DNA of 64,000 nucleotides from Escherichia coli (lineage in GTDB: Bacteria; Pseudomonadota; Gammaproteobacteria; Enterobacterales; Enterobacteriaceae), in NCBI RefSeq assembly GCF_016026235.1, contig NZ_CP065613.1; one strand, 5' to 3'. The notes below the pieces were generated by a model that saw nothing but the letters and a program-made list of their open reading frames with translations, made no database searches and was not told where the DNA came from. Below are positions 1 through 64,000 of the stretch, piece by piece. Positions within the stretch are counted from its first letter, which is position 1, and each line of letters starts with the position of its first letter. The translations under genes and the position numbers were made by a program.

Positions 1-1
1 C

Positions 2-283
2 CAGCATTACGGCCTTACACTGAATGACACACCGTTTGCCGATGAACGTGTGATTGAGCAGCATATTGAGGCAGGCATTTCACTGTGTGATGCGGTGAAT
101 TTTCTCGTGGAAAAATACGCGCTGGTGCGTACCGACCAGCCGGGATTCAGCACCTGTCCCCGCTCTCAGTTAATAAACAGTATTGATATCCTCCGGGCTC
201 GCCGGGCGACCGGCCTGATGGCCCGCGACAATTACAGAACGGTAAATAACATTACCCTGGGTAAGCATCCGGAGAAACGATGA
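2..283 (+). CDS. CbtA/YeeV/YpjF-family type IV toxin, 5' end outside the window
   Basis: Frame continues open from base 2 and reads [49 protein letters not shown]..., matching recalled YeeV/YkfI/YpjF toxins; the track ORF 50..283 is the internal-Met portion. Confidence 0.6.
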
Positions 284-768
284 AACTTTCCCTGATGCTG
301 GAAGCCAGCAGCATTAACGTGCGGACGCTGAACATGGGGCGCATTGTCGTTGACGTCGATGGTGTTAATCTCGCTGAACTGATTAACGTGGTCTGCGACA
401 ATGGTCACTCCCTTCGTGTTGTTGATGAATCTGACCGGGTCTCAACAGACTGCACGCCACCATTTGCTGCCCTGACCGGCATACGCTGCAGTACCACGCA
501 TATCACTGCAAAGGACAACGCCTGGCTGTACTCGCTGTCACACCAGACCAGTGACTTCGGTGAATCAGAATGGATTCATTTCACAGGTAGCGAATATCTG
601 TTACGTACCGATGCATGGTCGTACCCGGTTCTGCGGCTTAAACGCCTGGGCCTGTCAAGAACGTTCCGTCGTCTGGTCGTCACTCTCACCCGGCGTTATG
701 GCGTCAGTCTCATTCATCTGGACGCCGGCGCAGAATGTCTGCCGGGTTTACCCACTTTCGACTGGTAA
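280..768 (+). CDS. hypothetical protein, island-associated, immediately downstream of the toxin gene
   Basis: 162-aa ORF whose start overlaps the toxin stop by 4 nt (ATGA coupling); no motif recognised. Confidence 0.4.
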
Positions 769-787
769 TCAGGACAAAAGACACTGG

Positions 788-976
788 ATGAAATTATTAA
801 CCACAGAAACGGCGCTGGATATTCTGATTGCGTGGCTGCAGGACAATATCGACTGCGAATCGGGGATTATCTTTGACAACGATGAGGATAAAATGGATTC
901 AGCAGCACTGTTGCCCTGTATTGAGCAGGCCCGGCAGGATGTCCGTACCCTGCGTCATCTGCACCAGAACCGGTGA
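788..976 (+). CDS. small hypothetical protein (62 aa)
   Basis: Internal ATG of track ORF 551..976, beginning after the stop of the upstream ORF; acidic small protein of the kind found beside CbtA-type modules. Confidence 0.3.
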   Translation: MKLLTTETALDILIAWLQDNIDCESGIIFDNDEDKMDSAALLPCIEQARQDVRTLRHLHQNR

Positions 977-1060
977 ATCTCACTCATCATACTTCATTCC
1001 ACTGACGCCAGCCTGAACAGGGCTGGCGTTTTCATTTATCTGCAAAAAGGAATATCGATT

Positions 1061-1903
1061 ATGTCTGATATCACAGCCTCCCGTCCGGAAGTGGTCAACG
1101 GGCATACGGAAGTTATCTGCTCAACCAGTATCCACCACATTCTGGCTGTACGAAAAAGTACACTGCTGCAAATCGACACACTTATCCGGCAACTGGCTGA
1201 AATCTCAGTTCTGACGGAAAGCATTGGAGGTAAAACCACCCGGGACTGGGCCATGAAACAGAATTTTCGCTGCGGCTGCTGGCTCATGGAGAAACCTGAA
1301 ACGGCAATGAAAGCCATCACCCGCAACCTTGACCGTGAAATCTGGCGTGACCTGATGCAACGTTCCAGGATGCTTTCCTTAATGGATGCGCAGGCCCGTG
1401 ATACATGGTACCGGTCACTGGAGTACGATAATTTTCCGGAAATCAGCGAAGCGAACATTCTGAGCACATTTAAACAACTGCACCAGAATAAGGATGAGGT
1501 GTTTGAGCGGGGAGTGATCAACGTCTTCAGGGGACTGAGCTGGAATTATAAAACCAACTCTCCCTGTAAATTTGGAAGTAAAATCATTATCAACAATCTG
1601 GTGAGATGGGACCGGTGGAGATTTCATCTTATCACCGGACAACAGACTGACCGACTCGCCGATCTGGAAAGAATGCTACATCTGTTCAGCGACAAACCGA
1701 TTCCCGACAACCGGGAAAACATCACTATTCGTCTGGATGGTCACATCCAGTCCGTTCAGGGTAAAGAGCGCTATGAAGACGAAATGTTCATCATTAAATA
1801 CTTTAAGAAGGGATCTGCACACATCACTTTCAAAAGGCTGGAACTGATTGACAGAATTAACGATATAATAGCTAGGCACTTTCCTTCTGAGCTCTCAGCC
1901 TGA
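1061..1903 (+). CDS. hypothetical protein, island-associated (possibly DUF4942-like)
   Basis: 280-aa ORF with its own ATG after a short intergenic gap; family assignment is from memory of island gene order only. Confidence 0.45.
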   Translation: MSDITASRPEVVNGHTEVICSTSIHHILAVRKSTLLQIDTLIRQLAEISVLTESIGGKTTRDWAMKQNFRCGCWLMEKPETAMKAITRNLDREIWRDLMQRSRMLSLMDAQARDTWYRSLEYDNFPEISEANILSTFKQLHQNKDEVFERGVINVFRGLSWNYKTNSPCKFGSKIIINNLVRWDRWRFHLITGQQTDRLADLERMLHLFSDKPIPDNRENITIRLDGHIQSVQGKERYEDEMFIIKYFKKGSAHITFKRLELIDRINDIIARHFPSELSA

Positions 1904-2049
1904 TCCCGAATGCGATTTCCTTTCGATATCAAAAGGGATTGCGGGTATAATTGAGGGTACATTTTTAATCAAACCAAATAAATTAGATTAATATCAATAT
2001 GATAAAAGAAATTTTCGATTCCGAGTCCGGCACCACTAATTCTTAAGAA

Positions 2050-2072
2050 CCCGCCCACAAGGCGGTTTTTTG
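2050..2072 (+). terminator. Rho-independent terminator-like hairpin
   Basis: cccgcc / cacaa / ggcgg stem-loop followed by tttttt, downstream of the 1061..1903 gene. Confidence 0.5.
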
Positions 2073-2126
2073 CTTTTGGATCTGACAATAACCTTCACGA
2101 AAAAAATTAGCTTATAAAGTCTGGGG

Positions 2127-2160
2127 GAATTACTCTCGCCACGTTAACGAGAGTAATTTT
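2127..2160. terminator. hairpin downstream of gspM (candidate operon terminator)
   Basis: Inverted repeat aattactctcg / cgagagtaatt followed by tttt, located 3' of the gspM stop. Confidence 0.3.
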
Positions 2161-2183
2161 ATTGATATTAATCTCCTGATACT

Positions 2184-2720
2184 TTACCCCCGTCCAAACT
2201 CCAGCCGCTGCACATTCACCATCCCAGGCTTCTCAGCAGCACTGACATCAATTTGTGTCACCCGCAGCGCATATTTTTCATCCAGTGCGTTTAACCATTT
2301 CAGCAGGTCATTAAACACCACAGGTTCTATCCAGACCTGAATATTCTCCCCACGCTCGGCTATCCGCCTGATGACCACCGAGTGCGCGGAAGCACTGTCA
2401 CTGATGACCCGCGATACCTGCGCAGGAGTTGTTGTGGCAGATTTTCGCGCTGCAATAATATCCGGCGCGGCGTTCTTCAGTCGGGTGTTCATTGCCACCA
2501 GCTGCTGCAACATCGTCTCCTGTTGTTCTATCTGTTCGCTCAACGGCTGCCAGATGAGGACGTAATATCCGACGCTAAACAGGAACACCACCGCTGCCAG
2601 TAACATGCCCTTTTCACGCGGAGAACGCCCCGCCAGGTGTTGTGCCAGCCAGTGTTCGCCACGGCTTAACTGGCGTTCACGCCATTGCTGAAAATAGTGA
2701 ATAAATTTATCGCGTAACAT
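2184..2720 (-). CDS. gspM: type II secretion system protein M
   Basis: 178 aa with an N-terminal membrane anchor, last gene of the colinear gsp block; position and size fit GspM. Confidence 0.75.
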   Translation of the reverse strand: MLRDKFIHYFQQWRERQLSRGEHWLAQHLAGRSPREKGMLLAAVVFLFSVGYYVLIWQPLSEQIEQQETMLQQLVAMNTRLKNAAPDIIAARKSATTTPAQVSRVISDSASAHSVVIRRIAERGENIQVWIEPVVFNDLLKWLNALDEKYALRVTQIDVSAAEKPGMVNVQRLEFGRG

Positions 2721-2721
2721 G

Positions 2722-3900
2722 TTATTTCCTCCGCAACGTTACGCCGCCGGAAACCGCATCACCCTCTTTCTGTAACGCGTCCTGTTGCACAACATAATCG
2801 GTTGCCAGTGCACTACGCAGTTTGTCGAAACTGGCAAAGTTTGCTGCCCGCAACTGGAGGTGAAGCGTCTGGCGTTTTTGATCAAAGGTGAAACCACGCA
2901 TCTCGATGTCGGAAAGTGACGCTGATTTCAGGGTGCTTGCTATCGCTGACAACTCGGCGAGCAGCCGGGTATCGTCGGCCTGTGGGCGATATTTTTTCAG
3001 CGCCATCGTCACCTGAGAGCGTAAATTCACAATCCGCTTCTGCTCTGGGAACAACGTTAAGAACTGTTTCTCCGCCTGGTCGCGGCTTTGCGTCACCTGT
3101 TCGCTGACGCTCCATAACGTCACGCCCCGTTCCACTGCCAGCGCAACCAGAATCAGCAATATCGGCAGAATCATCACCCGCCAGCGCGCCCACTGTTTTC
3201 GGTAGCTGACGCGAGGCTGCCACGGCCCTGTTAGCAGGTTCCCTTCCGGTTCGCCATAAGTGGTAATGGCGGGCAGAGCCGTAACGGTCAGGCGTTCAGC
3301 ATCTGCGCCAGCCCATGCTGATAGCTCTTCCGGTGCAATGCCGACTACCGTTAGCGAAAGCGGTAAATCCTGCTCATTGAGCTGGGCGCGGAACATGACC
3401 GGAGCCAGCGCCCGCCCGGCGCTCCATCCCCGGCATTCATCGATGCGGCAGATAACCCGTTGCGCATCGCCAGCCATAAATCCACAAGGAATAGACATCC
3501 AGTCTGGCGCGACGGTAGCGCGGGTGATGCCGTTTTCCTGCAACCACTGCGCAATGTTGCGCATATGCTGTTGGTGAATCACTGCCACGGTTGCCAGTTG
3601 CTGGTCGATTTTCAACGGGGCGAAATGCAGTTCATCGATATCCTGGTTCAGCTCTTCTTCCAGTAAGGCGGGCAGAATAGTTGGTATCTGCTTGCGAGGG
3701 ACATCAGGCAGTTCAACCTGCCAGATGCTGATCCATTCGCCGGGAATGTAGAGTCGAATCGCATCAGTTTGCAGCCATTGCTGGAGCTGTTCGTCAGCAA
3801 CGTCAGGCCAGATACCGTGCTCCACGTCGGGTGTACGGCGCTGCCAGCGGACGGTATCGGAGGCGCAAAGCGGGAAAAAAATCTCAAGGATGGAACTCAC
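2722..3900 (-). CDS. gspL: type II secretion system protein L
   Basis: 392 aa with one central transmembrane segment, between gspK and gspM. Confidence 0.75.
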   Translation of the reverse strand: MSSILEIFFPLCASDTVRWQRRTPDVEHGIWPDVADEQLQQWLQTDAIRLYIPGEWISIWQVELPDVPRKQIPTILPALLEEELNQDIDELHFAPLKIDQQLATVAVIHQQHMRNIAQWLQENGITRATVAPDWMSIPCGFMAGDAQRVICRIDECRGWSAGRALAPVMFRAQLNEQDLPLSLTVVGIAPEELSAWAGADAERLTVTALPAITTYGEPEGNLLTGPWQPRVSYRKQWARWRVMILPILLILVALAVERGVTLWSVSEQVTQSRDQAEKQFLTLFPEQKRIVNLRSQVTMALKKYRPQADDTRLLAELSAIASTLKSASLSDIEMRGFTFDQKRQTLHLQLRAANFASFDKLRSALATDYVVQQDALQKEGDAVSGGVTLRRK

Positions 3901-4874
3901 TCACTTTCTCCTGTCTGATGCCAGAGAACCGAAAAGTGTTGTGGGCCCATGCGGACAATTAACGAATTCATCGTCAGTTCAATCTCATTCACGGTGATAT
4001 CTGAACGCAGCCAGAAGTAATTGCTGTCCACGCTCAGGACGGTTTTTAGCTGTTTTTTAGTACGCTCATCAACGTCAGCAAGTAGCGGCTGAGCAAGAAA
4101 CTGATCGACATCTTCCCAGCCCTTCGCCGGACGTTGTTGTAATAACGCCCGCGCCTGAACAGGGCTTAACCACGGGTCAAACAGCGCCTCAAGAATCACA
4201 CTTTGCGTGACGTCTAAGGTATTGATGTTGATTTGCTGGCGGGTCATCGGCAGCGCACAGACCAGCGGTTTCAGTTTTTGATAAAGTCCGGCGTCCATTC
4301 CCTGTACCACGCGCATCTCACTGATATCAGCCAGCGGTTGATTGGCGGCGTAGAAAGGCACCGAGCGGGCGAGATACTCGCTGTCTTCACGGCCCAGACG
4401 TGTCTGCACGCTGCGGTCCTCGTCAATAAACTCCCACAGGCTTTCGGCTATCAGTTCGGCCCGATAAGCAGGCACATCCAGGCGCGAGATCAGGGCAATC
4501 AACTGTTGTACCTCAAGCGGACGCGACGCCGTTGTCGGCTGAGCAAGGGCATTCAGGTTAAAGCAAGCCTGTGCGTCACGCAGGGTGACCGCAATTTGCC
4601 CCTGCGGCAGAGGGAAGAAACGAGGGCCGGATGCCCACGGCTGTGCCAGATGCACGCGCTTTTCATTTTTCAGGCTCAGACTGAGCGCGCTCAGCGCCAG
4701 GCTTTCCGCACTGGCGCTGTACCACAGCGCCTGCTGGTACTCCTGCTGGCTGCGCGTTCGCCCAAGTTGTTGCTGCATCCGCCCGGAAAGCGTGATGGTT
4801 ACCAGCATCATAACCGCCAGCAATACCAGCACCACGACCAGTGCCATTCCGCGTTTTGGTGGTGAGGTGATCAT
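3897..4874 (-). CDS. gspK: type II secretion system minor pseudopilin K
   Basis: 325 aa with N-terminal hydrophobic segment MALVVVLVLLAVMMLVTI; its stop overlaps the gspL start by 4 nt. Confidence 0.75.
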   Translation of the reverse strand: MITSPPKRGMALVVVLVLLAVMMLVTITLSGRMQQQLGRTRSQQEYQQALWYSASAESLALSALSLSLKNEKRVHLAQPWASGPRFFPLPQGQIAVTLRDAQACFNLNALAQPTTASRPLEVQQLIALISRLDVPAYRAELIAESLWEFIDEDRSVQTRLGREDSEYLARSVPFYAANQPLADISEMRVVQGMDAGLYQKLKPLVCALPMTRQQININTLDVTQSVILEALFDPWLSPVQARALLQQRPAKGWEDVDQFLAQPLLADVDERTKKQLKTVLSVDSNYFWLRSDITVNEIELTMNSLIVRMGPQHFSVLWHQTGESE

Positions 4875-4876
4875 GA

Positions 4877-5476
4877 TTATTGCGGCCCGCGTAACAACCA
4901 GATGCGTTCAATCTCGCCCCATTGCGGCGAATGCAGAGTCATGCGCACTGCCACAGGGATCGCCTGTACTGACGACCAGCTCTCCTGCCAGCGCGTACCA
5001 TCATAGAACTGCAAACGGAGCGAATCCGCCGGAATCAACTTTTGCATTGTCGGCTTCACGCTGCCTGCGGCATCGGTCAGCGGCCAGGCTAACCGTTCGA
5101 GATAACCGTCATGAATGCGGTAACCGACGGTGAGCAGATTGCTGCGTGGCAGACGCATCAACGGGTTAACCACACCGCCGCGCACAAAACGCATTCCTTC
5201 ACTCTCAGACGCCAGCACGCCAGCGCCAGCCAGTAAAGCTGGTTCACGCTGGCCCTGATCGCCTCTTACCGGACGCGGCATCATTTGGGTCAGATCGTGG
5301 GTCAGAAAACTCATCGTTTGCTGCATGAGGTTTAGTTTTTGATCGTGATCGGCGACGGCGCTATTCACGCGCGTGACGCCGTTAGTCACCTGCTGCGCCA
5401 TCAGTGCCAGCGAGGCAAAAATGGCAATTGCCACCAACATTTCCAGTAACGTGAAACCAGCGCGAGTCCTTCTCAC
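4877..5476 (-). CDS. gspJ: type II secretion system minor pseudopilin J
   Basis: N-terminus RAGFTLLEMLVAIAIFA is a prepilin-peptidase (type IV pilin-like) signal. Confidence 0.8.
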   Translation of the reverse strand: MRRTRAGFTLLEMLVAIAIFASLALMAQQVTNGVTRVNSAVADHDQKLNLMQQTMSFLTHDLTQMMPRPVRGDQGQREPALLAGAGVLASESEGMRFVRGGVVNPLMRLPRSNLLTVGYRIHDGYLERLAWPLTDAAGSVKPTMQKLIPADSLRLQFYDGTRWQESWSSVQAIPVAVRMTLHSPQWGEIERIWLLRGPQ

Positions 5477-5844
5477 TGTTGGCCTCCCACGGCGCTAAAC
5501 CAGGCGCGTCGTGACTGAATCACCGACGAAAAGTCTTCGTGACGGCTGACTTCAATATCCACCGCCTGGAGCAGCGCGTTGCCTGTATTCAATGGGATTG
5601 TTCGCCAGTACCAGCGGCTTCCTGCCATATCGCTCTCGCCCTGATGCCTGACCGCCCGCTGCTCACGGGTCATCAGGTAGAGCAGCGCAGTCTGGTTTTC
5701 AGCTACCCAGCCCGCTACCGTTTTTTCCTCAAGAACGTGCTGATTACTCAGCGCACCGCTGGCAATCTGTAACACCGCCGTGGCAGCCAGCGCAAAAATC
5801 GCCAGCGCGAGCATCACTTCCAGCAAGGTAAATCCGCGCTTCAT
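5473..5844 (-). CDS. gspI: type II secretion system minor pseudopilin I
   Basis: N-terminus MKRGFTLLEVMLALAIFA, prepilin-type leader; 123 aa. Confidence 0.8.
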   Translation of the reverse strand: MKRGFTLLEVMLALAIFALAATAVLQIASGALSNQHVLEEKTVAGWVAENQTALLYLMTREQRAVRHQGESDMAGSRWYWRTIPLNTGNALLQAVDIEVSRHEDFSSVIQSRRAWFSAVGGQQ

Positions 5845-6404
5845 GGCATCCTCTCATCACATTGATTGAGGGATAACGCGCCATCGTGTGCCAGTTTTAC
5901 CGCCCAACATGCGTTTTGCGCCGCCGAGTAGAAGCGCAGCGTAAACGGCGAGACGGGTTCAAAAGGCGAAAAACGGATCTGCGGCGTCTTCTTTTTCGCC
6001 TCTTTTTGCAGCTCCAGTTCAATATCGTGCAGCGTCAGGCGGCGACGTTGCAGCTCCAGCGCATATTCCTTCTGCCAGATATCACTTCCGGGTTGTAACA
6101 GCATCTGCACCTGTTTCGGCACCGTAACCTGTGCTGATAACCGGGTCGCAGAAACGGGCAACCACTGCCCCTGACGACGCTGCATAAACTGGTAGCCAGG
6201 CGGGTCGATTAGCACACCGAGTGTTTTCCCTTCGATCACTGCCCTGTCCTTAAACTGCGCAAAGCGAGTCAGAAAATCCTGCGCCGCTTTTTTCGCGGGC
6301 GATTCAGAATCGGTCGCAAAAGTCTGTACCACGCCCGCACTGGCAAGGCCGATAAGGAAAATCACCAGCATGATTTCCAGAAGTGTGAATCCGCGTTCAG
6401 GCAC
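5841..6404 (-). CDS. gspH: type II secretion system minor pseudopilin H
   Basis: N-terminus ERGFTLLEIMLVIFLIG, prepilin-type leader; 187 aa. Confidence 0.8.
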   Translation of the reverse strand: MPERGFTLLEIMLVIFLIGLASAGVVQTFATDSESPAKKAAQDFLTRFAQFKDRAVIEGKTLGVLIDPPGYQFMQRRQGQWLPVSATRLSAQVTVPKQVQMLLQPGSDIWQKEYALELQRRRLTLHDIELELQKEAKKKTPQIRFSPFEPVSPFTLRFYSAAQNACWAVKLAHDGALSLNQCDERMP

Positions 6405-6407
6405 TGC

Positions 6408-6863
6408 TTACTGAAACTCCTGCAAATTCCAGTTACCGATATCTGCGCCAGCGCCTTCCCCGTTTTCCTGACCATCCGCCCCCAGGGTATAAACATCAAA
6501 CAGCCCTTTTTCACCCGGACTGAGATACTGATAATCATTGCCCCACGGATCCTTTGGCAGTCGTTTAATGTATCCACCAGTACGGTAGTTGCGGGCGTCT
6601 GCCATATTGGCTGGCTGCTGGATCAGCGCCTCAAGCCCCTGCTCGGTAGTTGGATAACGCCCGTTATCCAGTCGGTACATATCCAGTGCGTTTTCCAGCG
6701 CCACGATATCGCTGATGGCTTTTTGCCGATCGGCTTTCTCTTTGTTGCCCAACAGGTTAGGCACCACCAGACTTGCCAGGACGCCAAGAATAACAATCAC
6801 CACCATCACTTCCAGCAGGGTAAAACCTGCCCGTGGTTTTTGTGTGCGGGATAACGAATTCAT
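6408..6863 (-). CDS. gspG: type II secretion system major pseudopilin G
   Basis: RAGFTLLEVMVVIVILGVLASLVVPNL prepilin leader with conserved Glu; start placed at the internal Met (track ORF extends to 6890). Confidence 0.8.
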   Translation of the reverse strand: MNSLSRTQKPRAGFTLLEVMVVIVILGVLASLVVPNLLGNKEKADRQKAISDIVALENALDMYRLDNGRYPTTEQGLEALIQQPANMADARNYRTGGYIKRLPKDPWGNDYQYLSPGEKGLFDVYTLGADGQENGEGAGADIGNWNLQEFQ

Positions 6864-6879
6864 GTGATAACTCCGTAAA

Positions 6880-8103
6880 TTACATTCCAACCATATTGTT
6901 CAGTTGCAGCATCGGCTCGAGGATGGCGATGACGATAAACAACACCACGCCCGCCATCATCACCACCAGCGCAGGCTCAAACAGCCCCAACGCCAGCCCC
7001 ACCTGGGTATCAAATTCCCGTTCCTGGTTAACAGCGGCCTGCTCAAGCATGGTTTCCAGTTCGCCGCTCTGTTCGCCGGAGGCGATCATGTACAGCATCA
7101 TCGGCGGGAACAGGCGCAACTCCGCCAGCGCGGCGCGCAGACTGCTTCCTTCGCGGACGCGATCTGCCGCCAGCAGTAGTTGTTGTTCGACATAGCGATT
7201 TGCCGACACAGCGGCAGCGGTCTGAATGCCTTCCAGTAGCGGAACACTGCTGGCGGTGAGGATGCTTAAGGTGCGGGAAAACCGCGCCGTATTCAGCCCG
7301 CGCGCAACACGCCCCGTCACAGGCAGGCGCAGCACGGTTTTGTCCCAGCGCAGGCGCATCGCAGGATTTTTAAGTAGCCGTTGCCCCAGCACCAGAAGCC
7401 CCAGCAAACCCGCCAGCCAGTAAACGCCGCTGGCCTGTAACGCGTCGCTCATGGCAATAAGCGTGCGGGTTGAGGCGGGTAGCGCGTGTCCGAGATGATC
7501 AAACTGTTCGATGATTTTCGGCACCACTGCCGTCAGCAAAATAGTGACTACGCCCGTTGCCACCACCAGCAGAACCAGCGGATAGAGCATGGCCTGCAAT
7601 AGACGTGATTTCAGGCGCTGTCGCTGTTCGGTGTAATCTGCCAGGCGATTGAGCACCACGTCGAGATGCCCAGATTTTTCTCCGGCAGCAACCATCGAAC
7701 AAAACAGAGAATCAAAGACGCGGGGATGTTCGCGCAGGCTGTCCGACAGGGTGTAACCTTCCTGAATCCGGCTGCGCAGCGCCATTCCGAGGCTTTTTAC
7801 ATGCAGTTTTTCACTTTGCTCACTGACCGCCTGTAAGCAGGTTTCCAGCGGCATTGCTGCCTGTACCAGCGTTGCCAGTTGGCGCGTGAACAGCGCAAGA
7901 TCTGCCGCCGCCACGCGACGATGTGCGTGCCGCCGACGCTGCAACATCCCCCCTGACGAAGTATTCATCCGGGCTTCAATATGCACGGGGATAAGCTCTT
8001 TACCGCGCAACAACTGGCGGGCATGACGCGCGGAATCCGCCTCAATCATACCTTTGGTTTTGCGACCATTACGCTCCAGCGCCTGATAGTAAAACAGTGC
8101 CAT
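6880..8103 (-). CDS. gspF: type II secretion system inner-membrane platform protein F
   Basis: 407-aa polytopic membrane protein in the canonical position between gspE and gspG. Confidence 0.8.
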   Translation of the reverse strand: MALFYYQALERNGRKTKGMIEADSARHARQLLRGKELIPVHIEARMNTSSGGMLQRRRHAHRRVAAADLALFTRQLATLVQAAMPLETCLQAVSEQSEKLHVKSLGMALRSRIQEGYTLSDSLREHPRVFDSLFCSMVAAGEKSGHLDVVLNRLADYTEQRQRLKSRLLQAMLYPLVLLVVATGVVTILLTAVVPKIIEQFDHLGHALPASTRTLIAMSDALQASGVYWLAGLLGLLVLGQRLLKNPAMRLRWDKTVLRLPVTGRVARGLNTARFSRTLSILTASSVPLLEGIQTAAAVSANRYVEQQLLLAADRVREGSSLRAALAELRLFPPMMLYMIASGEQSGELETMLEQAAVNQEREFDTQVGLALGLFEPALVVMMAGVVLFIVIAILEPMLQLNNMVGM

Positions 8104-9596
8104 TACGCCTCCATGGTTACCCGCAGAACTTCATCGAGAGAGGTTTCTCCGGCGAGCACTTTCTCAATGCCGTTGCTGCGGATACCCGCAGAGTGTTGTC
8201 GGACATAACGTTCCAGCTCCAGCTCCCCGGCCTGACGGTGGATCAAATCACGCAATGTGGCATCCACCACGATCAGCTCATGGATGGCAGTCCGTCCGCG
8301 AAAACCTTTGTGATTACAGGCGGGACAGCCCTGTGGATGGTACAGAGTGACGGTACGGGCGTCGGTAATTCCCAGCAGGCGTTTTTCTTCGTCAGTGGCT
8401 GGTGCGGGCTGGCGGCAGTCGGGACACAGCGTGCGAACCAGTCGCTGCGCCATCACGCCCGTCAGACTGGAAGAGAGCAGGAAAGGCTCCACGCCCATAT
8501 CCTGCAAACGTGTGATCGCCCCCACCGCTGTGTTGGTATGCAGCGTGGAAAGGACCAGGTGTCCGGTAAGTGAAGCCTGGACGGCGATTTCTGCGGTTTC
8601 GGTATCGCGGATTTCACCGACCATCACCACATCTGGGTCCTGACGCAAAATCGCGCGCAGCCCACGGGCAAAGGTCATGCCGACGCGGGTGTTAACCTGC
8701 GTCTGACCGATCCCTTCAATCATGTATTCGATGGGATCTTCAACCGTGAGAATGTTGCGCGAATGGTTGTTCAGCTCCTGCAATCCGGCGTACAGCGTGG
8801 TGCTTTTGCCGGAACCCGTCGGCCCCGTCACCAGAAAGATGCCGTGCGGTTTGTGTAACAGCTGGCGCAACTGCGCGGTCAGTTGCTGGCTAAGCCCCAG
8901 ACGCTCCAGCGTCAGGCGGGCCTGGTTTTTGTCCAGCAGTCGCAGCACCACGCGCTCGCCCCAGGCAGAAGGCATGGTGGAGACACGCACGTCAATCGCC
9001 CGGCCGCCCAGCAACAGCGCAATACGTCCATCCTGCGGCACGCGCTTTTCGGCAATGTCCAGCCGCGCCATCACCTTGATACGCGATACCAGCAGCGAGG
9101 CCAGTTTGCGCCCCGGGCGCAGCATTTCATGTAATGTGCCGTCAACACGAAAACGGATCACCAGACTCTTTTCAAATGTCTCGATGTGAATATCCGAAGC
9201 GCCTTCTTTAATCGCCTCTGCCAGCATAGCGTTGATCAGTTTGATGATTGGCGCGTCGTCGTCGCTTTCCAGCAGATCTTCCGTTTCCGGCAGTTCTTCG
9301 GCGAGGGTAAAAAAATCCTCAGCAGAACCGAGATCTTCCATCAACTGGCGAGCTTCGGAAGAGTCCCGCTGCCAGACCGCATTCAGCCGCTGTTCAAATT
9401 CGGCCTCGTCGATTTGCCGCAGCGTAAAGGGCGCGTTCAGCCCCCGCTGCAGCTCCTGCAAAACAGAGAGCGATAGCGGATGAACGTGGAGGATCTCCAG
9501 CGACGCTTCGCACCATGCCACCAGGCTAAACCGACGGCTGAAACTGTAGGGCAGACGCACGGTGTTGGCGGTGGTTTCCTGTGCTACAGGCACCAT
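8103..9596 (-). CDS. gspE: type II secretion system ATPase E
   Basis: Walker [10 protein letters not shown] and a C-terminal CPDC...CPAC tetracysteine motif; 497 aa. Confidence 0.85.
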
Positions 9597-21320: not shown

Positions 21321-21355
21321 AGCCCCGACAATAAAACTTGCCGGGGCTTTTTTTG
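21321..21355 (+). terminator. plus-strand-oriented Rho-independent terminator in the glcB-glcA intergenic region
   Basis: agccccg / 13-nt loop / cggggct followed by ttttttt on the plus strand; no annotated plus-strand gene upstream. Confidence 0.4.
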
Positions 21356-21361
21356 ACGCTA

Positions 21362-23533
21362 TTAATGACTTTCTTTTTCGCGTAAACGCCAGGCGTGTAA
21401 TAACGGTTCGGTATAGCCGTTTGGCTGTTTCACGCCGAGGAAGATCAAATCGCTGGCAGCTTTAAAAGCACACGAGTTAGCGAAATTCCCCGCCATCGGA
21501 CGATAAGCCGGATCGTCAGCGTTTTGCTGATCAACCACTTTCGCCATATTCTCCAGCGACGCCTGCACCTGTTCTTTGGTCAGAATACCGTGACGTAACC
21601 AGTTGGCGATATGCTGGCTGGAGATACGCAGCGTTGCGCGGTCTTCCATCAGCGCCACATTGTGAATATCCGGCACTTTTGAACAACCAATCCCCTGCTC
21701 CACCCAGCGCACCACGTACCCCAGAATCCCCTGCACGTTGTTATCCAGCTCTTGTTGGATCTCTTCCACCGACCAGTTAGCATTTTCAGCCACCGGAATA
21801 GTCAGCAGATCGTCCAGCAGCGGTTCAAATTCAGCATTGAACTCGGTCTGGGCAATGTTGGCTTGCACGCTCTGTACGTTGGTTTGGTGGTAGTGCAGCG
21901 CATGGAGCGTAGCAGCGGTTGGTGACGGAACCCAGGCTGTGTTTGCCCCTGCACGCAGTTGGTCGCCCTTCTGGCTGTACATGTCTGCCATCAGGTCCGG
22001 CATTGCCCACATGCCTTTACCGATTTGCGCTTTACCGCGCAGCCCACAGAACAGGCCGGAAAGCACGTTATTACGTTCGTAGGCTTTGATCCAAGGCGTC
22101 GATTTCATCTGGTTTTTACGCAGCATCGGGCCAGCTTCCATCACCGAATGCATTTCATCGCCGGTACGGTCGAGGAAACCGGTATTGATGAACGCCACGC
22201 GGTTGCGCGCCTGAGCGATACAGCTACGCAAGTTCAGCGAGGTCCGACGTTCTTCATCCATAATGCCCATTTTCAGGGTATTCGGTGCCATACCGAGCAT
22301 TGTCTCAATGCGGGTAAACAGTTTGTTGGCGAACGCCACTTCCTGCGGACCGTGCATTTTCGGTTTCACAATATAGACGCTGCCAGTGCGCGAGTTTTTC
22401 TGCACTTTTAAATCATAGAGGGCAATCGCGCCAGTCATGACGCCATCAAGAATGCCTTCCGGGATTTCATTGCCTTCGCTGTCCCAAATCACAGGAATGG
22501 TCATCAAATGACCCACGTTGCGGATAAACAGCAACGAGCGTCCGTGCAGAGAAATTTCAGAGCCATCGGCGGCGGTGTACTGACGATCATCATTCAGTTT
22601 ACGCACGATTTGCCGACCGTTTTTCTCCATTTTCTCTTGCAGAGTCCCCTGCATCAGGCCCAGCAGATTGCGGTACAGCAGGATTTTATCTTCCGCATCA
22701 ACCGCCGCGACCGAATCTTCGCAGTCGAGAATGGTACTGATGGCCGCTTCGACGATAACATCGTTGATGTGCGCCGGATCGTCTTTGCCAATCCGCCCGT
22801 TGGCATCAATTTGCAGTTCAATATGCAGGCCGTTATTTTTCAGCAAAATGCAGGTCAGCGCAGCGGCATCGCCACGGTAACCGACAAACTGCGCCGGGGT
22901 ACGTAACGTGGTTTCTTTACCATTTTTCAACTGGATGCGTAATTGTTTATCGACCACCTTAAACGCCACCACATCCTGATAGCTGCCGTTTTCCAGCGGT
23001 AGAGATTCATCGAGGAAACGCCGAACCCAGGCGATAACCTGCTCACCGCGTTGCGGATCGTAGCCGCTGACCATCGCCCCTTCCTGCGGGATGATGTCGC
23101 TGCCGTATAACGCATCGTACAGTGAGCCCCAGCGAGCGTTCGCCGCGTTCAGCGCGTAGCGGGCGTTCATTGCCGGAACCACCAGCTGTGGCCCCGCCTG
23201 GCTGGTGATTTCGCTGTCGATGCCCGTGGTTTCCACCGTCACGCGCTCCGGTTGCGGCACCAGGTAGCCCAGTTCACGCAGGAAAGATTTATAGGCCGCT
23301 TTATCTTTTACCGGCCCCGGATTACTGCGATGCCACTCATCAAGCGCCGCCTGAATGCGATCGCGCTCTGCCAGCAACTGACGATTTTCTGGTGCCAGAT
23401 CGTGAACGATCTCATCAACATTGTGCCAGAATGCGGCAGCGTCCAGTTCCACGCCCGGCAAAACTTCTTCATCCACAAAACGTTTAAAATTGGCGTCAAT
23501 GCGTAAACGGCCCTGGGTTATGGTTTGACTCAT
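21362..23533 (-). CDS. glcB: malate synthase G
   Basis: 723 aa matching recalled GlcB (N-terminus [27 protein letters not shown]). Confidence 0.9.
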
Positions 23534-23554
23534 TGTTTATCTCCTCGTTTTCGC

Positions 23555-23959
23555 TTATTTCGCCAACACCGCTGCTGCCGCTTTCGCGACCTGCGCATCC
23601 TGTGCTCCGGTTAAACCAGAAACGCCCACGGCACCAATAATTTGCCCATCAACAACAACCGGTACGCCGCCTTCCAGCGACGTTAATAACGGCGCAGTCA
23701 CGAACGCGGTACGTCCGTTGTTCACCATCTCTTCATAGCCCTTAGTTTCACGACGCCCCAGCGCGGCGGTACGCGCTTTCTCCTGGGAGATGTAAGCCGC
23801 AATCGGCGCGCAATCGTCCATGCGACTTAACGCCAGCAGATGACCGCCGTCATCGGCAACAGCAATGGAAACAGACCAGTTATTTTTCTGCGCCTCTTCC
23901 TGACCTGCGGCAATAATTGCACTCGCCATTTGCTGGCTAAGAATGACTTTAGTTTTCAT
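23555..23959 (-). CDS. glcG: GlcG protein
   Basis: Small ORF between glcF and glcB; start placed at the internal Met (track ORF runs to 23977). Confidence 0.75.
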   Translation of the reverse strand: MKTKVILSQQMASAIIAAGQEEAQKNNWSVSIAVADDGGHLLALSRMDDCAPIAAYISQEKARTAALGRRETKGYEEMVNNGRTAFVTAPLLTSLEGGVPVVVDGQIIGAVGVSGLTGAQDAQVAKAAAAVLAK

Positions 23960-23963
23960 TTTT

Positions 23964-25187
23964 TTATTCCTTTTCAAGGGCTTGTTCTACAATTTCAATC
24001 CAGTGACGCACAGAGGTACGACCGGCGCTCGCCAGATGCGTCTGGCAACCAATGTTGGCGGTGACGATCATTTCCGGTTTGCCGCTTTCCAGCGCATTCA
24101 TTTTGTTATCCCGCAGCTGGCGTGCCAGATCGGGATGCGTTAACGCATATGTTCCTGCTGAACCGCAGCACAGATGGCTGTCGGGAACGTCCGTTAAGGT
24201 AAATCCAAGACGAAGCAACACTTTTTCCACTTCGCCGTTCAGCTTTTGCGCATGTTGTAGGGTACACGGGCAGTGGAAGGCCAGTTTTTTATCGCCGCGA
24301 ATTGCCAGTTTTTCCAGCGGTTCCTCGCGCAGAAGCTCGACTAAATCGACCGCCAGTTCACTGACTTGACGCGCTTTATCGGCATATAACGCATCGTTTT
24401 TCAGCATCTGCCCATACTCTTTGACAAACGCGCCGCAACCGCTGGCGGTTTGCAAAATTGCCTCGGCACCTGCTTCAATCGCGGGCCACCAGGCATCAAT
24501 ATTATTGCGCGCCCGTGCCAGCCCTTTCTCCTGCGCATTAAGATGATAGTCCACCGCGCCACAACAGCCTGCTTCGTTAGCTGGCATGACGCTGATCCCC
24601 AGACGATCCAGCACTCGCGCAGTTGCCGCGTTGGTGTTGGGCGAAAGCGTAGGCTGGGCGCAGCCTTCCAGCATTAAAACCCGACGCTTATGGCGCAGCG
24701 GCGGACGCGGTTTAGCTTTCACCGTTTCAGCAGGCAGTTTTGCTCTGACCTGTTCCGGTAAAAACGGTCGCAGCACCAGCCCTACCTGCGTCAGCGCACG
24801 GAAGACCGCCGGACGCGGCACTACCTGGCGCAATCCTTCGCGCAGTATTCGCTCCGGCAGTGGGCGTTTTACTTTCTGCTCGACAATATCACGCCCGATA
24901 TCCAGCAAATTGTGATAGCGCACACCAGAAGGACAGGTGGTTTCACAATTGCGGCAAGTGAGGCAGCGATCGAGATGCTCCTGTGTTTTAAGCGTGACTT
25001 CGTTGCCTTCCAGCACCTGTTTAATCAGATAGATGCGCCCGCGCGGCCCGTCCAGTTCATCGCCCAGAAGCTGATAGGTTGGGCAGGTTGCGGTACAAAA
25101 TCCGCAGTGAACACAGGCGCGCAGGATGCTGTCGGCTTCCAGCGCGCGCGCGTTCTGCCGCATCTCTTCAGTTAATTGGGTTTGCAT
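23964..25187 (-). CDS. glcF: glycolate oxidase iron-sulfur subunit
   Basis: Two CxxCxxCxxxCP clusters; start placed at MQTQLTEEMRQ, which has a Shine-Dalgarno (gaggag) upstream. The track ORF carries a 49-codon N-terminal extension. Confidence 0.85.
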   Translation of the reverse strand: MQTQLTEEMRQNARALEADSILRACVHCGFCTATCPTYQLLGDELDGPRGRIYLIKQVLEGNEVTLKTQEHLDRCLTCRNCETTCPSGVRYHNLLDIGRDIVEQKVKRPLPERILREGLRQVVPRPAVFRALTQVGLVLRPFLPEQVRAKLPAETVKAKPRPPLRHKRRVLMLEGCAQPTLSPNTNAATARVLDRLGISVMPANEAGCCGAVDYHLNAQEKGLARARNNIDAWWPAIEAGAEAILQTASGCGAFVKEYGQMLKNDALYADKARQVSELAVDLVELLREEPLEKLAIRGDKKLAFHCPCTLQHAQKLNGEVEKVLLRLGFTLTDVPDSHLCCGSAGTYALTHPDLARQLRDNKMNALESGKPEMIVTANIGCQTHLASAGRTSVRHWIEIVEQALEKE

Positions 25188-25197
25188 AGCCTGCTCC

Positions 25198-26250
25198 TCA
25201 AAGTTCCGCGTACATGCGACCGGGGTTAAACACGCCGCAAGGGTCGAGCTGCTGTTTAAGCTGCTGGTGATAGCGGAATAAAGGAGCCGATAGCGGGGCA
25301 AAGCCACCATCTCCGGCACTAAAGCGGGTCGCATGACCGCCAGCGTTGCGGGCGATGCGATGGATTTGATTGTCCTCGGCTGTCGATTTCAGCCAGCGTA
25401 ACGCCCCGCCCCAGTCGATCAGTTGCTCGCTGGGTAAATCCATCATCGGCGCATCGCTGGGTAATGAAATGCGCCATAAGGTACCTGGTAACGAGAAGAA
25501 CGGCAGTTGTTGTTCACGCAATTGCTGCCAGAACTGACCCGCCACCTCTTCGCCACCCAGCAGTTCACGCGCTGCTTTTACCGATCCTTCGCCGCCCTCA
25601 AGGCGGATCCACAACGCATTGTCGAAGTAACATAAGCCACTAATGGGTAATGGCTGGAGTTGCCACTCGGCGATTTCACTCATGGCTTCTTGCAGGCTGA
25701 TTTCCCGACGCAGGCTCAGGGAGGCGCGCGGTCGCGGTAACACTTTCATTGAGATTTCAGTGAGCACGCCAAGACAACCGTAGCTTCCGGCCATTAACCG
25801 TGAGAGATCGTATCCGGCAACGTTTTTCATCACTTCGCCACCAAAACGCAGATGTTTTCCAGTGCCGGTAATGATGCGCGTGCCGAGGACAAAATCGCGG
25901 ACCGAACCGCTCCACGGGCGACGCGGCCCCGCCAGCCCGCAGGCGACCATCCCGCCCCAGGTGGCTTCTTCACCATAATGCGGCGGCTCGCAGGGAAGCA
26001 TTTGTCCGGCGCTCTCCAGCGCCGCTTCAATCGCCACCAGCGGCGTTCCGGCACGAGCGGTTATCACCAGCTCGGTCGGGTCGTAATTAACAATGCCGCG
26101 ATGACAACGCACATCCAGCGTTTGCCCGGTGACTGGGCGACCTAAAAAGGCTTTGCTATTGCTGCCCTGAATCACCAGCGGCGTTTTATCGCTAATTGCC
26201 TGATTCACCTGCTCCAGCAGCGCCTGACTGTAATCACACTCGCGTAGCAT
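25198..26250 (-). CDS. glcE: glycolate oxidase FAD-binding subunit
   Basis: 350 aa; start overlaps the glcD stop by 1 nt. Confidence 0.85.
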   Translation of the reverse strand: MLRECDYSQALLEQVNQAISDKTPLVIQGSNSKAFLGRPVTGQTLDVRCHRGIVNYDPTELVITARAGTPLVAIEAALESAGQMLPCEPPHYGEEATWGGMVACGLAGPRRPWSGSVRDFVLGTRIITGTGKHLRFGGEVMKNVAGYDLSRLMAGSYGCLGVLTEISMKVLPRPRASLSLRREISLQEAMSEIAEWQLQPLPISGLCYFDNALWIRLEGGEGSVKAARELLGGEEVAGQFWQQLREQQLPFFSLPGTLWRISLPSDAPMMDLPSEQLIDWGGALRWLKSTAEDNQIHRIARNAGGHATRFSAGDGGFAPLSAPLFRYHQQLKQQLDPCGVFNPGRMYAEL

Positions 26251-27749
26251 CAGAAGCGCTCCAGTTCAGGAAAAGGTAAATGACCGTGATGCACATGCAT
26301 GGCACCAAATTCAGCACAGCGGTGTAGCGTGGGAATGTTTTTCCCAGGGTTCAGCAAACCATCGGGGTCAAACGCCGCCTTGACCGCATGGAAGGTCGTG
26401 ATTTCACCGCTGTTGAACTGGGCGCACATTTGATTGATTTTTTCTCGCCCGATGCCATGTTCCCCACTGATGCTGCCGCCAACTTCAACGCAGAGTTCGA
26501 GGATCTTCCCGCCCAGCTCTTCCGCGCGGGCAAATTCACCGGGTTCGTTGGCATCGAAAAGGATTAACGGGTGCATGTTGCCATCTCCGGCATGAAAGAC
26601 GTTGGCAACACGTAAATCATATTGCTGCGATAAACGGGCAATGCCTTCCAGTACGCCAGGCAGGGCATGGCGCGGGATGGTGCCATCCATGCAGTAGTAA
26701 TCCGGGGAGATACGTCCTACCGCTGGGAACGCATTTTTGCGACCGGCCCAGAAACGTACGCGCTCTGCTTCGTCCTGTGCCAGACGGACGTCAGTCGCGC
26801 CCGCTTTCAACAAGATGTCGTTGACCCGCTCGCAGTCTTCCTGTACGTCAGACTCCACGCCGTCCAGCTCGCATAACAAAATCGCTTCGGCGTCGACGGG
26901 ATAACCGGCATGAATAAAATCTTCCGCCGCGCGGATCGACAGGTTATCCATCATCTCCAGCCCGCCGGGGATAATGCCATTGGCGATGATGTCACCAACC
27001 GCAAGTCCGGCTTTTTCTACCGAGTCAAAGCTTGCTAACAGAACCCGCGCCACGGGCGGCTTCGGCAGCAGTTTTACCGTCACTTCGGTGGTCACGCCGA
27101 GCATACCTTCCGATCCGGTGAACAACGCCAGCAGGTCAAAACCAGGCGAATCCAGCGCATCCGATCCCAGCGTCAGTGCCTCGCCATCCAGCGTTTGCAC
27201 TTCAATTTTCAGCAGGTTATGTACGGTCAGACCATATTTCAGGCAGTGGACGCCGCCGGCATTTTCTGCCACGTTGCCGCCAATGGAACAGGCGATTTGT
27301 GAGGAAGGGTCCGGTGCGTAGTAGAGATTATGCGGTGCAACGGCCTGGGAGATCGCCAGGTTACGCACGCCTGGCTGCACGCGCGCGCGGCGACCAACGG
27401 GGTTAATGTCGAGGATCTTTTTAAAGCGCGCCATCACCAACAACACACCTTTTTCCAGCGGCAGCGCGCCACCAGAAAGCCCGGTGCCTGCACCACGGGT
27501 CACCACCGGTACACGCAGGCGATGGCAGACAGCCAGAATCGCTGTCACCTGTTCCATTTGCTTAGGCAGAACAACCAGTAATGGACGCGTGCGATACGCG
27601 CTCAACCCGTCACACTCGTAAGGAATGATCTCCTCATCGGTATGCAGGATCTCAAGTCCAGGGACATGCTCACGCAGTGCCATCAGTACCGATGTGCGGT
27701 CGACATCGGGTAAAGCGCCATCAAGACGCTCTTCGTACAAGATGCTCAT
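26250..27749 (-). CDS. glcD: glycolate oxidase subunit GlcD
   Basis: 499-aa FAD-linked oxidase, first gene of the operon. Confidence 0.9.
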   Translation of the reverse strand: MSILYEERLDGALPDVDRTSVLMALREHVPGLEILHTDEEIIPYECDGLSAYRTRPLLVVLPKQMEQVTAILAVCHRLRVPVVTRGAGTGLSGGALPLEKGVLLVMARFKKILDINPVGRRARVQPGVRNLAISQAVAPHNLYYAPDPSSQIACSIGGNVAENAGGVHCLKYGLTVHNLLKIEVQTLDGEALTLGSDALDSPGFDLLALFTGSEGMLGVTTEVTVKLLPKPPVARVLLASFDSVEKAGLAVGDIIANGIIPGGLEMMDNLSIRAAEDFIHAGYPVDAEAILLCELDGVESDVQEDCERVNDILLKAGATDVRLAQDEAERVRFWAGRKNAFPAVGRISPDYYCMDGTIPRHALPGVLEGIARLSQQYDLRVANVFHAGDGNMHPLILFDANEPGEFARAEELGGKILELCVEVGGSISGEHGIGREKINQMCAQFNSGEITTFHAVKAAFDPDGLLNPGKNIPTLHRCAEFGAMHVHHGHLPFPELERF

Positions 27750-27999
27750 GAGTAGGCTTCGCTTTGTTATGTTGTGTGGCAGCTGATTTTTGCGCGCTGC
27801 TTCTGTGAACAGTTATTAAGCGGGCTTTTCGTTTTCGTCTATCTCTTTAGCTACCGGTCAGACCATTTTTTTTCCAGCTCTGTGACCTTGTCTTGGTTAA
27901 GTTAATGTTAAATTTATGTAACATAATCACTTGCGTGATGTGCGTGTTTTGCGAGTTAAGAACAGAAAAATTGGTCCTACCTGTGCACGAGGTCTGGGA
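27750..27999. promoter_or_regulatory. divergent glcD / glcC promoter-operator region
   Basis: Non-coding spacer between divergently oriented glcD and glcC; individual sites not resolved. Confidence 0.4.
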
Positions 28000-28764
28000 A
28001 TGAAAGATGAACGTCGCCCTATTTGCGAAGTGGTTGCAGAGAGTATCGAACGGTTAATTATCGACGGCGTACTGAAGGTCGGTCAGCCGCTTCCCTCGGA
28101 ACGTCGACTGTGTGAAAAGCTCGGCTTCTCACGCTCCGCACTGCGTGAAGGGCTGACCGTGCTGCGCGGGCGCGGGATTATTGAAACGGCGCAGGGTCGC
28201 GATTCTCGTGTCGCACGGCTTAATCGGGTGCAGGACACCAGCCCGCTAATTCATCTGTTCAGCACGCAGCCGCGAACGCTGTACGATCTGCTTGATGTTC
28301 GCGCATTGCTGGAGGGCGAATCGGCAAGGCTGGCGGCAACGCTGGGAACGCAGGCTGATTTTGTTGTGATAACCCGCTGTTATGAAAAAATGCTCGCCGC
28401 CAGTGAGAACAACAAAGAGATTTCGCTGATCGAACATGCGCAGTTGGATCACGCTTTCCATCTCGCCATTTGTCAGGCTTCTCACAATCAGGTGCTGGTG
28501 TTTACGCTGCAATCATTGACCGATCTGATGTTTAATTCAGTGTTTGCCAGCGTAAATAATCTCTACCATCGACCACAGCAAAAAAAGCAGATCGATCGCC
28601 AGCATGCGCGGATCTACAACGCGGTGTTGCAGCGGCTGCCGCACGTCGCCCAGCGCGCAGCACGCGATCATGTGCGGACCGTGAAAAAGAATCTCCACGA
28701 TATCGAGCTGGAAGGCCACCATTTGATTCGCTCGGCGGTGCCGCTGGAGATGAACCAGAGTTAG
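28000..28764 (+). CDS. glcC: GntR/FadR-family transcriptional activator of the glc operon
   Basis: Start at MKDERRPICEVVAESIER; the track ORF begins at an upstream TTG. Confidence 0.85.
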   Translation: MKDERRPICEVVAESIERLIIDGVLKVGQPLPSERRLCEKLGFSRSALREGLTVLRGRGIIETAQGRDSRVARLNRVQDTSPLIHLFSTQPRTLYDLLDVRALLEGESARLAATLGTQADFVVITRCYEKMLAASENNKEISLIEHAQLDHAFHLAICQASHNQVLVFTLQSLTDLMFNSVFASVNNLYHRPQQKKQIDRQHARIYNAVLQRLPHVAQRAARDHVRTVKKNLHDIELEGHHLIRSAVPLEMNQS

Positions 28765-28770
28765 CTGGTA

Positions 28771-29913
28771 TTAAATTTGCTTTTCATACAATCGGTAACG
28801 CTTGTACGGCTCCGCCCCAATGCGTTCCAGCATGTTATTCATGCCTGTATTGGTTTCGAGGATCCATGACATCTCCAGCGCATCGATCTTCCGGCGGGCA
28901 AACGGATCGCGTAAGGCTTCAATCAATAACAGCGCAATCACCGGGCCGATGCGGCTGAACTGATACTCGTCGCGCACGCCCATCAGCGGTACTCGCGCAG
29001 TTCGCACACCGCTGACTTTCAAACGCCACAGCAATTTTGCCCAGCCGAAGGGAAAGAGCGATCCGTTCAGATCGGCAATCGCCTCGTTGATGTTCGGCAA
29101 GCCGACAATAAACGCGCAGGGTGCAGAATCAATCTCAGCGATATAGATCATATCGTCCGGCACCAGATATTTAAGTTGATCGCCCATGGTCGCGAATTCA
29201 TGTTCGGTAAACGGCACAAATCCCCAGTTGTGCTGCCAGCCAGAGTTGAAAATCTCACGCAGGATCTGCATTTCTTCGGCAAACCGCTGACGATTGATGC
29301 AGCGAATGGTCACCTTTTTGCGCACCTGATCCATCAGTTTTTTTAGCGCCGGAGAGAAAGTGAGATCGGTTCGCTGCATCCACCACGCCAGTAAATCAAT
29401 GCCTTTGTGATAACCCAGTTGTTCAATATGCGCGGCATACCACGGTTTGCCGTGTGGCATCATCGCACAGGGTGGTGTGTCAAAACCTTCAATCAGTAAT
29501 CCGCTTTCCTGATTGATATTCAGGCTGAAAGGACCGCTGATCTTACTTGCACCTTGTGACTTCAACCACGCTTCCGCTGCGCCAAACAACGCGGCAAAAA
29601 CCTGCGGATCATCAATGGCGTCAATCATGCCGAAATGACCGGTATCTTCACCGTAACGCTCACGGTGCAAGGTATCTATTTGCGCGGTAATACGCCCAAC
29701 TATCTGCCCCGCTTTTTTTGCCACCCACGCCTGCCAGATGATATGGTCCGTCCCCGGATTTTTCGCAGACAAATGCTCGTTGCGTTCAATGAATAAAGGG
29801 GGTATCCAGTTTGGATCGTCGGGATAAAGTAATGACGGAAAAGCGATAAATGCCTTAAGGTCATTTTTATTAATTACTTTTTCAATTTTAATCATCAGCA
29901 GATCGCATTCCAT
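28771..29913 (-). CDS. yghO: YghO-family protein, putative GNAT-like N-acyltransferase
   Basis: 380-aa ORF convergent with glcC and divergent from the FAAL operon; the acyltransferase assignment is inferred, not motif-proven. Confidence 0.55.
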   Translation of the reverse strand: MECDLLMIKIEKVINKNDLKAFIAFPSLLYPDDPNWIPPLFIERNEHLSAKNPGTDHIIWQAWVAKKAGQIVGRITAQIDTLHRERYGEDTGHFGMIDAIDDPQVFAALFGAAEAWLKSQGASKISGPFSLNINQESGLLIEGFDTPPCAMMPHGKPWYAAHIEQLGYHKGIDLLAWWMQRTDLTFSPALKKLMDQVRKKVTIRCINRQRFAEEMQILREIFNSGWQHNWGFVPFTEHEFATMGDQLKYLVPDDMIYIAEIDSAPCAFIVGLPNINEAIADLNGSLFPFGWAKLLWRLKVSGVRTARVPLMGVRDEYQFSRIGPVIALLLIEALRDPFARRKIDALEMSWILETNTGMNNMLERIGAEPYKRYRLYEKQI

Positions 29914-30283
29914 AGTTCTGTGGGTAACAAATAATTAACGGTGACAAACAGGTTGCAACAGCAACGAATGGCACCTTAATAATCAACCCAATGAATACAA
30001 ACGACGAATAAATAGTATTTATTAATGATTACGATAAGGTCAAAGACTACACAGAAGCGCCACAATGCCTTTTGTCGATTTAAGGCGACCGGACAAGGCT
30101 TCTTCTTAATATATTCATAAATTAAATATCATTCACAATAAAAACAAAAAACTTAAACTCATTATTTAAATCAATGTTCATTTTCACACCGATGAAAATA
30201 CTATCTCATTTATCTTTTATGCCTATATAATCCACCGCATTATTGTCATTTTATTTTTGATATCCAATTTTTTCGTGGTGTAT
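29914..30283. promoter_or_regulatory. AT-rich divergent promoter region between yghO and the FAAL operon
   Basis: About 370 bp of very AT-rich DNA with A/T tracts between two divergent genes. Confidence 0.35.
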
Positions 30284-32005
30284 ATGTCTAATAAAATCTT
30301 TACGCATTCCCTACCTATGCGCTATGCCGATTTTCCAACGCTGGTTGATGCTTTGGACTACGCCGCTCTGAGTAGCGCCGGAATGAATTTTTATGACAGA
30401 CGTTGCCAACTTGAAGATCAACTGGAATATCAGACGTTAAAAACGCGTGCCGAAGCTGGTGCGAAGCGGTTGTTATCGCTGAACCTGAAAAAAGGCGAAC
30501 GCGTGGCGCTGATTGCCGAAACGAGTAGCGGGTTCGTAGAGGCTTTTTTTGCCTGTCAGTATGCTGGCTTAGTCGCCGTCCCGTTGGCGATTCCAATGGG
30601 CGTCGGTCAGCGGGATTCCTGGAGCGCCAAACTCCAGGGTTTACTGGCAAGTTGCCAGCCCGCAGCCATTATCACTGGTGATGAGTGGTTGCCACTGGTC
30701 AATGCCGCGACGCATAACAACCCCGAATTACATGTTTTAAGCCACGCCTGGTTTAAGGCATTACCGGAAGCCGATGTTGCGCTCCAGCGTCCAGTTCCGA
30801 ACGATATCGCCTACCTCCAGTACACCTCCGGCAGCACCCGTTTTCCCCGTGGCGTCATTATCACCCATCGCGAAGTGATGGCTAATCTACGTGCTATAAG
30901 CCACGATGGCATTAAATTACGCCCTGGCGACCGCTGCGTCTCCTGGCTGCCTTTCTACCATGATATGGGACTGGTCGGCTTTCTCCTGACCCCCGTCGCC
31001 ACGCAACTTTCAGTAGATTATTTGCGCACTCAGGATTTTGCCATGCGTCCTTTGCAATGGCTTAAATTGATCAGTAAAAATCGCGGCACCATTTCCGTTG
31101 CGCCGCCGTTTGGCTATGAATTGTGCCAGCGCCGCGTGAATGAAAAAGATCTCGCTGAACTGGATCTTTCCTGCTGGCGCGTCGCTGGTATTGGTGCAGA
31201 ACCCATCTCCGCAGAACAACTCCATCAATTCGCTGAATGTTTCCGTCAGGTTAACTTTGACAATAAAACTTTCATGCCGTGCTACGGACTGGCAGAAAAT
31301 GCGCTGGCTGTCAGCTTCTCTGATGAAGCCTCCGGGGTTGTGGTTAACGAAGTGGATCGCGACATCCTCGAATATCAGGGTAAAGCCGTCGCGCCGGGTG
31401 CAGAGACACGCGCCGTATCGACTTTCGTCAACTGCGGCAAAGCGTTGCCGGAACATGGTATTGAAATCCGCAATGAAGCAGGTATGCCGGTCGCGGAACG
31501 TGTGGTAGGCCATATTTGCATCTCCGGTCCCAGTCTGATGAGCGGTTACTTTGGCGACCAGGCTTCGCAAGACGAGATTGCCGCGACGGGCTGGTTAGAC
31601 ACCGGCGACCTCGGTTATCTGCTGGACGGTTATCTGTATGTCACCGGACGCATTAAAGATCTGATTATTATTCGTGGCCGTAATATCTGGCCGCAGGATA
31701 TTGAATATATTGCGGAACAGGAACCGGAAATTCATTCTGGCGATGCGATTGCTTTTGTTACCGCCCAGGAAAAAATCATTTTGCAGATCCAGTGTCGGAT
31801 CAGCGATGAAGAACGTCGCGGACAGCTTATCCACGCGCTGGCAGCACGGATCCAAAGCGAATTTGGCGTAACAGCGGCTATCGATCTGTTGCCGCCCCAC
31901 AGCATTCCCCGAACGTCCTCCGGCAAGCCTGCCCGTGCGGAAGCGAAAAAACGTTATCAGAAGGCTTATGCTGCAAGCCTTCATGTGCAGGAATCCCTGG
32001 CATGA
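30284..32005 (+). CDS. fatty-acyl-AMP ligase / acyl-ACP synthetase-like adenylating enzyme
   Basis: Adenylation motifs YLQYTSGSTRFPRGV and GWLDTGDLGYL; about 573 aa from the internal ATG (track ORF starts at TTG 30257). Confidence 0.75.
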   Translation: MSNKIFTHSLPMRYADFPTLVDALDYAALSSAGMNFYDRRCQLEDQLEYQTLKTRAEAGAKRLLSLNLKKGERVALIAETSSGFVEAFFACQYAGLVAVPLAIPMGVGQRDSWSAKLQGLLASCQPAAIITGDEWLPLVNAATHNNPELHVLSHAWFKALPEADVALQRPVPNDIAYLQYTSGSTRFPRGVIITHREVMANLRAISHDGIKLRPGDRCVSWLPFYHDMGLVGFLLTPVATQLSVDYLRTQDFAMRPLQWLKLISKNRGTISVAPPFGYELCQRRVNEKDLAELDLSCWRVAGIGAEPISAEQLHQFAECFRQVNFDNKTFMPCYGLAENALAVSFSDEASGVVVNEVDRDILEYQGKAVAPGAETRAVSTFVNCGKALPEHGIEIRNEAGMPVAERVVGHICISGPSLMSGYFGDQASQDEIAATGWLDTGDLGYLLDGYLYVTGRIKDLIIIRGRNIWPQDIEYIAEQEPEIHSGDAIAFVTAQEKIILQIQCRISDEERRGQLIHALAARIQSEFGVTAAIDLLPPHSIPRTSSGKPARAEAKKRYQKAYAASLHVQESLA

Positions 32006-32916
32006 ATCAAACTGTCGCGGTGACGGGCGCTACCGGTTTTATCGGTAAATATATTATCGATAACCTGCTCGCCCGCGGCTTTCACGTTCGCGCATTGACG
32101 CGTACTGCCCGCGCTCACGTCAATGACAATCTCACCTGGGTGCGCGGTTCGCTGGAAGATACTCATTCACTTAGCGAACTGGTTGCCGGAGCCAGTGCGG
32201 TGGTCCATTGCGCTGGGCAAGTGCGCGGACACAAAGAAGAGATTTTTACCCACTGTAACGTTGACGGCAGCCTGCACCTGATGCAAGCGGCAAAAGAGAG
32301 CGGCTTTTGCCAACGTTTTCTGTTTATCTCTTCGCTGGCGGCGCGCCATCCCGAGCTCTCCTGGTACGCAAATTCCAAACACGTCGCCGAACAACGGCTG
32401 ACTGCAATGGCTGACGAAATTACGCTGGGCGTTTTTCGCCCGACAGCCGTGTATGGTCCCGGCGATAAAGAGTTAAAACCGCTGTTTGACTGGATGCTGC
32501 GCGGCCTGCTGCCACGACTTGGTGCACCAGATACACAGCTCTCTTTCCTGCACGTCACCGATTTTGCGCAAGCAGTGGGTCAGTGGTTAAGCGCCGAAAC
32601 TGTACAGACGCAAACCTATGAATTATGCGATGGCGTCGCTGGCGGCTATGACTGGCAACGCATACAGCAACTTGCCGCCAACGTCCGTTGCGGTTCCGTG
32701 CGAATGGTTGGTATTCCTCTGCCGGTACTCACCTGCCTTGCGGATATCAGTACCGCGTTGAGTCGCCTGGCAGGTAAAGAACCTATGCTGACCCGCTCGA
32801 AAATTCGTGAATTAACCCACGCCGACTGGTCGGCAAGTAATAACCGTATTTCTGAAGATATTAATTGGTTTCCCGGGATTAGCCTGGAACACGCATTACG
32901 CAACGGGCTATTTTGA
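32002..32916 (+). CDS. NAD(P)-dependent epimerase/dehydratase-family (extended SDR) reductase
   Basis: N-terminal Rossmann motif VAVTGATGFIGKYI; start overlaps the upstream stop by 4 nt. Confidence 0.7.
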   Translation: MNQTVAVTGATGFIGKYIIDNLLARGFHVRALTRTARAHVNDNLTWVRGSLEDTHSLSELVAGASAVVHCAGQVRGHKEEIFTHCNVDGSLHLMQAAKESGFCQRFLFISSLAARHPELSWYANSKHVAEQRLTAMADEITLGVFRPTAVYGPGDKELKPLFDWMLRGLLPRLGAPDTQLSFLHVTDFAQAVGQWLSAETVQTQTYELCDGVAGGYDWQRIQQLAANVRCGSVRMVGIPLPVLTCLADISTALSRLAGKEPMLTRSKIRELTHADWSASNNRISEDINWFPGISLEHALRNGLF

Positions 32917-32947
32917 TTGTCTTGTTTAAAGGTGTGTTAACGTTTCT

Positions 32948-33196
32948 ATGGTAAATCGTGAAATAGTAATGGATTACATCCTTTCCTGTTTACAGGATTT
33001 GGTCGAAAACGGTGTGGAAATTAAGCCCGACAGCGATCTCGTCAACGATCTTGGCCTGGAGTCGATCAAAGTGATGGATCTCTTAATGATGCTGGAAGAC
33101 AGATTCGATATTTCCATTCCTATTAATATTCTGCTGGATGTCAAAACCCCTGCGCAATTAATGGAAACTCTACTTCCATGGCTGGAGAATAAATAA
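32948..33196 (+). CDS. acyl carrier protein
   Basis: 82 aa with the phosphopantetheine-attachment signature DLGLESIKVMDL. Confidence 0.7.
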   Translation: MVNREIVMDYILSCLQDLVENGVEIKPDSDLVNDLGLESIKVMDLLMMLEDRFDISIPINILLDVKTPAQLMETLLPWLENK

Positions 33197-34368
33197 TGGG
33201 GCTATACGATAAATATGCGCGCCTTGCTGGCGAGCGACTGCAATTTAGTGACAACGGGTTAACACCGTTTGGCACCTGTATTGATGAAGTGTATTCCGCC
33301 ACCGAAGGCCGGATCGGCAATAAAAAAGTGATTCTGGCCGGGACCAATAATTATCTCGGTTTAACCTTTAATCATGATGCCATCAGCGAAGGTCAGGCAG
33401 CGTTAGCGGCCCAAGGCACCGGCACCACCGGTTCTCGTATGGCAAACGGCAGTTATGCGCCGCACCTGGCGTTAGAGAAAGAGATTGCCGAGTTTTTCAA
33501 TCGCCCTACCGCTATCGTTTTTTCAACCGGTTATACCGCTAATTTAGGCGTCATCAGCGCACTTGCCGACCATAACGCCGTGGTGTTACTGGATGCCGAC
33601 AGCCACGCCAGTATTTATGACGCCTGTTCTCTCGGTGGCGCGGAAATTATTCGTTTCCGCCATAACGATGCTAAAGATCTGGAACGGCGCATGGTTCGCC
33701 TCGGTGAACGGGCGAAAGAGGCGATTATCATCGTTGAGGGCATCTACAGCATGCTCGGTGACGTTGCGCCGCTGGCGGAAATTGTTGATATCAAACGTCG
33801 TCTCGGTGGTTATTTGATTGTCGATGAAGCGCATTCGTTTGGCGTGTTAGGCGCAACAGGGCGCGGACTGGCTGAAGCTGTCGGCGTTGAAGATGATGTG
33901 GATATTATCGTTGGTACTTTCAGTAAAAGTCTGGCCTCGATTGGCGGTTTTGCTGTCGGTTCGGAAGCGATGGAAGTGCTGCGCTACGGCAGCCGCCCGT
34001 ATATTTTTACCGCCTCTCCTTCTCCGTCCTGCATTGCGACCGTGCGCTCGTCGTTAAGAACTATTGCCACACAACCAGAGCTGCGGCAAAAGCTGATGGA
34101 TAACGCCAACCATCTGTATGACGGTCTGCAAAAACTGGGTTATGAGTTAAGTTCACATATTAGCCCGGTAGTGCCAGTAATAATCGGTTCGAAAGAGGAA
34201 GGTTTACGCATCTGGCGCGAGCTTATCTCGCTGGGCGTGTATGTGAATCTTATCCTGCCGCCTGCCGCGCCTGCAGGCATCACGCTGCTGCGCTGTAGCG
34301 TAAATGCTGCCCACAGTCGTGAGCAAATCGATGCCATCATTCAGGCATTTGCTACTCTGAAGCAGTAA
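33196..34368 (+). CDS. PLP-dependent alpha-oxoamine synthase (BioF/Kbl/serine palmitoyltransferase family)
   Basis: 390 aa with the conserved PLP-lysine context GTFSKSLASIGGF and a DEAHSFG motif; start overlaps the ACP stop by 1 nt. Confidence 0.75.
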   Translation: MGLYDKYARLAGERLQFSDNGLTPFGTCIDEVYSATEGRIGNKKVILAGTNNYLGLTFNHDAISEGQAALAAQGTGTTGSRMANGSYAPHLALEKEIAEFFNRPTAIVFSTGYTANLGVISALADHNAVVLLDADSHASIYDACSLGGAEIIRFRHNDAKDLERRMVRLGERAKEAIIIVEGIYSMLGDVAPLAEIVDIKRRLGGYLIVDEAHSFGVLGATGRGLAEAVGVEDDVDIIVGTFSKSLASIGGFAVGSEAMEVLRYGSRPYIFTASPSPSCIATVRSSLRTIATQPELRQKLMDNANHLYDGLQKLGYELSSHISPVVPVIIGSKEEGLRIWRELISLGVYVNLILPPAAPAGITLLRCSVNAAHSREQIDAIIQAFATLKQ

Positions 34369-34373
34369 TGTGA

Positions 34374-34406
34374 GCCCGCCGTGGTGTTTGCGCCACGGCG
34401 GGTTTA
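34374..34406. terminator. bidirectional terminator hairpin between convergent operons
   Basis: cccgccgtggtg / tttg / cgccacggcggg perfect stem followed by ttt, between the AOS stop and the convergent permease gene. Confidence 0.55.
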
Positions 34407-35483
34407 ATGTTGTCTGTCATACCAATACACCAGGCTCAACGCCACCAACACAAACGCTACCGGTAAACCGAGCGCGGTAACAGGTGCGCTTAACGCAAAT
34501 AGCAATCCCAGATTAACCATGATTTGATAGCTGATCCAGGTGAGTAAGCCCACGATGACGCCTACAGCGAGACGGCTACCCATCCCAGGCGAACGCGGGG
34601 CAGTAAAGGTAAACGGCACAGCCAGCAAAATCATCGCCAGGGTCAGGATGGGTTGCCCCAGTTTTTCCCACAGTGCAAGGCGGTATTCGCTGCTGGGTTG
34701 CCCGGTTTCCTGCAAATAATGGATGTAATGATTAAGCTGACGGACAGAAAAAGTATTCCCCGGCATTGATAACTCTTCAAGATTCATACTGGTGAAGGCC
34801 GATTGCCAGGCAAGATTATCTAATGTTTCCAGCGTTTCTTTGCCATTCAGCCATTTTTTATGATTCACACCATGCAGGACCCACGTTTTGTCGTCTTTAA
34901 TGGTGGCACTGCGTGCATAAATGTAGGATTCAAGCGAGAGATCGTCGGGATAATGAAATATCTCCACGCCCACCGGCTGGCCCTGCTCGTTCAGCGATTT
35001 CACCGTCACAAATTCATTACCACGCCTGGCCCACAGCATATTGCCGGTAATGTCATCGTCCTCCCCCAACGCGGTGGCGGTCGATTTGATTTGCAGCGCC
35101 TGTTGCTGCAATGGCGACGCCACCCACTCATCTATCGCGCCTAACGAAACAGTCCACAATATCCCGGCAACCAGCGCCACCAGTGCAATACGGAAGATAG
35201 AAAACCCCGTGCTGCGAATGGCGGTAAGCTCACTGTTTTTCGATAACTGCCCCAGGCCAACAATCCCTCCCAATAAGGCGATAAACGGCGAAAGTTCGAC
35301 CAGTGTGCGCGGTAAGGTCATTAGCACCACCAGCACCGCCTGAGTCCAGCGATAACCGCCCGGGCTGACATCATCCAGTTCGTTAATCAGGTTGAAGGTG
35401 GTAAAAAGCGGCAGCAATAGCCCTGCGGCGGCGGCAAAACCGAGAAAGAGATGACGGATTAAATAGCGACTGAAAACATTCAT
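34404..35483 (-). CDS. LptG-like permease (YjgP/YjgQ family), paralog
   Basis: Start at MNVFSRYLIRHLF gives a 4-nt ATGA overlap with the upstream gene; six predicted TM segments around a large periplasmic loop. Confidence 0.6.
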   Translation of the reverse strand: MNVFSRYLIRHLFLGFAAAAGLLLPLFTTFNLINELDDVSPGGYRWTQAVLVVLMTLPRTLVELSPFIALLGGIVGLGQLSKNSELTAIRSTGFSIFRIALVALVAGILWTVSLGAIDEWVASPLQQQALQIKSTATALGEDDDITGNMLWARRGNEFVTVKSLNEQGQPVGVEIFHYPDDLSLESYIYARSATIKDDKTWVLHGVNHKKWLNGKETLETLDNLAWQSAFTSMNLEELSMPGNTFSVRQLNHYIHYLQETGQPSSEYRLALWEKLGQPILTLAMILLAVPFTFTAPRSPGMGSRLAVGVIVGLLTWISYQIMVNLGLLFALSAPVTALGLPVAFVLVALSLVYWYDRQH

Positions 35484-36550
35484 CGGGAAAATTTCTGCAG
35501 CAAAGAGAAGTCGCGTGCGACCAGCATCAGCAGGCCCATTAGCATGAGTCCGGGTACTAACCACAAACCAGGAATGAGGGGAATCGCGCCGTTAGCCACC
35601 AGCGTACGGCAGACGTCGCCGCCATAAAAAATGGCAATAAACAGCAACGTCAGTGGCAATAATGTTGAAAATCGCCCTTGCCGCGGTTTTACCCGACTTA
35701 ATGAAATGGCCAGCAGCGCCATCAACAATGCTGTCAGGCCACGGCTTTGCCGCCATTGCAGTTCGGCATGATCGGCAGGAAATACAGAGCGTGCCAGCTC
35801 CGTGACCGATTTTGCTTTGCGTTTGACGTTAGGGCTTTGATCCAGCGGATTCAGATGTAATTGCAGATTACGGTAGATCTGTTCATTGTCGTCACGCCCC
35901 TGATGATCGAGAAGATAGGCAGTGCCGTTGTGCAACATAACGGTCGGTTTCTCGGGTGATGGGTCAACCACATCAACCGAACGGGCGCGGAAAATGCGGG
36001 TTCGATTGGCAGTAGAAGTATAAATCAGCGCGTCAGTCAGGCGATTATTATCCTGATCAACCGTCTGCGAAAGGATCATTCGTCCGTTATCGTTAGTGTT
36101 AAATTTCTTTGCCCGCAACTGGCGAACATCCAGCTCCGACTGCGACTGCTGCTCCAGTTGATAAATCTGCGCATAAGCCCACGGACGACCATACATCGAC
36201 AGAAGGGTGACAAAAATACTTAGCGGTATCGCCAGATAAAGAACGGCTTTGTACAAGCGTCCCGGACTGCCCCCCGCCGCAGAGATAGCGGTAATTTCCG
36301 AGTCGGTATACATCTGCCCTAGCGTCACGCCAACTGACACATACAGACCAACAGGTAACAACATCTCCAGTGCAATCAGCACTTTGTAGAAAACGATATC
36401 CAGCACAACATCAAGAGCTAATGTCCCATTTGCCGCTTCGGTCAGATAACGCTGTGCGGAGTAGCTGGCGAAAATAAAGATCAGAAAACCGACGATAATC
36501 AGCACCAGACGGCGCGTACCACGCATGATGTAGTGTTCAACCAGCTTCAT
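35480..36550 (-). CDS. LptF-like permease (YjgP/YjgQ family), paralog
   Basis: 356 aa with the same architecture as the neighbour; TM1-loop region GQMYTDSEITAISAAG resembles recalled LptF (YTESEITVMHACG). Confidence 0.6.
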   Translation of the reverse strand: MKLVEHYIMRGTRRLVLIIVGFLIFIFASYSAQRYLTEAANGTLALDVVLDIVFYKVLIALEMLLPVGLYVSVGVTLGQMYTDSEITAISAAGGSPGRLYKAVLYLAIPLSIFVTLLSMYGRPWAYAQIYQLEQQSQSELDVRQLRAKKFNTNDNGRMILSQTVDQDNNRLTDALIYTSTANRTRIFRARSVDVVDPSPEKPTVMLHNGTAYLLDHQGRDDNEQIYRNLQLHLNPLDQSPNVKRKAKSVTELARSVFPADHAELQWRQSRGLTALLMALLAISLSRVKPRQGRFSTLLPLTLLFIAIFYGGDVCRTLVANGAIPLIPGLWLVPGLMLMGLLMLVARDFSLLQKFSR

Positions 36551-36580
36551 CTCACTAACGCCCTCAATCCTTTGAATTTT

Positions 36581-37144
36581 TTATTCATTGATCAGTTTCT
36601 GCGCCAGCGCAATGACATGATCTACCTCTTCCGGCGTCAGGCTGCCGTCCTTTGCCCACTGAATTTGCCCGGTTTTATTCAGCACCAGAATGGTTGAACT
36701 CTGCTCCGGCAAGCGCCAGGCAACGCGTCCCTGTCCATTGCCGTCAATAACGAATTGCGCCCACGGATAGCGGCGTTTATTTTTTTCGATTTTGCCAACG
36801 ACAAAATAGCCAGTACCAAAGATGGCATCATCAGTGTTCACAATGGTGGTGGGCTGAAAACGATCCTGTGGAAAGTTTGCCGCTTCAACCGCTTTAATTA
36901 ACAGTGAGTTCTTCTTCTTCGCTGACTTACGCCCGGCGATATACTGGATAATGCGGACTTTTCCCGCCAATTGTGTGCTGTTCCACTTTTGGTAGTGAAT
37001 TTCGTCGTCGCTATTCAGAAGCAGCTCGCCGCCTTCCTGAATATAAACAGGGGTAACCGTTTTGCCAGTGACGAAATTGTGTGCCTGCACACCCGGGGCT
37101 AAGAGCATGATAATCAGCGCAATAATCAAACGAGATGACATCAT
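36581..37144 (-). CDS. periplasmic protein with signal peptide (YtfJ-like)
   Basis: Signal peptide MMSSRLIIALIIMLLAPGVQA; resemblance to YtfJ is from memory only. Confidence 0.45.
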   Translation of the reverse strand: MMSSRLIIALIIMLLAPGVQAHNFVTGKTVTPVYIQEGGELLLNSDDEIHYQKWNSTQLAGKVRIIQYIAGRKSAKKKNSLLIKAVEAANFPQDRFQPTTIVNTDDAIFGTGYFVVGKIEKNKRRYPWAQFVIDGNGQGRVAWRLPEQSSTILVLNKTGQIQWAKDGSLTPEEVDHVIALAQKLINE

Positions 37145-37152
37145 TGCTCCGG

Positions 37153-37977
37153 TTATAGCGGAAAACGCGAAATCAGCAGCTCTAAGCGCTGGCGAATATC
37201 GCTATCCAGCGCCACCGGTGCATCATACGACTGGCGGTTTTCCATATCATCCGCCACCATGTCGTCGTGTTTATCCCCCATCAGGCCATTAATGGCGGCG
37301 AGGAAACGGGAAATCTGTAACGCCTCTTTATTTTCAGGATCAAGCGATCTTAAGGTGTCGTAATAAGAAACCTGCTGGCTGATGATTTTTCGCACATCAT
37401 GAAATTCCCTGCCGGTTAGTCGCGGTTTGGCAATTATCTCTTTCAGGGCATGCATTTGCTTTTGCCGATAGGCAATAAAACCGCTTACGCTTTCTAACTG
37501 GCTATGGCGTAATGAATAGTTCACCAACGACCAGACCGGAGAGCTTAAATAAATTCGTAACAGGTTGCCGTAATACGACACAATATTTTTCTTACCGTTA
37601 CGAAATCCGTCCTGAAAACGTCCCAGAAAAACGGTCGTTTTGCCGAATAAAAATCTGGCCTGATGCTTTTTTAAATACAGCCGTTGTGCAAAACGTAGAT
37701 GCTTGTAGCGCGCTCGCATGTATTTAAACTGTTTACGCTCGTCTGTCGTCAGCTCATCGCCTTTGGCTTGTTTGCGAATTAAACGAAGTAATTCCTGACG
37801 ATCAACGCCATTGAGCCAGAATTGCAGGCATAACGCGTAATTATCATGGATGATTTCGGTGGTACAACATAGTGCGATAGTCGGCGGCAAACTGACCTGG
37901 GCATCAACAACATCATCTTCCTCAATCGCAACAAATAGATGCTCGCTCGCCTCAAGCGGGAAATATTTTCTCATCAT
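37153..37977 (-). CDS. hypothetical cytoplasmic protein (274 aa)
   Basis: ORF whose start overlaps the flippase stop by 1 nt; no recognisable motif. Confidence 0.45.
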   Translation of the reverse strand: MMRKYFPLEASEHLFVAIEEDDVVDAQVSLPPTIALCCTTEIIHDNYALCLQFWLNGVDRQELLRLIRKQAKGDELTTDERKQFKYMRARYKHLRFAQRLYLKKHQARFLFGKTTVFLGRFQDGFRNGKKNIVSYYGNLLRIYLSSPVWSLVNYSLRHSQLESVSGFIAYRQKQMHALKEIIAKPRLTGREFHDVRKIISQQVSYYDTLRSLDPENKEALQISRFLAAINGLMGDKHDDMVADDMENRQSYDAPVALDSDIRQRLELLISRFPL

Positions 37978-39326
37978 CAGGATTTCTCTCCGGCTGCGTT
38001 ATAAAGCAAGGAATGGCGCTGAAAAAAAGCCTTTAAGATCGGAATTAGCGAAAGCACCACATCCAGACATTGACCGCCGAAATAAGCAAACGCTGCTCCC
38101 AGCACGCCAAACAGATGACAGAACATGAACAGCAATACGATGTAGCCGATTGAGGCGATGGTTTGCGCCACGAGAAAAGCGCGCTGTTTTCCCGCCATCA
38201 ATAGCAATGACTCCTGAGGGAAGCCCAGCATCGAGATCACAATTGCGCCCAGCATCACCTGAATCAGGTCATACGCTTCGAGATACTTAACGCCAAACAC
38301 CAGCGAAATGAGCGGCTTGCCGACGATCAACACCGCGAGCGCCACCAGAATACCGATTCCGCCCGCCAGTAAACCGGACTTCACACCTAACAACCACGGT
38401 CTGGTGGTGCGCGGATCTAAACGCATCACCTCTGGGTAAAAACTTTTACCCAGCAAACCCGCTGGCGTTCCGGCGGCGTCGAAGAATGTCATGGCGATTT
38501 TAAATAACCCGGCGACAGCGGGTCCTAACACGATCCCCACCAACACTGTGCTGCACGAGTTACGCGCCGACCAGATGGAGTGGGCAATGTTGGTTGACCA
38601 GACAAAACTCCACGCGCCTTTAATGTGTCGGGCAGACTCAAACAGATTCAATTTGAAGGCGTTATGGATATTTCTGCGGCGTAATTCGCGCGCGGCAAAC
38701 CACCAGTACATGGTGCCGCCAACCAGATTCGACACGTACCAGGCAATAACAAAACCCGCAAAACCAAAGTCAAAATACCAGGCTGCGACGCTCCCCGCTG
38801 CGCGCAGAAAAGGTTTCGTCGCCTGCTGTACAGCAATCAAATCAAAGCGATCTACCGCACGCAGAATGCCGGTCGGCGTGGAGGAAGCCATTGAAGGAAT
38901 GAGCGTGCAATACAGCGCTGCCAGCCAAAAGCTTTGGTCATCCAGACCTAATGAATGGGAAAGAAAAGGGAGTAAGGCAATGCCGCCGACAATCGCCACC
39001 GCGCCGCTGACGATATCCAGCGAGAAGGAAAATGAGACGACATTGCGAAATTGCTGCGGATTATTGTTGGTTAATGCTGGTGTTCCGTACTGAACCACCA
39101 GCTGCCATGTCTGAAACTTAATAAAATCGCTGATCGACTTGGCGTACGATTGCACAATCACCAGTACGCCAAACATGGCGGGCGTCATCCCTTTACCGGC
39201 ACACGAGAGCGCCAACAGACCCAGCAAGGCGCTCACGACATTACTGGAGCCTAACCAGGCGCTATTGCGAATAATGGTGCGAAACGCGCCATCTGCAAAC
39301 CAATGTTTGATGTTAAAACCCGCCAA
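37977..39326 (-). CDS. yghQ: MOP-superfamily (Wzx-like) polysaccharide/lipid flippase
   Basis: 449-aa protein with about 12 hydrophobic segments. Confidence 0.65.
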   Translation of the reverse strand: MAGFNIKHWFADGAFRTIIRNSAWLGSSNVVSALLGLLALSCAGKGMTPAMFGVLVIVQSYAKSISDFIKFQTWQLVVQYGTPALTNNNPQQFRNVVSFSFSLDIVSGAVAIVGGIALLPFLSHSLGLDDQSFWLAALYCTLIPSMASSTPTGILRAVDRFDLIAVQQATKPFLRAAGSVAAWYFDFGFAGFVIAWYVSNLVGGTMYWWFAARELRRRNIHNAFKLNLFESARHIKGAWSFVWSTNIAHSIWSARNSCSTVLVGIVLGPAVAGLFKIAMTFFDAAGTPAGLLGKSFYPEVMRLDPRTTRPWLLGVKSGLLAGGIGILVALAVLIVGKPLISLVFGVKYLEAYDLIQVMLGAIVISMLGFPQESLLLMAGKQRAFLVAQTIASIGYIVLLFMFCHLFGVLGAAFAYFGGQCLDVVLSLIPILKAFFQRHSLLYNAAGEKS

Positions 39327-39371
39327 TTCAGCCTGACCTTATCGTTGATAGTAAAAAGTATCCCGCCAGCC

Positions 39372-40130
39372 TTAAGTTAAACTTCGGCGGTCAGAAACGA
39401 TGGCAACCAGAGAAACCGCCTTCTGTGCCTGTTCCAGCACTTCGCTGTAGGGCGCTCTGGAATCAATCTCAAGAATTTTTGTGCCGTTATAGCCAATCGT
39501 CGACATAACACTGATTTTGTCCTGCAGCTCGGCATAGTCATGGTCAGGCTTGCGGGAGATGGCAGTCTCAATATCAATGCCCAGGCGAATAATTAATTCC
39601 GGGCGATATTGCGCCATTTGTTGGTATAAACGCCGTTCGCGCTGCGCCAGAAACATGCTGATTTTCCCGGTCGCACGTTCGACGCCAATCCCCGGTCCGT
39701 CATAATAAAAGCCCGAAATTTCAGCCTGCGGGAAGCGATCGCTGACCACCAGAACGCCACTTTGCGCCAGTCGCTGAACCTTGCGTAGATTCGCCATTCT
39801 TCGCAGCGAGAAGCAGTACATAATCACCGCCGCCCATAGCGCCGGAGATTTGGTTTTCATGCTTTGGGTTTTCGAGGATTTGGCCGCCAGTCGCCGTTCC
39901 AGCCAGACGCCAACCAACGGCAATCGTTTGATTTTGTCGCCGTCTTCGCCGGAGAGCAGCCCCAAATAGCGGCGCTCGGTTTGCCAGTGTTGTTGCAGCG
40001 ATTTCACCAGGTCGGTGGTCAGTGTGGATTTACCGGTGCCATCACACCCGACCACCGCAATCAGCCCCGGAATGTAGTTGGGCTGCGGCGCGGTTGTACT
40101 AATAACAGTTTGTGTTTGTAGTGCATCCAT
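39372..40130 (-). CDS. yghR: P-loop NTPase, kinase-like
   Basis: Walker A VGCDGTGKST; shares DRFPQ and SRKPDH motifs with two neighbouring paralogs. Confidence 0.65.
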   Translation of the reverse strand: MDALQTQTVISTTAPQPNYIPGLIAVVGCDGTGKSTLTTDLVKSLQQHWQTERRYLGLLSGEDGDKIKRLPLVGVWLERRLAAKSSKTQSMKTKSPALWAAVIMYCFSLRRMANLRKVQRLAQSGVLVVSDRFPQAEISGFYYDGPGIGVERATGKISMFLAQRERRLYQQMAQYRPELIIRLGIDIETAISRKPDHDYAELQDKISVMSTIGYNGTKILEIDSRAPYSEVLEQAQKAVSLVAIVSDRRSLT

Positions 40131-40161
40131 TCGTTAAATCATCCCCTATCCATTTTGGTGA

Positions 40162-40875
40162 TCAAGAAAGCGCGGCGTGAATTGCGCGTAGTGACGCTTG
40201 CAGAATTTCATCGGCTGGTTGCCGACCATCCAGTTCAAGGATCTTTGCGCCATTGAATGTCAATTGCGGCGTAACGGCGATTTTTTCCTGTAACGCTGCC
40301 AGTTGGTGGTCAGGTTTACGCGCAAACGCGGTTTGTTCATCAATGCCAAGACGAATCAACAATACGGGTAAATAAGACGCCATCCATTGGTACAGCTTCA
40401 ACTCGCGCTGCCTTAACATTTTTATCCAACCGTTACCGCCCGTGGTTTTTGCCAATTGCGGGCCATCAAAGCGAAAACCCGGCACTTCAACCTGCGGGTA
40501 GCGGTCGGTGATGAGCAGATGGCCTTGCTGGCTTCTACACAACATTTTGCGAAACTTGTACGCCCGCCAGCAGGAAAGCAGATAGATAACCAGCGCAGTA
40601 ATATTGCCAGGCGGTGTTGAGGGCTTTTCGTGCACATGTGCCGCTTTACTTCGCAGATAACGCCCAAAAGGTGCGCCAATAACAGGGAGCTGTGAAATCC
40701 ATTCGCCAATTCGCCCGGACGATTGCCCGAGATAAATGCGTTCTGTTGGCATTCTTGCTGCCAGTTCATTTACCAGGCTTGCCGTGAGGGTCGATTTACC
40801 TGAACCATCACATCCTACAATGGCAATAACACGCACTGGCGTGGAATTAATTATTGACATATTACGTTGATTCAC
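40162..40875 (-). CDS. yghS: P-loop NTPase, kinase-like
   Basis: Walker A VGCDGSGKST, plus DRYPQ and ARKPDH motifs. Confidence 0.65.
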   Translation of the reverse strand: MNQRNMSIINSTPVRVIAIVGCDGSGKSTLTASLVNELAARMPTERIYLGQSSGRIGEWISQLPVIGAPFGRYLRSKAAHVHEKPSTPPGNITALVIYLLSCWRAYKFRKMLCRSQQGHLLITDRYPQVEVPGFRFDGPQLAKTTGGNGWIKMLRQRELKLYQWMASYLPVLLIRLGIDEQTAFARKPDHQLAALQEKIAVTPQLTFNGAKILELDGRQPADEILQASLRAIHAALS

Positions 40876-41048
40876 GAAAAACCCGGCAGTAAATAATGTA
40901 TTGAATATTACGTGGTCCGTGCTCAGAATATCCGTTCAACCTTATTGTGACAATGGTTAATTGTGACATTGACCTGAATTACGCTTTCATAAAAACATAT
41001 TAACCAAATAAATATTTTGGATGGATATTTAAATTTAAGGATATATTC

Positions 41049-41741
41049 ATGCAGTCAATAACACCTCCATTAATTGCCGTTATTGGTAGCGATGGTTCAG
41101 GCAAGTCAACGGTGTGTGAACATCTCATTACCGTTGTCGAAAAATATGGTGCTGCCGAAAGAGTTCATTTAGGAAAACAAGCCGGAAATGTCGGTCGTGC
41201 AGTGACAAAATTACCGTTGATGGGAAAATCCTTACATAAAACAATTGAACGAAATCAGGTGAAAACAGCAAAAAAATTGCCAGGACCAGTTCCGGCGCTG
41301 GTAATTACAGCGTTTGTCGCCCGTCGCTTACTGCGCTTTCGTCATATGCTTGCCTGTCGTCGTCGCGGGTTAATTGTTCTAACCGACCGTTATCCTCAGG
41401 ACCAAATTCCTGGCGCTTACGATGGTACGGTGTTCCCACCTAACGTTGAAGGTGGTCGTTTTGTCTCATGGCTGGCAAGCCAGGAACGTAAAGCGTTTCA
41501 CTGGATGGCGAGCCATAAGCCTGATCTGGTCATCAAACTCAATGTCGATCTAGACGTGGCCTGCGCGCGTAAGCCTGACCACAAAAGGGAATCGCTGGCA
41601 AGAAAGATAGCCATAACGCCACAGTTAACCTTTGGTGGTGCACAACTGGTTGATATCGACGCCAATCAGCCACTGGAACAGGTGTTAGTTGATGCAGAAA
41701 AAGCGATTACGGATTTTATGACCGCGCGTGGTTATCACTAG
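41049..41741 (+). CDS. yghT: P-loop NTPase, kinase-like
   Basis: Walker [10 protein letters not shown], plus DRYPQ and ARKPDH motifs; divergent from yghS. Confidence 0.65.
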
Positions 41742-41751
41742 CCAAAAATGG

Positions 41752-41782
41752 AAATGCCCGATCGCCAGGACCGGGCATTTTC
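41752..41782. terminator. bidirectional terminator hairpin between yghT and pitB
   Basis: aatgcccg / 11-nt loop / cgggcatttt between two convergent genes. Confidence 0.5.
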
Positions 41783-41789
41783 AGGAAGG

Positions 41790-43301
41790 TTAAATCAACT
41801 GCAATGCTATCCAGTACAGCCCACCAGAAAGAAAAATCGCCGCCGGTAAAGTAAATACCCACGCCATCAGGATGCTGGTTACCGTTTTACGCTGTAACCC
41901 ACCGCCGTCCACCACCATCGTCCCTGCAACTGCAGACGAGAGGACGTGTGTTGTGGAGACGGGCATCCCAATATAACTGGCAAGACCGATAGACACTGCC
42001 GCCGTCATTTGTGCCGCCATGCCTTGCGCATACGTCATGCCGCGCTTACCAATCTTCTCACCGATGGTCATCGCTACACGACGCCAGCCAATCATGGTGC
42101 CAATGCCGAGCGCCAGTGCTACCGCCATGATGATCCACACCGGAGCGTACTCAATGGTGCTTAACATATCGCTGCGAAGTTTTTTCAGCAGGTTCTGGTC
42201 TTCTTTACTGACGCCTGGCGGTTTCGCCAGCTTCGCGGAGGTATCAGAGATGCACAGCATAATGCACAGCATAATGCGGCGCAGCTGGCTGCGCTGACTC
42301 ACGCTTAACGGCTCGTAACTTTCCATATTGCCTGGCAGCATCGTTTTAACGCGCGCAATCGCATCAAAGGTATTTGCCGGATGACAGTGAAACTCCGTCA
42401 CTTGCGCGCCATCAGTAGATGCCGCAGGCAATGGAGGTTCCATCGTAATCAACTTCTGCGGCAGTTCAGGATGCTGTTGCAGGTAGTGTTCGAAGTTGGT
42501 GACGGCATCGCGGGTACGGGTAATTTCATAGCCGGACGCGTTCATATTGACGACGAAGCCAGCAGGGGCAATCCCCACCAATACCAGCATCACCAGGCCG
42601 ATCCCTTTCTGCCCGTCGTTAGCGCCGTGCGAAAACGCCACGCCCGCAGCGGAAACAATCAGCGCAATACGCGTCCAGAATGGCGGCTTACGTTTGCCTT
42701 TTTTCTTTTTGCGATCTTCCGGAATGCGGTGAATACGGTCACGCTTTTTCGTTCCGCTCCAGTAGCGTCGCAGCAGGAATATCAGGCCTCCCGCAATGAC
42801 CAGGCCGACGATAGGGGAAACAATCAGCGAGGAGAAAATTTTGGTCACTTCACGCAGGTTTAACGCATCCATCACCGATGAGCCGGTTAACAGCGCGTTG
42901 GTTAAACCGATGCCGATAATCGCACCAATCAAGGTGTGCGAACTGGAGGCCGGTAAACCAAAGAACCACGTTCCCAGGTTCCAGATAATCGCCGCCAGCA
43001 GCATGGAAAAGACCATCGCCAGACCGTGAGTTGACCCCATATTCAGCAGCAAATCGGTTGGTAACATATGGACAATGGCATAGGCAACGCTAAGTCCGCC
43101 CAATAACACGCCAAAAAAGTTAAAAAATGCCGCCATCACCACAGCAAGTTGTGGTTGCATGGCACGAGTATAAATAACGGTTGCCACCGCATTCGCCGTA
43201 TCATGAAAACCATTGATTGCTTCGTAGAACAACACAAATGCCAGAGCAAGTAATAACAAAAGCCCTGTGTATATATCAAGGCCAACAAATAAATTTAGCA
43301 T
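41790..43301 (-). CDS. pitB: low-affinity inorganic phosphate transporter
   Basis: 503-aa PiT-family polytopic protein in the position of pitB; contains an in-frame 12-bp tandem duplication (see findings). Confidence 0.8.
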
Positions 43302-43543
43302 ATATTAGATTACGCCATTTTGAATTTACGAACGGACGCATTATCAGTGACTTTAACGGTGTGGGCAAAGTGAAATATCATTTTTTAACGATAAAAAGAG
43401 TGTTATTTCTTGTGTATCAGACAATAAGCATTCATTAAAAATCTTTAGAAATAATTAGAACACAGGCATTCTGCTGGTTAATGTATTCACATATGAAATG
43501 AATAAATATTTGAATATATAAATATTGAATATTTTGATTAATC

Positions 43544-43576
43544 CCCGTACTGACTATTCTTCATAATCAGTACGGG
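43544..43576 (-). terminator. candidate Rho-independent terminator of gss
   Basis: cccgtactga / 13-nt loop / tcagtacggg hairpin just 3' of the gss stop. Confidence 0.4.
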
Positions 43577-43592
43577 ATTGCTACAACATGTA

Positions 43593-45452
43593 TTACTCTT
43601 TCACCACAATTAACGGTTCAATATCACTCTCTTTTTTAATAACCAGTGATTCATCACCGCGCAAACACGTCCCACCGTAGTTGCCGCCAACGGTGAAGGT
43701 ACATACCTGAATGTATTTACCGTCCACTTTCGGCAAACACCACAGTTGCTGATAGATGTTTTTCTGCTCGGCAAATTTACCGCTGGTTTTGTCCAGCACC
43801 TCTTCATGATGGCTGACCAGGTCGATATTGCTACCACAGCGACCGGCAATCGGTTTCACTGCGTAACCTGTTTTCACCAATTCATCATTAACAGTGAAAT
43901 CGGTATCCAGCAGGTAACGATGGTGCGGGAACAGCGACCAGAGGATCGGCAGAATCGCTTTGTTGCCGGGGATCACCGTCCACAGCGGCTCAAAGACCAG
44001 CACTTCCGGGCGCAGCAATACGTCGATAAGACGCACTTCGTTTTGCGGATGACCGGTACGGATTGGCACCGCAGCAAACTCACGGTCGCTAACTTCACGA
44101 ATCTGATCAAACGCGGTTTCCCACGCCCAGGTTTTCCACACGCAGTTAACCAGCCGTCCTTCCCCATCAATCAGTTGCCCGGCAGCATCCCAGCCCAGTT
44201 CATCCAGCCCGCGCAAGATACGCGTTTCAAAGCCCGCCAGGTGCAGCGCCTGCTCCATAAACTGCGCGTGATAGTTTTCCTCGATATCTTTGTCCTGCAT
44301 GATATGGACAAACGGACGTGCACGACTGTGTTTCCAGGCACCAGCCAGTTCGTTAATCAGCCCTTCCGCCGGATTGAAGCCGTTGCCTTTATAGCCCTGC
44401 TCCGCCCAACGTTCGAGGATCAAGCCCGCTTCGGTATGACAGGAGGCGGAGTCGGCGTTGTATTCGTAAACCTTCAGGCCACGCTCATCCATGCAGAAAT
44501 CCATACGACCAGTGATCATATGGTGACGGCGACGCTGCCAGGAGAGACGCAAACGTGGCCAGAGGATTTTCGGAATGTCGAACAGCGCCAGCAGGTTGTC
44601 ATCTTTCAGCACCTTGTCGGTTGCGTGAAGATACATCAGGTGCAGCTCGTTGGTGGCTTTAATCAGCTCCTGCTCGGCGCTCTCGGTAATGGTGTAGTAA
44701 TGATACGGATCCTGATTGATCACCTGACCGTTGGCCTGCACATAGGCGTTTTGCAGCGGATCTTTTTCATCCAGCCATTTACCGTCAAACTGGCCTTTGT
44801 TTTCCAGACGCGCTCCGCTGATTTTCAGCAGCTCGCCTGCAATTTCCGGCTGCGGTAAGCTGTATTCAGTATCTTCCGTCTGGATCATCCAGCCCAGAAT
44901 GGTGGTGTCATCAAAAGTGTCTTTAAGGGTATAGCAGCCGTTTTCGACCACCATTTCCAGTTCGCGCGTCCACTGTTGCCCTTGCGGCAACGGGGAATGA
45001 ATCACGTTCTGTTCCGCAATACGGACTTTGTTGCCATGCAATTGGGTAATGATGGCGACATGGCCAGTGTCTTTAAATTCACCGCCTTTATCCCAGATAA
45101 GAAGCGCACCCGCGACCGGCGCACGCGGCGAGCCGTTAGGAAATGCCTGCAATGGCAGTATGTTGTCATTAACCACTTCACGCAGGAAGCGCAGCGAGAA
45201 AATCTCCCACGCCATACCCACGTCAGTGAAGACCACACCGTAATTCAGAAAGAGAAAACGGCGAGCAAATTCAACGCATTGCCATTTGTGGCCCATATAT
45301 TCGTCGTCGATATAGCTACGGAATACGGCGTCATCTTCGTATTCCTGCGGATCGAGAGAACTGTAATCTGAAGAGTAGATTGCTACCCCACCTGGGGCGT
45401 AGCCCAATAATGTCCCGAACGGGGCATCCTGGCTGGTCGTTCCTTTGCTCAT
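43593..45452 (-). CDS. gss: bifunctional glutathionylspermidine synthetase/amidase
   Basis: N-terminus MSKGTTSQDAPFGTLLGYAPGGVAIYSSDYSSLDPQEYEDD matches recalled Gss; start placed at the second Met. Confidence 0.9.
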   Translation of the reverse strand: MSKGTTSQDAPFGTLLGYAPGGVAIYSSDYSSLDPQEYEDDAVFRSYIDDEYMGHKWQCVEFARRFLFLNYGVVFTDVGMAWEIFSLRFLREVVNDNILPLQAFPNGSPRAPVAGALLIWDKGGEFKDTGHVAIITQLHGNKVRIAEQNVIHSPLPQGQQWTRELEMVVENGCYTLKDTFDDTTILGWMIQTEDTEYSLPQPEIAGELLKISGARLENKGQFDGKWLDEKDPLQNAYVQANGQVINQDPYHYYTITESAEQELIKATNELHLMYLHATDKVLKDDNLLALFDIPKILWPRLRLSWQRRRHHMITGRMDFCMDERGLKVYEYNADSASCHTEAGLILERWAEQGYKGNGFNPAEGLINELAGAWKHSRARPFVHIMQDKDIEENYHAQFMEQALHLAGFETRILRGLDELGWDAAGQLIDGEGRLVNCVWKTWAWETAFDQIREVSDREFAAVPIRTGHPQNEVRLIDVLLRPEVLVFEPLWTVIPGNKAILPILWSLFPHHRYLLDTDFTVNDELVKTGYAVKPIAGRCGSNIDLVSHHEEVLDKTSGKFAEQKNIYQQLWCLPKVDGKYIQVCTFTVGGNYGGTCLRGDESLVIKKESDIEPLIVVKE

Positions 45453-45656
45453 CACTTTACCTTTAACAATACAACCTAAGCAGTTGGCGTAATTGTTGTG
45501 CTCTGATTACCTGCTCAGCGACATTAACCGGACAGAGGTCAGACTAATCATACACCTCATCGCAGCGGCTGGCGCAAAGGGTTAAAAAATTCACATTCTG
45601 TACAGCAAGTGACCTGCTACACTGCTTCAACACTACCACTCAGAAGGCAACTCACT

Positions 45657-46523
45657 ATGACAGACAATACTTATCAGCCCGCGAAAGTCTGGACGTGGGA
45701 TAAATCCGCTGGCGGCGCGTTCGCCAATATCAATCGCCCGGTTTCTGGTCCGACGCATGAAAAAACGCTGCCCGTTGGCAAACATCCATTGCAACTTTAT
45801 TCGCTGGGAACGCCGAACGGTCAGAAAGTAACGATTATGCTTGAGGAGCTGCTGGCGCTGGGCGTTACTGGTGCAGAGTACGACGCCTGGCTGATACGCA
45901 TAGGCGATGGCGATCAATTCTCCAGCGGCTTTGTCGAAGTGAACCCAAACTCGAAGATCCCGGCGCTGCGCGATCATACGCATAATCCGCCGATCCGCGT
46001 GTTTGAGTCTGGTTCGATCCTGCTTTATCTGGCAGAAAAATTTGGCTACTTCTTGCCGCAGGATCTGGCTAAACGTACTGAAGCAATGAACTGGCTGTTC
46101 TGGCTACAGGGTGCCGCGCCGTTCCTCGGCGGTGGTTTTGGTCACTTTTACCATTACGCGCCGGTGAAAATTGAGTACGCCATCAATCGCTTTACCATGG
46201 AAGCCAAACGTCTGCTCGACGTGCTGGATAAGCAACTGGCGCAGCATAAGTTTGTTGCGGGCGATGAGTACACCATTGCGGATATGGCGATTTGGCCGTG
46301 GTTTGGCAATGTGGTATTAGGCGGCGTATATGATGCCGCAGAGTTTCTTGATGCGGGCAGTTATAAGCATGTGCAACGCTGGGCAAAAGAAGTGGGCGAA
46401 CGTCCGGCGGTGAAACGTGGGCGTATTGTTAACCGCAGCAACGGGCCGCTGAACGAGCAGTTGCATGAGCGCCATGACGCCAGTGATTTTGAGACGAATA
46501 CGGAAGATAAGCGTCAGGGGTAA
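45657..46523 (+). CDS. yghU: glutathione S-transferase-like protein YghU
   Basis: Start at MTDNTYQPAKVWTWDKSAGGAFANINRP (288 aa); the track ORF is longer upstream. Confidence 0.85.
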   Translation: MTDNTYQPAKVWTWDKSAGGAFANINRPVSGPTHEKTLPVGKHPLQLYSLGTPNGQKVTIMLEELLALGVTGAEYDAWLIRIGDGDQFSSGFVEVNPNSKIPALRDHTHNPPIRVFESGSILLYLAEKFGYFLPQDLAKRTEAMNWLFWLQGAAPFLGGGFGHFYHYAPVKIEYAINRFTMEAKRLLDVLDKQLAQHKFVAGDEYTIADMAIWPWFGNVVLGGVYDAAEFLDAGSYKHVQRWAKEVGERPAVKRGRIVNRSNGPLNEQLHERHDASDFETNTEDKRQG

Positions 46524-46550
46524 GGGTTAGCGTTCGTCGCAGCAAGCCAT

Positions 46551-46640
46551 CCAGGCCGGATAAGGCGTTCACGCCGCATCCGGCAATCGAGCACAATGCC
46601 TGATGCGACGCTGCCGCGTCTTATCAGACCTACGAAAGCT
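46551..46640. repeat. REP elements
   Basis: ggccggataaggcgttcacgccgcatccggca and gcctgatgcgacgctgccgcgtcttatcag palindromic units between yghU and hybG. Confidence 0.8.
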
Positions 46641-46645
46641 AATCA

Positions 46646-46894
46646 TCACGCGCTGGTAATGTCGTAATCCATTTGGCGCAGTGCGTCTAATGTGGCTTTG
46701 GCTTCATCTTCGTCGATGATGCTCATGGCAAATCCGACGTGTACCAGCACCCACTGGCCCAGTAGATCGGCAGGGTTACCTTCACAAATCAGGGCGATAT
46801 TCACGTCGCGCTTGATACCACATACTTCAACCTGCGCAAGCTGGTGAATATCTTCACCGACAGCCAGCACCTGGCCTGGAACGCCAATACACAT
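46646..46894 (-). CDS. hybG: hydrogenase maturation factor, HypC family
   Basis: 82 aa beginning MCIGVP. Confidence 0.85.
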
Positions 46895-46906
46895 TGTTAA
46901 CTCCGG

Positions 46907-47248
46907 TTATTCAACTTCAATACTTTTGACGATCAGCGAATCGCCGGTATCGACACGCAACCGCTCGCCATGACAGAGCGGACACTGCGCATCGTGCTGA
47001 TGAATCTCCACCACCTGGCTGCAATCCCAGCACCAGGCCTGGGCGGGTTTATAGATGATATGTAAATCGCACCCTTGCGCCACCGTTCCGTGGCAGACAA
47101 TTTCAAAACTAAAACGGACGGCGCTCTCCTCAACGCAGGAGAGCGCGCCAATTTCCAGCCACACGGCGGTGACGCGCTTAACATCGTGCTGCTCCGCCTG
47201 CCGCTGGATAATTTCAACGGCGCTCTGGCAAAGCGACAACTCATGCAT
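46907..47248 (-). CDS. hybF: hydrogenase nickel-incorporation protein, HypA family
   Basis: MHELSLCQSAVEII start and CWDC...CPLC zinc motif; internal start used. Confidence 0.85.
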   Translation of the reverse strand: MHELSLCQSAVEIIQRQAEQHDVKRVTAVWLEIGALSCVEESAVRFSFEIVCHGTVAQGCDLHIIYKPAQAWCWDCSQVVEIHQHDAQCPLCHGERLRVDTGDSLIVKSIEVE

Positions 47249-47729
47249 TTTCGCCACTCCTGCGACCAAACAGCAGGGCGCGACGCCCTGCGTGTGGTAC
47301 ATCCGGATTGGTGACCGGCAGCGAAAGGATCATTCGTGCGCAGTCATCCGTCAGGCGTTGGCCCTCTTCAATCGACATACTGTGCGAAAGCGGTGACATC
47401 AGCGAACAGGAGAGGTATTGCGAAACACCGTCCAGTTCGCCAACGGTAAAGGTCATGGTGCCATACGGCAGTTGCAGACCGATTTTTTCACTCACTTTGC
47501 GCAGCGGCCATAGTTGCTCCGGGCCGGGGAAGATAACTGCACTCAGCATCCACGGGGTGATCACACACCCCGTCCACTGACCTTCGAACAGCGTAAAATC
47601 AGAAACATACACCGGCATTGAAGGATGCAGAAAAGAGAGATCGTGCATCGAACGCCGGGCAATTTCTTCAAACGCTGCCTGTACTTGCGCCTTCGGGGAG
47701 GTCTGGAAACCTGCTATCTCTTCAGTCAT
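47241..47729 (-). CDS. hybE: hydrogenase-2 operon chaperone HybE
   Basis: Start at MTEEIAGFQTSPKAQ; overlaps hybD and hybF by 8 nt each. Confidence 0.8.
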   Translation of the reverse strand: MTEEIAGFQTSPKAQVQAAFEEIARRSMHDLSFLHPSMPVYVSDFTLFEGQWTGCVITPWMLSAVIFPGPEQLWPLRKVSEKIGLQLPYGTMTFTVGELDGVSQYLSCSLMSPLSHSMSIEEGQRLTDDCARMILSLPVTNPDVPHAGRRALLFGRRSGENA

Positions 47730-48216
47730 GAATCGCCTCCCGTGGGATGGCTTCCACGCCAGATTCACGCAGCGCAGCCAGAACCTGCTCAAGCGCAGGT
47801 TCAATCATTGCTTCAACCGTCGGCGTTAAGCCGATGTGTGGCTCCAGCGATTCCGGAATTACGCCGACCAGGGTCAGCTTTTTCGGAAACTCGCCGGTGA
47901 AGCGCAGGGCCGACAAGACGTCGGCCAGGCCAAGCTGATGCGGAGAGATTTTGTTGGTAAACAACGCCGGAACTTCTTCATCCCGCAGGATCATCATCGT
48001 TCCCGGCGCGCTCTTCTTCGACACAATGGCATCCGCAATAATCAGATGATCGCGATTTGCCATGTCGCCAAGCAGCTCCATTCCCGCCGTGCCGCCATCG
48101 AGGATCTCAACATAATCCGGCAGAATGTATCGTTGCTCTAACGCTTCGACAATCCGCACACCGATGGCTTCATCGGTCAGCAAAATATTGCCGACCCCTA
48201 AGACTAAAATACGCAT
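47722..48216 (-). CDS. hybD: hydrogenase-2 maturation endopeptidase
   Basis: 164 aa beginning MRILVLGVGNILLTDEAIGVR; start overlaps the hybC stop by 1 nt. Confidence 0.85.
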   Translation of the reverse strand: MRILVLGVGNILLTDEAIGVRIVEALEQRYILPDYVEILDGGTAGMELLGDMANRDHLIIADAIVSKKSAPGTMMILRDEEVPALFTNKISPHQLGLADVLSALRFTGEFPKKLTLVGVIPESLEPHIGLTPTVEAMIEPALEQVLAALRESGVEAIPREAIHD

Positions 48217-49919
48217 TACAGAACCTTCACTGAAACCACTTCGTTGCCGTCAGCATCCACTACGTGTACCGCACAGGCCATGCACGGGTCGAAGGAGTGA
48301 ATGGTACGCACCACTTCCAGCGGTTTATTCGGATCGGCAACCGGTGTACCCACCAGCGACTGCTCGTAAGGACCGACGTCATCATTGAAGTTACGCGGGC
48401 CAGAGTTCCAGGTTGATGGAACAACTGCCTGGTAGTTGCTGATGATACCGTCTTTGATCACCATCCAGTGAGAGAGCATACCGCGCGGCGCTTCGAGGAA
48501 GCCAACACCTTTGAACTCACCCGTTGCCGGAATGTTCGGCTTCACAAAGGTGGTGTGATCGCCTTTGCCGATATTGGTGATCAGTGCACTGTATTGGTTT
48601 TGCAGGATATCCTGCAATTCACAGCAGTGAACGGTACGACCAATAATACGGCCCAGCGTGGAGTGCAGCTGTGCCACTTCCAGCGTGTTGCCAGTCAGTT
48701 TCTGATAAATCGCAACGATTTCATTCAGTTTGTTCTGGGTAGATTCGCGACCTGCCGCCAGTTTCACCAGCATATTAGCCAGCGGACCCACTTCTACCGT
48801 TTTGCCGTAGAAAGTCGGCGATTTCACCCAGGAATATTTACCGTCGTCAGACCAACCGTCGTAAGCCGGAATGGTGGTACCTTCCCACGGTGCCTGCGGC
48901 GCTTCGTCTTTATACCAGGAGTGCTTCGCGCTTTCCTGAATGCCTTTGATCAGGTATTCATCGGAATGAGAAGTGATCGGACGATACGAGGACAGATCCG
49001 CATTCTCAATGTAGCCGCCCGGGAACAGGAAGCTGCCGTTTTTACTGTCGGTCGGGAATTCCGGCACGCTCAGGTAGTTCACCGCACCTTTACCGCGCGT
49101 CAGCCATTCCGGGTAGAACGCGGCAATAACTGCGGTATCAACCTTATAAACCTGTTCAACAAAGTCGCTCAGCTTGTCGATGAAAGACTTGATGTACATC
49201 AGGCGCTCAAGGTTCAGCACGCCCAAACCGTCGAGGTTGATCGGGTTCGCGACACCACCTACCGCCAGGTTCTGAATGTGCGGCGTTTTACCGCCCAGCA
49301 GCGCCACGACGCGGTTAGCGTCACGCTGGCACTCCAGCGCCTGCAGGTAGTGCGCTACCGCAATCAGGTTCACTTCCGGCGGCAGTTTCATCGCCGGGTG
49401 ACCCCAGTAGCCATTGGCGAAAATACCCAACTGACCGCTGGCAACCAGATCTTTGATCTTGTTCTGAACTTTAGTGAACTCTTCCGGACTGTTCAGATGC
49501 CAGGTCGAAACGCCTTTCAGCATTTCGGAGGCTTTGGTTGGGTCAGCTTGCAGTGCAGAAGTGATGTCCACCCAGTCCAGCGCCGAAAGCTGATAGAAAT
49601 GAACGATATGGTCATGCGTGGTGTGCGCAGCCAGAATGATGTTACGGATGTATTGCGCGTTAACCGGAACGTCGATATTCAGCGCACTTTCTGCCGCACG
49701 AACGGAAGACAGCGCGTGAGTGGTAGTACATACGCCACAGATACGTTGCACAATCATCCATGCATCGCGCGGATCGCGGTTTTTCACGATCTCTTCCATG
49801 CCGCGCCACATGGTACCGGAAGCCCATGCTTTCGAAACGACGCCATTTTCGATTTCGCAATCGATGCGTAAATGCCCCTCAATACGGGTTACCGGATCAA
49901 TAGTAATTCTCTGGCTCAT
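48216..49919 (-). CDS. hybC: [NiFe] hydrogenase-2 large subunit
   Basis: 567 aa with N-terminal RICGVCTTTH and C-terminal DPCMACAVH nickel-binding motifs. Confidence 0.9.
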   Translation of the reverse strand: MSQRITIDPVTRIEGHLRIDCEIENGVVSKAWASGTMWRGMEEIVKNRDPRDAWMIVQRICGVCTTTHALSSVRAAESALNIDVPVNAQYIRNIILAAHTTHDHIVHFYQLSALDWVDITSALQADPTKASEMLKGVSTWHLNSPEEFTKVQNKIKDLVASGQLGIFANGYWGHPAMKLPPEVNLIAVAHYLQALECQRDANRVVALLGGKTPHIQNLAVGGVANPINLDGLGVLNLERLMYIKSFIDKLSDFVEQVYKVDTAVIAAFYPEWLTRGKGAVNYLSVPEFPTDSKNGSFLFPGGYIENADLSSYRPITSHSDEYLIKGIQESAKHSWYKDEAPQAPWEGTTIPAYDGWSDDGKYSWVKSPTFYGKTVEVGPLANMLVKLAAGRESTQNKLNEIVAIYQKLTGNTLEVAQLHSTLGRIIGRTVHCCELQDILQNQYSALITNIGKGDHTTFVKPNIPATGEFKGVGFLEAPRGMLSHWMVIKDGIISNYQAVVPSTWNSGPRNFNDDVGPYEQSLVGTPVADPNKPLEVVRTIHSFDPCMACAVHVVDADGNEVVSVKVL

Positions 49920-51094
49920 GCTTTGCTCGCCTCATGACGATTATGATCGTTTTGTTTTAAAGGAGGAAGTATCGGCAGTAGACGAATGAGTACGATGTAA
50001 GCGCAAATCTCAATAGCCACAAAACCAATAGAAATCAACAGTTCTTCCCAGGTCGGGAAGTAGGCGTAACCGCCGCCCGGGTTGAATGCCACCAGCGAAT
50101 AGGTCAGACGCCAGGTTGCACAACCTAACAGTGCGCTCAGTGCTGACAGGAACAGCATGCGGGAATCATTACGCAGCTTCGCCACACGCAGAACGACCAG
50201 CGGGAAGAGCATCAGCAGGACTTCAATCCAGAACATCACGGAGTAGAAGTCACCGGCAAACGCTAACGACAGCTTGTCGCGATAGATAAGCTCGCCAAAG
50301 CGCAGCACGATGAAAATCGCCAGCAACACACTGATGGTGTTGGTCAGCTTGACGAACAGGCTCTTTTCATCCGGACCGTTGCCACGCAGACCCGCCTGCA
50401 CCAGTGAACCTTCAAAGATGACAATCGAGAAGCCCATGATGAACGCCGTCAGCAGCGAGAACAGCGGCAACATTTCATAGCTCTGCCACAGCGGATGCAC
50501 CTTGTAGCCCGCCGAGATCATCAGCGACCCCATTGAAGACTGGTGCATGGTCGGCAGCAGCGCACCGAGCGCGATGATGAAGAACATCACCTTGTTCAGA
50601 CGCTGTAGCGACACCTTCCAGCCCAGACGTTCAAACAGTGCCGGAGCAAACTCCAGAGCCATCACGCCGATGTAGATGGTCATACAGACCGCCGTCTCGA
50701 ACAGTACCGAGTTCACGTTGAAGTGACCCGGAATGTAGAAGTACGGCAGGTTCCAGTAGCGACCCACGTCGATAGTGATCGACAAGCCACCCAGTGAGTA
50801 ACCAAACAGACTCGCCAACAGCGCCGGACGCACCAGCGGATGGTATTGCCCACGGTTAAAGACGTATACCGCCCACGCCAGCGCCCAGCCGCCACAGGCA
50901 AAGCCGGTGCCGATCAGCAGGTCAAACGCGATCCACACGCCCCACGGAAAGCCGCCGTTCAGGTCGGAGACAGAGCCCAGACCGAACACCAGACGCTTCA
51001 CAATCAGGAGCATACAGATGACGATTAACGGTCCAAAAATCATGACCGGTTTACTGATGATTTTGCCGCCCAGCGGTTGTGGATCATGACTCAT
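49916..51094 (-). CDS. hybB: hydrogenase-2 integral membrane subunit
   Basis: 392-aa polytopic membrane protein; coupled 4-nt overlap with hybC. Confidence 0.85.
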
Positions 51095-52070
51095 GATCGT
51101 CTCCTCCGTCGTGATGGTCGTTTTTGGTGTTGCGACGAACCAGCACGGTTAAGCCCGCCAGCACAGCCAGTGGTAGCATCATGCCTTTATACAGGGTGTG
51201 TTGAATATTTTCGGAACGCGCACCGGTAGAAAGATCGTCCAGTTTCGGCAGGTCGAGATTTTCATAAGGCACACCCGTCAGTACCAGAACCTGAGTACCG
51301 CCGCCCTCTTTCTCGCCGTACAGATGCGGATAATATTTCGGCACCGTATGCAGGTAAGTGTCGCCAGATTTCAGCGTCTGACGCGGATAGTGGTATTCGC
51401 TGCCAGGCTTCAGCGCCAGACGTTTTTTCGCCTCCGCCATCAGCTCTTCACGCGTACCAAAAATCACCGCGCCCGCCGGGCACACTTCTACGCAGCCAGG
51501 CAGACCGCCTTTATCGAGACGTTCCACACCTTTCTGGTTGCACAGCTCGCACTTATGTAGCGCACCAAACGGGTTGTTGTAGTCGTACTTCGGCACGTTG
51601 TACGGACAGGCGACCATGCAGTAACGGCAACCGGTGCACACGTCTTTGTCGTAATGGACAATGCCGGTTTTCGGATCTTTTTTCAGCGCAGAGACTGGGC
51701 ACACAGAGACACAGTTCGGATCGACGCAGTGCATACACTGTTTCTTAATGTACGCGTAGCCATTCTCCTCCTGGTCTTTGTTGACCCCTGTGCCGCTGGT
51801 CCACACCTGAATGATGTTATTGGTATACGGCGACAGTTTGTCGTTGTTCGACCAGGTCTGTTCCCCTTGCGGGTTACGTTCAGGGAAGTTGATATCCTGA
51901 CACTTGGTGACGCAAGCCTGGCAGCCTACGCACAAGGTCGAGTCGTACAACATCCCCAGCGATCCCGGAATTGGCGGGCGGTTTTCAGCAGCCGCATGAC
52001 TGACAGACGGCAGCGCGCCCGTCAGCAATGCCCCGCAGGAGGCTGCTTTAATAAAATTACGTCTGTTCAC
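51084..52070 (-). CDS. hybA: hydrogenase-2 iron-sulfur ferredoxin-type subunit
   Basis: Twin-arginine signal [11 protein letters not shown] and multiple CxxCxxCxxxCP ferredoxin clusters. Confidence 0.9.
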
Positions 52071-52072
52071 GG

Positions 52073-53191
52073 TTATTCTCCCCGTGAGTCAGCTTTATCT
52101 TTCTTTTGCTGACGACCCAGTTCACGCACCGCCATCACGCTGACACCGGCAACCAGCCCAACCACACCGCCGAGCAAACCAATAGCGCCTGCAGAGACGT
52201 TGCCGCCCTCTTTAGCGTTAACATCCGGTTTCTGTGAACGCGGAGTCTGATTTTCGACGTTGGCAAGCTGATGGATGCCTTTATGGAAGCCGATACCTTC
52301 TTCGTTACAGCCATAGCACGGGTGACCAATTGCCACCGGCCACACGCCGCCAACGTCGCAGAATTGCAGCGTTGAGCAGTTGCCGTAAGTTTCTGGCCCT
52401 TTACAGCCGAGGTGGTACAAGCACCAGCCTTCGCGGTGGCCTTCATCACCGAACTCTTTGGCAAAACGACCAGCATCGAAGTGCGGGCGACGTTCGCAGT
52501 GTTCGTGAATCAGACGGCCATAGGCGAAGGTCGGACGGTTTTTGTCATCCAGTTTCGGCGGTTTGCCGTAAGTGATGATGTGCGCAACGGTCGCGAGGAA
52601 GTTGTGCGGGTTCGGCGGGCAGCCCGGAATGTTGATAACGGTTTTGCCTGGCAGAACTTCTTGCAGGCTGACTGCGCCAGTTGGGTTAACTCCAGCTGCG
52701 GCAACACCGCCCCACGCAGAGCAGGAACCGATAGCGATAATGGCTGCTGCGCCTTCCGCCGCTTTGCGGATGTGATCCACAATCGGCTCACCGGCAACCA
52801 TGCAATAAATACCGTTATCTTTTAATGGGATGGAACCATCCACCACTAACACATACTGCCCTTTGTACTTCTCGAGAGCGTTATGTTTGTTCTCTTCGAC
52901 CTGATGACCGAAGGCGGCGGAAAGCACTTCGTGATACTCCAGAGAGATAGTCTCCAGCACGAGGTTTTCTACCGTTGGATGCGTTGCACGAAGCAGAGAT
53001 TCCGTACAACCGGTGCACTCCTGCGCGCCAATCCAGATAACTGGCGGACGCTGCGGGTTAGTAACCGATTCGGCCATCTCAGCAGCGGCTTTGCTACTTA
53101 ACCCCATGGTGGCGGCTAATGCTGCACAAAGCTTCATGAAATCACGACGGTTAATGCCGTGAGAATGGATGAGGGTGTTATCTCCAGTCAT
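52073..53191 (-). CDS. hybO: [NiFe] hydrogenase-2 small subunit
   Basis: Twin-arginine signal [15 protein letters not shown]; 372 aa. Confidence 0.9.
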
Positions 53192-53379
53192 TTATAGTTA
53201 TTCCGTTGCGAAGACCTGGCATATATTTTGCCTCAATCGCAAAATCAATAATGCGATCGATGCGCCATTTACCACACATTTATTATGGTTATCGATATCA
53301 TGATACTGCGGCGGGGCGCTAAAACGAAGGGAAGAAGCATTAGTGTAATTAATTAAAGCAAGATAATACGTATGTTTGA

Positions 53380-53667
53380 TCAATTTTCGAGGCGATAACC
53401 GGCCATAAAAAAGCGCAACGTAGAACAGGAATTATTCTCACGAAAGAAATCCATTACCATCTCTTTATCCAGTCCATAGCGGCGCGTCAGAATACCCGCT
53501 TCCCAGGCGCTAAGCTGGCGATCTCCGGTCTTTTCGTACATCCGGTGTGAGTAGCCTAATACAAAACCGCGTTTATAATCGGCACAGAATTTTGTCACAT
53601 TAACCGCACTGTCGGCATGCGTTGCTTTTAATCCCGCCATTAAGCCTTTACCAAAATGGTTATTCAT
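53380..53667 (-). CDS. yghW: small uncharacterised protein YghW
   Basis: 95-aa ORF upstream of the hyb operon. Confidence 0.65.
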
Positions 53668-53785
53668 CGTTCACCTCATTCGCTATATATCGTCATATAT
53701 AGCGATATTTTAGGCAAAGAACGACTTTTGCGCACGCTATTTTTTCATGCTTGTTTAAGACGTAATCCCGTAAGAGATAAACCTA

Positions 53786-54673
53786 TCAGGAGAGATATTT
53801 ATCGAACCATTTCAGTGTCCTTTGCCAGGCAAGATCGGCGGCAGATTTGTCATAACGGGGCGTGGAATCATTATGGAATCCGTGATTAACCCCCGGATAG
53901 ATATACGCCTCATAAACCTTATTATTGGCTTTCAACGCCGCCTCGTAAGCAGGCCAGCCCTCGTTGATTCGGGTGTCCAGTTCCGCGAAGTGGAGTAGTA
54001 AAGGCGCTTCAATCTTCGCCACATCGGCAGTGGGTGCCTGGCGACCATAAAACGGCACCGCGCAGGCCAGTTCCGGATACGCGACAGCCGCCGCGTTCGA
54101 TACGCCACCGCCATAGCAAAATCCGGTAATACCCACTTTGCCTGTCGCTTGCGGATAGCGTTGCATAAACTCAATTGCGGCAAAGAAATCATTCATCAGT
54201 TTGGTTGGATCAACCTGCTGTTGCAGCTCACGACCTTTATCATCATTTCCCGGATAACCTCCAACGGAACTTAAGCCGTCAGGTGCCAGGGCGATATACC
54301 CCGCCTTCGCCACTCGCCGTGCCACATCTTCGATATACGGATTCAGTCCACGATTCTCATGCACCACCACCACGGCTGGCGTTTTGCCGCTCATTTTTGC
54401 GGGTTTCACCAGATAACCCCGTACCTCGCCGTGACCATTTGGCGAAGGATACGTGATGTACTCAGCAACAATCTCCGGGTCGGTAAACTCTACCTGAGTC
54501 GCCAGCGCATAATTTGGCTTGAGCAAATCAAACAACGCTAATGCCGTCATCCCGCCCACCGCATACTTCGCCGCAAGGTTGAGGAACTCACGTTTCGAGA
54601 TTTTCCCGTGAGCGTAATAGTCGTAGTAATCCAACAACTCTTGTGGGAAATCTTTGGCGGTTAAACGCGGCAT
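53786..54673 (-). CDS. yghX: dienelactone hydrolase-family protein, apparently intact
   Basis: GFCYGG nucleophile-elbow motif and an uninterrupted reading frame; start placed at MPRLTAKDF. Confidence 0.7.
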   Translation of the reverse strand: MPRLTAKDFPQELLDYYDYYAHGKISKREFLNLAAKYAVGGMTALALFDLLKPNYALATQVEFTDPEIVAEYITYPSPNGHGEVRGYLVKPAKMSGKTPAVVVVHENRGLNPYIEDVARRVAKAGYIALAPDGLSSVGGYPGNDDKGRELQQQVDPTKLMNDFFAAIEFMQRYPQATGKVGITGFCYGGGVSNAAAVAYPELACAVPFYGRQAPTADVAKIEAPLLLHFAELDTRINEGWPAYEAALKANNKVYEAYIYPGVNHGFHNDSTPRYDKSAADLAWQRTLKWFDKYLS

Positions 54674-54829
54674 CGTTGCACTCCTCAACTGGTGTTTTTT
54701 TAAGCAAAGCATAAGCACGTGTTTTCGCCCAGTTTTTCGTCACTCTGTGAGCCAGACTACGGGATACGCGCTGGCGAATCGCTAAACTAGAAACATTGTT
54801 TCGAAATTGAACGGTGGAAAGGAGAGGTC

Positions 54830-55870
54830 ATGGTCTGGTTAGCGAATCCCGAACGTTACGGGCAGATGCAATACCGCTATTGCGGAAAAAGCGGTTTACG
54901 CCTGCCCGCGTTATCGCTCGGTTTATGGCACAATTTCGGTCACATTAACGCGCTGAAATCACAGCGTGCGATCCTGCGTAAAGCGTTTGATTTGGGCATT
55001 ACGCACTTTGATTTAGCCAACAATTACGGGCCGCCTCCAGGAAGCGCAGAAGAGAACTTTGGTCGCCTGCTGCGGGAGGATTTTGCCGCTTATCGCGATG
55101 AACTGATTATCTCTACCAAGGCTGGCTACGATATGTGGCCCGGCCCTTACGGCTCTGGCGGTTCACGTAAATACCTGCTTGCCAGCCTCGACCAAAGCCT
55201 GAAGCGTATGGGGCTTGAGTATGTCGATATCTTTTACTCTCATCGCGTCGATGAAAATACGCCGATGGAAGAAACCGCCTCTGCGCTGGCTCATGCGGTA
55301 CAAAGCGGTAAGGCGCTGTATGTCGGGATCTCCTCTTACTCGCCAGAGCGGACGCAAAAAATGGTCGAGTTGCTGCACGAGTGGAAAATTCCGCTGTTAA
55401 TTCATCAACCTTCGTACAATTTACTAAACCGCTGGGTGGATAAAAGCGGCCTGCTGGATACCCTGCAAAATAACGGCGTGGGCTGCATTGCCTTTACTCC
55501 TCTGGCTCAGGGATTGCTGACCGGAAAATATCTCAACGGCATTCCTGAAGATTCACGGATGCATCGTGAAGGGAATAAAGTTCGTGGCCTGACGCCGAAA
55601 ATGCTCACCGAAGCCAACCTCAACAGCCTGCGCTTATTGAATAAAATGGCACAGCAGCGTGGACAATCAATGGCGCAAATGGCGTTAAGCTGGTTGCTGA
55701 AAGATGATCGCGTGACGTCGGTATTGATTGGTGCCAGCCGCGCGGAGCAACTTGAGGAGAACGTGCAGGCGCTGAATAATCTGACATTTAGCACCGAGGA
55801 GCTGGCGCAGATTGATCAGCATATCGCCGATGGCGAGCTGAATCTGTGGCAGGCGTCTTCCGATAAATGA
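54830..55870 (+). CDS. yghZ: aldo-keto reductase (L-glyceraldehyde 3-phosphate reductase)
   Basis: 346-aa AKR-family protein. Confidence 0.85.
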   Translation: MVWLANPERYGQMQYRYCGKSGLRLPALSLGLWHNFGHINALKSQRAILRKAFDLGITHFDLANNYGPPPGSAEENFGRLLREDFAAYRDELIISTKAGYDMWPGPYGSGGSRKYLLASLDQSLKRMGLEYVDIFYSHRVDENTPMEETASALAHAVQSGKALYVGISSYSPERTQKMVELLHEWKIPLLIHQPSYNLLNRWVDKSGLLDTLQNNGVGCIAFTPLAQGLLTGKYLNGIPEDSRMHREGNKVRGLTPKMLTEANLNSLRLLNKMAQQRGQSMAQMALSWLLKDDRVTSVLIGASRAEQLEENVQALNNLTFSTEELAQIDQHIADGELNLWQASSDK

Positions 55871-55909
55871 CCTGTTAATTACGGGCGCGAGAACCGCGCC
55901 CGAATCAGA

Positions 55910-56473
<564 letters not shown>

Positions 56474-56594
56474 TCAACATATCCGTTAAACCTTTGTCGC
56501 ATAATTCTGAGGTTTAGGGATCTTCCTGGTTCCCTTATCAACGCATCGAGAGCGTCTACCCTTAAAGGACGTTGAACCTGAAGGGAGAAAAACG

Positions 56595-57479
56595 ATGTCT
56601 CATTTAAAAGACCCGACCACGCAGTATTACACTGGTGAATATCCCAAACAGAAACAACCGACGCCAGGCATCCAGGCGAAGATGACACCGGTACCGGATT
56701 GCGGCGAGAAAACCTATGTTGGTAGCGGTCGCCTGAAAGATCGTAAAGCACTGGTGACAGGGGGCGATTCCGGAATAGGTCGCGCTGCCGCCATCGCTTA
56801 CGCGCGTGAAGGGGCTGACGTGGCGATCAGTTATCTTCCCGTGGAAGAAGAAGACGCTCAGGATGTGAAAAAGATCATTGAAGAATGCGGTCGCAAAGCC
56901 GTTCTGCTGCCAGGCGATTTAAGCGATGAGAAGTTTGCCCGTTCGTTGGTTCACGAAGCGCATAAGGCGTTAGGCGGGCTGGATATTATGGCGCTGGTCG
57001 CCGGGAAACAGGTTGCCATTCCTGATATTGCAGACCTCACCAGCGAACAGTTTCAAAAGACCTTTGCCATTAACGTTTTCGCGCTGTTCTGGCTAACCCA
57101 GGAAGCGATCCCCCTGCTACCGAAAGGTGCAAGTATCATCACCACTTCGTCAATCCAGGCATACCAGCCAAGTCCGCATTTACTGGACTATGCGGCTACG
57201 AAGGCGGCGATTCTGAACTACAGCCGTGGCCTGGCAAAACAGGTCGCGGAGAAAGGTATTCGGGTGAATATTGTCGCGCCAGGCCCTATCTGGACGGCAC
57301 TACAAATTTCCGGCGGACAAACGCAGGATAAGATCCCGCAGTTTGGTCAGAAAACGCCGATGAAGCGTGCGGGGCAACCGGCGGAACTGGCCCCAGTATA
57401 TGTTTATCTGGCAAGTCAGGAGTCGAGCTACGTCACCGCAGAAGTGCACGGTGTGTGCGGCGGCGAGCATTTAGGTTAA
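56595..57479 (+). CDS. yghA: short-chain dehydrogenase/reductase
   Basis: Glycine-rich cofactor motif [12 protein letters not shown]; 294 aa. Confidence 0.85.
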
Positions 57480-57484
57480 AAAAT

Positions 57485-57510
57485 GCCCGGTTGTGAAAAG
57501 CAACCGGGCA
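57485..57510 (+). terminator. candidate terminator hairpin after yghA
   Basis: gcccggttg / tgaaaag / caaccgggc; weak T tract. Confidence 0.35.
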
Positions 57511-57534
57511 TCATTGTGAATTCACTCTTACCTG

Positions 57535-57745
57535 ATGTGGCGAAAACGCCTTATCCGCCTACAAACGCATGAAGATTCAACATGTTGCAATAGATTTTGT
57601 AGGCCTGATAAGCGTAGCGCATCAGGCATTGAGCACCTAATGCCGGATGCGGCGTGAACGCCTTATCCGGCCTACAAACGCACGAAGATTCAACATGTTG
57701 CAATAGATTTTGTAGGCCTGATGAGCGTAACGCATCAGGCAATTC
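57535..57745. repeat. REP/BIME array with two copies of an 85-bp composite unit
   Basis: cgccttatccggcctacaaacgca.gaagattcaacatgttgcaatagattttgtaggcctgat.agcgta.cgcatcaggc occurs twice, flanking a canonical REP (tgccggatgcggcgtgaacgccttatccggcctac). Confidence 0.85.
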
Positions 57746-57749
57746 TACT

Positions 57750-58175
57750 TTACTTCGCTTTGGCGGTTTCTTCGCCGACCAGACCTATCTTCAGGTAACC
57801 CGCCTGATGCAGCGTATCCATTACCTTCATCAACGTCTCGTAATCGACGGTTTTGTCCGCTCGGAAGAAGATGGTGGTGTCTTTCTTACCTTCGGTTAAC
57901 GCATTCAACGCCGTAATCATTGTTTCATCGGTGACCGGATCGTTACCGATAAACATCGAGTTGTCTGCCTTCACCGACAGATAAACCGGTTTTTCCGGGC
58001 GCGGCTGCGGCGTGCTGGTAGAAGCAGGTAAGTTCACCTTCACATCTACCGTCGCTAACGGTGCCGCCACCATAAAGATAATCAGCAGAACCAACATCAC
58101 GTCGATAAACGGCGTCACGTTGATATCATGCATTTCGCCGTTATCATCGAGGTTTTCGTTAAGATGCATTGCCAT
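57750..58175 (-). CDS. exbD: TonB-system biopolymer transport protein ExbD
   Basis: 141 aa matching recalled ExbD. Confidence 0.9.
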   Translation of the reverse strand: MAMHLNENLDDNGEMHDINVTPFIDVMLVLLIIFMVAAPLATVDVKVNLPASTSTPQPRPEKPVYLSVKADNSMFIGNDPVTDETMITALNALTEGKKDTTIFFRADKTVDYETLMKVMDTLHQAGYLKIGLVGEETAKAK

Positions 58176-58181
58176 CGGACA

Positions 58182-58916
58182 TTATCCTGCACGTAATTTT
58201 TGTGCGACACGAACCGGATGCGCAGCGGCGCTGGCTTCCAGATCCAGGTCACGGCTTTGCAGCAACAATACCTGCGCTGCGACATCACCCAGCATCGCTT
58301 TAAAGCCGCCAATCTGACGCGCGAATACGTTATAGATAACGACCGCCGGAATCGCTGCCACCAGACCGATTGCCGTTGCTAACAGAGCTTCTGCGATACC
58401 CGGCGCAACGACTGCCAGGTTAGTGGTCTGCGTTTGCGCGATACCAATAAAGCTGTTCATGATGCCCCAGACCGTACCAAACAGACCAACGAACGGCGAA
58501 ATCGCGCCGATGGTTGCCAGATAGCCGTTACCGCGGCCCATTTGACGACCTACTGCGGCGACCCGACGCTCCAGACGGAAGCTGGTACGTTCTTTAATAC
58601 CTTCGTTATCGTCGCTGCCTTCTGACAGTTCCAGCTCATTCTGCGCTTCATTGAGCAAATGCAGGCTTAAGCTTTTGCTACCAAAATCAGCGGCGATATC
58701 GTTGGCCTGGTTTAAGGAACGCGCTTCAGCCAGCAGTTGCTGCTCGCGCTTAAGGCGACGCTTCTGATTGAAGAACTCTACGCTCTTACTGAAGAAGATT
58801 GCCCAGGTGACTACGGAGGCCAAAATAAGCCCAATCATCACGCACTTAACGACAATATCGGCGTGCTGATACATACCCCAGACGGAAAGGTCCGTCTGCA
58901 TTAAATTATTACCCAC
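58182..58916 (-). CDS. exbB: TonB-system biopolymer transport protein ExbB
   Basis: 244 aa (MGNNLMQTDLSVWGMYQHADIVVKCVMIGL). Confidence 0.9.
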   Translation of the reverse strand: MGNNLMQTDLSVWGMYQHADIVVKCVMIGLILASVVTWAIFFSKSVEFFNQKRRLKREQQLLAEARSLNQANDIAADFGSKSLSLHLLNEAQNELELSEGSDDNEGIKERTSFRLERRVAAVGRQMGRGNGYLATIGAISPFVGLFGTVWGIMNSFIGIAQTQTTNLAVVAPGIAEALLATAIGLVAAIPAVVIYNVFARQIGGFKAMLGDVAAQVLLLQSRDLDLEASAAAHPVRVAQKLRAG

Positions 58917-58949
58917 TGTGTATCTCCAGGACGCAAGTCACAAAATCTG

Positions 58950-58998
58950 CGCATAATAATATCAAAACGACGTCGAATTGATAGTCGTTCTCATTACT
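58950..58998 (-). promoter_or_regulatory. candidate Fur-box-like AT-rich operator upstream of exbB
   Basis: gcataataatatcaaaac...gaattgatagtcgttctcattac partially resembles the GATAATGATAATCATTATC consensus. Confidence 0.25.
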
Positions 58999-59133
58999 AT
59001 TTGCATACTGCCGTACCTTTGCTTTCTTTTCCTTGCGTTTACGCAGTAAAAAAGTCACCAGCACGCCATTTGCGAAAATTTTCTGCTTTATGCCAATTCT
59101 TCAGGATGCGCCCGCGAATATTCATGCTAGTTT

Positions 59134-59149
59134 AGACATCCAGACGTAT
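59134..59149 (+). promoter_or_regulatory. two tandem MetJ met-box-like octamers upstream of metC
   Basis: agacatcc + agacgtat, adjacent 8-mers close to the AGACGTCT consensus, about 20 bp upstream of the metC ATG. Confidence 0.45.
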
Positions 59150-59167
59150 AAAAACAGGAATCCCGAC

Positions 59168-60355
59168 ATGGCGGACAAAAAGCTTGATACTCAACTGGTG
59201 AATGCAGGACGCAGCAAAAAATACACTCTCGGCGCGGTAAATAGCGTGATTCAGCGCGCTTCTTCGCTGGTATTTGAGAGTATGGAAGCCAAAAAGCACG
59301 CGACGCGCAATCGCGCCAATGGCGAGTTGTTCTATGGACGGCGCGGAACGTTAACCCATTTTTCCTTACAACAAGCGATGTGTGAACTGGAAGGTGGCGC
59401 AGGCTGCGCGCTATTTCCCTGCGGGGCGGCAGCGGTTGCTAATTCGATTCTTGCTTTTGTCGAACAGGGCGATCATGTGTTGATGACCAACACCGCCTAT
59501 GAACCGAGTCAGGATTTCTGTAGCAAAATCCTCAGCAAACTGGGCGTAACGACATCGTGGTTTGATCCGCTGATTGGTGCCGATATCGTTAAGCATCTGC
59601 AGCCAAACACTAAAATCGTGTTTCTGGAATCGCCGGGTTCCATCACTATGGAAGTCCACGACGTTCCGGCGATTGTTGCCGCCGTGCGCAGTGTGGTGCC
59701 GGATGCCATCATTATGATCGACAACACCTGGGCAGCCGGTGTGCTGTTTAAGGCGCTGGATTTTGGCATCGATGTTTCTATTCAAGCCGCCACCAAATAT
59801 CTGGTTGGGCATTCAGATGCGATGATTGGCACTGCCGTGTGCAATGCCCGTTGCTGGGAGCAGCTACGGGAAAATGCCTATCTGATGGGCCAGATGGTCG
59901 ATGCCGATACCGCCTATATAACCAGCCGTGGCCTGCGCACATTAGGTGTGCGTTTGCGTCAACATCATGAAAGCAGTCTGAAAGTGGCTGAATGGCTGGC
60001 AGAACATCCGCAAGTTGCGCGAGTTAACCACCCTGCTCTGCCTGGCAGTAAAGGACACGAATTCTGGAAACGAGACTTTACAGGCAGCAGCGGGCTATTT
60101 TCCTTTGTGCTTAAGAAAAAACTCAATGATGAAGAGCTGGCGAACTATCTGGATAACTTCAGTTTATTCAGCATGGCCTACTCGTGGGGCGGGTATGAAT
60201 CGTTGATCCTGGCAAATCAACCAGAACATATCGCCGCCATTCGCCCACAAGGCGAGATCGATTTTAGCGGGACCTTGATTCGCCTGCATATTGGTCTGGA
60301 AGATGTCGACGATCTGATTGCCGATCTGGACGCCGGTTTTGCGCGGATTGTATAA
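59168..60355 (+). CDS. metC: cystathionine beta-lyase
   Basis: Start at [20 protein letters not shown] (395 aa); the track ORF has a 45-codon upstream extension. Confidence 0.9.
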
Positions 60356-60494
60356 CATTGCCACTTTTGGACAATTTTGCAGACATTTTATTGTGAAAAG
60401 TCTTAAATTGTTGCGTCCGGGATCAAGGCGTCCCGGACGATTCAGGAGTACAATAGGCAGATAAAGGCTTAAACGCTGTTCCACAGGAAAGTCC

Positions 60495-61154
60495 ATGGCT
60501 GTTATTCAAGATATCATCGCTGCGCTCTGGCAACACGACTTTGCCGCGCTGGCGGATCCTCATATTGTTAGCGTTGTTTACTTTGTCATGTTTGCCACGC
60601 TGTTTTTAGAAAACGGCCTGCTGCCCGCCTCATTTTTGCCAGGCGACAGCTTGTTGATACTGGCAGGCGCATTGATTGCCCAGGGGGTTATGGATTTTCT
60701 GCCTACGATTGCGATTCTGACCGCCGCAGCAAGTCTGGGCTGCTGGCTAAGTTATATTCAGGGGCGCTGGTTAGGGAATACCAAAACGGTGAAAGGCTGG
60801 CTGGCACAGCTTCCTGCTAAATATCATCAGCGCGCCACCTGCATGTTTGACCGCCACGGTCTGCTGGCGCTGCTGGCTGGACGTTTTCTTGCATTTGTCC
60901 GTACGCTGCTGCCAACCATGGCGGGAATTTCCGGTCTGCCAAACCGCCGTTTCCAGTTTTTCAACTGGTTAAGCGGATTGCTGTGGGTCAGCGTGGTAAC
61001 CAGTTTCGGCTATGCCTTAAGTATGATTCCGTTCGTTAAACGCCATGAAGATCAGGTAATGACGTTCCTGATGATCCTGCCAATTGCCTTGTTAACCGCT
61101 GGCTTGTTAGGCACGCTGTTTGTGGTGATTAAAAAAAAATACTGTAACGCCTGA
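60495..61154 (+). CDS. yghB: DedA-family inner membrane protein
   Basis: 219-aa polytopic protein. Confidence 0.85.
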
Positions 61155-61193
61155 CGATTTTCCCCGTTCCCGGCTGCTGTACCGGGAACGTAT

Positions 61194-62150
61194 TTAATTC
61201 CCCTGCATCGCCCGCATTCTTGCCGCATCTTCCCCCGGCGTCACACCGAAGTAACGTTTAAACTCACGGCTAAATTGCGATGCGCTTTCATAGCCGACGC
61301 GCATCGCTGCTGCGCTGGCCTTCATGCCGTCATGGATGATCATCATCCGCGCCTTATGCAGACGGTAATTCTTCAAATACTGCAACGGCGAGGTGCTGGT
61401 GACAGACTTAAAATTATGGTGGAACGCCGATACGCTCATATTGGCTTCTGCCGCCAGTTGCTCGACGCTCAGGTTTTCGGTGTATTTATTCTCAATCCGT
61501 TTCAGCACGCGGCTAATCAGACTGAAGTGAGTCTGGCGACTGACCAGCGCCAGTAACGCGCCGCCGCAAGGTCCGGTCAGCACGTAGTACAGAATTTCGC
61601 GGATGATCTGTTTGCCGAGAATACGCGCATCCAGTGGTCGCTCCATCACGTCGAGTAACCGCTCCGCCGCGCATAAAATCTCTTCTGATAACGTGGCGGA
61701 GTTAATCCCGCTGGCTGCCATCGACGGCTGGAAATGCTCATCTTCGCCAATGTCCATCAACAGTTCCTGTAACTGCAAAATATCGACATTGAGACGCAAC
61801 CCTGCCAGCGGCACCTCTGACGTGGCATAGGTTTCGCACTCAAACGGCAACGGCACCGTCAGCAGCAGGTATTCATTGGCATCATAACGAAACACGCGTT
61901 CATTGATATAACCGATTTTATGTCCGGAAAAGAGAATTATGATGCCAGGCTCGTACATCACCGGTGTACGTGCGAAAGGCGTCTCGCCATACAACAAACG
62001 CACATCGGGCAACAGTTCTGACAAACTATTTTCTTTATTTTTCAGTTTATTAACTTTATCCGCCAGCAAGCGGCAAATCTCTTCACGTTTCATATCGCGT
62101 AATTTCTTAGGAATAATGCGGCAATTTGATTGTGCGCAATTTTGTAGCAT
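61194..62150 (-). CDS. yqhC: AraC-family transcriptional regulator of yqhD-dkgA
   Basis: Start at [16 protein letters not shown] (318 aa); C-terminal AraC-type helix-turn-helix region. Confidence 0.85.
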
Positions 62151-62286
62151 TTCTCCAGCACTCTGGAGAAATAGGCAAGACATTGGCAGAAATGAGCATT
62201 GAGAGCCAGGGCGCTGGCGATCACAATGAAAAACATCAGGCGGATCGTTCTCTGCCCTCATATTGGCCCAGCAAAGGGAGCAAGTA
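62151..62286. promoter_or_regulatory. divergent yqhC / yqhD promoter region
   Basis: Short spacer between the two divergent starts. Confidence 0.4.
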
Positions 62287-63450
62287 ATGAACAACTTTAA
62301 TCTGCACACCCCAACCCGCATTCTGTTTGGTAAAGGCGCAATCGCTGGTTTACGCGAACAAATTCCTCACGATGCTCGCGTATTGATTACCTACGGCGGC
62401 GGCAGCGTGAAAAAAACCGGCGTTCTCGATCAAGTTCTGGATGCCCTGAAAGGCATGGACGTGCTGGAATTTGGCGGTATTGAGCCAAACCCGGCTTATG
62501 AAACGCTGATGAACGCCGTGAAACTGGTTCGCGAACAGAAAGTGACTTTCCTGCTGGCGGTTGGCGGCGGTTCTGTACTGGACGGCACCAAATTTATCGC
62601 CGCAGCGGCTAACTATCCGGAAAATATCGATCCGTGGCACATTCTGCAAACGGGCGGTAAAGAGATTAAAAGCGCCATCCCGATGGGCTGTGTGCTGACG
62701 CTGCCAGCAACCGGTTCAGAATCCAACGCCGGTGCGGTGATCTCCCGTAAAACCACAGGCGATAAGCAGGCGTTCCATTCTGCCCATGTTCAGCCGGTAT
62801 TTGCCGTGCTCGATCCGGTTTATACCTACACCCTGCCGCCGCGTCAGGTGGCTAACGGCGTAGTGGACGCCTTTGTACACACCGTGGAACAGTATGTTAC
62901 CAAACCGGTTGATGCCAAAATTCAGGACCGTTTCGCAGAAGGCATTTTGCTGACGCTGATCGAAGATGGTCCGAAAGCCCTGAAAGAGCCAGAAAACTAC
63001 GATGTGCGCGCCAACGTCATGTGGGCGGCGACTCAGGCGCTGAACGGTTTGATTGGCGCAGGCGTACCGCAGGACTGGGCAACGCATATGCTGGGCCACG
63101 AACTGACTGCGATGCACGGTCTGGATCACGCGCAAACACTGGCTATCGTCCTGCCTGCACTGTGGAATGAAAAACGCGATACCAAGCGCGCTAAGCTGCT
63201 GCAATATGCTGAACGCGTCTGGAACATCACTGAAGGTTCCGACGATGAGCGTATTGACGCCGCGATTGCCGCAACCCGCAATTTCTTTGAGCAATTAGGC
63301 GTGCCTACCCACCTCTCCGACTACGGTCTGGACGGCAGCTCCATCCCGGCTTTGCTGAAAAAACTGGAAGAGCACGGCATGACCCAACTGGGCGAAAATC
63401 ATGACATTACGCTGGATGTCAGCCGCCGTATATACGAAGCCGCCCGCTAA
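62287..63450 (+). CDS. yqhD: NADPH-dependent aldehyde reductase (iron-type alcohol dehydrogenase family)
   Basis: Start at [22 protein letters not shown] (387 aa). Confidence 0.9.
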
Positions 63451-63554
63451 GCTTTTTACGCCTCAAACTTTCGTTTTCGGGCATTTCGTCCAGACTTAAG
63501 TTCACAACACCTCACCGGAGCCTGCTCCGGTGAGTTCATATAAAGGAGGAACGT

Positions 63555-64000: not shown

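Follow-up and report, generated by a model that had tools for sequence, protein, structure and literature searches.

The right-hand end of a probable GI-pheV-type genomic island, carrying a cbeA–cbtA (yee) module, beside gspM in Escherichia coli

The window (the 64,000 nt stretch of Escherichia coli contig NZ_CP065613.1 that was analysed as a whole) opens inside a toxin gene, which is followed by the three plus-strand reading frames that had been listed at the outset, an AT-rich interval and the gsp genes (Table 1). The first frame, read in the initial annotation as the C-terminal 90-odd residues of a CbtA-family toxin, is open over 93 aa; against Pfam CbtA_toxin PF06755 it gives an E-value of 1.2e-43 across profile positions 32-112 of 112, and the in-window residues score 148 bits where the cut-off is 25. 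The gene had also been called truncated, which is true at the window edge but not in the genome, since contigs that are 100 % identical to window positions 1-11,903 contain an uninterrupted ORF of 124 aa whose start lies 92 nt beyond the left edge of the window. The upstream sequence was read from three such assemblies (L003, L004 and L005), and two others that are likewise 100 % identical to the window (L009 and L010) were also used for this purpose. No stop codon breaks the toxin frame upstream in these contigs. The antitoxin that was expected just upstream of the window is there as well, as a 122 aa CbeA/YeeU ORF lying 89 nt upstream of the toxin ORF on the same strand.

Table 1. Features at the right end of the island and in the adjoining core DNA (window coordinates)
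Feature	Position	Strand	Evidence
cbtA (yeeV)-family type IV toxin gene, 3′ part (codons 32-124 and stop)	2..283	+	Translation; Pfam PF06755; identical contigs
DUF5983/YeeW (Aec77)-family gene, 162 aa	280..768	+	Pfam PF25638, PF19419
DUF957-type ORF, 62 aa	788..976	+	Homology to RefSeq-annotated DUF957 proteins
Terminator-like hairpin, 11-bp stem and T-rich tail, between the DUF957-type ORF and DUF4942	1004..1030	+	Consensus scan
DUF4942 (Aec79) gene, 280 aa, last island gene	1061..1903	+	Pfam DUF4942, E = 2e-65
Non-coding right terminus of island, 29 % GC	1904..2013		Alignment with empty-site strain and MIN10 island; GC content
attR, 22-nt copy of the last 23 nt of tRNA-Phe (pheV), TTCGATTCCGAGTCCGG-CACCA, one G missing	2014..2035	+	Alignment to intact pheV/pheU
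Core intergenic DNA	2036..2183	+	Matches FDAARGOS_943 pheV-yghD spacer
Native pheV terminator, stem 2051-2055/2061-2065 and T-run	2051-2065	+	Terminator scan
11-bp inverted repeat downstream of gsp operon	2128-2158		Inverted-repeat search
gspM (yghD), last T2SS-beta operon gene, first core gene past the island	2184..2720	-	ORF list; RefSeq annotation of relatives; Pfam T2SSM PF04612

The full-length toxin is 87 % identical to CbtA of E. coli K-12, and the antitoxin (PF06154) shares 93 % identity with CbeA of that strain and finds the YeeU structure (PDB 2H28) at E = 1e-77. The pair agrees with that of K-12 element CP4-44 in the lengths of both proteins, in spacing, in gene order and in the ATGA overlap with yeeW, although the N-terminal 15 residues of the toxin diverge. 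F65, which is required for FtsZ binding by CbtA (PMC5624674), is conserved, its codon occupying window positions 101-103, but residue 15 is Cys and not Arg as in K-12 CbtA. R15 contributes to MreB binding in the K-12 protein and R15C weakens it; YkfI and YpjF carry Cys15 yet still block elongation (PMC5624674), so residue 15 does not define the family, and its identity here makes the MreB arm of the mechanism less certain. If the homology to K-12 holds for function, CbtA would bind FtsZ and MreB and thereby block division and elongation, and CbeA would oppose it by way of the cytoskeletal filaments and not by way of the toxin itself, as in type IV systems. The hallmark of the CbtA/CbeA system is that cells expressing the toxin become lemon-shaped and stop dividing, and that the antitoxin relieves this with no binding to the toxin. 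Toxicity of the protein encoded in the window and its neutralization by the upstream antitoxin are thus predictions from 87-93 % identity to the K-12 proteins, and the pair may aid persistence of the island in the population.

The interval between the last of the plus-strand genes and gspM (1904-2183) is 280 bp long and has 35.7 % GC, compared with 55.7 % for the gsp genes. A terminator and about 280 bp of AT-rich DNA before gspM had been noted from the sequence, and both are present, but the terminator is that of pheV and the stretch is half island and half core: a tRNA-Phe remnant separates the 110 bp that end the island from the 148 bp (37 % GC) that belong to the core. This remnant was missing from the initial annotation, as was the hairpin that follows the DUF957-type ORF. 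It was detected only through alignment with an empty site; ARAGORN found no complete tRNA in the window because a remnant of 22 nt is too short. The same 22-nt string has been published as the GI-pheV attR of strains APEC O1, S88, ED1a, H10407, 12009 and 55989 (PMC11537424, Table 1). The empty site has no counterpart of segment 1904-2013, where integrase arm sites may lie, whereas 2036-2183 differs from the pheV-yghD spacer of FDAARGOS_943 by a single G-to-T change at 2066. The hairpin at 2051-2065 is therefore the displaced native pheV terminator, core DNA and not part of the island, and the junction between island and chromosome lies within the window, with its boundary at 2035/2036. That the exact boundary is now fixed is of value mainly for correct annotation.

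Strain FDAARGOS_943 is 99.9 % identical to the window over positions 2100-14000 and has the order yqgA-pheV-yghD with no island; a second strain (L045; GCA_018228925.1), which shares the speC protein allele, has the same empty arrangement. An empty site in a strain so close in the adjacent core demonstrates horizontal acquisition directly, and the proposal that the window begins inside an acquired island is borne out by it, by the tRNA-derived repeat and by the mobile-element genes found upstream (AlpA, YfjI/DUF3987, YagK/YfjJ, IS66, IS3 and IS110). Reading outwards from the window, the nearest genes encode DUF987, RadC, antirestriction, DUF932, DUF905, IrmA, YeeR, Ag43 and YeeP proteins, and these are followed by DUF3987, AlpA, IS66, YfjJ, Zn-ribbon genes, IS3 and shiF-iucABCD-iutA. 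The cargo of the island includes the aerobactin operon, sat, iha and Ag43, and the gsp/sslE region of the window adjoins this virulence-type island of ~63 kb. A pheV island of the same architecture is present in the complete relative S1-KEN-04-A.

The left end was taken from GCA_900449985.1 (contig UGFA01000002.1, 4.56 Mb), in which 17.7 kb of the upstream island agrees at 99.98 % identity and which was reached by way of a rare speC allele and a 1,170-aa AAA/PLD protein. Two other upstream walks were less productive, that with the exact Iha protein leading to unrelated O157 tellurite-resistance islands and being abandoned, and that with IucD finding mostly other aerobactin contexts but yielding one useful locus (L032). 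In GCA_900449985.1 the order is speC-yqgA-pheV-int-AAA/PLD-traF-sat, with pheV intact, and pheV and attR lie ~62.7 kb apart, a figure that uses an extrapolated attR coordinate, the island having been read on both sides of a 10.8-kb interval between iutA and sat. The tRNA site and integrase predicted upstream are accordingly found there, as pheV and a P4-type integrase, although attR falls within the window. Two lesions disrupt the integrase gene, a stop at codon 58 and, near codon 322, an inserted IS110-family element. The gene is a pseudogene also in GCA_031665325.1, a close relative, and three window-identical drafts have contig breaks that would fit the same IS insertion; an intact copy is present in GCA_902503985.1, an assembly of the same lineage. 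The two lesions, together with the imperfect attR, give the island in GCA_900449985.1 the look of an immobilized element, and the sequence suggests that its own integrase is unable to excise it. In other genomes the identical 420-aa integrase protein is encoded beside pheU, and beyond it lie the same AAA/PLD gene, sat and aerobactin genes, those islands differing in their chromosomal site. Among the aerobactin and SPATE islands that Shigella and E. coli carry at these two tRNA genes are SHI-3 at pheU and she/SHI-1 at pheV.

Taken together, these features make it very probable that window positions 1-2035 form the final 2 kb of a ~63-kb genomic island at the 3′ end of pheV (tRNA-Phe), of the GI-pheV type and holding its yee module. 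The arrangement seen is that of an island of the P4-type tyrosine-integrase class between yqgA-pheV and yghD (gspM), in which the left junction runs from intact pheV through an island-borne terminator to the integrase gene, and the right junction from the remnant of the pheV 3′ end to the original pheV terminator. Its terminal genes are cbeA-cbtA-DUF5983-DUF957-DUF4942, entered by the window at codon 32 of cbtA. Both the island type and its right end at pheV have already been described, and this is an ordinary example. It shares with GI-pheV (Nhu et al., PLoS Genet 2024, PMC11537424) the insertion at pheV adjoining yghD, the P4-type integrase beside the tRNA gene, the shiF-iucABCD-iutA-sat, flu and yee modules, and a size that falls within the 52-87 kb reported for islands retaining attR. 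It differs in the disrupted integrase of GCA_900449985.1, in having no nan module in the part that was read (on both sides of the 10.8 kb between iutA and sat), and in a terminal yee module with no more than some 92 % nucleotide identity to any complete RefSeq E. coli genome (best match to window positions 1-2300, 92.3 %), which makes it a diverged or mosaic allele. The UPEC intP4.1 islands have similar cargo, but the attR seen here is of the 23-bp type and theirs of the 19-bp type (PMC11537424).

The same block could also be described as a degraded P4-like cryptic prophage of the CP4-44 type, in which the toxin–antitoxin genes and their neighbours are leftovers of a satellite phage without a role. 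The order yeeP-flu-yeeR-yeeS(radC)-yeeT(DUF987)-cbeA-cbtA-yeeW of K-12 CP4-44 is seen in L003 and L008, albeit with the IrmA, DUF905, DUF932 and antirestriction genes added between yeeR and radC; the island encodes a P4-type integrase, AlpA, a YfjI/DUF3987 protein and an inovirus Gp2-type protein; the backbone genes for IrmA, yeeP and int are split or dead; and a phage origin has been proposed for GI-pheV (PMC11537424). Nevertheless, the choice between prophage and island is a matter of name more than of substance, since one and the same element carries the aerobactin, sat, iha and Ag43 cargo, and the ORFs for cbeA, cbtA, DUF5983, the DUF957-type protein and DUF4942 are intact and conserved, which speaks against simple decay. 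We therefore regard a roleless prophage relic as somewhat unlikely, and retain the reading as a GI-pheV-type island.

Within that island, the three genes 3′ of cbtA would be co-transcribed accessory genes, and the question arises whether cbtA, DUF5983 and the DUF957-type ORF, perhaps with DUF4942, make up a larger functional unit whose downstream members modulate the toxin or act in defence or anti-defence. The ATG of the DUF5983 gene overlaps the cbtA stop (ATGA at 280-283), and this 4-nt overlap is kept in K-12, MIN10 and S1-KEN-04-A and thus in four diverged copies. The hairpin after the DUF957-type ORF is likewise kept in two diverged relatives, a single one-sided change in its stem still permitting G-U pairing, and a 2026 preprint describes DUF5983-adjacent sequence as constantly associated with cbtA/cbeA. 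The DUF5983 product (DUF5983_N, E = 9e-29; DUF5983, E = 3e-19) belongs to a narrow family of 773 relatives, mostly from Escherichia and Shigella, of which the top 120 are all at least 82 % identical over nearly the full length, bar one partial match at 66 %. The DUF4942 family is large; its predicted fold is confident (pLDDT 89.6) and without a close solved relative, and the C-terminal alpha/beta part of the model faintly recalls LAGLIDADG nucleases. Against a larger unit, CbtA and CbeA work as two genes in K-12, where YeeW, to which the window protein is 58 % identical over the first 55 residues, is cut to 64 aa compared with the full-length protein here, and where both the DUF957-type ORF and DUF4942 are lacking. 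DUF4942 is, moreover, shortened to 189 aa in S1-KEN-04-A, and none of the five proteins from CbeA to DUF4942 found a match in NCBIfam or PADLOC. The DUF957-type ORF, which is 86-90 % identical to proteins annotated in RefSeq as 'DUF957 domain-containing protein' at the equivalent position in MIN10 and S1-KEN-04-A, gave no match in Pfam (even at E = 10) or PHROGs either, and its frame relative to DUF5983 varies. The offset is +1 in the window and in MIN10 and +2 in S1-KEN-04-A, and a programmed frameshift that would join DUF5983 with the next ORF, as a 2026 preprint suggested for ANF00264, was rejected for this pair on that ground. A larger functional unit thus seems improbable, and although the three genes come after cbtA in every full-length copy of this module, we hold it quite doubtful that the ATGA-coupled DUF5983 gene, the ORF ending at the conserved hairpin and DUF4942 are working partners of the toxin–antitoxin pair and not passengers. 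If they were, they could modulate the toxin, or act on nucleic acids in defence or in maintaining the island. All three are very common in Enterobacteriaceae.

That the region is instead ancestral core DNA, deleted from strains without it, with the AT-rich stretch regulating the gsp operon, might be suggested by the 47-54 % GC of its coding part, near the window mean of 52 %, but the attL/attR structure together with the unoccupied site rules this out: the empty site consists exactly of an intact pheV and its terminator, the occupied site bears a tRNA-derived direct repeat and an integrase, the module recurs at other loci (3,335 of 5,426 complete E. coli genomes contain it, at a median of 3 places per genome), and gspM is last in its operon and reads towards the AT-rich stretch, which is thus downstream and not upstream of the gsp operon.

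The junction between a GI-pheV-type island and the chromosome seen here occurs in 601 of the 5,426 complete genomes, and the plasmid collection holds only scattered copies of the module, at 91 % identity or less. K-12 YoeF was considered as a remnant of DUF4942 and rejected. We note also that DUF4942 proteins are sometimes misnamed 'restriction methylase'.

Window 1-2035, ahead of gspM, is the distal end of a genomic island inserted at the tRNA-Phe gene pheV, a routine type of island terminus already described for E. coli. The initial annotation had proposed a horizontally acquired island here; that observation is confirmed and its interpretation supported, with the boundary, terminator and attachment site re-assigned. 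When window positions 2100-14000 were used as a query, strain FDAARGOS_943 was found to match at 99.9 % identity, and its annotation passes from yqgA through tRNA-Phe (pheV) directly to yghD without an island, all window sequence to the left of 2014 being missing from this empty site. Alignment of the two shows that window 2014-2035 (TTCGATTCCGAGTCCGGCACCA) is a copy of the last 23 nt of pheV minus one G, and that 2036-2183 is the empty-site pheV-yghD spacer except for one G-to-T change at 2066. The same 22-nt string has been tabulated as attR, the distal-boundary repeat of the pheV 3′ end, of many GI-pheV islands (APEC O1, S88, ED1a, H10407, 12009, 55989; PMC11537424). Since pheV is present only as this fragment, ARAGORN reports no tRNA in the window.

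The AT-rich stretch of about 280 bp described before gspM is present (1904-2183, 280 bp, 35.7 % G+C versus 55.7 % for the gsp genes), but boundary mapping shows it to be composite, made up of island terminus (110 bp, 29 % G+C), the 22-nt attR and core spacer (148 bp, 37 % G+C). Similarly, the terminator noted in this region exists as a hairpin with a T-run at 2051-2065, but the empty-site alignment and the attR fragment identify it as the native pheV terminator, cut off from its tRNA by the insertion, rather than an island terminator. The hairpin behind intact pheV at the other junction is a different one that belongs to the island, GGACCTCC-ACGG-AGGTCC-GTTTTT. Transcripts of the DUF4942 gene may now terminate at the orphaned pheV terminator. 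Relative to FDAARGOS_943 and to the diverged island-bearing relative MIN10, the substitution at 2066 leaves this terminator with a stem of 5 rather than 6 bp and a longer T-run. In the pheV gene of FDAARGOS_943 itself (L002 18861-18936), a C on the 3′ side of the acceptor stem is replaced by T (GAGTCTGGGCACCA), creating a G:U pair; L045, a second empty-site strain from this lineage, and all occupied sites have the canonical C. The sole sigma-70-like match in 1-2800 lies in the island non-coding terminus and points toward attR (1923-1951, plus strand, TCGATA-17-TATAAT, 10/12); the number of such matches is below chance in shuffles and this one is probably not meaningful.

Genes at the island end and the first core gene (window coordinates)
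Feature	Position	Strand	Evidence
cbtA toxin, 3′ part	2-283	+	93 codons to stop; Pfam CbtA_toxin, E = 1.2e-43; ORF list, direct translation
DUF5983 gene	280-768	+	ORF list, Pfam
62-aa ORF, DUF957 type	788-976	+	86-90 % identity to RefSeq 'DUF957 domain-containing' proteins that other strains have at this position
DUF4942 gene	1061-1903	+	ORF list, Pfam
gspM/yghD	2184-2720	-	gene after junction

The first frame is, as had been recognized, the C-terminal part of a CbtA-family toxin; it covers only positions 32-112 of the CbtA_toxin profile, and the window therefore begins within the toxin gene. The three plus-strand ORFs reported behind it are all present. The DUF5983 start overlaps the cbtA stop in an ATGA at 280-283, an arrangement also found in K-12 (cbtA/yeeW), MIN10 and S1-KEN-04-A, which suggests, at the sequence level, translational coupling of the two genes. 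DUF5983 aligns with the truncated YeeW of K-12 and belongs to a narrow family, essentially confined to Escherichia and Shigella apart from a small number of records from other enterobacteria. Searches of Pfam, NCBIfam, PADLOC and PHROG gave no match to the 62-aa ORF. DUF4942 is a large family (1,983 cluster representatives at E ≤ 0.001) with a confident AF2 model (pLDDT 89.6, pTM 0.82); some of its records are labelled 'restriction methylase', with no methyltransferase domain behind the label. A 141-aa open frame (551-976, plus strand) overlaps the 3′ half of DUF5983 and continues into the DUF957-type ORF, and the alternative frame over this half is open in two relatives too. Because relatives differ in how the downstream ORF is offset in frame, this frame is treated as composition-driven, and a frameshift fusion of DUF5983 with the downstream ORF is unlikely. 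A hairpin at 1004-1030 is conserved, and cbeA, cbtA, DUF5983 and DUF957 could form a single transcript ending there.

Contigs identical to the window were found by exact-protein look-up with the DUF4942 product; L003, L004 and L005 have zero mismatches to window 1-11,903, and for L009 and L010 the identity spans 1-5,940. On all of these the toxin frame is uninterrupted upstream, giving a complete ORF of 124 aa, and the cognate antitoxin predicted to lie just upstream is a CbeA/YeeU gene (122 aa) 89 nt away. Proceeding outward, the next genes encode DUF987, RadC, an antirestriction protein, DUF932, DUF905, IrmA (split), a YeeR-like protein and Ag43, then a split YeeP GTPase, DUF3987/YfjI, AlpA, IS66, YagK/YfjJ and two zinc-ribbon proteins, and outermost of those read are IS3 copies and the aerobactin operon shiF-iucABCD-iutA. 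The IrmA gene (78-aa and 69-aa ORFs, L003 4956-5410) and the YeeP-type GTPase gene (109-aa and 190-aa ORFs, contig L008 5560-6433) are probably pseudogenes.

The toxin shares 87 % identity with K-12 CbtA; the antitoxin shares 93 % with K-12 CbeA and matches the YeeU crystal structure 2H28 (E = 1e-77). In K-12, CbtA binds FtsZ and MreB independently, halting division and elongation, and CbeA is the antitoxin of this type IV pair (PMC5624674, PMC5371832). F65, which is required for FtsZ binding, is kept in the island toxin, whereas position 15 carries Cys, which YkfI and YpjF also have, rather than the Arg of K-12 CbtA; R15C in CbtA lowers MreB binding (PMC5624674). The island has an attL/attR architecture, an empty counterpart and an intact toxin-antitoxin pair. 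CbeA of K-12 acts on the filaments and not on the toxin. Carriage of cbeA-cbtA would favour island retention.

The same gene order is seen in the K-12 cryptic prophage CP4-44 and in the complete pheV island of S1-KEN-04-A (~74 kb), whose attR is the same and in which sat, iha, aerobactin, nan, flu and yee modules are present; exactly such 'flu' and 'yee' modules, dense in SNPs, have been described, as have the attR types (PMC11537424). Among 5,426 complete E. coli genomes, 3,335 have a copy of at least 80 % of window 1-2300, at a median of three places per genome, and 601 have the specific DUF4942-attR-yghD junction. The closest full-length match to window 1-2300 among them is just 92 %, which fits the recombination-driven variability reported for this module (PMC11537424).

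The left end was reached via a rare speC protein allele that FDAARGOS_943 also has and then a 1,170-aa AAA/PLD protein. The 4.56-Mb contig UGFA01000002.1 (GCA_900449985.1) is 99.98 % identical to a window-identical assembly over 17.7 kb of island and has the order nupG, speC, yqgA, pheV, integrase, AAA/PLD, traF remnant and sat, so that the tRNA site and integrase sought upstream are both there. From the pheV 5′ end to the extrapolated position of attR is ~62.7 kb, a span that includes 10.8 kb of unread iutA-sat sequence. In this, the one genome followed, the integrase (L063 6844-9546, on this contig) is dead: codon 58 is a stop, and an IS110-family element of 1.44 kb is inserted near codon 322. 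Likewise, an IS110-family copy splits the core gene speC (L063 1705-5360). Three window-identical draft assemblies have a contig that starts within the last 100 integrase codons, the outcome expected from a repeated IS at that place. The integrase is intact in GCA_902503985.1, of the same lineage. An identical 420-aa P4-type integrase adjoins pheU or pheV in other genomes (loci L049-L058 and L034) and in one (L057) lies at a third site, downstream of dkgB.

On JARKNJ010000001.1 (GCA_031665325.1) the island ends are 1.6 Mb apart, the left at 2.54-2.56 Mb (reverse; L062) and the right at 0.93-0.97 Mb (forward; L007/L013), a layout due either to misassembly or to a large inversion between IS copies. 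In FDAARGOS_943, sslE is interrupted by a Mu-like prophage (L002 ~31,180-49,901; Mu transposase, Gam, Mor, terminase); the equivalent place in the window is an unbroken 1,525-aa ORF (14279-18856). Elsewhere in the window, Rfam gathering-level matches are to C0719 sRNA (21085-21306), two REP-derived naRNA4 elements (46554-46630 and, on the minus strand, 57602-57672) and ES173 (63453-63516).

Follow-up and report, generated by a model that had tools for sequence, protein, structure and literature searches.

The glcC–pitB interval of Escherichia coli carries a counterpart of the Caulobacter ceramide synthesis and export cluster

What lipid, if any, is made and exported by the gene block that lies between glcC and pitB in Escherichia coli? 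The initial annotation of the 64,000-nucleotide stretch of DNA analysed here (the window) proposed, for positions 28771-41741, a complete and previously undescribed pathway for a ceramide-like lipid. We find that these 13 kb are the E. coli equivalent of the gene cluster for making and exporting ceramide (sphingolipid) in Caulobacter and that the locus is already described rather than new: its five-gene core was published in 2022 (PMC9386255), and a 2026 preprint draws the "sphingolipid operon" of E. coli UTI89 with the pair of LptF2/G2 homologues. A sphingolipid pathway homologous to that of Caulobacter crescentus CC_1152-CC_1168, with proposed export and tailoring steps, is the likely reading.

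Table 1. Features of the glcC–pitB interval (positions in the window)
Feature	Position	Strand	Basis
yghO: bacterial ceramide synthase (bCerS/Aca) homologue, tandem-GNAT N-acyltransferase fold	28771..29913	-	homology, AF2/Foldseek
AT-rich divergent intergenic region, yghO/aasR operon	29914..30316	.	GC 0.41 (29500-30499) versus ~0.51 for the locus
aasR: fatty acyl-AMP ligase-type acyl-AcpR synthetase	30317..32005	+	NF006624
SDR reductase (CerR/Epi homologue)	32002..32916	+	Caulobacter orthologue, motifs
acpR: dedicated acyl carrier protein	32948..33196	+	sub-threshold ACP family matches
spt: serine palmitoyltransferase, PLP-dependent alpha-oxoamine synthase	33196..34368	+	NF047599
16-bp G+C-rich hairpin between convergent spt and lptG2	34371..34406	.	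top terminator-like site of the region
lptG2: second, divergent LptG-type permease	34404..35483	-	TIGR04408
lptF2: second, divergent LptF-type permease	35480..36550	-	TIGR04407
YtfJ-family protein, N-terminal hydrophobic segment	36581..37141	-	TIGR01626, 213 bits (cut-off 151)
Hyp274: orphan 274-aa soluble protein	37153..37977	-	between YtfJ-like gene and yghQ
yghQ: MOP-superfamily flippase, homologue of Caulobacter CC_1166	37977..39326	-	weak MOP flippase match
yghR: thymidylate-kinase-fold P-loop protein, paralogue 1	39372..40130	-	motifs, paralogy
yghS: thymidylate-kinase-fold P-loop protein, paralogue 2	40162..40875	-	AF2, Foldseek
yghT: thymidylate-kinase-fold P-loop protein, paralogue 3, divergently transcribed	41049..41741	+	paralogy, motifs

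Reading of the open reading frames yields 13 intact genes (Table 1), namely yghO, the four-gene operon aasR-SDR reductase-acpR-spt, lptF2-lptG2, the YtfJ-like gene, Hyp274, yghQ, yghR, yghS and yghT. The genome of E. coli FDAARGOS_943 is 100% identical to the window, and in RefSeq that genome is annotated with an identical set of genes, the oxoamine synthase gene being named spt. All gene classes listed in the initial annotation are present as intact genes at the positions given there, although it overlooked the orphan, and the acyl-activating enzyme starts at the annotated ATG at 30317 rather than at a TTG at 30257. Seven minus-strand genes, including lptF2/lptG2 and yghQ-yghR-yghS, overlap or are separated by gaps of at most 46 bp, and yghQ, yghR, yghS and the orphan appear to be co-transcribed with lptF2/lptG2. 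No glycosyltransferase gene is annotated within the locus. The promoters of yghO and of the aasR operon presumably lie in the divergent intergenic region, where promoter matches are at consensus level only and do not exceed those in shuffled sequences, whereas the hairpin between spt and lptG2 is likely a bidirectional terminator.

The assignment of the core is anchored by Spt, which passes model NF047599 (599.9 bits, cut-off 500) and falls below the cut-offs of all the NCBIfam BioF, Kbl and CqsA models; its best PDB matches are Sphingomonas SPTs (376 bits), compared to ~200 bits for Kbl/BioF and 124 bits for CqsA. By both measures, the enzyme groups with serine palmitoyltransferases. AasR likewise exceeds the threshold of its family (NF006624, 869 bits versus 600). 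YghO did not match anything in sequence searches against Pfam, NCBIfam and PDB, but is 43% identical to the bCerS orthologue of a Caulobacter sp. over 99% coverage and, as previously reported, 44% identical to CC_1154 (E 1e-107; PMC9386255). Its AF2 model (pLDDT 87) retrieves tandem GNATs as the top Foldseek matches (E 5e-15), in agreement with the acyltransferase role initially suggested for this protein. The SDR reductase is 33-34% identical to the Caulobacter orthologue (94% coverage) and contains directly readable GATGFIG and YxxxK motifs, with all NCBIfam matches below threshold. A point against the ceramide reading is that it has no obvious signal peptide, whereas Caulobacter CerR is periplasmic.

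Biochemical support comes from BL21(DE3), in which ECD_02850-ECD_02854 represent the same locus, with identical gene order and 96-100% protein identity. Spt, AcpR and AasR of this strain were the proteins tested by Padilla-Gómez et al. (2022; PMC9386255), who obtained 3-oxo-sphinganine from L-serine via an acyl-AcpR intermediate; ECD_02851 acylates AcpR, and ECD_02853 carries 4'-phosphopantetheine (PMC9386255). The proteins encoded in the window are nearly identical, namely, AasR to ECD_02851 (98.2%), AcpR to ECD_02853 (100%) and Spt to ECD_02854 (99.7%, a single mismatch), which corroborates the ceramide-pathway reading. The same authors named yghO and the reductase gene as the remaining two dihydroceramide genes; their description covers the five core genes only, with the eight downstream genes outside its scope (PMC9386255). 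The product was observed only upon over-expression and was not reported for empty-vector BL21(DE3) (PMC9386255), suggesting that the native locus may be silent in laboratory culture.

LptG2 (TIGR04408, 305.9 bits, cut-off 240) and LptF2 (TIGR04407, 318.4 bits, cut-off 230) score only 144 and 94 bits, respectively, to housekeeping E. coli LptG and LptF in PDB. YghQ, with at least eight hydrophobic segments, is 27% identical to the flippase of the Caulobacter locus over 97% coverage, and lptF2/lptG2 and a YghQ-like flippase recur in the spt loci compared. In Caulobacter, LptF2/G2 bind each other and the housekeeping LptB, and the pair is indispensable once the cell produces anionic sphingolipid. 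The YtfJ-family protein is probably periplasmic, its N-terminal segment being compatible with a signal peptide; among the spt loci compared, its gene adjoins spt in Enterobacterales only.

The remaining genes encode three paralogues and the orphan. YghR is 34-45% identical to YghS and YghT, and the family shares invariant GxDGxGKST, DRYPQ and ARKPDH motifs. The AF2 model of YghS (pLDDT 84) retrieves thymidylate kinases as the top Foldseek matches (TM 0.55-0.67), albeit with 15-20% identity. The RefSeq name 'dTMP kinase' is unsupported, given this low identity, scores far below the cut-off and a lipid or glycan gene context. Hyp274 has no match in Pfam, NCBIfam or PDB, but contains conserved motifs (RARYKHLRFA, FHxVRKI and INGLMGxxHD).

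To place these genes, we fetched 80 spt loci, some of which were too short to reach the neighbouring genes. The five-gene core is found in most of those long enough to show neighbours, across many phyla (among them loci from Enterobacterales, Nitrospira, Geobacter, beta- and gammaproteobacteria, Caulobacter). YghR/S/T, YghQ and Hyp274 are encoded within ~8 kb of spt, in rearranged order, in Enterobacterales, Rhodocyclaceae, Methylotenera, a betaproteobacterium and Luteibacter/Dyella, with yghT kept beside spt in the Rhodocyclaceae, Methylotenera, Luteibacter and Dyella loci. The association of these genes with spt, repeated in at least five lineages, adds to the published picture. Given this clustering around spt and the wide presence in E. 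coli, the locus did not come together by chance. Among 47 full-length loci, 21 carry only YghRST, 21 only the Caulobacter-type tailoring genes, five neither and none both (Fisher p = 5e-9, or p = 5e-4 with Enterobacterales left out; the counts are not phylogenetically independent). Hyp274 accompanies YghRST in 18 of the 21 full loci and never occurs without it. That YghRST, YghQ and the orphan follow spt but never co-occur with the Caulobacter-type head-group genes suggests a different head-group chemistry.

Several other explanations have to be weighed against the ceramide reading. A CqsA-type oxoamine synthase, yielding a long-chain amino-ketone signal instead of a sphingoid base, might be suspected because CqsA belongs to the same superfamily as Spt and gives weak matches; however, this possibility is effectively refuted by the score of the CqsA model (221 bits, cut-off 428, whereas the SPT model is passed), the PDB ranking, the conversion of L-serine to 3-oxo-sphinganine by the BL21 allele (PMC9386255) and the bCerS and CerR homologues adjoining spt, and we consider its probability negligible. 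It is also improbable that E. coli carries these genes as a relic, silent or decaying, from which no lipid is made in nature. The locus has been lost from K-12-type genomes, roughly one in four complete genomes has it in part or not at all, a literature search found no report of a native sphingolipid in wild-type E. coli, and the BL21 product depends on over-expression (PMC9386255). By contrast, the locus is present at full length, with 95-99% identity, in 4051 of the 5426 complete E. coli genomes and is conserved across many Enterobacterales genera, and all 13 intact genes are under purifying selection (dN/dS 0.03-0.14 at dS 0.13-0.64 versus a divergent Escherichia lineage).

The yghQ-yghR-yghS-yghT-orphan half could lie outside the sphingolipid pathway, as a Wzx-type glycan or lipid-linked sugar module, or a remnant thereof, merely located beside spt. 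Indeed, the YghRST family is mostly found in Wzx/Wzy-type glycan clusters, with Polysacc_synt flippases, GT4 glycosyltransferases, Wzy_C and rml genes nearby, and includes fusions of a MOP flippase with NTP_transf_5 and the kinase, and of GT4 with the kinase; the substrate therefore need not be ceramide. K-12-type genomes also retain intact yghR/S/T without spt, but this says little, because K-12 has undergone an IS5-associated deletion and its YghR/S/T protein accessions are the same as in BL21(DE3). Given the recurrent proximity to spt in differing gene orders, the mutual exclusion with the Caulobacter-type genes, the apparent co-transcription with lptF2/lptG2 and the lack of a glycosyltransferase gene, we regard such a detached module as rather unlikely. 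Still less plausible, to the point of being highly improbable, is that YghR/S/T are the missing ATPases energizing LptF2/LptG2: they are P-loop proteins apparently encoded in one operon with the permeases, and no LptB copy is encoded in the locus, but their modelled fold is that of thymidylate kinase and not of an ABC nucleotide-binding domain, their conserved motifs are DRYPQ and ARKPDH, with no ABC signature, LptF2/G2 are lacking within 10 kb in the six non-enterobacterial YghRST loci, and Caulobacter LptF2/G2, according to the literature on that organism, run on housekeeping LptB.

Under the preferred ceramide reading, AasR would load a fatty acid onto AcpR at the expense of ATP, and Spt would condense acyl-AcpR with L-serine to 3-oxo-sphinganine, both steps being established for the near-identical BL21(DE3) proteins. 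By homology to the characterized Caulobacter enzymes, N-acylation would fall to YghO (bCerS, tandem GNAT) and reduction of the 3-keto group to the SDR (CerR/Epi), giving dihydroceramide. As suggested by the Caulobacter paralogues, YghQ may flip the lipid across the inner membrane, and LptF2/LptG2, probably with housekeeping LptB, may extract it toward the outer membrane. Hypothetically, the head group of the ceramide might be altered by YghR/S/T and the orphan together with YghQ, phosphorylation being the simplest possibility. In calling the pathway complete, the initial annotation overstated the case as regards the final product, its head group and expression from the native E. coli locus.

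Comparison with known systems delineates what is shared and what is specific. The SPTs of Sphingomonas paucimobilis and S. wittichii (PDB 2jg2, 2x8u; about 375 bits, with 47% identity for the former) have in common with the E. coli enzyme the PLP lysine of GTFSKS and the histidine of DADSHASIYD; unlike them, E. coli Spt belongs to the beta/gamma-proteobacterial model, scoring 428 bits against the alpha model (cut-off 670). With scores above the LptF/LptG equivalog cut-offs and six membrane segments predicted, LptF2 and LptG2 resemble the lipopolysaccharide extractor LptB2FG, but are distant paralogues of the housekeeping pair without a dedicated LptB or LptC, the proposed substrate being sphingolipid rather than LPS. 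YghR/S/T share the Walker A and DRY-type motifs of the thymidylate kinase/NMP-kinase fold, but score only 22-32 bits, well short of the dTMP kinase cut-off of 83 (YghR, 32 bits with TIGR00041), and differ from them by an insertion at approximately residues 50-90, the family-specific ARKPDH motif and a genomic context of lipid or glycan rather than nucleotide metabolism. The closest parallel is the C. crescentus cluster CC_1152-CC_1168, which comprises Spt, AcpR, CerR/Epi, AasR, bCerS, LptF2/G2/C2, flippase CC_1166 and CpgABC. All five dihydroceramide genes have homologues there. The published identities of E. coli core proteins to the CC_ proteins are 53%, 44%, 42% and 34% (PMC9386255), and our comparison with the Caulobacter sp. 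BIN43 locus gives 55% for Spt, 43% for bCerS, 44% for AasR, 33% for the reductase and 41% for ACP. Both organisms have a second LptF/LptG pair, albeit with only 23-25% identity between them, a MOP flippase and the aasR-reductase-acp-spt order. However, E. coli lacks CpgA/B/C, the CC_1152/1153 nucleotidyltransferases, the HIT protein, the CC_1158 phosphoesterase, CC_1167 and LptC2, and instead carries YghR/S/T, the 274-aa orphan and the YtfJ-like protein, which makes ceramide phosphoglycerate an unlikely final lipid in E. coli.

The window is 100% identical to the corresponding sequence of E. coli FDAARGOS_943, where the RefSeq gene set is the same and the name "spt: serine palmitoyltransferase" is already present in the annotation. 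The initial annotation had described the yghO-to-yghT locus accurately, except that it overlooked the gene of a 274-aa protein, hereafter the orphan protein. Within the plus-strand unit, the reductase gene overlaps the end of aasR, which is located two genes upstream of spt, and the end of acpR coincides with the start of spt at 33196. With a GC of ~0.41, the region between yghO and aasR is AT-rich, and a promoter scan of the locus yielded sites no more numerous than in shuffled sequence. RefSeq applies the name "LPS export ABC transporter permease LptF/LptG" to the divergent second permease pair, LptF2 and LptG2, which is misleading because these proteins are distant paralogues of the housekeeping E. 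coli LptF and LptG (94 bits for LptF2 and 144 bits for LptG2); the name "dTMP kinase", assigned to YghS and YghT, is misleading as well.

Features of the yghO-yghT locus and of other parts of the window
Feature	Coordinates	Strand	Remarks
Locus, 13 intact ORFs	28771-41741		Flanked by glcC and pitB
yghO		minus	Apparent single-gene transcription unit
aasR, SDR reductase, acpR, spt		plus	Apparent unit, genes overlapping or abutting
G+C-rich hairpin, 16 bp	34371-34406		Between convergent spt and lptG2
yghS, yghR, yghQ, orphan gene, ytfJ-like, lptF2, lptG2		minus	Apparent seven-gene run, gaps <=46 bp or overlaps
lptF2/lptG2 pair	34404-36550	minus	RefSeq LptF/LptG
Orphan gene	37153-37977	minus	274-aa product
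yghS	40162-40875	minus	RefSeq dTMP kinase
yghT	41049-41741		Divergent from yghS, apparent own transcription unit; RefSeq dTMP kinase
Mu-like prophage	1-18400		Beside glcA, extends past window start; head, tail sheath/tube, baseplate and tail fibre genes
com (prophage)	~17526-17711		
mom (prophage)	17662-18369		
Truncated hypothetical gene	~18425-18838		Inner end of prophage
C0719 sRNA	21085-21306	plus	Rfam RF00117, 295 bits; between glcA and glcB
naRNA4/REP-type elements	46554-46630, 57602-57672		
yghA	56583-57467		NADP-dependent aldehyde reductase; annotated pseudogene here, internal stop
ES173 sRNA	63453-63516		

Spt scores above the equivalog cut-off of the NCBIfam model for Rhodobacteria-type serine palmitoyltransferases (SPT) (NF047599; 599.9 bits versus 500) and below those of the sister families, namely BioF (333.9 versus 426), Kbl (297 versus 460), CqsA (NF005526; 221 versus 428) and ALAS (219 versus 339). 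Its closest solved relatives in the PDB are the Sphingomonas SPTs (~376 bits), ahead of Kbl/BioF (~200 bits) and CqsA (124 bits). Furthermore, alignment with the SPT of S. paucimobilis shows the PLP-binding lysine K244 (GTFSKS) and the active-site histidine H137 (DADSHASIYD) to be invariant. Profile scores and solved relatives thus place this alpha-oxoamine synthase on the SPT side, and a BioF or Kbl identity was rejected, given that both scores fall under the respective cut-offs whereas the SPT model is passed. The initial annotation had also entertained a CqsA-type enzyme producing an amino-ketone signal, an alternative that was abandoned on the same grounds, the protein being far below the CqsA cut-off and much closer to the solved SPTs than to CqsA.

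The neighbouring AasR, an acyl-AcpR synthetase, reaches 869 bits with the fatty acyl-AMP ligase model (cut-off 600). The locus of BL21(DE3) contains the same 13 genes, with the window proteins being 96.4-100% identical to their counterparts; Spt differs in 1 of 390 residues, and AcpR, the dedicated acyl carrier protein, in none. The BL21(DE3) genes ECD_02851 (AasR), ECD_02853 (AcpR) and ECD_02854 (Spt) have been cloned, and it was demonstrated that E. coli AcpR carries 4'-phosphopantetheine and is acylated by E. coli AasR, and that Spt produces 3-oxo-sphinganine from L-serine with a preference for acyl-AcpR over acyl-CoA, the product being seen only upon over-expression (Padilla-Gómez et al. 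2022, PMC9386255). The initial annotation knew of no functional description of the locus, but its five-gene core had already been published.

YghO is 43% identical over 99% of its length to the bacterial ceramide synthase (bCerS) orthologue of Caulobacter sp. BIN43 and 44% identical (E 1e-107) to the characterised CC_1154 (PMC9386255). It has no match in profile searches of Pfam, NCBIfam or the PDB, and its GNAT fold becomes visible only by structure prediction: the AlphaFold (AF2) model built from 14 homologues (pLDDT 87) retrieves tandem GNATs in Foldseek, with E values down to 5e-15 and TM scores of 0.58-0.74. The matches, 2wpw, 7q3a and 5kga among them, cover a tandem GNAT of the clavulanate pathway, MAB_4324, a glucosamine N-acetyltransferase, MshD and FemX, such that YghO does have a predicted acyltransferase fold. 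We found no assay of N-acylation of 3-oxo-sphinganine or sphinganine by E. coli YghO in the literature searched. The reductase displays the extended-SDR motifs GATGFIG (NAD(P) binding) and YxxxK (as YANSK) and is 33-34% identical over 94% to CerR/Epi of the Caulobacter CC_1164 type. Caulobacter CerR is periplasmic (PMC11087976); in a simple hydropathy scan, the E. coli reductase showed no hydrophobic leader ahead of the Rossmann motif, which its N-terminus enters directly.

Of 5426 complete E. coli genomes, 4051 carry the locus at full length and a further ~770 carry part of it, while in ~600 it was not found. In K-12-type genomes, an IS5 copy replaces a deleted stretch from aasR to the orphan gene along with the C-terminal part of yghQ, and yghO and yghR/S/T are retained. 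As a case in point, NZ_CP137709.1 (L087) has the IS5/deletion site at locus coordinates 4172-6366. Because this deletion removed the C-terminal part of the gene, the K-12 "yghQ" of Keio/ASKA-based papers, for instance, the chlorhexidine adaptation study PMC8170033, is a truncated remnant beside an IS element. Compared with a divergent Escherichia lineage (L002), dN/dS is 0.03-0.14 for all 13 genes (dS 0.13-0.64), and therefore the locus is maintained by selection wherever present. L002 is a species-representative genome titled Escherichia coli SCPM-O-B-8794, and its dS to the window is large within a species, which may mean that the genome belongs to a cryptic clade of Escherichia or that the locus has recombined.

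LptF2 and LptG2 pass the cut-offs of TIGR04407/TIGR04408, and a second LptF/LptG pair (23-36% identity) recurs beside spt in many of the spt loci. The two Caulobacter permeases interact with one another as well as with the housekeeping LptB, and cannot be deleted during anionic sphingolipid synthesis (2026 preprint 10.64898/2026.04.12.717747). The YtfJ-like protein is found in the spt context in Enterobacterales only.

YghR, YghS and YghT are paralogues (34-45% mutual identity) sharing the invariant motifs GxDGxGKST, DRYPQ and ARKPDH. The model of YghS (pLDDT 84) adopts the thymidylate-kinase fold, with 15-20% identity to real kinases. Nothing beyond the fold is shared, and a dTMP kinase identity of YghS and YghT is not supported, because YghR, YghS and YghT score only 32, 22 and 25 bits, respectively, with TIGR00041 (cut-off 83.25). 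Their P-loops could also suggest ABC ATPases serving LptF2/LptG2, a possibility rejected in view of the fold, motifs and co-occurrence. Among 1.84 billion representative proteins, we identified 2634 relatives at E <=0.001, many of which are ~500 aa long and have an NTP_transf_5-like domain fused at the N-terminus, alongside tandem kinase-kinase proteins, one fusion of a MOP flippase, an NTP_transf_5-like domain and the kinase, and one fusion of a GT4 glycosyltransferase and the kinase. The multidomain relatives (P0121, P0122, P0124, P0166, P0207 and P0269; loci L082, L086 and L093) are all encoded in Wzx/Wzy-type glycan clusters. Given these fusions and contexts, the general role of the family seems to be to act on lipid-linked surface molecules together with MOP flippases, and its substrate in spt loci would most likely be ceramide or a derivative; no functional description of the family was found in the literature searched. 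The orphan protein has no match in Pfam, NCBIfam or PDB profile searches. Its His/Arg-rich motifs prompted a comparison with the CHAD domain, which was discarded (hhalign versus E. coli YgiF, probability 0.2%), as was equivalence to the NTP_transf_5-like domain of the ~500-aa fusions (hmmsearch 8.7 bits, hhalign 1%).

To place these genes in context, 80 spt loci with 10-kb flanks, one genome per species, were fetched via an Spt alignment and searched with the 13 E. coli proteins and with 13 proteins of the Caulobacter sp. locus, the genes of which were identified by gene order and family matches. Synteny of the five core genes (those of YghO/bCerS, AasR, the reductase, AcpR and Spt) is seen in Enterobacterales, Nitrospira, Geobacter, Caulobacter and many beta- and gammaproteobacteria, with YghO/bCerS 42-53% identical outside Enterobacterales. 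A YghQ-like flippase is encoded in Caulobacter (27% over 97%) and several betaproteobacteria. The YghRST trio lies within ~8 kb of spt in Enterobacterales, a Rhodocyclaceae genome, Methylotenera, another betaproteobacterium and Luteibacter/Dyella, in varying gene order, and is accompanied by YghQ in 20 and by the orphan protein in 18 of the 21 full loci. In Erwinia endophytica (L011), Serratia bockelmannii (L019) and Tatumella morbirosei (L009), the five-gene core is found without matches to LptF2/LptG2, the YtfJ-like protein, the orphan protein or YghQ, with the absence being uncertain in L009 and L019, the sequences of which end short; some Enterobacterales loci of this type have YghRST matches.

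None of the Caulobacter head-group genes (CpgB ceramide kinase, CpgA, CpgC, CC_1152/1153/1157/1158) was detected by tblastn in the window or within 10 kb in any YghRST-containing locus. CpgA, CpgB and CpgC were not detected outside Caulobacter among the surveyed loci at E 1e-5, although ~30% identical orthologues have been reported in Azotobacter and Pseudomonas luteola; because tblastn missed them, the exclusivity test was built on the better conserved CC_1152/1153/1157/1158. Across the 47 full-flank loci, 21 carry YghRST, 21 carry Caulobacter-type tailoring genes, 5 neither and none both (Fisher p = 5e-9; 5e-4 without Enterobacterales), with counts that are phylogenetically non-independent and limited to 10-kb flanks.

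The SPT score, GNAT fold, synteny and near-identity to the BL21(DE3) proteins all support the ceramide pathway proposed in the initial annotation, and the two of its refuting conditions that lend themselves to computation, on the synthase grouping and on the YghO fold, did not refute it. This interpretation is correct but had already reached the literature, which makes it an accurate rediscovery; what is new is the co-occurrence pattern, a testable lead, drawn from gene neighbourhoods, on YghR/S/T and the orphan protein. In the most likely pathway, AasR loads a fatty acid onto AcpR and Spt converts acyl-AcpR and serine into 3-oxo-sphinganine, as shown for BL21; these steps would be followed by N-acylation by YghO, as suggested by homology and fold, and ketone reduction by the SDR enzyme, as suggested by homology, the order and compartment of these two reactions being debated even in Caulobacter (PMC11087976). 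By analogy with Caulobacter, YghQ would flip the lipid, and LptF2/LptG2 together with LptB would extract it in the direction of the outer membrane. Modification of the head group, in the simplest case phosphorylation, might be the task of YghR/S/T and the orphan protein. We tentatively suggest, while considering it rather doubtful, that YghQ, YghR/S/T and the orphan protein form a sphingolipid head-group and flipping module that in Enterobacterales, as in some beta- and gammaproteobacteria, replaces Cpg, and that about three-quarters of E. coli strains, BL21 and uropathogens among them, could place an undescribed, probably phosphorylated ceramide-based lipid in the outer membrane under some conditions.

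E. coli is the reference organism of Gram-negative envelope biology and, according to textbooks, has no sphingolipids, and in the literature searched we came across no report of one from a wild-type strain. Most strains nevertheless possess a ceramide pathway that is intact and under purifying selection, along with a dedicated Lpt-type exporter and five attached genes that lack characterised relatives. If made in the host, the lipid could affect the outer-membrane barrier, polymyxin susceptibility and host sphingolipid signalling, and a native lipid would also matter to lipidomics and to protein production in BL21.

The E. coli proteins are 53% (Spt), 44% (bCerS), 42% (AasR) and 34% (reductase) identical to those of Caulobacter (PMC9386255). 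In contrast to Caulobacter, E. coli lacks cpgA/B/C, the CC_1152/1153 nucleotidyltransferases, the HIT protein and the CC_1158 phosphoesterase, and has YghR/S/T and the orphan protein in their place.

Follow-up and report, generated by a model that had tools for sequence, protein, structure and literature searches.

The closest described counterpart of the locus analysed here is the ceramide cluster of Caulobacter crescentus, which comprises spt, acpR, aasR, epi/cerR, aca/bCerS and lptF2/lptG2, and whose LptF2/LptG2 paralogues are required for sphingolipid transport (preprint 10.64898/2026.04.12.717747). The corresponding genes of E. coli BL21(DE3) were described by Padilla-Gomez et al. (2022, PMC9386255) as ECD_02850 (yghO/aca), ECD_02851 (aasR), ECD_02852 (epi), ECD_02853 (acpR) and ECD_02854 (spt). 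In that work AcpREc was found to bear phosphopantetheine, and 3-oxo-sphinganine was made when AasREc, AcpREc and SPTEc were co-expressed (PMC9386255).

For the control region of these genes, the systems to be compared are DNA segments bound by H-NS. The proU and bgl operons provide promoter-level examples of H-NS patches. The H-NS motifs of K-12 are A/T-only 5-6-mers; H-NS tracts longer than 1 kb go with silencing of acquired genes, whereas short patches at promoters ('S_H-NS') are milder modulators that prefer operon-upstream DNA, and of the targets of such patches 40% are altered when hns is deleted (Kahramanoglou et al. 2011, PMC3064808).

The E. coli locus was analysed in a stretch of 64,000 nucleotides, hereafter called the window. 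The gene order is glcDEFGBA (minus strand), glcC, yghO (minus strand), an intergenic gap, and a plus-strand operon for a fatty acyl-AMP ligase (FAAL), an epimerase/SDR, an ACP and Spt. Beyond spt lie convergent genes for LptG- and LptF-like permeases, followed by genes for a YtfJ-family protein and a hypothetical protein, then yghQ, yghR, yghS, yghT and pitB. The genes on either side of the gap, and the gap itself, are as follows.

28771 to 29913, minus strand: yghO (aca), N-acyltransferase, ceramide synthase candidate (open reading frame; annotated YghO; PMC9386255).
29914 to 30283, no strand: intergenic region of 370 bp, 31.1% GC.
30284 to 32005, plus strand: fatty acyl-AMP ligase (aasR), specialised acyl-ACP synthetase (NCBIfam NF006624; PMC9386255).
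32002 to 32916, plus strand: NAD-dependent epimerase/SDR-type reductase (epi, CerR-like; Pfam PF01370, E = 3.7e-23; PMC9386255).
32948 to 33196, plus strand: specialised acyl carrier protein (acpR; Pfam PF00550; PMC9386255).
33196 to 34368, plus strand: serine palmitoyltransferase (spt; NCBIfam equivalog NF047599; PMC9386255).

The FAAL scored 875 bits against NF006624 (cut-off 600) and Spt 599.9 bits against the equivalog NF047599 (cut-off 500), and the two permeases downstream of spt were placed in the LptF/LptG family by Pfam. The features by which a ceramide locus is recognised are present, namely spt itself, a dedicated ACP and a FAAL-type acyl-ACP synthetase beside it, and an epimerase/SDR. 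The gene set is the same as that of the Caulobacter cluster and, as in that cluster, LptF/LptG paralogues adjoin the operon; unlike in Caulobacter, the E. coli aca (yghO) lies directly opposite the aasR operon across the gap. YghO matched no Pfam, NCBIfam or PDB sequence entry, even at E = 10, and is kept at 45-82% identity beside spt clusters across phyla. Synteny in 53 of 80 loci, together with PMC9386255, makes YghO a candidate N-acyltransferase (bCerS/aca). Its first six codons may be untranslated, most cross-genus alignments starting at residue 5-8, near Met7.

The limits of the gap depend on the FAAL start codon. Open reading frame calls place divergent genes on either side of 29914-30283, with the yghO start codon ending at 29913 on the minus strand and the FAAL frame opened by an ATG at 30284. 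In the source record, NZ_CP065615.1, PGAP sets the FAAL start at the second ATG, 30317. RefSeq is inconsistent on this point, the source record and several others using the second ATG and other E. coli records the first. Read from the first ATG, the frame begins with an N-terminal peptide, MS..S(L)PMRYA, that is kept across Enterobacterales from Hafnia to Serratia; the first ATG is therefore favoured as the start, and a gap boundary at 30283 appears better than one based on the PGAP start.

The base composition of the gap bore out the earlier note in its description of a very AT-rich, divergent control region of about 370 bp between yghO and the FAAL gene. Its GC content is low compared with the 52.0% of the whole window, and only 0.7% of 370-bp segments are equally low. 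Seventeen A/T-only runs of at least 6 bases were counted, the longest of 13, with homopolymer tracts of up to 6. TpA steps and A/T-only hexamers are dense, the 57 hexamers placing the gap in the top 0.1% of 370-bp segments. A scan of GC content delimited two features.

29845 to 30320, no strand: full AT-rich domain of 476 bp, 30.9% GC (40-bp GC scan).
30100 to 30283, no strand: FAAL-proximal half, most AT-rich (184 bp, 22.8% GC), including 30105-30204.

The domain takes in the first codons of yghO as well as those of the FAAL gene, and its composition is uneven: the yghO-proximal half of the gap has 39.2% GC, while approximately 100 bp at 30100-30200 have 12-25% GC, and 30105-30204 is the least stable 100-bp duplex of the entire 64 kb. 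AT content is thus well above the 48% average of the window, at 68.9% over 370 bp and 77.2% over 184 bp. When the intergenic regions of at least 40 bp in the window, 24 in all, are ranked by AT content, the gap comes fourth, after those between pitB and gss (28.5% GC), upstream of glcA (29.5%) and between yghS and yghT (30.6%). The gap is clearly non-random when compared with bulk sequence, yet within the range of E. coli promoter regions.

Elsewhere in the window, a Mu-like prophage extends from position 1 to about 18640, with head, tail, baseplate and tail-fibre genes followed by com and mom; its end adjoins a gene fragment (18425-18838) and the 485-bp gap of 29.5% GC upstream of glcA. The yghA gene (approximately 56583-57467) is an annotated pseudogene with an internal stop in the window strain.

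The distribution of the locus was determined in complete E. coli genomes. It occupies one fixed site, between glcC and pitB, in approximately 4,100 of 5,426 genomes (about 76%) and is absent from about 24%. The genes of the locus have 41-54% GC and, compared with the divergent Escherichia lineage L011, dN/dS values of 0.027-0.139 at dS of up to 0.53. A dN/dS of 0.03-0.14 indicates that the genes are used in nature. The divergent layout, with yghO facing the FAAL-SDR-ACP-spt genes, was found in 53 of the 80 loci retrieved from other genera, including Hafnia, Serratia, Erwinia, Citrobacter, Pseudomonas, Nitrococcus and Gemmatimonadetes MAGs. In all 53, the gap is AT-enriched compared with the flanking coding sequence, by 4-27 points, the strongest enrichment being that of E. 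coli (23 points) and Pseudocitrobacter (26-27 points), and across genera the gap keeps a length of at least 270 bp.

In Serratia, Erwinia, Tatumella, Shimwellia, Pluralibacter and Mangrovibacter the gap between yghO and the FAAL gene measures 600-940 bp. FAAL relatives of 45-50% identity, often near yghO and spt homologues, occur in Gemmatimonadetes and in Nitrospirae/Nitrospirota MAGs, so the gene set extends well beyond Proteobacteria.

K-12 and O157:H7 Sakai both lack the locus. K-12 carries an IS5 in its place, with the junctions listed below. In O157:H7 Sakai the retrieved stretch (NC_002695.2, 3852167-3876852) has no glc, yghO or ceramide genes at the position that they hold in the window strain. 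There the phage-like element SpLE3 (espL2, nleB1, nleE, efa1) ends directly against a truncated pitB. LSU61, an atypical O157:H7 strain, carries the locus. A record labelled E. coli DH5alpha (NZ_CP026085.1, 4.83 Mb) contains spt at 99.3% identity; K-12 derivatives lack the locus, and the record is possibly mislabelled.

These data bear on the proposal that the locus is an acquired accessory island under classical xenogeneic H-NS silencing, its product having gone unnoticed for that reason. With such islands the locus shares AT-rich DNA, here in the control region, strain-variable presence, being missing from K-12, Sakai and about a quarter of complete genomes, and apparent quiet in the laboratory, the BL21 chromosomal copies not being visibly productive. 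Unlike in such islands, only the 476-bp control region is AT-rich, against tracts of more than 1 kb for silenced acquired genes; the genes are host-like in GC content and under strong purifying selection, the site is fixed, the layout is widespread, and the six mapped losses or disruptions are secondary, IS-mediated deletions. Recent acquisition or a sporadic distribution is likewise not what was found. The locus is largely not accessory, foreign DNA, the absences that were examined are secondary losses, and silencing of an acquired island is quite improbable. The earlier reading of the region as silenced accessory DNA is thereby not supported. Its suggestion that the locus product has escaped notice is also outdated as regards the locus, since BL21 ECD_02850-02854 have been published as ceramide genes, three of them characterised biochemically, and the UTI89 copy appears among the E. 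coli "sphingolipid operons" drawn in the 2026 preprint (10.64898/2026.04.12.717747).

Sequence constraint within the gap was then compared with that of the neighbouring genes, and the gap was searched for promoter elements and regulator sites. The features obtained are listed below.

30196 to 30283, plus strand: near-invariant block of 88 nt, putative aasR core promoter and 5' leader (conservation).
30226 to 30231, plus strand: perfect -10 element TATAAT, with a weak -35 element ATCTCA at 17-bp spacing (read from the sequence; inside the invariant block).
30132 to 30159, plus strand: alternative promoter-like site TTCACA-16-TAAACT (consensus scan).
30014 to 30043, minus strand: promoter-like site facing yghO, TTGACC-18-AATACT (consensus scan).
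29925 to 29939, minus strand: ArcA-like direct repeat, GTTAATTATTTGTTA, situated 12-26 bp upstream of the start of yghO (no more than a lead).

The block at 30196-30283 differs from L011 at 2 of 88 nt, while dS of the neighbouring FAAL gene is 0.53. In seven diverse E. coli the sequence between about 30160 and the FAAL start hardly varies, and the centre carries substitutions and indels. Identity of at least 99% was found in 2543 of 4151 genomes (61%) for the FAAL-proximal 124 bp (30160-30283), in 1416 of 4107 (34%) for a sample of FAAL coding sequence (30400-30523), in 74 of 3646 for the central segment (30036-30159) and in 1391 of 3628 for the yghO-proximal segment (29914-30035). Constraint on promoter-proximal DNA, as looked for in a sigma-70 promoter, is accordingly present over both 30196-30283 and 30160-30283. 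A non-functional spacer, AT-rich through mutational bias in unconstrained non-coding DNA, would agree with the fast divergence between lineages of the centre (approximately 30036-30100) and of the yghO-proximal part, which carry indels and fall to about 50% identity with the W619/L011 lineage. Against it, conservation of the FAAL-proximal 88-124 bp exceeds what the synonymous rate of the adjoining genes would give, a second block at about 30100-30140 is kept even in the divergent lineage, and the gap is retained in other genera, where it measures at least 270 bp. A mere spacer is highly improbable, and the gap is very probably a functional promoter region.

The TATAAT at 30226-30231 was not reported by the consensus scanner, its -35 element falling below threshold. 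From this element, aasR transcription is predicted to start near 30238, which would give a U-rich leader of about 45 nt. The site TTCACA-16-TAAACT is less likely to be the promoter because its spacer length differs between strains: 9 bp are deleted in strain 4621, and HS has one extra base pair. On the other strand, TTGACC-18-AATACT is kept in most E. coli, and its -35 element is disrupted in the divergent W619 lineage. Promoter-like consensus matches in the gap are in no excess, 4 being found against 3.3 expected from shuffled sequence. Literature searches returned no mapped 5' ends or transcription start sites for the gap.

When the 200 bp preceding FAAL were footprinted across genera, no more than about the last 15 nt of the gap could be aligned. 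The sequence TTCATGGTGTATATG, ahead of the FAAL start, is common to E. coli, Hafnia and Pseudocitrobacter. An alternative leader, GGTGATTTTGAATCTATGGCT..TTTGT.TATG, with an in-frame upstream ATG, occurs in Serratia, Erwinia, Tatumella, Shimwellia, Pluralibacter and Mangrovibacter.

Several further candidates were rejected. Small open reading frames in the gap (21-32 aa) had no supporting evidence. Neither the GC-richer island at the centre nor either of the two leaders gave a significant RNA fold, the best being that of the candidate yghO leader (z = -2.3), whose stem has a 7-nt deletion in the W619/L011 lineage. A repeat search of the gap gave short, chance-level repeats only, and an Rfam scan of 27000-36000 at a permissive threshold gave nothing.

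The main rival explanation is an ordinary activator-dependent promoter region in which H-NS has no role. The AT-richness would then reflect -10 elements, UP-like A/T tracts, easy melting and the presence of two promoters back to back, and quiet in the laboratory would follow from a missing activator or signal, such as a cue from the envelope, phosphate, redox state or host. An invariant block that holds a perfect -10 and a poor -35 has the anatomy typical of an activated promoter. The three window intergenic regions that are equally or more AT-rich, among them that of the core gene pitB, also favour this explanation, as does the occurrence of AT-enriched gaps, with smaller enrichment, in genera lacking enterobacterial H-NS (Pseudomonas, Nitrococcus, Gemmatimonadetes). 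Regulator sites were screened for with consensus strings (CRP, FNR, Fur, PhoB, PhoP, CpxR, PmrA, ArcA, LexA, FadR, IHF, RcsAB, OmpR, Lrp, sigma-54, NarL, SlyA and Fis, and also H-NS), and nothing in the gap survived correction for multiple testing. The best match, GTTAATTATTTGTTA, has two (T)GTTA elements at a distance of 11 bp, shows no variation in seven E. coli and fits an ArcA consensus at 13 of 15 positions, with P about 0.02 before correction for the 20 motifs tried and no significance after it. The screen of some 18 regulators thus yielded no convincing activator site, and the gap region is not among the CRP ChIP sites listed for ETEC H10407. In addition, promoter function does not call for GC as low as 12-25% over 100 bp.

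Insertion sequence junctions provided a further line of evidence. They were located by following up truncated matches to the gap region.

29873 to 30291, no strand: IS junction hot spot, six independent IS1/IS5-family junctions in 419 bp.
K-12: IS5, joining 29873 to 38258.
FORC_082: IS1, junction 29952, other end 43462.
C21: ISKpn26, junction 30109, other end 38947.
ATCC 8739: IS1, junction 30201, other end 43275.
90-1: ISKpn26, junction 30291, other end 43442.
ABWA45: IS1, junction 30291, other end 20690.

Each junction is tied to deletion of all or part of the ceramide locus, in ABWA45 on the yghO side. Three partner ends lie in or beside the very AT-rich gap between pitB and gss, and the three IS5-family junctions are at TTAA or CTAA. 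A 450-bp query centred on the gap gave 32 partial matches and 19 extra split places, against 2 and 3 for a control query in FAAL, 0 and 3 in spt, and 14 and 12 within yghO; these counts are of genomes, not of independent events. The upstream region of bgl is likewise a target of IS5, a feature that the gap shares. Sequence and structure by themselves also draw IS1 and IS5 to AT-rich or easily melted DNA, and for this reason the hot spot alone is no proof of H-NS. Insertion hot spots of the IS5 family, including insH3 in E. coli, have been found in H-NS-bound DNA (Cooper et al. 2024, PMC11335895). The clustering fits DNA that is bound by nucleoid proteins or unusually structured, which counts against the activator-dependent explanation.

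The best match in the gap to the H-NS nucleation consensus (TCGATAAATT-like) is 8 of 10 positions, at 30114 (P = 0.76 in simulations that kept the base composition); the absence of a nucleation motif agrees with an activator-dependent promoter. The GC scan found no AT-rich downstream element inside the genes. K-12, the strain with most H-NS data, has lost the gap region. Literature searches, including those for yghO, yghQ and the ECD_ and ECB_ tags, returned no H-NS ChIP, footprint, hns-mutant or direct expression data for the gap. In BL21(DE3) the T4 protein MotB, which perturbs H-NS, raises 75 genes, none of them from the locus, a result of little weight: bgl is not raised either, and MotB affects only part of the H-NS regulon.

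Expression in BL21 gave indirect information. Plasmid-borne SPTEc alone produced the lipid profile of the empty vector, without 3-oxo-sphinganine, and product appeared when AcpREc and AasREc were added (PMC9386255). By implication, expression of the chromosomal aasR and acpR is poor. The authors raise, as a speculation, further conversion of the product by the chromosomal genes ECD_02852 and ECD_02850 (PMC9386255), which, if true, argues against complete silence.

The gap resembles the short S_H-NS patches of K-12 in being sub-kilobase, AT-rich and dense in A/T-only hexamers, and in that its AT tract overlies the promoter region and is flanked by genes of normal GC. It differs from bgl and proU in lacking both an AT-rich downstream element and a match to the nucleation consensus. 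Binding of the gap by H-NS is plausible, and H-NS probably occupies it in vivo; that H-NS is the main reason for the quiet of the pathway in the laboratory is possible but doubtful. The earlier proposal of H-NS-bound, silenced DNA is in this way upheld in part, in that the composition is of the kind H-NS prefers, six IS junctions fall there and poor expression in BL21 is implied; the missing nucleation motif and the 476-bp length of the tract speak against it. An activator-dependent promoter without H-NS is unlikely.

On balance, the evidence leans towards a conserved, weak core promoter within an AT-rich H-NS/StpA promoter patch that controls the divergent ceramide genes. The gap would serve as a shared divergent control region, acting leftward on yghO and rightward on aasR(FAAL)-epi-acpR-spt. 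The block at 30196-30283 would comprise the aasR core promoter and its U-rich leader of about 45 nt and, with a perfect -10 and a weak -35, the promoter would be weak alone and need an activator or a particular DNA conformation. Nucleoid-associated proteins would find a natural landing site in the easily melting DNA at 30100-30200. The patch of approximately 0.5 kb is most likely coated by H-NS/StpA, which would dampen both promoters in standard laboratory growth, and H-NS would do so as a short promoter-type patch, not as a long xenogeneic-silencing filament. In these terms the gap is an ordinary AT-rich control region for which H-NS is a reasonable, predicted modulator.

A gap of this kind, with a possible H-NS patch, is routine for E. 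coli and would not surprise specialists. The cluster of IS1/IS5 junctions is a new, small and concrete addition that explains the loss of the pathway in K-12 and other lineages. A more far-reaching proposal, which we regard as speculative and unlikely to hold in full, is that most E. coli, BL21 included, carry an intact and selected ceramide pathway gated at the 0.5-kb patch by H-NS/StpA and a counter-silencing signal, and that the same patch captures IS elements and in this way has led to repeated destruction of the locus (K-12, ATCC 8739 and other lineages).

No report of native sphingolipid production by E. coli was found in the literature, although the enzymes work when over-expressed and the genes are under selection in about three quarters of strains. 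The gap, which holds the only conserved non-coding block of the locus and is present in common laboratory strains (BL21 and its derivatives), is the place at which to test for such production. If gating by H-NS/StpA is true, removal of H-NS or replacement of 30100-30283 in BL21 would lead E. coli to make its own sphingolipid.

Follow-up and report, generated by a model that had tools for sequence, protein, structure and literature searches.

What does E. coli make with a compact set of four genes that places a fatty acyl-AMP ligase (FAAL), an SDR reductase, an acyl carrier protein (ACP), and an alpha-oxoamine synthase (AOS) side by side? These four family assignments were made in an earlier note on the window (the whole 64,000-nucleotide stretch of DNA analyzed here), and they are correct. 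The same note argued that the acyl donor is carried by a dedicated ACP rather than by CoA or the housekeeping ACP, a view that matches published work on proteins that are 96–100% identical. The AOS is a serine palmitoyltransferase, and the pathway is that of bacterial sphingolipid (dihydroceramide) synthesis. The four genes very probably constitute, in E. coli, the sphingolipid-initiation operon of alpha-, beta-, and gamma-proteobacteria, aasR-epi(cerR)-acpR-spt. The operon itself is already known: RefSeq names its genes, its FAAL has been crystallized (3PBK), and the key biochemistry has been published.

Operon layout and genomic setting

The window is E. coli chromosome, and the operon lies between glcC/yghO and pitB. 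Its features are as follows.

29914..30283, no strand: 370-bp, AT-rich intergenic spacer separating the operon from the divergent yghO, presumed promoter/regulatory region
30284/30317-32005, 32002-32916, 32948-33196, and 33196-34368, + strand: ORFs of the four-gene operon aasR-epi/cerR-acpR-spt, intact
30284..32005, + strand: aasR, fatty acyl-AMP ligase (EcFAAL), the acyl-AcpR synthetase; RefSeq start 30317
32002..32916, + strand: epi/cerR, NDUFA9-like extended-SDR, predicted 3-keto reductase (long-chain base or ceramide)
32948..33196, + strand: acpR, dedicated acyl carrier protein, DLGLES motif with phosphopantetheine site Ser39
33196..34368, + strand: spt, serine palmitoyltransferase, PLP lysine Lys244
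34371-34406, no strand: probable terminator, a GC-rich hairpin (16-bp stem) where spt and the lptG-like gene converge

All four ORFs are free of internal stops. The overlaps described earlier are both borne out, with the FAAL stop and SDR start sharing four nucleotides (ATGA, 32002-32005) and the ACP stop and AOS start sharing base 33196 (TAATG); 31 nt separate the SDR and ACP genes. Judging from this spacing, the four genes are probably cotranscribed on one message and translationally coupled. The motifs TSGSTRFPRGV, GATGFIGK, DLGLES, and GTFSKS were likewise found in the FAAL, SDR, ACP, and AOS, respectively, as claimed, and family-model searches placed both enzymes well beyond chance: the FAAL reached 875 bits with NF006624 (cutoff 600), and NF047599, the equivalog for serine palmitoyltransferase (cutoff 500), gave 599.9 bits for the AOS.

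The presumed regulatory region upstream has a GC content of 31% versus 52% for the operon, and the equivalent region is at 24% in Hafnia and 35% in Erwinia. A sigma-70 consensus scan of 29914..30283 performed no better than on shuffled sequence, and an Rfam search of the same interval returned 0 matching families. The one convincing terminator-like hairpin lies 3′ of the last operon gene, beginning 3 nt past the spt stop, and has 10 GC pairs in its stem and a 4-nt loop; the remaining terminator-like and promoter-like matches occurred no more often than in shuffled sequence.

The locus corresponds to ECD_02851-02854 plus yghO/ECD_02850 of BL21(DE3) (PMC9386255), with which it shares junctions and neighbors; the two operons are 98.1% identical at the DNA level and differ by strain-level substitutions only. 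The same gene order, aasR-epi-acpR-spt, has been found in Hafnia, Erwinia, and Nitrosomonas (Neut_0458-0461). Caulobacter crescentus (CC_1165-CC_1162 plus CC_1154) shares the gene order and all five functions, although its proteins are only 34–53% identical to those of E. coli (published table, BL21 proteins). In Sphingomonadaceae, by contrast, aasR is distant from acpR-spt.

AasR and its dedicated carrier protein

The RefSeq start of aasR is at 30317 (MRYADF...), whereas the earlier note had placed it at 30284 (MSNKIF...). The upstream start agrees with the crystallized construct, and in Hafnia and Erwinia, too, aasR is called with a comparable short extension at the N-terminus. With both Met codons conserved, the start is not fixed by sequence alone. 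AasR matches 3PBK at about 565 of 573 residues (about 98.6%) and BL21 ECD_02851 at 98.2% (10 substitutions). Its ANL adenylation core lies at residue 181, and FadD and acyl-CoA ligase models all scored under their own cutoffs. The residues that block the CoA pocket (W224, M231, F279, and helix T252-R258) are present, as are the gate residues of the alternative pocket (T83, P107, and T252). Altogether, 12 of 12 literature-named EcFAAL residues were found, at the paper's numbering minus 3. AasR would adenylate a free long-chain fatty acid and, because its CoA pocket is blocked, would hand the acyl group on to AcpR, at its phosphopantetheine arm.

Experimental work supports this chemistry. EcFAAL, which shares the MSNKIF N-terminus and all named pocket residues with AasR, transferred 14C-laurate to holo-EcACP, with none reaching apo-ACP and none transferred without ATP (2021, PMC8460268); the EcACP used, UniProt A0A2X1NC35, may not be the ACP adjoining this FAAL. 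Acyl transfer from AasR_Ec to AcpR_Ec was deduced from in vivo results (PMC9386255). The EcFAAL studies (3PBK, PMC8460268) took the enzyme as a general model for FAALs and drew no link to sphingolipids, and a 2025 FAAL review makes no mention of sphingolipid or AasR.

AcpR is a protein of 82 aa (9.4 kDa, pI 4.05) with its DLGLES motif at residues 34-39. Housekeeping ACP models all fell below cutoff (best 35.6 vs 71), and the protein is 100% identical to BL21 ECD_02853 (AcpR_Ec; 0 substitutions), which incorporates beta-alanine, i.e., carries phosphopantetheine (2022, PMC9386255). Its gene directly precedes spt, an adjacency also seen in Hafnia and Erwinia. AasR_Ec failed with the Caulobacter carrier AcpR_Cc (PMC9386255).

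The alpha-oxoamine synthase is a serine palmitoyltransferase

Spt scores above the serine palmitoyltransferase cutoff and below four other curated cutoffs: bioF (333.9 < 426.45), Kbl (297.3 < 460), ALAS (219.3 < 338.55), and CqsA type (221.3 < 428). An AOS that accepts only BioF or Kbl substrates, the outcome named earlier as contrary to the pathway, is excluded on these scores. The closest solved relatives are the serine palmitoyltransferases of Sphingomonas paucimobilis and S. wittichii (2JG2 and 2X8U; E about 1e-111), which match over the full length. In Spt, GTFSKS occupies residues 240-245, and K244, H137, D210, and H213 align with K265, H159, D231, and H234 of 2JG2, with the R390 equivalent also conserved. 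One difference is R378 of the S. paucimobilis enzyme, which aligns with Leu in Spt (YVNLILPP in Spt vs YVNMARPP) and which we take to contact the serine carboxylate. The R378 equivalent is not treated as a defining residue here, since the BL21 enzyme ECD_02854, 99.7% identical to Spt (1 substitution), uses L-serine (PMC9386255).

A BioF/Kbl/CqsA-type or cysteate-using AOS that makes a non-sphingoid amino-ketone is scarcely credible. Such an enzyme would belong to the same superfamily and would explain the sub-threshold matches to those models, but the scores place Spt on the other side of each cutoff, the match to a cysteate acyltransferase structure is far weaker (E 7e-60 vs 2e-111 for the serine palmitoyltransferase), and the L-serine activity of the BL21 enzyme points away from it. 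With PLP as cofactor, Spt would condense acyl-AcpR and L-serine, releasing CO2 and yielding 3-oxo-sphinganine. Co-expression of AasR_Ec, AcpR_Ec, and SPT_Ec gave a product migrating like 3-oxo-sphinganine (2022, PMC9386255), the identification for the E. coli enzymes being by TLC co-migration. SPT_Ec also prefers palmitoyl-AcpR over palmitoyl-CoA or palmitoyl-AcpP, as measured in vitro with acyl-AcpR from Caulobacter (PMC9386255). Published experiments on nearly identical E. coli proteins have thus demonstrated both fatty acid loading and serine condensation, and the reconstitution proposed in the earlier note is essentially covered by that work.

A proposed route from 3-oxo-sphinganine to dihydroceramide

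In the remaining step, dihydroceramide would arise through amide linkage of an acyl chain by YghO and reduction of the 3-keto group by the SDR (Epi/CerR). These predicted roles derive from homology to Caulobacter genes and from gene position; the publication on the BL21 locus says only that the two proteins "might" act (PMC9386255). YghO is encoded next to the operon:

28771..29913, - strand: yghO (the RefSeq name), divergent from the operon, homolog of Aca/bCerS, the N-acyltransferase (bacterial ceramide synthase) of Caulobacter

BL21 YghO (ECD_02850) and CC_1154 share 44% identity at 98% coverage (E 1e-107, published table), and YghO had no match in searches of Pfam, NCBIfam, and PDB. The SDR is 96.4% identical to BL21 ECD_02852 (11 substitutions), itself 34% identical to CC_1164 (E 7e-38; published table, BL21 protein), and its gene sits between aasR and acpR, as in Caulobacter. 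It opens directly with the Rossmann motif (MNQTVAVTGATGFIGK), with GATGFIGK at residue 9, GATGFIG as the GxxGxxG NAD(P)-binding motif, and YANSK as the YxxxK catalytic motif. Pfam matches were to Epimerase/NmrA/3Beta_HSD, and NDUFA9 chains matched among solved structures (E 7e-11 to 7e-10). Neither its N-terminus nor its interior has a strongly hydrophobic segment (the maximum Kyte-Doolittle 19-residue mean is 1.65, at residue 235), and so the sequence carries no sign of export.

Reduction and N-acylation could conceivably proceed in either order. Given slightly less than an even chance is a route in which 3-oxo-sphinganine from Spt would first be acylated by cytoplasmic YghO (bCerS) to an oxidized ceramide; the SDR (CerR) would carry out the keto reduction only afterward, perhaps on the periplasmic side of the inner membrane. 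This is the order favored by genetics and localization in Caulobacter, where a cerR deletion accumulates oxidized ceramide and CerR was localized to the periplasm, with Spt and bCerS cytoplasmic (PMC11087976), and the NDUFA9-like E. coli SDR matches the description of CerR. Against it stand the absence of an export sign in the E. coli SDR and the lack of free NAD(P)H in the periplasm, a problem that the authors acknowledge (PMC11087976). The eukaryote-like order, whose chances also fall just short of even, follows the model of Olea-Ozuna/Padilla-Gomez: a cytoplasmic SDR would turn 3-oxo-sphinganine into sphinganine, which YghO would N-acylate to dihydroceramide. An SDR without an export signal suits this order, as do the sphinganine-like and ceramide-like spots of BL21 expressing the first three proteins, the former hinting at reduction of the free base in cells that produce 3-oxo-sphinganine (PMC9386255). 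These spots are known by TLC migration, however, and not by chemical identity, and the Caulobacter results speak for acylation first.

It is also conceivable, if improbable, that the operon survives as a silenced, cryptic relic and yields no lipid in E. coli under any natural condition. K-12 is deleted for the locus, with IS5 now at the site and no known defect, and the region upstream is AT-rich, a property of regions often silenced by H-NS. Moreover, no native E. coli sphingolipid has been shown, and empty-vector extracts of BL21(DE3) made no 3-oxo-sphinganine, which counts against the pathway generally (PMC9386255). Opposing this are the intactness of every ORF here, a locus at full length in 4062 of the 5426 complete genomes of E. 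coli (about three-quarters), and purifying selection, with dN/dS at 0.02–0.19 within the species and, for the operon vs BL21, at 0.02–0.18 (acpR is identical and gives no ratio). Between genera, the operon's synonymous sites are saturated and protein identity is 65–85%, and the whole block of genes in and around the operon is kept at 60–85% protein identity in Hafnia and Erwinia. The ceramide-like BL21 spots further suggest some native expression of the SDR and YghO (PMC9386255).

A conserved block of 13 genes

The operon and yghO are accompanied by a series of further genes:

34404-35483, - strand: second lptG copy (TIGR04408, 305.5 bits, above cutoff)
35480-36550, - strand: second lptF copy (TIGR04407, 318.4 bits, above cutoff)
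36581-37144, - strand: YtfJ-family protein, hydrophobic N-terminus suggesting a signal peptide
37153-37977, - strand: conserved 274-aa protein, no assigned fold
37977-39326, - strand: yghQ, full-length MOP-family flippase
39372..41741: yghR (-), yghS (-), and yghT (+), three paralogous P-loop proteins

Together, these make up a 13-gene block (28771-41741; yghO, aasR-cerR-acpR-spt, lptG2-lptF2-ytfJ-like-274 aa-yghQ-yghR-yghS, and yghT) that is intact in Escherichia, Hafnia, and Erwinia in differing chromosomal contexts, with the order of the YtfJ-like, 274-aa, and yghQ genes kept in the latter two. The second lptG and lptF copies are candidate permeases for sphingolipid extraction and export, and LptF2/LptG2 and a candidate flippase are likewise encoded at the Caulobacter locus. 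Where Caulobacter has cpgABC-type head-group genes, including a ceramide kinase of the DAG-kinase fold, E. coli has the three P-loop proteins, the YtfJ-family protein, and the uncharacterized 274-aa protein. Aligned with one another, YghR, YghS, and YghT are invariant at 43 columns, GxDGxGK[ST] and RKPDH among them; dTMP-kinase models gave 22–32 bits (cutoff 83), and PDB profile matches were weak (E about 1e-3) and mostly over the P-loop. Tentatively, the functional unit may be the entire block, which would make an undescribed complex sphingolipid, use its own LptF/G pair to send this lipid to the outer membrane, and build the head group with the P-loop and 274-aa proteins rather than with CpgABC-type enzymes.

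Significance for E. coli

Roughly three in four complete E. coli genomes, along with many other Enterobacterales, have an intact sphingolipid-initiation pathway under selection. K-12 is without it, and so the usual view of the E. coli lipidome derives from a deletion strain. If the 13-gene reading is true, the capacity to produce a lipid class missing from the K-12-based textbook lipidome would be present in most wild E. coli.

The four-gene operon and its products

The operon encodes a system that is already known, named, and in part structurally solved. Its four open reading frames, all of them intact, are arranged as follows:

30284-32005, + strand: FAAL (aasR), 573 aa
32002-32916, + strand: SDR (epi/cerR), 304 aa
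32948-33196, + strand: ACP (acpR), 82 aa
33196-34368, + strand: AOS (spt), 390 aa

The tight packing described in the earlier note was confirmed in every coordinate, including the overlaps of 4 nt between FAAL and SDR (ATGA) and 1 nt between ACP and AOS (TAATG); a gap of 31 nt separates SDR from ACP. All four of the diagnostic motifs it quoted were found in their respective proteins, at FAAL residue 181, SDR residue 9, ACP residues 34-39, and AOS residues 240-245. From this gene spacing, a single transcript and translational coupling of the four genes would be expected. RefSeq labels the products as a fatty acyl-AMP ligase, an NAD-dependent epimerase/dehydratase family protein, an acyl carrier protein, and the serine palmitoyltransferase Spt. 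The start codon of aasR is in dispute: RefSeq places it at an ATG at 30317 (MRYADF), yielding 562 aa, whereas the upstream start at 30284 (MSNKIF) is included in the crystallised construct (PDB 3PBK) and in the Hafnia and Erwinia gene calls.

Each product has a close counterpart in E. coli BL21(DE3), with identities of 98.2% for AasR (ECD_02851), 96.4% for the SDR (ECD_02852), 100% for AcpR (ECD_02853), and 99.7% for Spt (ECD_02854). AasR scores 875 bits against the FAAL model (cutoff 600) and is ~98.6% identical to 3PBK (“EcFAAL”) over all 573 residues. Moreover, all 12 of the EcFAAL residues named in the literature, comprising CoA-pocket blockers, gate residues of the alternative pocket, and the adenylate pocket, are present in AasR when the numbering is shifted by -3, an offset chosen by an offset scan (12/12 matches). 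EcFAAL transfers 14C-laurate to an “EcACP”, not necessarily the adjacent ACP, in an ATP- and phosphopantetheine-dependent manner (Patil et al. 2021, PMC8460268), and AasR_Ec functions with AcpR_Ec but not with the AcpR of Caulobacter (Padilla-Gomez et al. 2022, PMC9386255).

AcpR, a small acidic protein (pI 4.05), falls under every housekeeping-ACP cutoff. AcpR_Ec incorporates beta-alanine (Padilla-Gomez et al. 2022, PMC9386255) and therefore carries 4′-phosphopantetheine. In Hafnia alvei, a gene for an Sfp-type 4′-phosphopantetheinyl transferase (PF17837 and PF01648; 5011-5736 of the Hafnia locus, L003) adjoins the yghO-like gene and is plausible as a dedicated ACP activator; it has no counterpart at the E. 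coli locus.

Spt scores 599.9 against the serine palmitoyltransferase equivalog NF047599 (curated cutoff 500) and lies under the cutoffs of the BioF, Kbl, ALAS, and CqsA-type models. Among solved structures, the Sphingomonas SPTs are closest to it (E about 1e-111), and it keeps the PLP lysine (K244) together with equivalents of H159, D231, H234, and R390. Relative to the S. paucimobilis enzyme (PDB 2JG2), R378 is replaced by Leu (YVNLILPP), whereas the other active-site residues checked are kept. With L-[14C]serine, SPT_Ec strongly prefers palmitoyl-AcpR over palmitoyl-CoA or palmitoyl-AcpP (Padilla-Gomez et al. 2022, PMC9386255).

The proposal that a dedicated ACP supplies the acyl group to the PLP enzyme is thus sound, near-identical BL21 proteins having been shown to behave in this way (PMC9386255). 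Given the published AasR, AcpR, SPT, and EcFAAL experiments, the reconstitution suggested in the earlier note, from FAAL through holo-ACP to AOS, has essentially been done (PMC9386255, PMC8460268). A BioF- or Kbl-like substrate range for the AOS is excluded by the activity of SPT_Ec with L-serine and palmitoyl-AcpR.

Proposed pathway and order of steps

As published for near-identical proteins, AasR would convert a fatty acid and ATP to acyl-AMP and hand the acyl group to AcpR, and Spt would then form 3-oxo-sphinganine from acyl-AcpR and L-serine. By homology to Caulobacter, two further enzymes would take this product to dihydroceramide, YghO attaching the N-acyl chain and the SDR reducing the 3-keto group. 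The BL21 YghO protein is 44% identical to the Caulobacter N-acyltransferase Aca/bCerS (E 1e-107), and YghO had no match in Pfam, NCBIfam, or PDB sequence and profile searches. The BL21 SDR is 34% identical to the Caulobacter keto-reductase Epi/CerR (E 7e-38). The window's SDR, of the extended type, carries GATGFIG and YANSK motifs, and its solved relatives include NDUFA9, as in the published description of CerR.

Whether N-acylation precedes the 3-keto reduction is in dispute for Caulobacter, where genetics and localisation favour acylation first. The E. coli SDR, in whose sequence no export signal was seen, speaks against that order, as does a sphinganine-like spot observed in BL21.

The surrounding gene block and its conservation

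The window is a piece of the E. coli chromosome. Its first 18.4 kb carry sslE and the type II secretion (gsp) genes, which are followed by glcA-glcBGFED, glcC, yghO, and the operon; beyond it lie paralogs of lptG and lptF (lptG2 and lptF2), a YtfJ-family gene, an unknown gene encoding 274 aa, the flippase gene yghQ, yghR, yghS, yghT, pitB, gss, and the hyb operon. From 18451 to 64000, the window is 99.9% identical to strain FDAARGOS_943, which has a Mu-like prophage beyond glcA where the window instead has sslE and gsp; among the best matches listed, which span the whole stretch, identity over 1-18450 is only ~95.5%.

The genes from yghO to yghT form a 13-gene block (28771-41741) that recurs with order and orientation kept, and with different flanking genes, in Hafnia alvei (L003 5733-18927, a locus sequence that stops within the last block gene) and Erwinia sorbitola (L004 5476-18776). 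Block proteins are 60-85% identical between E. coli and these two, with catalytic motifs kept. This conservation in different chromosomal surroundings suggests that the block is one functional, possibly mobile unit. The tight spacing is mostly kept as well: FAAL and SDR overlap by 4 nt in Hafnia and lie 4 nt apart in Erwinia, and the ACP and Spt genes overlap as called in both. Proteins 63-87% identical to the SDR were found in E. albertii, Shimwellia, Citrobacter, Pluralibacter, Hafnia, Serratia, Rouxiella, Sodalis, Erwinia, Pantoea, and Kosakonia, among others. Further afield, locus tags indicate that Caulobacter and Nitrosomonas share the aasR-epi-acpR-spt order, and the Caulobacter locus also has second LptF and LptG copies and a flippase candidate.

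Within E. coli, at least 80% of a 10.5-kb yghO-yghQ query is covered in 4062 of 5426 complete genomes, and K-12 has remnants of yghO and yghQ alone, with IS5. BL21 extracts showed no native 3-oxo-sphinganine formation under laboratory conditions (PMC9386255), as a decaying, cryptic locus might. Even so, block-wide dN/dS values of 0.02-0.19 relative to BL21 (synonymous sites being saturated between genera) argue against such decay. The 370-bp interval between yghO and the operon (29914-30283) has 31% GC, and its Hafnia and Erwinia equivalents have 24-35%; low GC here could fit H-NS-type silencing and the missing native product in laboratory cultures.

A GC-rich hairpin with a 16-bp stem begins 3 nt past the spt stop codon, and it alone stands out among eight terminator-like matches in 29800-34500 (5.3 ± 2.1 in shuffles). 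The sigma-70 promoter scan of the same interval was uninformative (7 matches versus 5.3 ± 2.5), and no Rfam family reached the gathering threshold in 28000-42000.

Less characterised members of the block include the following:

34404-35564, - strand: lptG paralog; mechanical ORF opening at GTG 35564, 386 aa
37153-37977, - strand: 274-aa basic protein without a strongly hydrophobic segment
39372-40130, - strand: yghR, P-loop protein
40162-40875, - strand: yghS, P-loop protein
41049-41741, + strand: yghT, P-loop protein

The RefSeq start of the lptG paralog (35483; 359 aa) gives a 4-nt overlap with the lptF paralog stop. The 274-aa protein has no match in Pfam, NCBIfam, or PDB; its Hafnia and Erwinia counterparts share 60-63% identity with it, and its dN/dS within E. 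coli is 0.07. YghR, YghS, and YghT are paralogues with common invariant motifs (GxDGxGK[ST], DR[FY]PQ, and RKPDH), and PDB sequence and profile searches gave weak P-loop matches at most. Two of them are named “dTMP kinase” in RefSeq, a name that looks unsafe, since the scores are 22-32 bits where the cutoff is 83. A role as counterparts of the Caulobacter ceramide kinase is ruled out, as CpgB has a DAG-kinase (LCB5) domain. Literature searches found nothing functional on LptF2/G2, the flippase, the YtfJ-like or 274-aa proteins, yghO/Q/R/S/T, or native E. coli sphingolipids and the native product.

With the core chemistry established, the more interesting matters would seem to lie around the operon, namely its native product, the conditions that induce it, the order of the steps, and the roles of its neighbours.

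Follow-up and report, generated by a model that had tools for sequence, protein, structure and literature searches.

Until 2024-2026 it was not known how sphingolipids travel to the outer membrane, and the current answer, a pair of LptFG paralogs dedicated to the task and driven by the LPS motor LptB, rests on one organism. Two adjacent genes for LptF/LptG-type permeases occur in the window, the whole 64-kb stretch of Escherichia coli DNA analysed here, and raise the question for E. coli: which lipid would such a pair extract, and which ATPase would power it? An earlier reading made from the letters of the DNA (the sequence-only reading) had suggested that the two proteins draw a lipid other than LPS out of the inner membrane and toward the outer membrane, and had left their energy source open. 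The suggested role matches a published proposal. LptF2 and LptG2 were named by Olea-Ozuna 2024 (PMC11324152), where extraction of a non-LPS lipid from the inner toward the outer membrane was proposed, and the role was supported genetically and biochemically in Caulobacter (bioRxiv 10.64898/2026.04.12.717747). The locus of E. coli UTI89 was drawn as homologous in Fig. 2B of the same preprint (Uchendu, Isom and Klein 2026). The observation is real, ordinary in kind and essentially already known; the function that we infer for the pair in E. coli would be the published one.

The gene pair and its ceramide locus

Both open reading frames of the pair are intact (Table 1). The longest reading frame of lptG2 begins at a GTG at position 35564; in RefSeq and in the ortholog alignments the gene starts with the ATG at 35483. 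Positions 35480-35483 read TCAT on the plus strand and ATGA on the coding strand, so that the stop codon of lptF2 overlaps the start codon of lptG2, and lptG2 is predicted to be translationally coupled to lptF2 through this overlap. An adjacent, ATGA-overlapping gene pair had been placed at 34404-36550 by the sequence-only reading, and these coordinates proved exact. A hairpin of 16 pairs, 10 of them G-C, lies between spt and lptG2 and is probably a terminator (terminator-like site, by consensus match only).

Table 1. Positions of the lptF2/lptG2 pair and of neighbouring features in the window.
Feature	Position	Strand	Description
yghO	28771-29913	-	Homolog of bacterial ceramide synthase / acyl-CoA N-acyltransferase (aca/bCerS)
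aasR	30257-32005	+	Fatty acyl-AMP ligase / acyl-ACP synthetase; first gene of the ceramide-precursor operon (30257-34368)
SDR reductase gene, CerR/epi-like	32002-32916	+	Ceramide-precursor operon
acpR	32948-33196	+	Ceramide-precursor operon
spt	33196-34368	+	Ceramide-precursor operon; NF047599 serine palmitoyltransferase
Hairpin	34371-34406	+	Probably a terminator; between convergent spt and lptG2; 16 bp, G+C-rich; overlaps the lptG2 stop codon
lptG2	34404-35483	-	359 aa counted from ATG; LptG-type permease paralog
lptF2	35480-36550	-	356 aa, ATG start; LptF-type permease paralog
YtfJ-family gene	36581-37144	-	187 aa; TIGR01626, 213 bits; N-terminal signal-peptide-like segment
hyp274	37153-37977	-	274 aa; no family match; no evident TM helix or signal peptide
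yghQ	37977-39326	-	449 aa; MOP/Polysacc_synt-family flippase-like membrane protein
yghR	39372-40130	-	P-loop protein, dTMP-kinase-like; Walker A; head of the minus-strand gene string
yghS	40162-40875	-	P-loop protein, dTMP-kinase-like; Walker A; head of the minus-strand gene string
yghT	41049-41741	+	Third paralogous P-loop protein; divergently transcribed

The lptF2 product matched NCBIfam TIGR04407 (LptF) with 318 bits (curated equivalog cut-off 230) and the lptG2 product matched TIGR04408 (LptG) with 306 bits (cut-off 240), so that one gene is F-like and the other G-like, and they are not duplicates of a single gene. Pfam PF03739 (LptF_LptG) was matched end to end by both products, over positions 2-352 and 1-352 of the 353 in the profile (E-values 9e-54 for lptF2 and 2e-68 for lptG2), in agreement with their earlier description as YjgP/YjgQ-type permeases. 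Identity to the K-12 proteins was 29% for LptF2 against LptF and 28% for LptG2 against LptG. Of 5426 complete E. coli genomes, 5425 carried canonical lptFG. Beside it, the pair forms a second, divergent lptF/lptG set, and its description as paralogs by the sequence-only reading was borne out.

The pair had also been assigned to a lipid locus, which can now be named: by its predicted gene content (yghO, aasR, the cerR-like reductase gene, acpR and spt) it is a ceramide/sphingolipid locus. The end of spt is 35 nt from the lptG2 stop codon, and the other four genes adjoin. Matches of the ceramide-precursor operon included NF006624 with 875 bits and NF047599 (serine palmitoyltransferase) with 600 bits. 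For the orthologs in E. coli BL21 (ECD_02851-02854), assays were reported by Padilla-Gomez 2022 (PMC9386255), and E. coli Spt, AcpR and AasR were active enzymes when expressed; yghO (ECD_02850) was equated with aca, CC_1154, in the same study. YghO had no Pfam match, and was 47% identical to the protein encoded beside the F2/G2 pair of metagenome locus L005.

The YtfJ-family gene belongs to the same gene string as lptF2, 30 nt upstream of it, and was kept beside lptF2 in Enterobacterales-type loci only. The next gene, hyp274, had no match in NCBIfam or Pfam, and its product was 62% identical to the Citrobacter ortholog (pN 0.23, pS 0.72). These two genes intervene between yghQ and lptF2, and the earlier placement of the pair directly downstream of a flippase was therefore inaccurate. 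YghQ gave weak NCBIfam matches to MOP flippase models; its Citrobacter ortholog has PF01943/PF13440, and its RefSeq product name is 'lipopolysaccharide biosynthesis protein'. Matches of yghR and yghS to dTMP kinases were below threshold. YghR, YghS and YghT were considered as ceramide kinases like Caulobacter CpgB, and this homology was rejected: CpgB is DAGK-like with a GGDG motif. A separate DAGK_cat gene is present in Pseudomonas-type loci.

Predicted fold, coupling helix and lipid contacts

Six transmembrane helices are predicted for each protein, and a beta-jellyroll on the periplasmic side is predicted to follow TM3 and precede TM4. The AF2 model of LptF2 (pLDDT 93.6) has a strand-rich beta-jellyroll at about residues 145-235, and that of LptG2 (pLDDT 82.3) has a beta domain at residues 150-227. 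In Foldseek searches, the best matches of the LptF2 model were LptF chains (9dok_F, TM 0.81, full chain) and the best matches of the LptG2 model were LptG chains (6mit_G, TM 0.85, full chain); weak matches to the jellyrolls of LptA and LptC were also obtained. The predicted models align, through the jellyroll as well, with the LptF and LptG chains of solved LptB2FG structures. Absence of the jellyroll had been named by the sequence-only reading as evidence against itself; as predicted by the models, the domain is kept in both proteins.

The coupling-helix consensus, phi----E-phi-x-phi-phi---G with a conserved Glu (LptF E84 / LptG E88), was described by Simpson 2016 (PMC5082905). It is intact in LptF2 (M80...E85 I86 T A88 I89 ... 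G93) and in LptG2 (L80...E85 L86 T A88 I89 ... G93), and the Glu was invariant in the F2 clade (25/25 proteins) and in the G2 clade (25/25).

Contacts of LptG with the lipid-A phosphates and core include K34, K40, K41 and R133 (Tang 2019, PMC6744409). The cationic set examined, which binds the lipid A 1'- and 4'-phosphates and the inner core, comprised K34, K40, K41, R133, R136 and K62 of LptG and R33 and K317 of LptF. The equivalents of K34, K40, K41 and R133 in E. coli LptG2 are N, D, D and L, which departs from the cationic set of the LPS exporter. Across the G2 clade these positions were mostly D/E/N, D/E, D and hydrophobic, and were acidic, neutral or hydrophobic in 21-23 of 25 proteins; the equivalents of LptF R33 and K317 and of LptG K62 and R136 remain R or K. 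Judged from these sequences, the substrate of LptF2/LptG2 is probably not LPS. Acidic replacement of LptG K34/K40/K41 was considered as proof of a non-LPS substrate and was downgraded to weak support because canonical LptG of Caulobacter is also without K34, K40 and K41; the cluster is not universal among LPS exporters.

Distribution, selection and relation to the Caulobacter pair

The pair was found in 4130 of 5426 complete E. coli genomes (76%) and was intact in 4105. It is absent from K-12 through an IS5-associated deletion with no obvious cost, and since K-12 lives without the locus, any role is accessory. Truncated alleles were frequent in some E. coli and Shigella lineages (e.g., cluster P0101, 243 aa, 471 members). 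In comparisons with Citrobacter, pN of lptF2 and lptG2 was 0.15-0.19 with a saturated pS of about 0.7, and pN/pS was about 0.14-0.32 for every locus gene compared (pS saturated). The genes are not non-functional remnants by this measure, the other outcome that the sequence-only reading had listed against itself.

One or more ceramide-synthesis genes lay within 10 kb of the pair in 68 of 80 related genome loci; spt was present in 56 of the 80 and all five ceramide genes in 46. The linkage spans Enterobacterales, Pseudomonas, Azotobacter, nitrifiers, Geobacter and Acidobacteriota, and it recurred in metagenome loci L005, L006 and L011 and in Citrobacter locus L010 (contexts L003, L004 and L009 did not extend far enough to tell). 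The locus as a whole was syntenic in at least 14 Enterobacterales genera. The scan of genome contigs with the pattern LE[MVL]L[LV]P[VIL][AGT]LY returned no alpha-proteobacteria, and F2/G2 of Caulobacter and Sphingomonas were not among its matches.

The Caulobacter crescentus (Cc) pair (CCNA_01214/CCNA_01213; CC_1156/CC_1155) was compared using sequences read from a supplementary PDF figure of the preprint, with a few residues lost. The E. coli-type pair gave BLAST scores of 40 and 57 bits to the Caulobacter pair, and of 84 and 128 bits to E. coli LptF/LptG. An HMM of the E. coli-type F2 clade scored Cc LptF2 at 49 bits, Cc LptF at 80 bits and gamma-proteobacterial LptF at 197-233 bits. In the trees (neighbour-joining only, Kimura-corrected p-distances, 200 bootstrap replicates), 176 of 200 replicates joined Cc LptF2 to Cc LptF and 192 of 200 joined Cc LptG2 to Cc LptG, and the Caulobacter paralogs fell inside the E. 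coli-type clade in 0/200, with the caveat that long branches and shared composition could draw the Caulobacter proteins together. A phylogeny against LptF and LptG had been proposed as a check by the sequence-only reading. It upheld a distinct E. coli-type clade and did not extend that clade to the Caulobacter paralogs, which grouped with Caulobacter LptF and LptG; orthology between the two pairs was not found.

Because the E. coli-type pair groups apart from the Caulobacter pair in the trees, independent duplications are suggested. Since orthology with the tested pair is not close, function is transferred from Caulobacter by analogy and context. A broader reading is put forward tentatively and seems rather doubtful: the E. 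coli-type clade (Enterobacterales, Pseudomonas, Azotobacter, nitrifiers and others) would have arisen independently of the Caulobacter pair, and the Enterobacterales locus would in addition make and export an undescribed class of sphingolipid head group, in about three quarters of E. coli strains. Such a class may be made because the YtfJ-like protein, the 274-aa orphan, the MOP flippase YghQ and three P-loop proteins replace CpgABC and the MsbA-like exporter, and it may be missed because K-12 deleted the locus. If the independent origin is true, duplicates of the LPS extractor took on sphingolipid export on two or more occasions.

Candidate function, alternatives and known systems

It appears quite probable that the pair supplies the membrane-spanning half of a second extractor of the LptB2FG type, which is reserved for the sphingolipid of the surrounding locus and powered by LptB. 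According to the literature, AasR, AcpR, Spt and YghO (bCerS) would build an oxidised ceramide at the cytoplasmic face, which the CerR-like reductase would then reduce; a head group would probably be added next. The lipid would then cross the inner membrane, with the MOP-family protein YghQ as the probable flippase, and LptF2/LptG2 would lift it into their periplasmic beta-jellyrolls and onward to the outer membrane, probably via the existing Lpt bridge. Energy would come from two housekeeping LptB copies docked on the conserved coupling helices, as is consistent with the pull-down of the analogous Caulobacter pair. That LptB is shared, that the LptC/LptA/LptDE bridge is used and that YghQ acts as the flippase are steps that we infer for E. 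coli.

The names LptF and LptG given to the products by RefSeq/PGAP, which follow from the equivalog cut-offs being exceeded, the fully canonical fold and coupling helix and the RefSeq label of the neighbour yghQ would all suit a second LPS exporter, that is, a back-up or condition-specific LptFG for LPS or modified LPS. The pair travels, however, with spt, bCerS, aasR, acpR and the cerR-like reductase gene across phyla and not with LPS genes. The four LptG contacts with the lipid-A phosphates and inner core are replaced, three of them by mostly acidic residues, and K34E is lethal in canonical LptG. The low identity to the co-resident canonical pair and the retention of that pair in essentially every genome likewise argue against LPS as cargo, which is considered distinctly unlikely; the LPS-exporter label in RefSeq probably mis-assigns the substrate. 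Still less probable is that the pair is an evolutionary leftover of an island gained by horizontal transfer, with neither expression nor function in E. coli. Its loss from K-12 at no obvious cost, its absence from about one quarter of genomes and the truncated products, which form sizeable clusters and include Shigella fragments, would fit such a leftover, and no report of a sphingolipid in any E. coli strain was found in the literature on E. coli sphingolipids and on yghO, yghQ, yghR and yghS. Against it stand the large number of genomes with an intact pair, the conserved synteny of the locus in Enterobacterales, strong purifying selection on all genes compared and the enzymatic activity of E. 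coli Spt, AcpR and AasR.

The motor was considered separately. When all six reading frames of the 64 kb were searched for motifs, no ABC signature of the form [LFYV]SGG[QEMRK] was found, and Walker A motifs occurred only in yghR, yghS, yghT and one ORF at 8106-9614. No LptB ortholog was found near the pair in the 80 related genome loci, and the earlier statement that no LptB-like ATPase is encoded nearby stood. E. coli genomes have one full-length lptB each, at blastn sensitivity. The locus lipid might be exported with an ATPase other than LptB, be it YghR, YghS, YghT or a different orphan ABC ATPase: the operon and its immediate surroundings encode three Walker-A proteins, LptB sharing in E. 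coli is a proposed step, and one relative, on metagenome contig L007, has an adjacent LptB homolog (56% identity to K-12 LptB), so that such pairs can have their own motor. That partner is itself an LptB homolog, however, and the Caulobacter pair binds LptB. YghR, YghS and YghT are without the ABC signature, resemble dTMP/nucleoside kinases rather than ABC nucleotide-binding domains, and are absent from many F2/G2 loci (Sodalis, Serratia M24T3, Rosenbergiella, most Pseudomonas-type and distant loci), and the coupling-helix motif, which fits into the groove of LptB, shows strict conservation. A different motor is considered unlikely. In Caulobacter, LptF2 and LptG2 were co-purified as partners, and the single housekeeping LptB was recovered with them (Uchendu 2026, bioRxiv 10.64898/2026.04.12.717747), and this preprint answers the energy question for that organism: the motor is the housekeeping LptB.

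Locus-bearing E. coli (BL21, UTI89 and most natural isolates) would be the most tractable system for studying sphingolipid export. Such strains could reveal whether two lipid cargoes share LptB, LptC, LptA and LptDE, and how these cargoes are sorted. Envelope biology based on K-12 is blind to the locus. Zosurabalpin-class LptB2FG antibiotics and work on lptFG essentiality should reckon with a second F/G pair in most E. coli.

The pair belongs to the same Pfam and NCBIfam families as canonical LptB2FG(C) (PDB 6MHU, 6MIT, 6S8H, 9DOK), and is predicted to share with it an F-G heterodimer whose subunits each have six TM helices and a beta-jellyroll; in both, the genes overlap and the coupling-helix Glu is conserved. 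It differs from canonical lptFG in sequence (28-29% identity), in being accessory (76% of genomes) and not universal, and in being encoded in a sphingolipid locus and not beside pepA; the lipid-A contacts K34, K40, K41 and R133 of canonical LptG are not conserved in LptG2. LptFG of Sphingomonas, likened here from the preprint only, is encoded near spt and was proposed as a sphingolipid carrier (bioRxiv 10.64898/2026.04.12.717747), but it is the sole copy in an LPS-free sphingolipid producer and not a second copy.

As in Caulobacter, the E. coli pair is a second lptF/lptG pair inside a sphingolipid locus, by a ceramide synthase gene and without its own lptB, and the predicted architecture is the same. 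The Caulobacter genes could be deleted only if spt or cpgB was absent, the pair being needed when the anionic sphingolipid is made (Uchendu 2026, bioRxiv 10.64898/2026.04.12.717747). Caulobacter is the only organism in which the function was tested; the E. coli pair is known here from its sequence. The E. coli locus, unlike that of Caulobacter, is without LptC2 and the DAGK-type ceramide kinase CpgB, and instead has the YtfJ-like protein, hyp274, YghQ and YghR/S/T. Pairs of the Pseudomonas/Azotobacter type were 48-61% identical to the E. coli pair and formed a single clade with it (200/200 and 196/200 bootstraps). Their loci have the same five ceramide genes as E. coli, and an MsbA-like ABC exporter, an NTP_transf_3 protein and a DAGK_cat kinase replace YghQ, the YtfJ-like protein and hyp274.

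The gene pair and its surrounding locus

The LptF-like and LptG-like genes, lptF2 and lptG2 (products F2 and G2), were both intact (Table). On the plus strand, TCAT at 35480-35483 placed the lptF2 stop codon over the lptG2 start codon, which bore out the sequence-only reading of adjacent, translationally coupled genes with an ATGA overlap. An alternative lptG2 frame began at GTG (386 aa); the ATG start is the one used in RefSeq and in the ortholog alignment. Both products matched PF03739 (LptF_LptG) end to end. Against the curated NCBIfam equivalogs, F2 scored 318 bits with TIGR04407 (LptF; cut-off 230) and G2 scored 306 bits with TIGR04408 (LptG; cut-off 240), so the pair consists of one F-type and one G-type protein and not of duplicates of a single gene. 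Because the paralogs exceed these cut-offs, RefSeq (PGAP) names them "LPS export ABC transporter permease LptF/LptG", as it does the canonical pair; for F2 and G2 the name probably implies the wrong substrate, LPS. Identities of 29% to K-12 LptF and 28% to K-12 LptG agreed with their being paralogs of the essential pair. Relative to Citrobacter orthologs, pN was 0.15 (F2) and 0.19 (G2) with synonymous sites saturated (about 0.7), so the genes are not the non-functional remnants that had been considered; neighbouring genes had the same pattern of low pN and saturated pS.

Table. Features of the ceramide and lptF2-lptG2 locus
Feature	Coordinates	Strand	Description
Hairpin	34371-34406		strong, 16-bp; between convergent spt and lptG2, overlapping the lptG2 stop codon
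lptG2	35483 to 34404	-	359 aa, intact, downstream gene
lptF2	36550 to 35480	-	356 aa, intact, upstream gene
YtfJ-family protein	36581-37144	-	N-terminus signal-peptide-like, MMSSRLIIALIIMLLAPGVQA followed by HN; 30 nt upstream of lptF2
274-aa protein	37153-37977	-	orphan
YghR	39372-40130	-	P-loop, dTMP-kinase-like
YghS	40162-40875	-	P-loop, dTMP-kinase-like
YghT	41049-41741	+	P-loop, dTMP-kinase-like
Ceramide operon		+	fatty acyl-AMP ligase, SDR reductase, acyl carrier protein, serine palmitoyltransferase (NF047599, 600 bits, for the last)

The plus-strand ceramide operon and lptG2 were convergent, and the hairpin between them is probably a bidirectional terminator shared by spt and lptG2. The very genes of this operon, taken from E. 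coli BL21, were studied as AasR, epi, AcpR and Spt (ECD_02851-02854) by Padilla-Gomez et al. 2022 (PMC9386255), who equated yghO with the ceramide N-acyltransferase gene aca (= bCerS). The minus-strand string comprised yghS, yghR, yghQ (MOP flippase-like), the 274-aa orphan, the YtfJ-family gene, lptF2 and lptG2, with spacings from a 4-nt overlap to 45-nt gaps; two genes thus separate yghQ from lptF2, and the pair is not directly downstream of the flippase as had been described.

The YtfJ-like gene lay beside the pair only in Enterobacterales-type loci, and its product could be a periplasmic partner of the pair. In a few assemblies YtfJ-like and LptF2 were called as a 553-aa fusion (P0003-P0006). 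Neither Pfam nor NCBIfam matched the 274-aa protein, in which no transmembrane helix or signal peptide was evident; it was 51-96% identical across Enterobacterales loci and under purifying selection (pN 0.23, pS 0.72). YghR, YghS and YghT were three mutual paralogs attached to the locus, and some Pseudomonas loci carried a single homolog of them (36-45% identity); they are candidates for head-group chemistry. Their homology to the Caulobacter ceramide kinase CpgB was rejected, CpgB being of DAGK type.

Predicted structure, energy source and cargo

AlphaFold2 models of F2 (pLDDT 93.6; 95-sequence alignment) and G2 (pLDDT 82.3; 8 sequences) both had three long helices, the second followed by a short coupling helix, then a strand-rich domain (residues ~145-235 in F2, ~150-227 in G2) and three further helices. 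In Foldseek searches against the PDB, F2 matched LptF chains (9dok_F, TM 0.81) and G2 matched LptG chains (6mit_G, TM 0.85), and their periplasmic domains additionally gave weak matches to the LptA and LptC jellyrolls. From the predicted strand-rich domains and the LptF/LptG matches, the beta-jellyroll whose absence would have spoken against the assignment appears retained in both proteins.

That no LptB-like ABC ATPase is encoded nearby held for every frame of the 64-kb window, from which the ABC signature motif was absent; Walker A motifs occurred in YghR, YghS, YghT (dTMP-kinase-like, not ABC) and one ORF at 8106-9614, and nowhere else. F2 and G2 had an intact coupling-helix consensus, the motif docking into the LptB groove, including the Glu equivalent to LptF E84 and LptG E88 that is essential for LptB2FG assembly (PMC5082905). 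E. coli genomes had one full-length lptB, at blastn sensitivity. For Caulobacter the energy question has been answered in print, LptF2 and LptG2 co-purifying with the sole LptB (Uchendu, Isom and Klein, bioRxiv, April 2026). In E. coli, F2 and G2 likely form a sphingolipid extractor that shares LptB.

Tang et al. 2019 (PMC6744409) listed the residues through which LptG and LptF contact LPS. K34E is lethal in canonical LptG. At LptG K34, K40, K41 and R133, the G2 clade had D/E/N, D/E, D and hydrophobic residues, respectively, in 21-23 of 25 sequences; the equivalents of LptG K62 and R136 and of LptF R33 and K317 were still cationic. These residues hint weakly that the cargo may be smaller than bis-phosphorylated lipid A and its core, though still anionic, an argument weakened by canonical Caulobacter LptG likewise having no K34, K40 or K41.

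Distribution among relatives and within E. coli

In an exhaustive search of cluster representatives, identity stepped from 55-67% in Enterobacterales to at most 38% in the next tier. One relative of 37% identity (L005) and one of 55% (L011) carried spt, acpR, the reductase gene, aasR, a YghO homolog (47% identical to YghO), an NTP_transf_3 gene, followed by the F-G pair; the neighbourhoods of distant relatives again tie the pair to sphingolipid genes. A scan with one genome per species gave 80 loci, from Enterobacterales (Escherichia, Pseudocitrobacter, Hafnia, Sodalis, Serratia, Shimwellia, Pluralibacter, Mangrovibacter, Erwinia, Citrobacter, Rahnella, Pantoea, Tatumella, Rosenbergiella), many Pseudomonas, Azotobacter, Nitrococcus, Nitrosomonas, Nitrosospira, Geobacter, Nitrospirales, Acidobacteriota and others. 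Within the 10-kb flanks, tblastn detected at least one ceramide-synthesis gene at 68 loci, spt at 56 and all five genes at 46; 7 of the 12 loci with none ended at a contig edge or sat on a short contig. An LptB ortholog, LptC homolog or LptA homolog was near the pair in 0/80.

The one relative with an adjoining LptB homolog was a short, high-GC metagenome contig (L007), ordered at 887-4746 as sulfotransferase, true LptB homolog (56% to K-12 LptB; PF00005 and PF12399) and an F-G pair belonging broadly to the F2/G2 clade. Sulfotransferase genes also flanked pairs in L005, L072, L073, L079 and L084.

Two accessory modules, YghQ, YtfJ-like protein, orphan protein and YghR/S/T in Enterobacterales versus MsbA-like ABC exporter, NTP_transf_3 and DAGK_cat kinase in Pseudomonas-type and more distant loci, surrounded the same ceramide genes and F2/G2 (L010 and L013-L033 versus L034-L053, L011 and L005), which suggests that one flippase family replaced the other at this step.

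The window lies in the glc-hyb interval of the E. coli chromosome, and its F2/G2 interval was 100% identical to strain FDAARGOS_943. Of 5426 complete E. coli genomes, 5425 had canonical lptF-lptG, which lies beside pepA in K-12, and 4130 had the F2/G2 pair (4105 at ≥80% coverage). In K-12 MG1655 (NC_000913.3 3129043-3132408; L093), compared with 28771-39326 of the window, IS5 (insH9) lay between yghO and a 5'-truncated yghQ; aasR, the reductase gene, acpR, spt, lptG2, lptF2, the YtfJ-like gene and the 274-aa gene were missing, so this standard laboratory strain could not reveal the locus. Shortened LptF2 products made up sizeable clusters in E. coli and Shigella (P0101, P0105-P0113, P0046, P0030); examples are a 243-aa product represented by 471 member sequences and a fragment from Shigella boydii. 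These clusters indicate that the locus is decaying in particular lineages.

Comparison with the Caulobacter crescentus system

Olea-Ozuna et al. 2024 (PMC11324152) assigned Caulobacter CC_1168, CC_1156 and CC_1155 as LptC2, LptF2 and LptG2, annotated CC_1166 as a potential flippase, and proposed phosphosphingolipid transport for these proteins. Uchendu, Isom and Klein reported that the three genes are deletable only in delta-spt or delta-cpgB, and that LptF2 and LptG2 co-purify with each other. The literature search found no report of a sphingolipid made by E. coli or of tests on E. coli lptF2/lptG2.

Caulobacter sequences were machine-read from the PDF of the preprint's Supplemental Figure 1. 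E. coli F2 scored 40 bits to Caulobacter LptF2 versus 84 to E. coli LptF, and G2 57 bits to Caulobacter LptG2 versus 128 to E. coli LptG. HMMs of the E. coli-type clades gave canonical gamma-proteobacterial proteins 197-306 bits, but Caulobacter LptF 80, LptG 95, LptF2 49 and LptG2 86 bits. In NJ bootstraps, the E. coli-type F2 clade was monophyletic in 180/200, and Enterobacterales plus pseudomonads in 200/200 (F2) and 196/200 (G2), whereas Caulobacter LptF2 paired with Caulobacter LptF in 176/200 and LptG2 with LptG in 192/200; the Caulobacter paralogs fell within the E. coli-type clade in 0/200 replicates for either protein. With PDF-read sequences, this suggests that the two pairs may stem from independent duplications; the Caulobacter grouping could also reflect long-branch or compositional attraction. 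Under either explanation, the Caulobacter model is extended to E. coli on grounds of context and architecture and not of close orthology.

The feature is real, and it had been described correctly save for the flippase adjacency; its interpretation, probable extraction of a non-LPS lipid toward the outer membrane, is correct. Features of this kind are already in the literature: Uchendu, Isom and Klein noted that many alpha- and gamma-proteobacterial sphingolipid loci contain lptF2/lptG2, and depicted this very locus as the E. coli UTI89 operons (their Fig. 2B). Given that depiction and the Caulobacter reports, the interpretation is close to an already published model.

What the first reader, a model, noticed from the sequence alone, without database searches (positions are those of the whole stretch)
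36581..37977. Two unassigned genes between the permeases and the flippase
A signal-peptide-bearing periplasmic protein (187 aa, YtfJ-like from memory) and a 274-aa cytoplasmic protein with no recognisable motif sit in the same minus-strand gene string as the transport genes. Their conserved position implies a role in the pathway, perhaps modification or periplasmic handling, and they are the least predictable part of the locus.
Basis: inference. Interest (0 to 1): 0.45.

Follow-up and report, generated by a model that had tools for sequence, protein, structure and literature searches.

The report
Two accessory genes of E. coli's sphingolipid locus
The two unnamed genes are real members of the sphingolipid-making and -exporting gene cluster found in about three quarters of E. 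coli strains: one is a hidden relative of polyphosphate-binding CHAD proteins tied to the lipid flippase and three kinases, and the other is a cysteine-free periplasmic copy of the uncharacterised protein YtfJ.

Summary
Both ORFs exist exactly as described and evolve under purifying selection (dN/dS 0.07-0.12). They lie in one minus-strand operon, yghS-yghR-yghQ(flippase)-[274 aa]-[187 aa]-lptF2-lptG2. This operon sits beside the aasR-cerR-acpR-spt genes that others have shown to make 3-oxosphinganine in E. coli B.

The 187-aa protein is a clear YtfJ-family member, 54% identical to K-12 YtfJ. It has a signal peptide, a thioredoxin-like fold and no cysteine. A conserved basic loop sits where redox relatives carry CXXC.

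My best reading, which is inferred, is a phosphate-head-group module. The CHAD-like protein would bind the (poly)phosphate moiety for the kinases and flippase. The YtfJ copy would handle the anionic lipid in the periplasm. The gene identities are solid; the mechanism is untested. I rate this a moderately interesting new variant of known kinds.

The parts
37153..37977 (-). 274-aa cytoplasmic CHAD-fold protein (here called P274). It is a divergent CHAD-like subfamily and its start is translationally coupled to yghQ.
36581..37144 (-). 187-aa periplasmic YtfJ-family paralogue (here called YtfJL). It has a cysteine-free thioredoxin-like fold.
37977..39326 (-). yghQ, a MOP-family (Polysacc_synt) flippase of 449 aa, full length. 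It is truncated in K-12.
   Evidence: Pfam PF01943/PF13440. NCBIfam MOP flippase, weak. K-12 comparison.
39372..40130 (-). yghR, a dTMP-kinase-superfamily P-loop kinase paralogue.
   Evidence: Pfam Thymidylate_kin at 27.1 bits. Invariant Walker A, DRYPQ and RKPDH motifs. The profile's best PDB hits are thymidylate kinases.
40162..40875 (-). yghS, a dTMP-kinase-superfamily P-loop kinase paralogue and the first gene of the minus-strand operon.
   Evidence: A promoter-like site lies at 40953-40925.
41049..41741 (+). yghT, the third dTMP-kinase-like paralogue, transcribed divergently.
35480..36550 (-). lptF2, an LptF-like permease paralogue.
   Evidence: Pfam LptF_LptG at E 8e-54 and TIGR04407 at 318 bits.
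34404..35483 (-). lptG2, an LptG-like permease paralogue. The start used here is the RefSeq one, which overlaps lptF2 by 4 nt.
   Evidence: Pfam LptF_LptG at E 2e-68 and TIGR04408 at 306 bits.
34371..34406 (.). Bidirectional terminator-like hairpin between the convergent spt and lptG2 genes.
   Evidence: Stem of 16 pairs, 10 of them G-C.
33196..34368 (+). spt, serine palmitoyltransferase.
   Evidence: Pfam Aminotran_1_2. RefSeq name. The E. coli BL21 orthologue ECD_02854 has been assayed (PMC9386255).
32948..33196 (+). acpR, the specialised acyl carrier protein.
   Evidence: Pfam PP-binding. PMC9386255.
32002..32916 (+). cerR/epi, an NAD-dependent epimerase/dehydratase-family reductase.
   Evidence: Pfam Epimerase. 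PMC9386255.
30317..32005 (+). aasR, a fatty acyl-AMP ligase / acyl-AcpR synthetase.
   Evidence: Pfam AMP-binding. RefSeq start. PMC9386255.
28771..29913 (-). yghO, the predicted N-acyltransferase (bacterial ceramide synthase candidate).
   Evidence: RefSeq YghO. Assigned as 'aca' ECD_02850 in PMC9386255.

Best explanation
Shown here:
- The two ORFs are co-transcribed members of the E. coli-type sphingolipid locus, in the operon yghS-yghR-yghQ-P274-ytfJL-lptF2-lptG2. This operon sits beside yghO and aasR-cerR-acpR-spt.
- P274 is a soluble cytoplasmic protein with a CHAD fold: two four-helix bundles of the kind that bind inorganic polyphosphate along a basic cavity. It keeps the CHAD H-x2-R-x3-[KR] signature as K85/R88/K92/R95 and H193/R196/K197.
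- P274 is the constant partner of a MOP flippase and of two to three dTMP-kinase-like paralogues in Enterobacterales, Rhodanobacteraceae, Sphingomonas and a metagenomic locus. In Carnimonas it sits with the kinases and spt but no flippase was found in the stretches read.
- YtfJL is a secreted, cysteine-free thioredoxin-fold paralogue of YtfJ. It was added to this module only in loci of the enterobacterial type.

Inferred:
- The only head-group enzymes in the locus are kinases of a superfamily that phosphorylates phosphomonoesters, and the flippase family normally moves lipid-diphosphate-linked cargo. The module therefore most likely makes a ceramide carrying a phosphate, diphosphate or short oligophosphate head group.
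- P274 binds that (poly)phosphate moiety, or a polyphosphate donor, on the cytoplasmic face. It holds or presents it to the kinases and the flippase.
- After flipping, YtfJL binds the anionic head group through its basic AGRxSAKKKN loop, which sits at the site where redox relatives carry CXXC. It then hands the lipid on, or shields it, before LptF2G2 extracts it toward the outer membrane.
For: Identity of P274:
- AF2 gives pLDDT 91.5.
- Foldseek also ranks 6qv5 first.
- phmmer relatives at E down to 1e-27 pass the Pfam CHAD cutoff, and 26 of 82 hit CHAD.
- The family profile aligns to 6qv5 at E 0.0027, over the motifs whose His/Arg bind polyP in CtCHAD and SsCHAD (PMC6537752).
- R88, D123, H193 and R196 are invariant in 82 relatives. 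pI is 9.2.

Linkage:
- The stop and start codons overlap.
- The flippase lies immediately upstream in 50 of 53 loci. The Flip-P274(-YtfJL) block stays together while lptF2G2 and the spt operon move around it.
- Sphingomonas gellani has a bare kinase-kinase-flippase-P274 module.
- Metagenomic locus L065 (37% identity) has three dTMPK-like genes, a flippase, a P274-like gene and an LptF/G pair.
- All three kinases keep Walker A, DRYPQ and RKPDH motifs.
- dTMPK-like paralogues next to a CHAD gene are also the layout of the experimentally shown PPK3 operon (PMC12995831).
- Fusions of an APH/choline-kinase-like domain with a CHAD-like domain exist.

YtfJL: family scores; 54% identity to YtfJ; fold; no Cys; basic loop at the strand 63-70 / helix 72-89 junction.

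Pathway context: PMC9386255 and PMC11324152.
Against: - No binding, lipid or genetic data exist for either gene, and the lipid product of the E. coli locus has not been reported in the papers I could search.
- P274 itself falls below the Pfam CHAD threshold.
- The Foldseek E-value is weak, at 0.06.
- In the first bundle the CHAD histidine is a lysine.
- CHAD proteins studied so far bind free polyphosphate, not lipids.
- The kinases are no closer to the PPK3 catalytic subunit (5h70, E 0.023) than to ordinary thymidylate kinases (E 5e-6). The locus has no PPX or SixA gene.
- The YtfJL model is only moderately confident (pLDDT 74, low in residues 17-60).
- The canonical YtfJ works in K-12, which lacks the locus, so the family's function is not sphingolipid-specific.
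- YtfJL is absent from non-enterobacterial versions, including ones with LptF/G paralogues.
- My locus sample was seeded on P274, so it cannot show spt loci that lack it. The Caulobacter-type cluster does lack it.
Confidence: 0.45

Rival explanations
1. P274 is a polyphosphate sensor or regulator rather than a handler of the lipid. It binds free cytoplasmic polyP, as ordinary CHAD proteins do. In this way it couples kinase and flippase activity, or use of polyP as phosphoryl donor, to the cell's phosphate and energy status.
For: The CHAD fold and conserved polyP-type motifs are present. dTMPK-like paralogues plus CHAD is the PPK3 operon layout, where polyP is the substrate. E. coli makes polyP (established knowledge). 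The phosphate transporter gene pitB lies next to yghT.
Against: I found no Pho box in the yghS/yghT control region. pitB adjacency is not kept in other genera, where the cluster is rearranged. Strict translational coupling to a membrane flippase is unusual for a soluble sensor.
Confidence: 0.2
2. P274 keeps only the CHAD scaffold. It acts as a structural subunit or assembly factor of the flippase and/or the kinase complex and has no phosphate-binding role.
For: It falls below the Pfam CHAD threshold. It has the lowest sequence conservation of the 13 cluster genes, at a mean of 62% identity, which is typical of non-catalytic partners. It is tightly coupled to yghQ.
Against: The residues that stay invariant across 82 distant relatives are exactly the basic and His positions of the CHAD phosphate-binding motif, R88, H193 and R196. 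Distant relatives occur outside any flippase context.
Confidence: 0.15
3. YtfJL is a passenger. It is a duplicated general periplasmic YtfJ protein that landed in the operon in an enterobacterial ancestor and contributes nothing specific to the sphingolipid pathway.
For: It is missing from all 9 non-enterobacterial loci. The family has a housekeeping copy in K-12, which lacks the locus. Nothing is known of YtfJ function.
Against: It is retained next to Flip-P274 in all 48 loci of the enterobacterial type, despite repeated rearrangement of the surrounding genes. In Sodalis it is inverted but still adjacent. It is under purifying selection, with dN/dS 0.12. It is co-transcribed with an 8-nt gap and its own Shine-Dalgarno sequence.
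Confidence: 0.15
4. YtfJL is a redox partner. In this reading it supplies reducing power to a periplasmic ceramide reductase, as thioredoxin-fold DsbE/TlpA proteins do for their clients.
For: It has a thioredoxin-like fold with DsbE/TlpA/ResA as best matches. Caulobacter CerR is reported to be periplasmic with an unknown electron source (PMC11087976).
Against: The protein has no cysteine at all, and none is conserved in 22 orthologues. E. coli CerR shows no signal peptide in its sequence.
Confidence: 0.03

Closest known systems
CHAD domains (Pfam PF05235; CtCHAD 3e0s/6qv7, RcCHAD 6qv5, PptA 6rn5, C-terminal domain of E. coli YgiF 5a61)
   Different: P274 is below the Pfam threshold. The first-bundle His is replaced by Lys. 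The genomic context is a lipid synthesis and export operon, translationally coupled to a MOP flippase, rather than ppk/ppx/CYTH genes. No polyP binding has been shown.
PPK3 operon of Sulfolobus acidocaldarius (saci_2017-2021: SixA, PPX, two dTMP-kinase paralogues, CHAD protein; PMC12995831)
   Same: Several dTMP-kinase-superfamily paralogues, encoded in addition to the real thymidylate kinase, sit beside a CHAD-type gene.
   Different: This locus has three paralogues that all keep catalytic motifs. It has no PPX or SixA. The kinases show no specific sequence affinity to the cPPK3 homologue 5h70. The operon is embedded in ceramide synthesis, flippase and LptFG genes.
YtfJ (b4216) / HI0045 family (PF09695, TIGR01626)
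   Same: YtfJL is a full-length match at 54% identity. It has the same signal peptide type, the same H-[NQ]-F mature N-terminus and the same basic AGRxSAKxKN loop.
   Different: It is a second copy placed inside the sphingolipid operon, whereas the canonical gene lies between ytfI and ytfK with no lipid genes nearby. The function of the family is itself unknown.
Periplasmic thioredoxin-fold oxidoreductases (DsbE/CcmG, TlpA, ResA) and peroxiredoxins
   Different: YtfJL has no CXXC and no cysteine at all. The helix-N-terminal active-site position is occupied by Arg/Lys/Ser residues.
Caulobacter crescentus sphingolipid region CC_1152-CC_1168 (PMC11324152)
   Same: It has the same five dihydroceramide genes, a Polysacc_synt-type flippase candidate (CC_1166) and second copies of LptF and LptG.
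   Different: Caulobacter uses a DAG-kinase-type ceramide kinase, a CDP-DAG-synthase-like protein and phosphoglycerate-related enzymes, plus an LptC2. It has no CHAD-like gene, no YtfJ-like gene and no dTMPK-like trio among the 17 genes as described. The E. coli-type head-group module is therefore different.

Membership tests
CHAD domain (PF05235) | Two four-helix bundles related by a pseudo-twofold axis | tested here: met
CHAD domain (PF05235) | Scores above the Pfam gathering threshold | tested here: not met
   P274 and its close orthologues get no Pfam hit. 26 of 82 more distant family members hit CHAD at E<0.01. Some relatives pass the cutoff: P0182 at 40.9 bits and P0253 at 36.8 bits, against 25.6.
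CHAD domain (PF05235) | Conserved His/Arg/Lys signature (H-x2-R-x3-R) lining the central cavity, shown to bind polyP in CtCHAD and SsCHAD | tested here: met
   The profile alignment to 6qv5 pairs H193/R196 with the CHAD H/R, and K85/R88/K92/R95 with H/R/R/R. R88, H193 and R196 are invariant in 82 sequences. The motif definition comes from PMC6537752. In the first bundle the His is replaced by Lys.
CHAD domain (PF05235) | Binds inorganic polyphosphate | not testable with these tools
   This needs purified protein (ITC, GCI or gel shift).
YtfJ_HI0045 family (PF09695 / TIGR01626) | Full-length match above the curated cutoffs | tested here: met
   Pfam 200.3 bits against 24. TIGR01626 213.2 bits against 151.1, covering residues 2-185. 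54% identity to K-12 YtfJ.
Thiol-disulfide oxidoreductases of the thioredoxin fold (DsbE/TlpA/ResA) | CXXC (or at least one catalytic Cys) at the N-terminus of the first core helix | tested here: not met
   There are zero cysteines in the protein, and none in 22 orthologues. Only the fold is shared.
PPK3-type polyphosphate kinase system | dTMPK-superfamily paralogues encoded beside a CHAD gene | tested here: met
   yghR, yghS and yghT flank yghQ-P274. The same holds in other orders.
PPK3-type polyphosphate kinase system | Kinases belong to the PPK3 clade, with PPX/SixA neighbours | tested here: not met
   The YghRST profile scores ordinary thymidylate kinases at E 5e-6 but the cPPK3 homologue 5h70 only at E 0.023. 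There is no PPX or SixA in the locus. No phylogeny was made.
Lpt periplasmic bridge proteins (LptC/LptA) | OstA-type beta-jellyroll fold | tested here: not met
   YtfJL has a thioredoxin-like alpha/beta fold. It may do an analogous job, but it is not a member.
Rhodobacterial sphingolipid (dihydroceramide) gene cluster | aasR, cerR/epi, acpR, spt and the N-acyltransferase yghO present together | tested here: met
   Domain hits, RefSeq names and equivalence to ECD_02850-02854 of E. coli BL21, of which AasR, AcpR and Spt have been assayed (PMC9386255).

The most novel reading that the evidence does not exclude
The E. coli-type locus may build a lipid-anchored oligo- or polyphosphate. In this reading, the three dTMP-kinase-like paralogues act like PPK3 and extend a phosphate chain on ceramide phosphate. 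The CHAD-like P274 holds the growing chain. The MOP flippase moves it across the inner membrane. YtfJL and LptF2G2 then deliver it to the cell surface. The result would be a new class of envelope lipid in most E. coli strains.
Probability: 0.08. Interest if true: 0.9.

Novelty: new variant of a known kind. Interest (0 to 1): 0.5.

Why it matters
About 77% of complete E. coli genomes carry this locus, including E. coli B/BL21, but K-12 lost it to an IS5-associated deletion. Its lipid product and export route are unknown.

Bacterial sphingolipid research has explicitly lacked flippase and transport components. Recognising the 274-aa protein as a CHAD-type phosphate-polymer binder, locked to a MOP flippase and three dTMPK-like kinases, gives a concrete and testable prediction: the head group is phosphate-based and differs from the Caulobacter ceramide-phosphoglycerate system. 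It also extends CHAD proteins from polyphosphate granule biology into membrane lipid assembly.

The YtfJ copy offers the first functional context for the YtfJ family, which is widespread and has no known role.

Tried and rejected
- Direct Pfam, NCBIfam and PDB sequence searches of P274 gave nothing. Profile searches of the YtfJ-like family against PDB sequences also gave nothing.
- I tested whether Caulobacter CC_1167, the gene next to its flippase, might be the P274 counterpart. It is described as a CDP-glycerol glycerophosphotransferase-like protein, so I rejected the idea. The Caulobacter ceramide kinase is of the DAG-kinase type, unrelated to YghRST.
- I looked for a specific PPK3 affinity of YghRST and found none.
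- I rejected a redox role for YtfJL because it has no cysteine.
- I rejected positive selection as the cause of the two genes' higher divergence, because dN/dS is about 0.1.
- A Pho-box search in the operon's control region found no site there, and window-wide matches were at chance level.
- Context look-ups of very distant P274 relatives mostly returned short contigs or unrelated neighbourhoods.
- Literature searches for yghQ/R/S/T, YtfJ and an E. coli sphingolipid product found no functional study of either gene.
- The AlphaFold-database fold library was unavailable.
Full report
**What is there.** The window is E. coli chromosome from the glc - yghO - pitB - gss region. DNA covering the finding is 99.9% identical to strain FDAARGOS_943.

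They lie in a tight gene string: yghS (40162-40875), yghR (39372-40130), the MOP flippase yghQ (37977-39326), the 274-aa gene (here P274), the 187-aa gene (here YtfJL), lptF2 (35480-36550) and lptG2 (34404-35483). The flippase stop and the P274 start share a base (TGATG). Eight bases containing a GGAG separate P274 from YtfJL, and 30 bases separate YtfJL from lptF2. There are no more terminator-like sites inside the string than chance would give. A 16-pair hairpin at 34371-34406 closes both this operon and the convergent spt operon.

Against other Escherichia lineages both genes show purifying selection, with dN/dS of 0.07-0.08 for P274 and 0.12 for YtfJL.

**The pathway is not unknown.** The plus-strand genes aasR, cerR, acpR and spt, together with yghO, correspond to ECD_02850-02854 of E. 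coli BL21(DE3). Padilla-Gomez et al. showed that AcpR carries phosphopantetheine, that AasR acylates it, and that Spt prefers acyl-AcpR to make 3-oxosphinganine (PMC9386255).

In Caulobacter, the equivalent region also holds second copies of LptC, LptF and LptG and a Polysacc_synt-type flippase candidate. These are proposed, but not shown, to export phosphosphingolipids (PMC11324152).

Neither paper mentions the two genes studied here, and I found no study of them or of yghQ/R/S/T function. K-12 MG1655 carries an IS5 between yghO and a 3'-truncated yghQ, in place of aasR through P274. That explains why the two genes have no y-names. Among 5426 complete E. coli genomes, 4177 have the two-gene stretch, 4134 have spt and 4676 have yghR-yghS.

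**The 187-aa protein.** It is an unambiguous YtfJ-family member, with Pfam PF09695 at 200 bits and TIGR01626 at 213 bits. It is a paralogue of the canonical K-12 YtfJ, at 54% identity over the full length. It has a Sec signal peptide ending VQA|HNF.

The junction of strand 63-70 and helix 72-89 is where this fold normally carries CXXC (inferred from fold topology). There the family has a conserved basic loop, AGR(K/T)SAKKKN. The mature protein has pI 9.3. A redox role is therefore rejected, and an anion-binding role is a reasonable inference. The first mature residues, H22 and N23, are invariant and F24 is nearly so. I cannot explain this.

**The 274-aa protein.** It has no Pfam, NCBIfam or PDB sequence match. 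With an alignment of 22 orthologues, AlphaFold gives a confident all-helical model (pLDDT 91.5, pTM 0.88).

An exhaustive phmmer search found 209 cluster representatives. Several pass the Pfam CHAD cutoff, and 26 of 82 full-length relatives hit CHAD at E<0.01. A profile of these 82 sequences hits 6qv5 at E 0.0027. That alignment places P274 K85/R88/K92/R95 and H193/R196 on the repeated CHAD H-x2-R-x3-R motif. R88, D123, H193 and R196 are invariant across the 82.

Lorenzo-Orts et al. showed that this motif (H253/R256/R260 in CtCHAD, H29/R32/R36 in SsCHAD) lines the central cavity and binds polyphosphate (PMC6537752). P274 is thus a divergent CHAD-fold protein that keeps the phosphate-binding signature. 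It fails the Pfam threshold, and actual binding is untested.

**Who travels with whom.** A scan of one genome per GTDB species with the P274 alignment returned 57 loci. I mapped all 13 cluster proteins onto them with tblastn.

The flippase lies immediately upstream of P274, on the same strand, in 50 of the 53 loci with enough upstream sequence. The exceptions are a second tandem P274 copy in Luteibacter and the two Carnimonas loci.

Within Enterobacterales the lptF2G2 pair and the spt operon are found in several different arrangements, but Flip-P274-YtfJL stays together. In one Sodalis, YtfJL is inverted but still adjacent.

YtfJL is present in 48 loci. All are enterobacterial, apart from one contig attributed to Martelella alba that looks enterobacterial throughout. 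YtfJL is absent from all nine other loci:
- five Rhodanobacteraceae, with the order Spt-Flip-P274 and no LptF2G2; instead a yghO-MFP-RND-RND-OMF operon abuts P274
- two Carnimonas loci
- two Sphingomonas loci

Sphingomonas gellani has a bare kinase-kinase-flippase-P274 module. A metagenomic locus with a 37%-identical P274 has three dTMPK-like genes, a flippase, the P274-like gene, a YghO-like gene, an LptF/G pair, a PAP2 phosphatase, an LpxO-like hydroxylase and a DAG-kinase-type gene, but no YtfJ. Relatives below about 30% identity sit in unrelated contexts.

So P274 is a core partner of the kinase and flippase module, and YtfJL is an enterobacterial addition. P274 and YtfJL are the least conserved of the 13 proteins, at mean identities of 62% and 64%, against 82% for Spt. 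This fits binding or accessory proteins rather than enzymes.

One caveat applies. The sample was seeded on P274, so it cannot reveal spt loci that lack P274, and the Caulobacter-type cluster does lack it.

**How it most likely works.** The steps below are inferred.

The only candidate head-group enzymes in the E. coli-type locus are YghR, YghS and YghT. All three keep Walker A, DRYPQ and RKPDH motifs. Their nearest solved relatives are thymidylate kinases, which are enzymes that phosphorylate a phosphomonoester. MOP flippases normally move lipid-diphosphate-linked cargo (established knowledge).

A CHAD-type protein next to dTMP-kinase paralogues is also the layout of the newly described PPK3 polyphosphate kinase operon of Sulfolobus (PMC12995831). 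However, YghRST show no specific affinity to the PPK3 catalytic subunit homologue 5h70, and the locus has no PPX or SixA.

The simplest synthesis is this. Ceramide made by YghO, Spt and CerR is phosphorylated one or more times. P274 binds the phosphate or oligophosphate moiety, or a polyphosphate donor, and presents it to the kinases and the flippase. After flipping, YtfJL binds the anionic head group in the periplasm. LptF2G2 then extract the lipid toward the outer membrane.

I give this 0.45. The identities carry most of that weight, and the mechanistic details carry much less.

The rivals are:
- P274 as a free-polyP sensor or regulator (0.2)
- P274 as a purely structural partner (0.15)
- YtfJL as a passenger (0.15)
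- YtfJL as a redox partner (0.03, effectively refuted by the lack of cysteine)

**Novelty and value.** The locus and its ceramide genes are published. The two genes are unassigned in the literature I could search. One is a new, context-shifted variant of the CHAD family, and the other is a second copy of an uncharacterised family. I rate the finding a new variant of a known kind, with interest 0.5.

The boldest reading not excluded is a lipid-anchored oligo- or polyphosphate exported to the E. coli surface. I give it about 0.08 probability. It would be highly interesting if true.

Noticed in passing
L064 (NC_000913.3 3130146-3131340), corresponding to window ~29900-38260: In K-12 MG1655 an IS5 (insH9) sits between yghO and a 3'-truncated yghQ (355 aa against 449 aa). 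It replaces aasR, cerR, acpR, spt, lptG2, lptF2, YtfJL and P274. About 500 more E. coli genomes keep yghR-yghS than keep spt.
   Followed up: partly
L048 10804-20758 (Rhodanobacter sp. L36); similar in L049, L050, L053: Rhodanobacteraceae versions of the locus lack LptF2G2 and YtfJL. Instead, a yghO - membrane-fusion protein - two AcrB-type RND pumps - outer-membrane factor operon abuts P274. This suggests a different export route for the same lipid module.
   Followed up: partly
L044 10001-11757; L049 9152-10816; protein P0123: P274 is tandemly duplicated in two Luteibacter genomes. A 564-aa protein in the database is a fused tandem pair of P274-like units.
   Followed up: no
L035 (contig attributed to Martelella alba BGMRC 2031): A genome labelled as an alphaproteobacterium carries the complete enterobacterial-type cluster, including YtfJL, at 60-78% identity to E. 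coli. This points to contamination, misbinning or recent transfer. UniRef names its P274 homologue 'CHAD domain-containing protein'.
   Followed up: no
window 40944-40968: The divergent yghS/yghT control region has a direct repeat, ATTGTGACA-N7-ATTGTGACA, overlapping the promoter-like site for yghS. This may be a regulator binding site. I found no Pho box there.
   Followed up: partly
window 34404-39326 compared with L003-L005: Between Escherichia lineages, synonymous divergence is higher across lptG2 and P274 (dS 0.5-0.8; yghQ 0.36-0.57) than in spt and acpR (0.13-0.39). In E. coli genomes the two-gene stretch is rarely at least 99% identical to the window (18 genomes, against 1609 for spt). 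This suggests distinct allelic lineages or recombination in this half of the locus.
   Followed up: partly
proteins P0253 and P0268 (loci L060, L061): Roughly 980-aa proteins fuse an APH/choline-kinase-like phosphotransferase domain to CHAD-like units related to P274. This is a second, independent kinase-CHAD association, outside any sphingolipid context.
   Followed up: partly
window 37079-37087 (codons for H22-N23-F24 of YtfJL): In 22 orthologues the first two residues of the mature YtfJ-like protein (His-Asn) are invariant and the third (Phe) is nearly so. The canonical YtfJ has His-Gln-Phe. A conserved N-terminal histidine right after signal-peptide cleavage is unexplained.
   Followed up: no
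L065 1-16837 (metagenome ERR13912362): A distant version of the module combines three dTMPK-like genes, the flippase and a P274-like gene with an LpxO-type hydroxylase, a PAP2 lipid phosphatase, a DAG-kinase-type gene and an LptF/G pair. This hints at further head-group remodelling steps in other lineages.
   Followed up: partly
proteins P0033 and P0288: There are odd database entries. An 82%-identical P274 homologue is named 'type II secretion system protein GspM' and carries a precomputed PF04612 hit. A 275-aa E. coli protein joins YtfJ and LptF domains, which is probably a frameshift or an annotation artefact.
   Followed up: no
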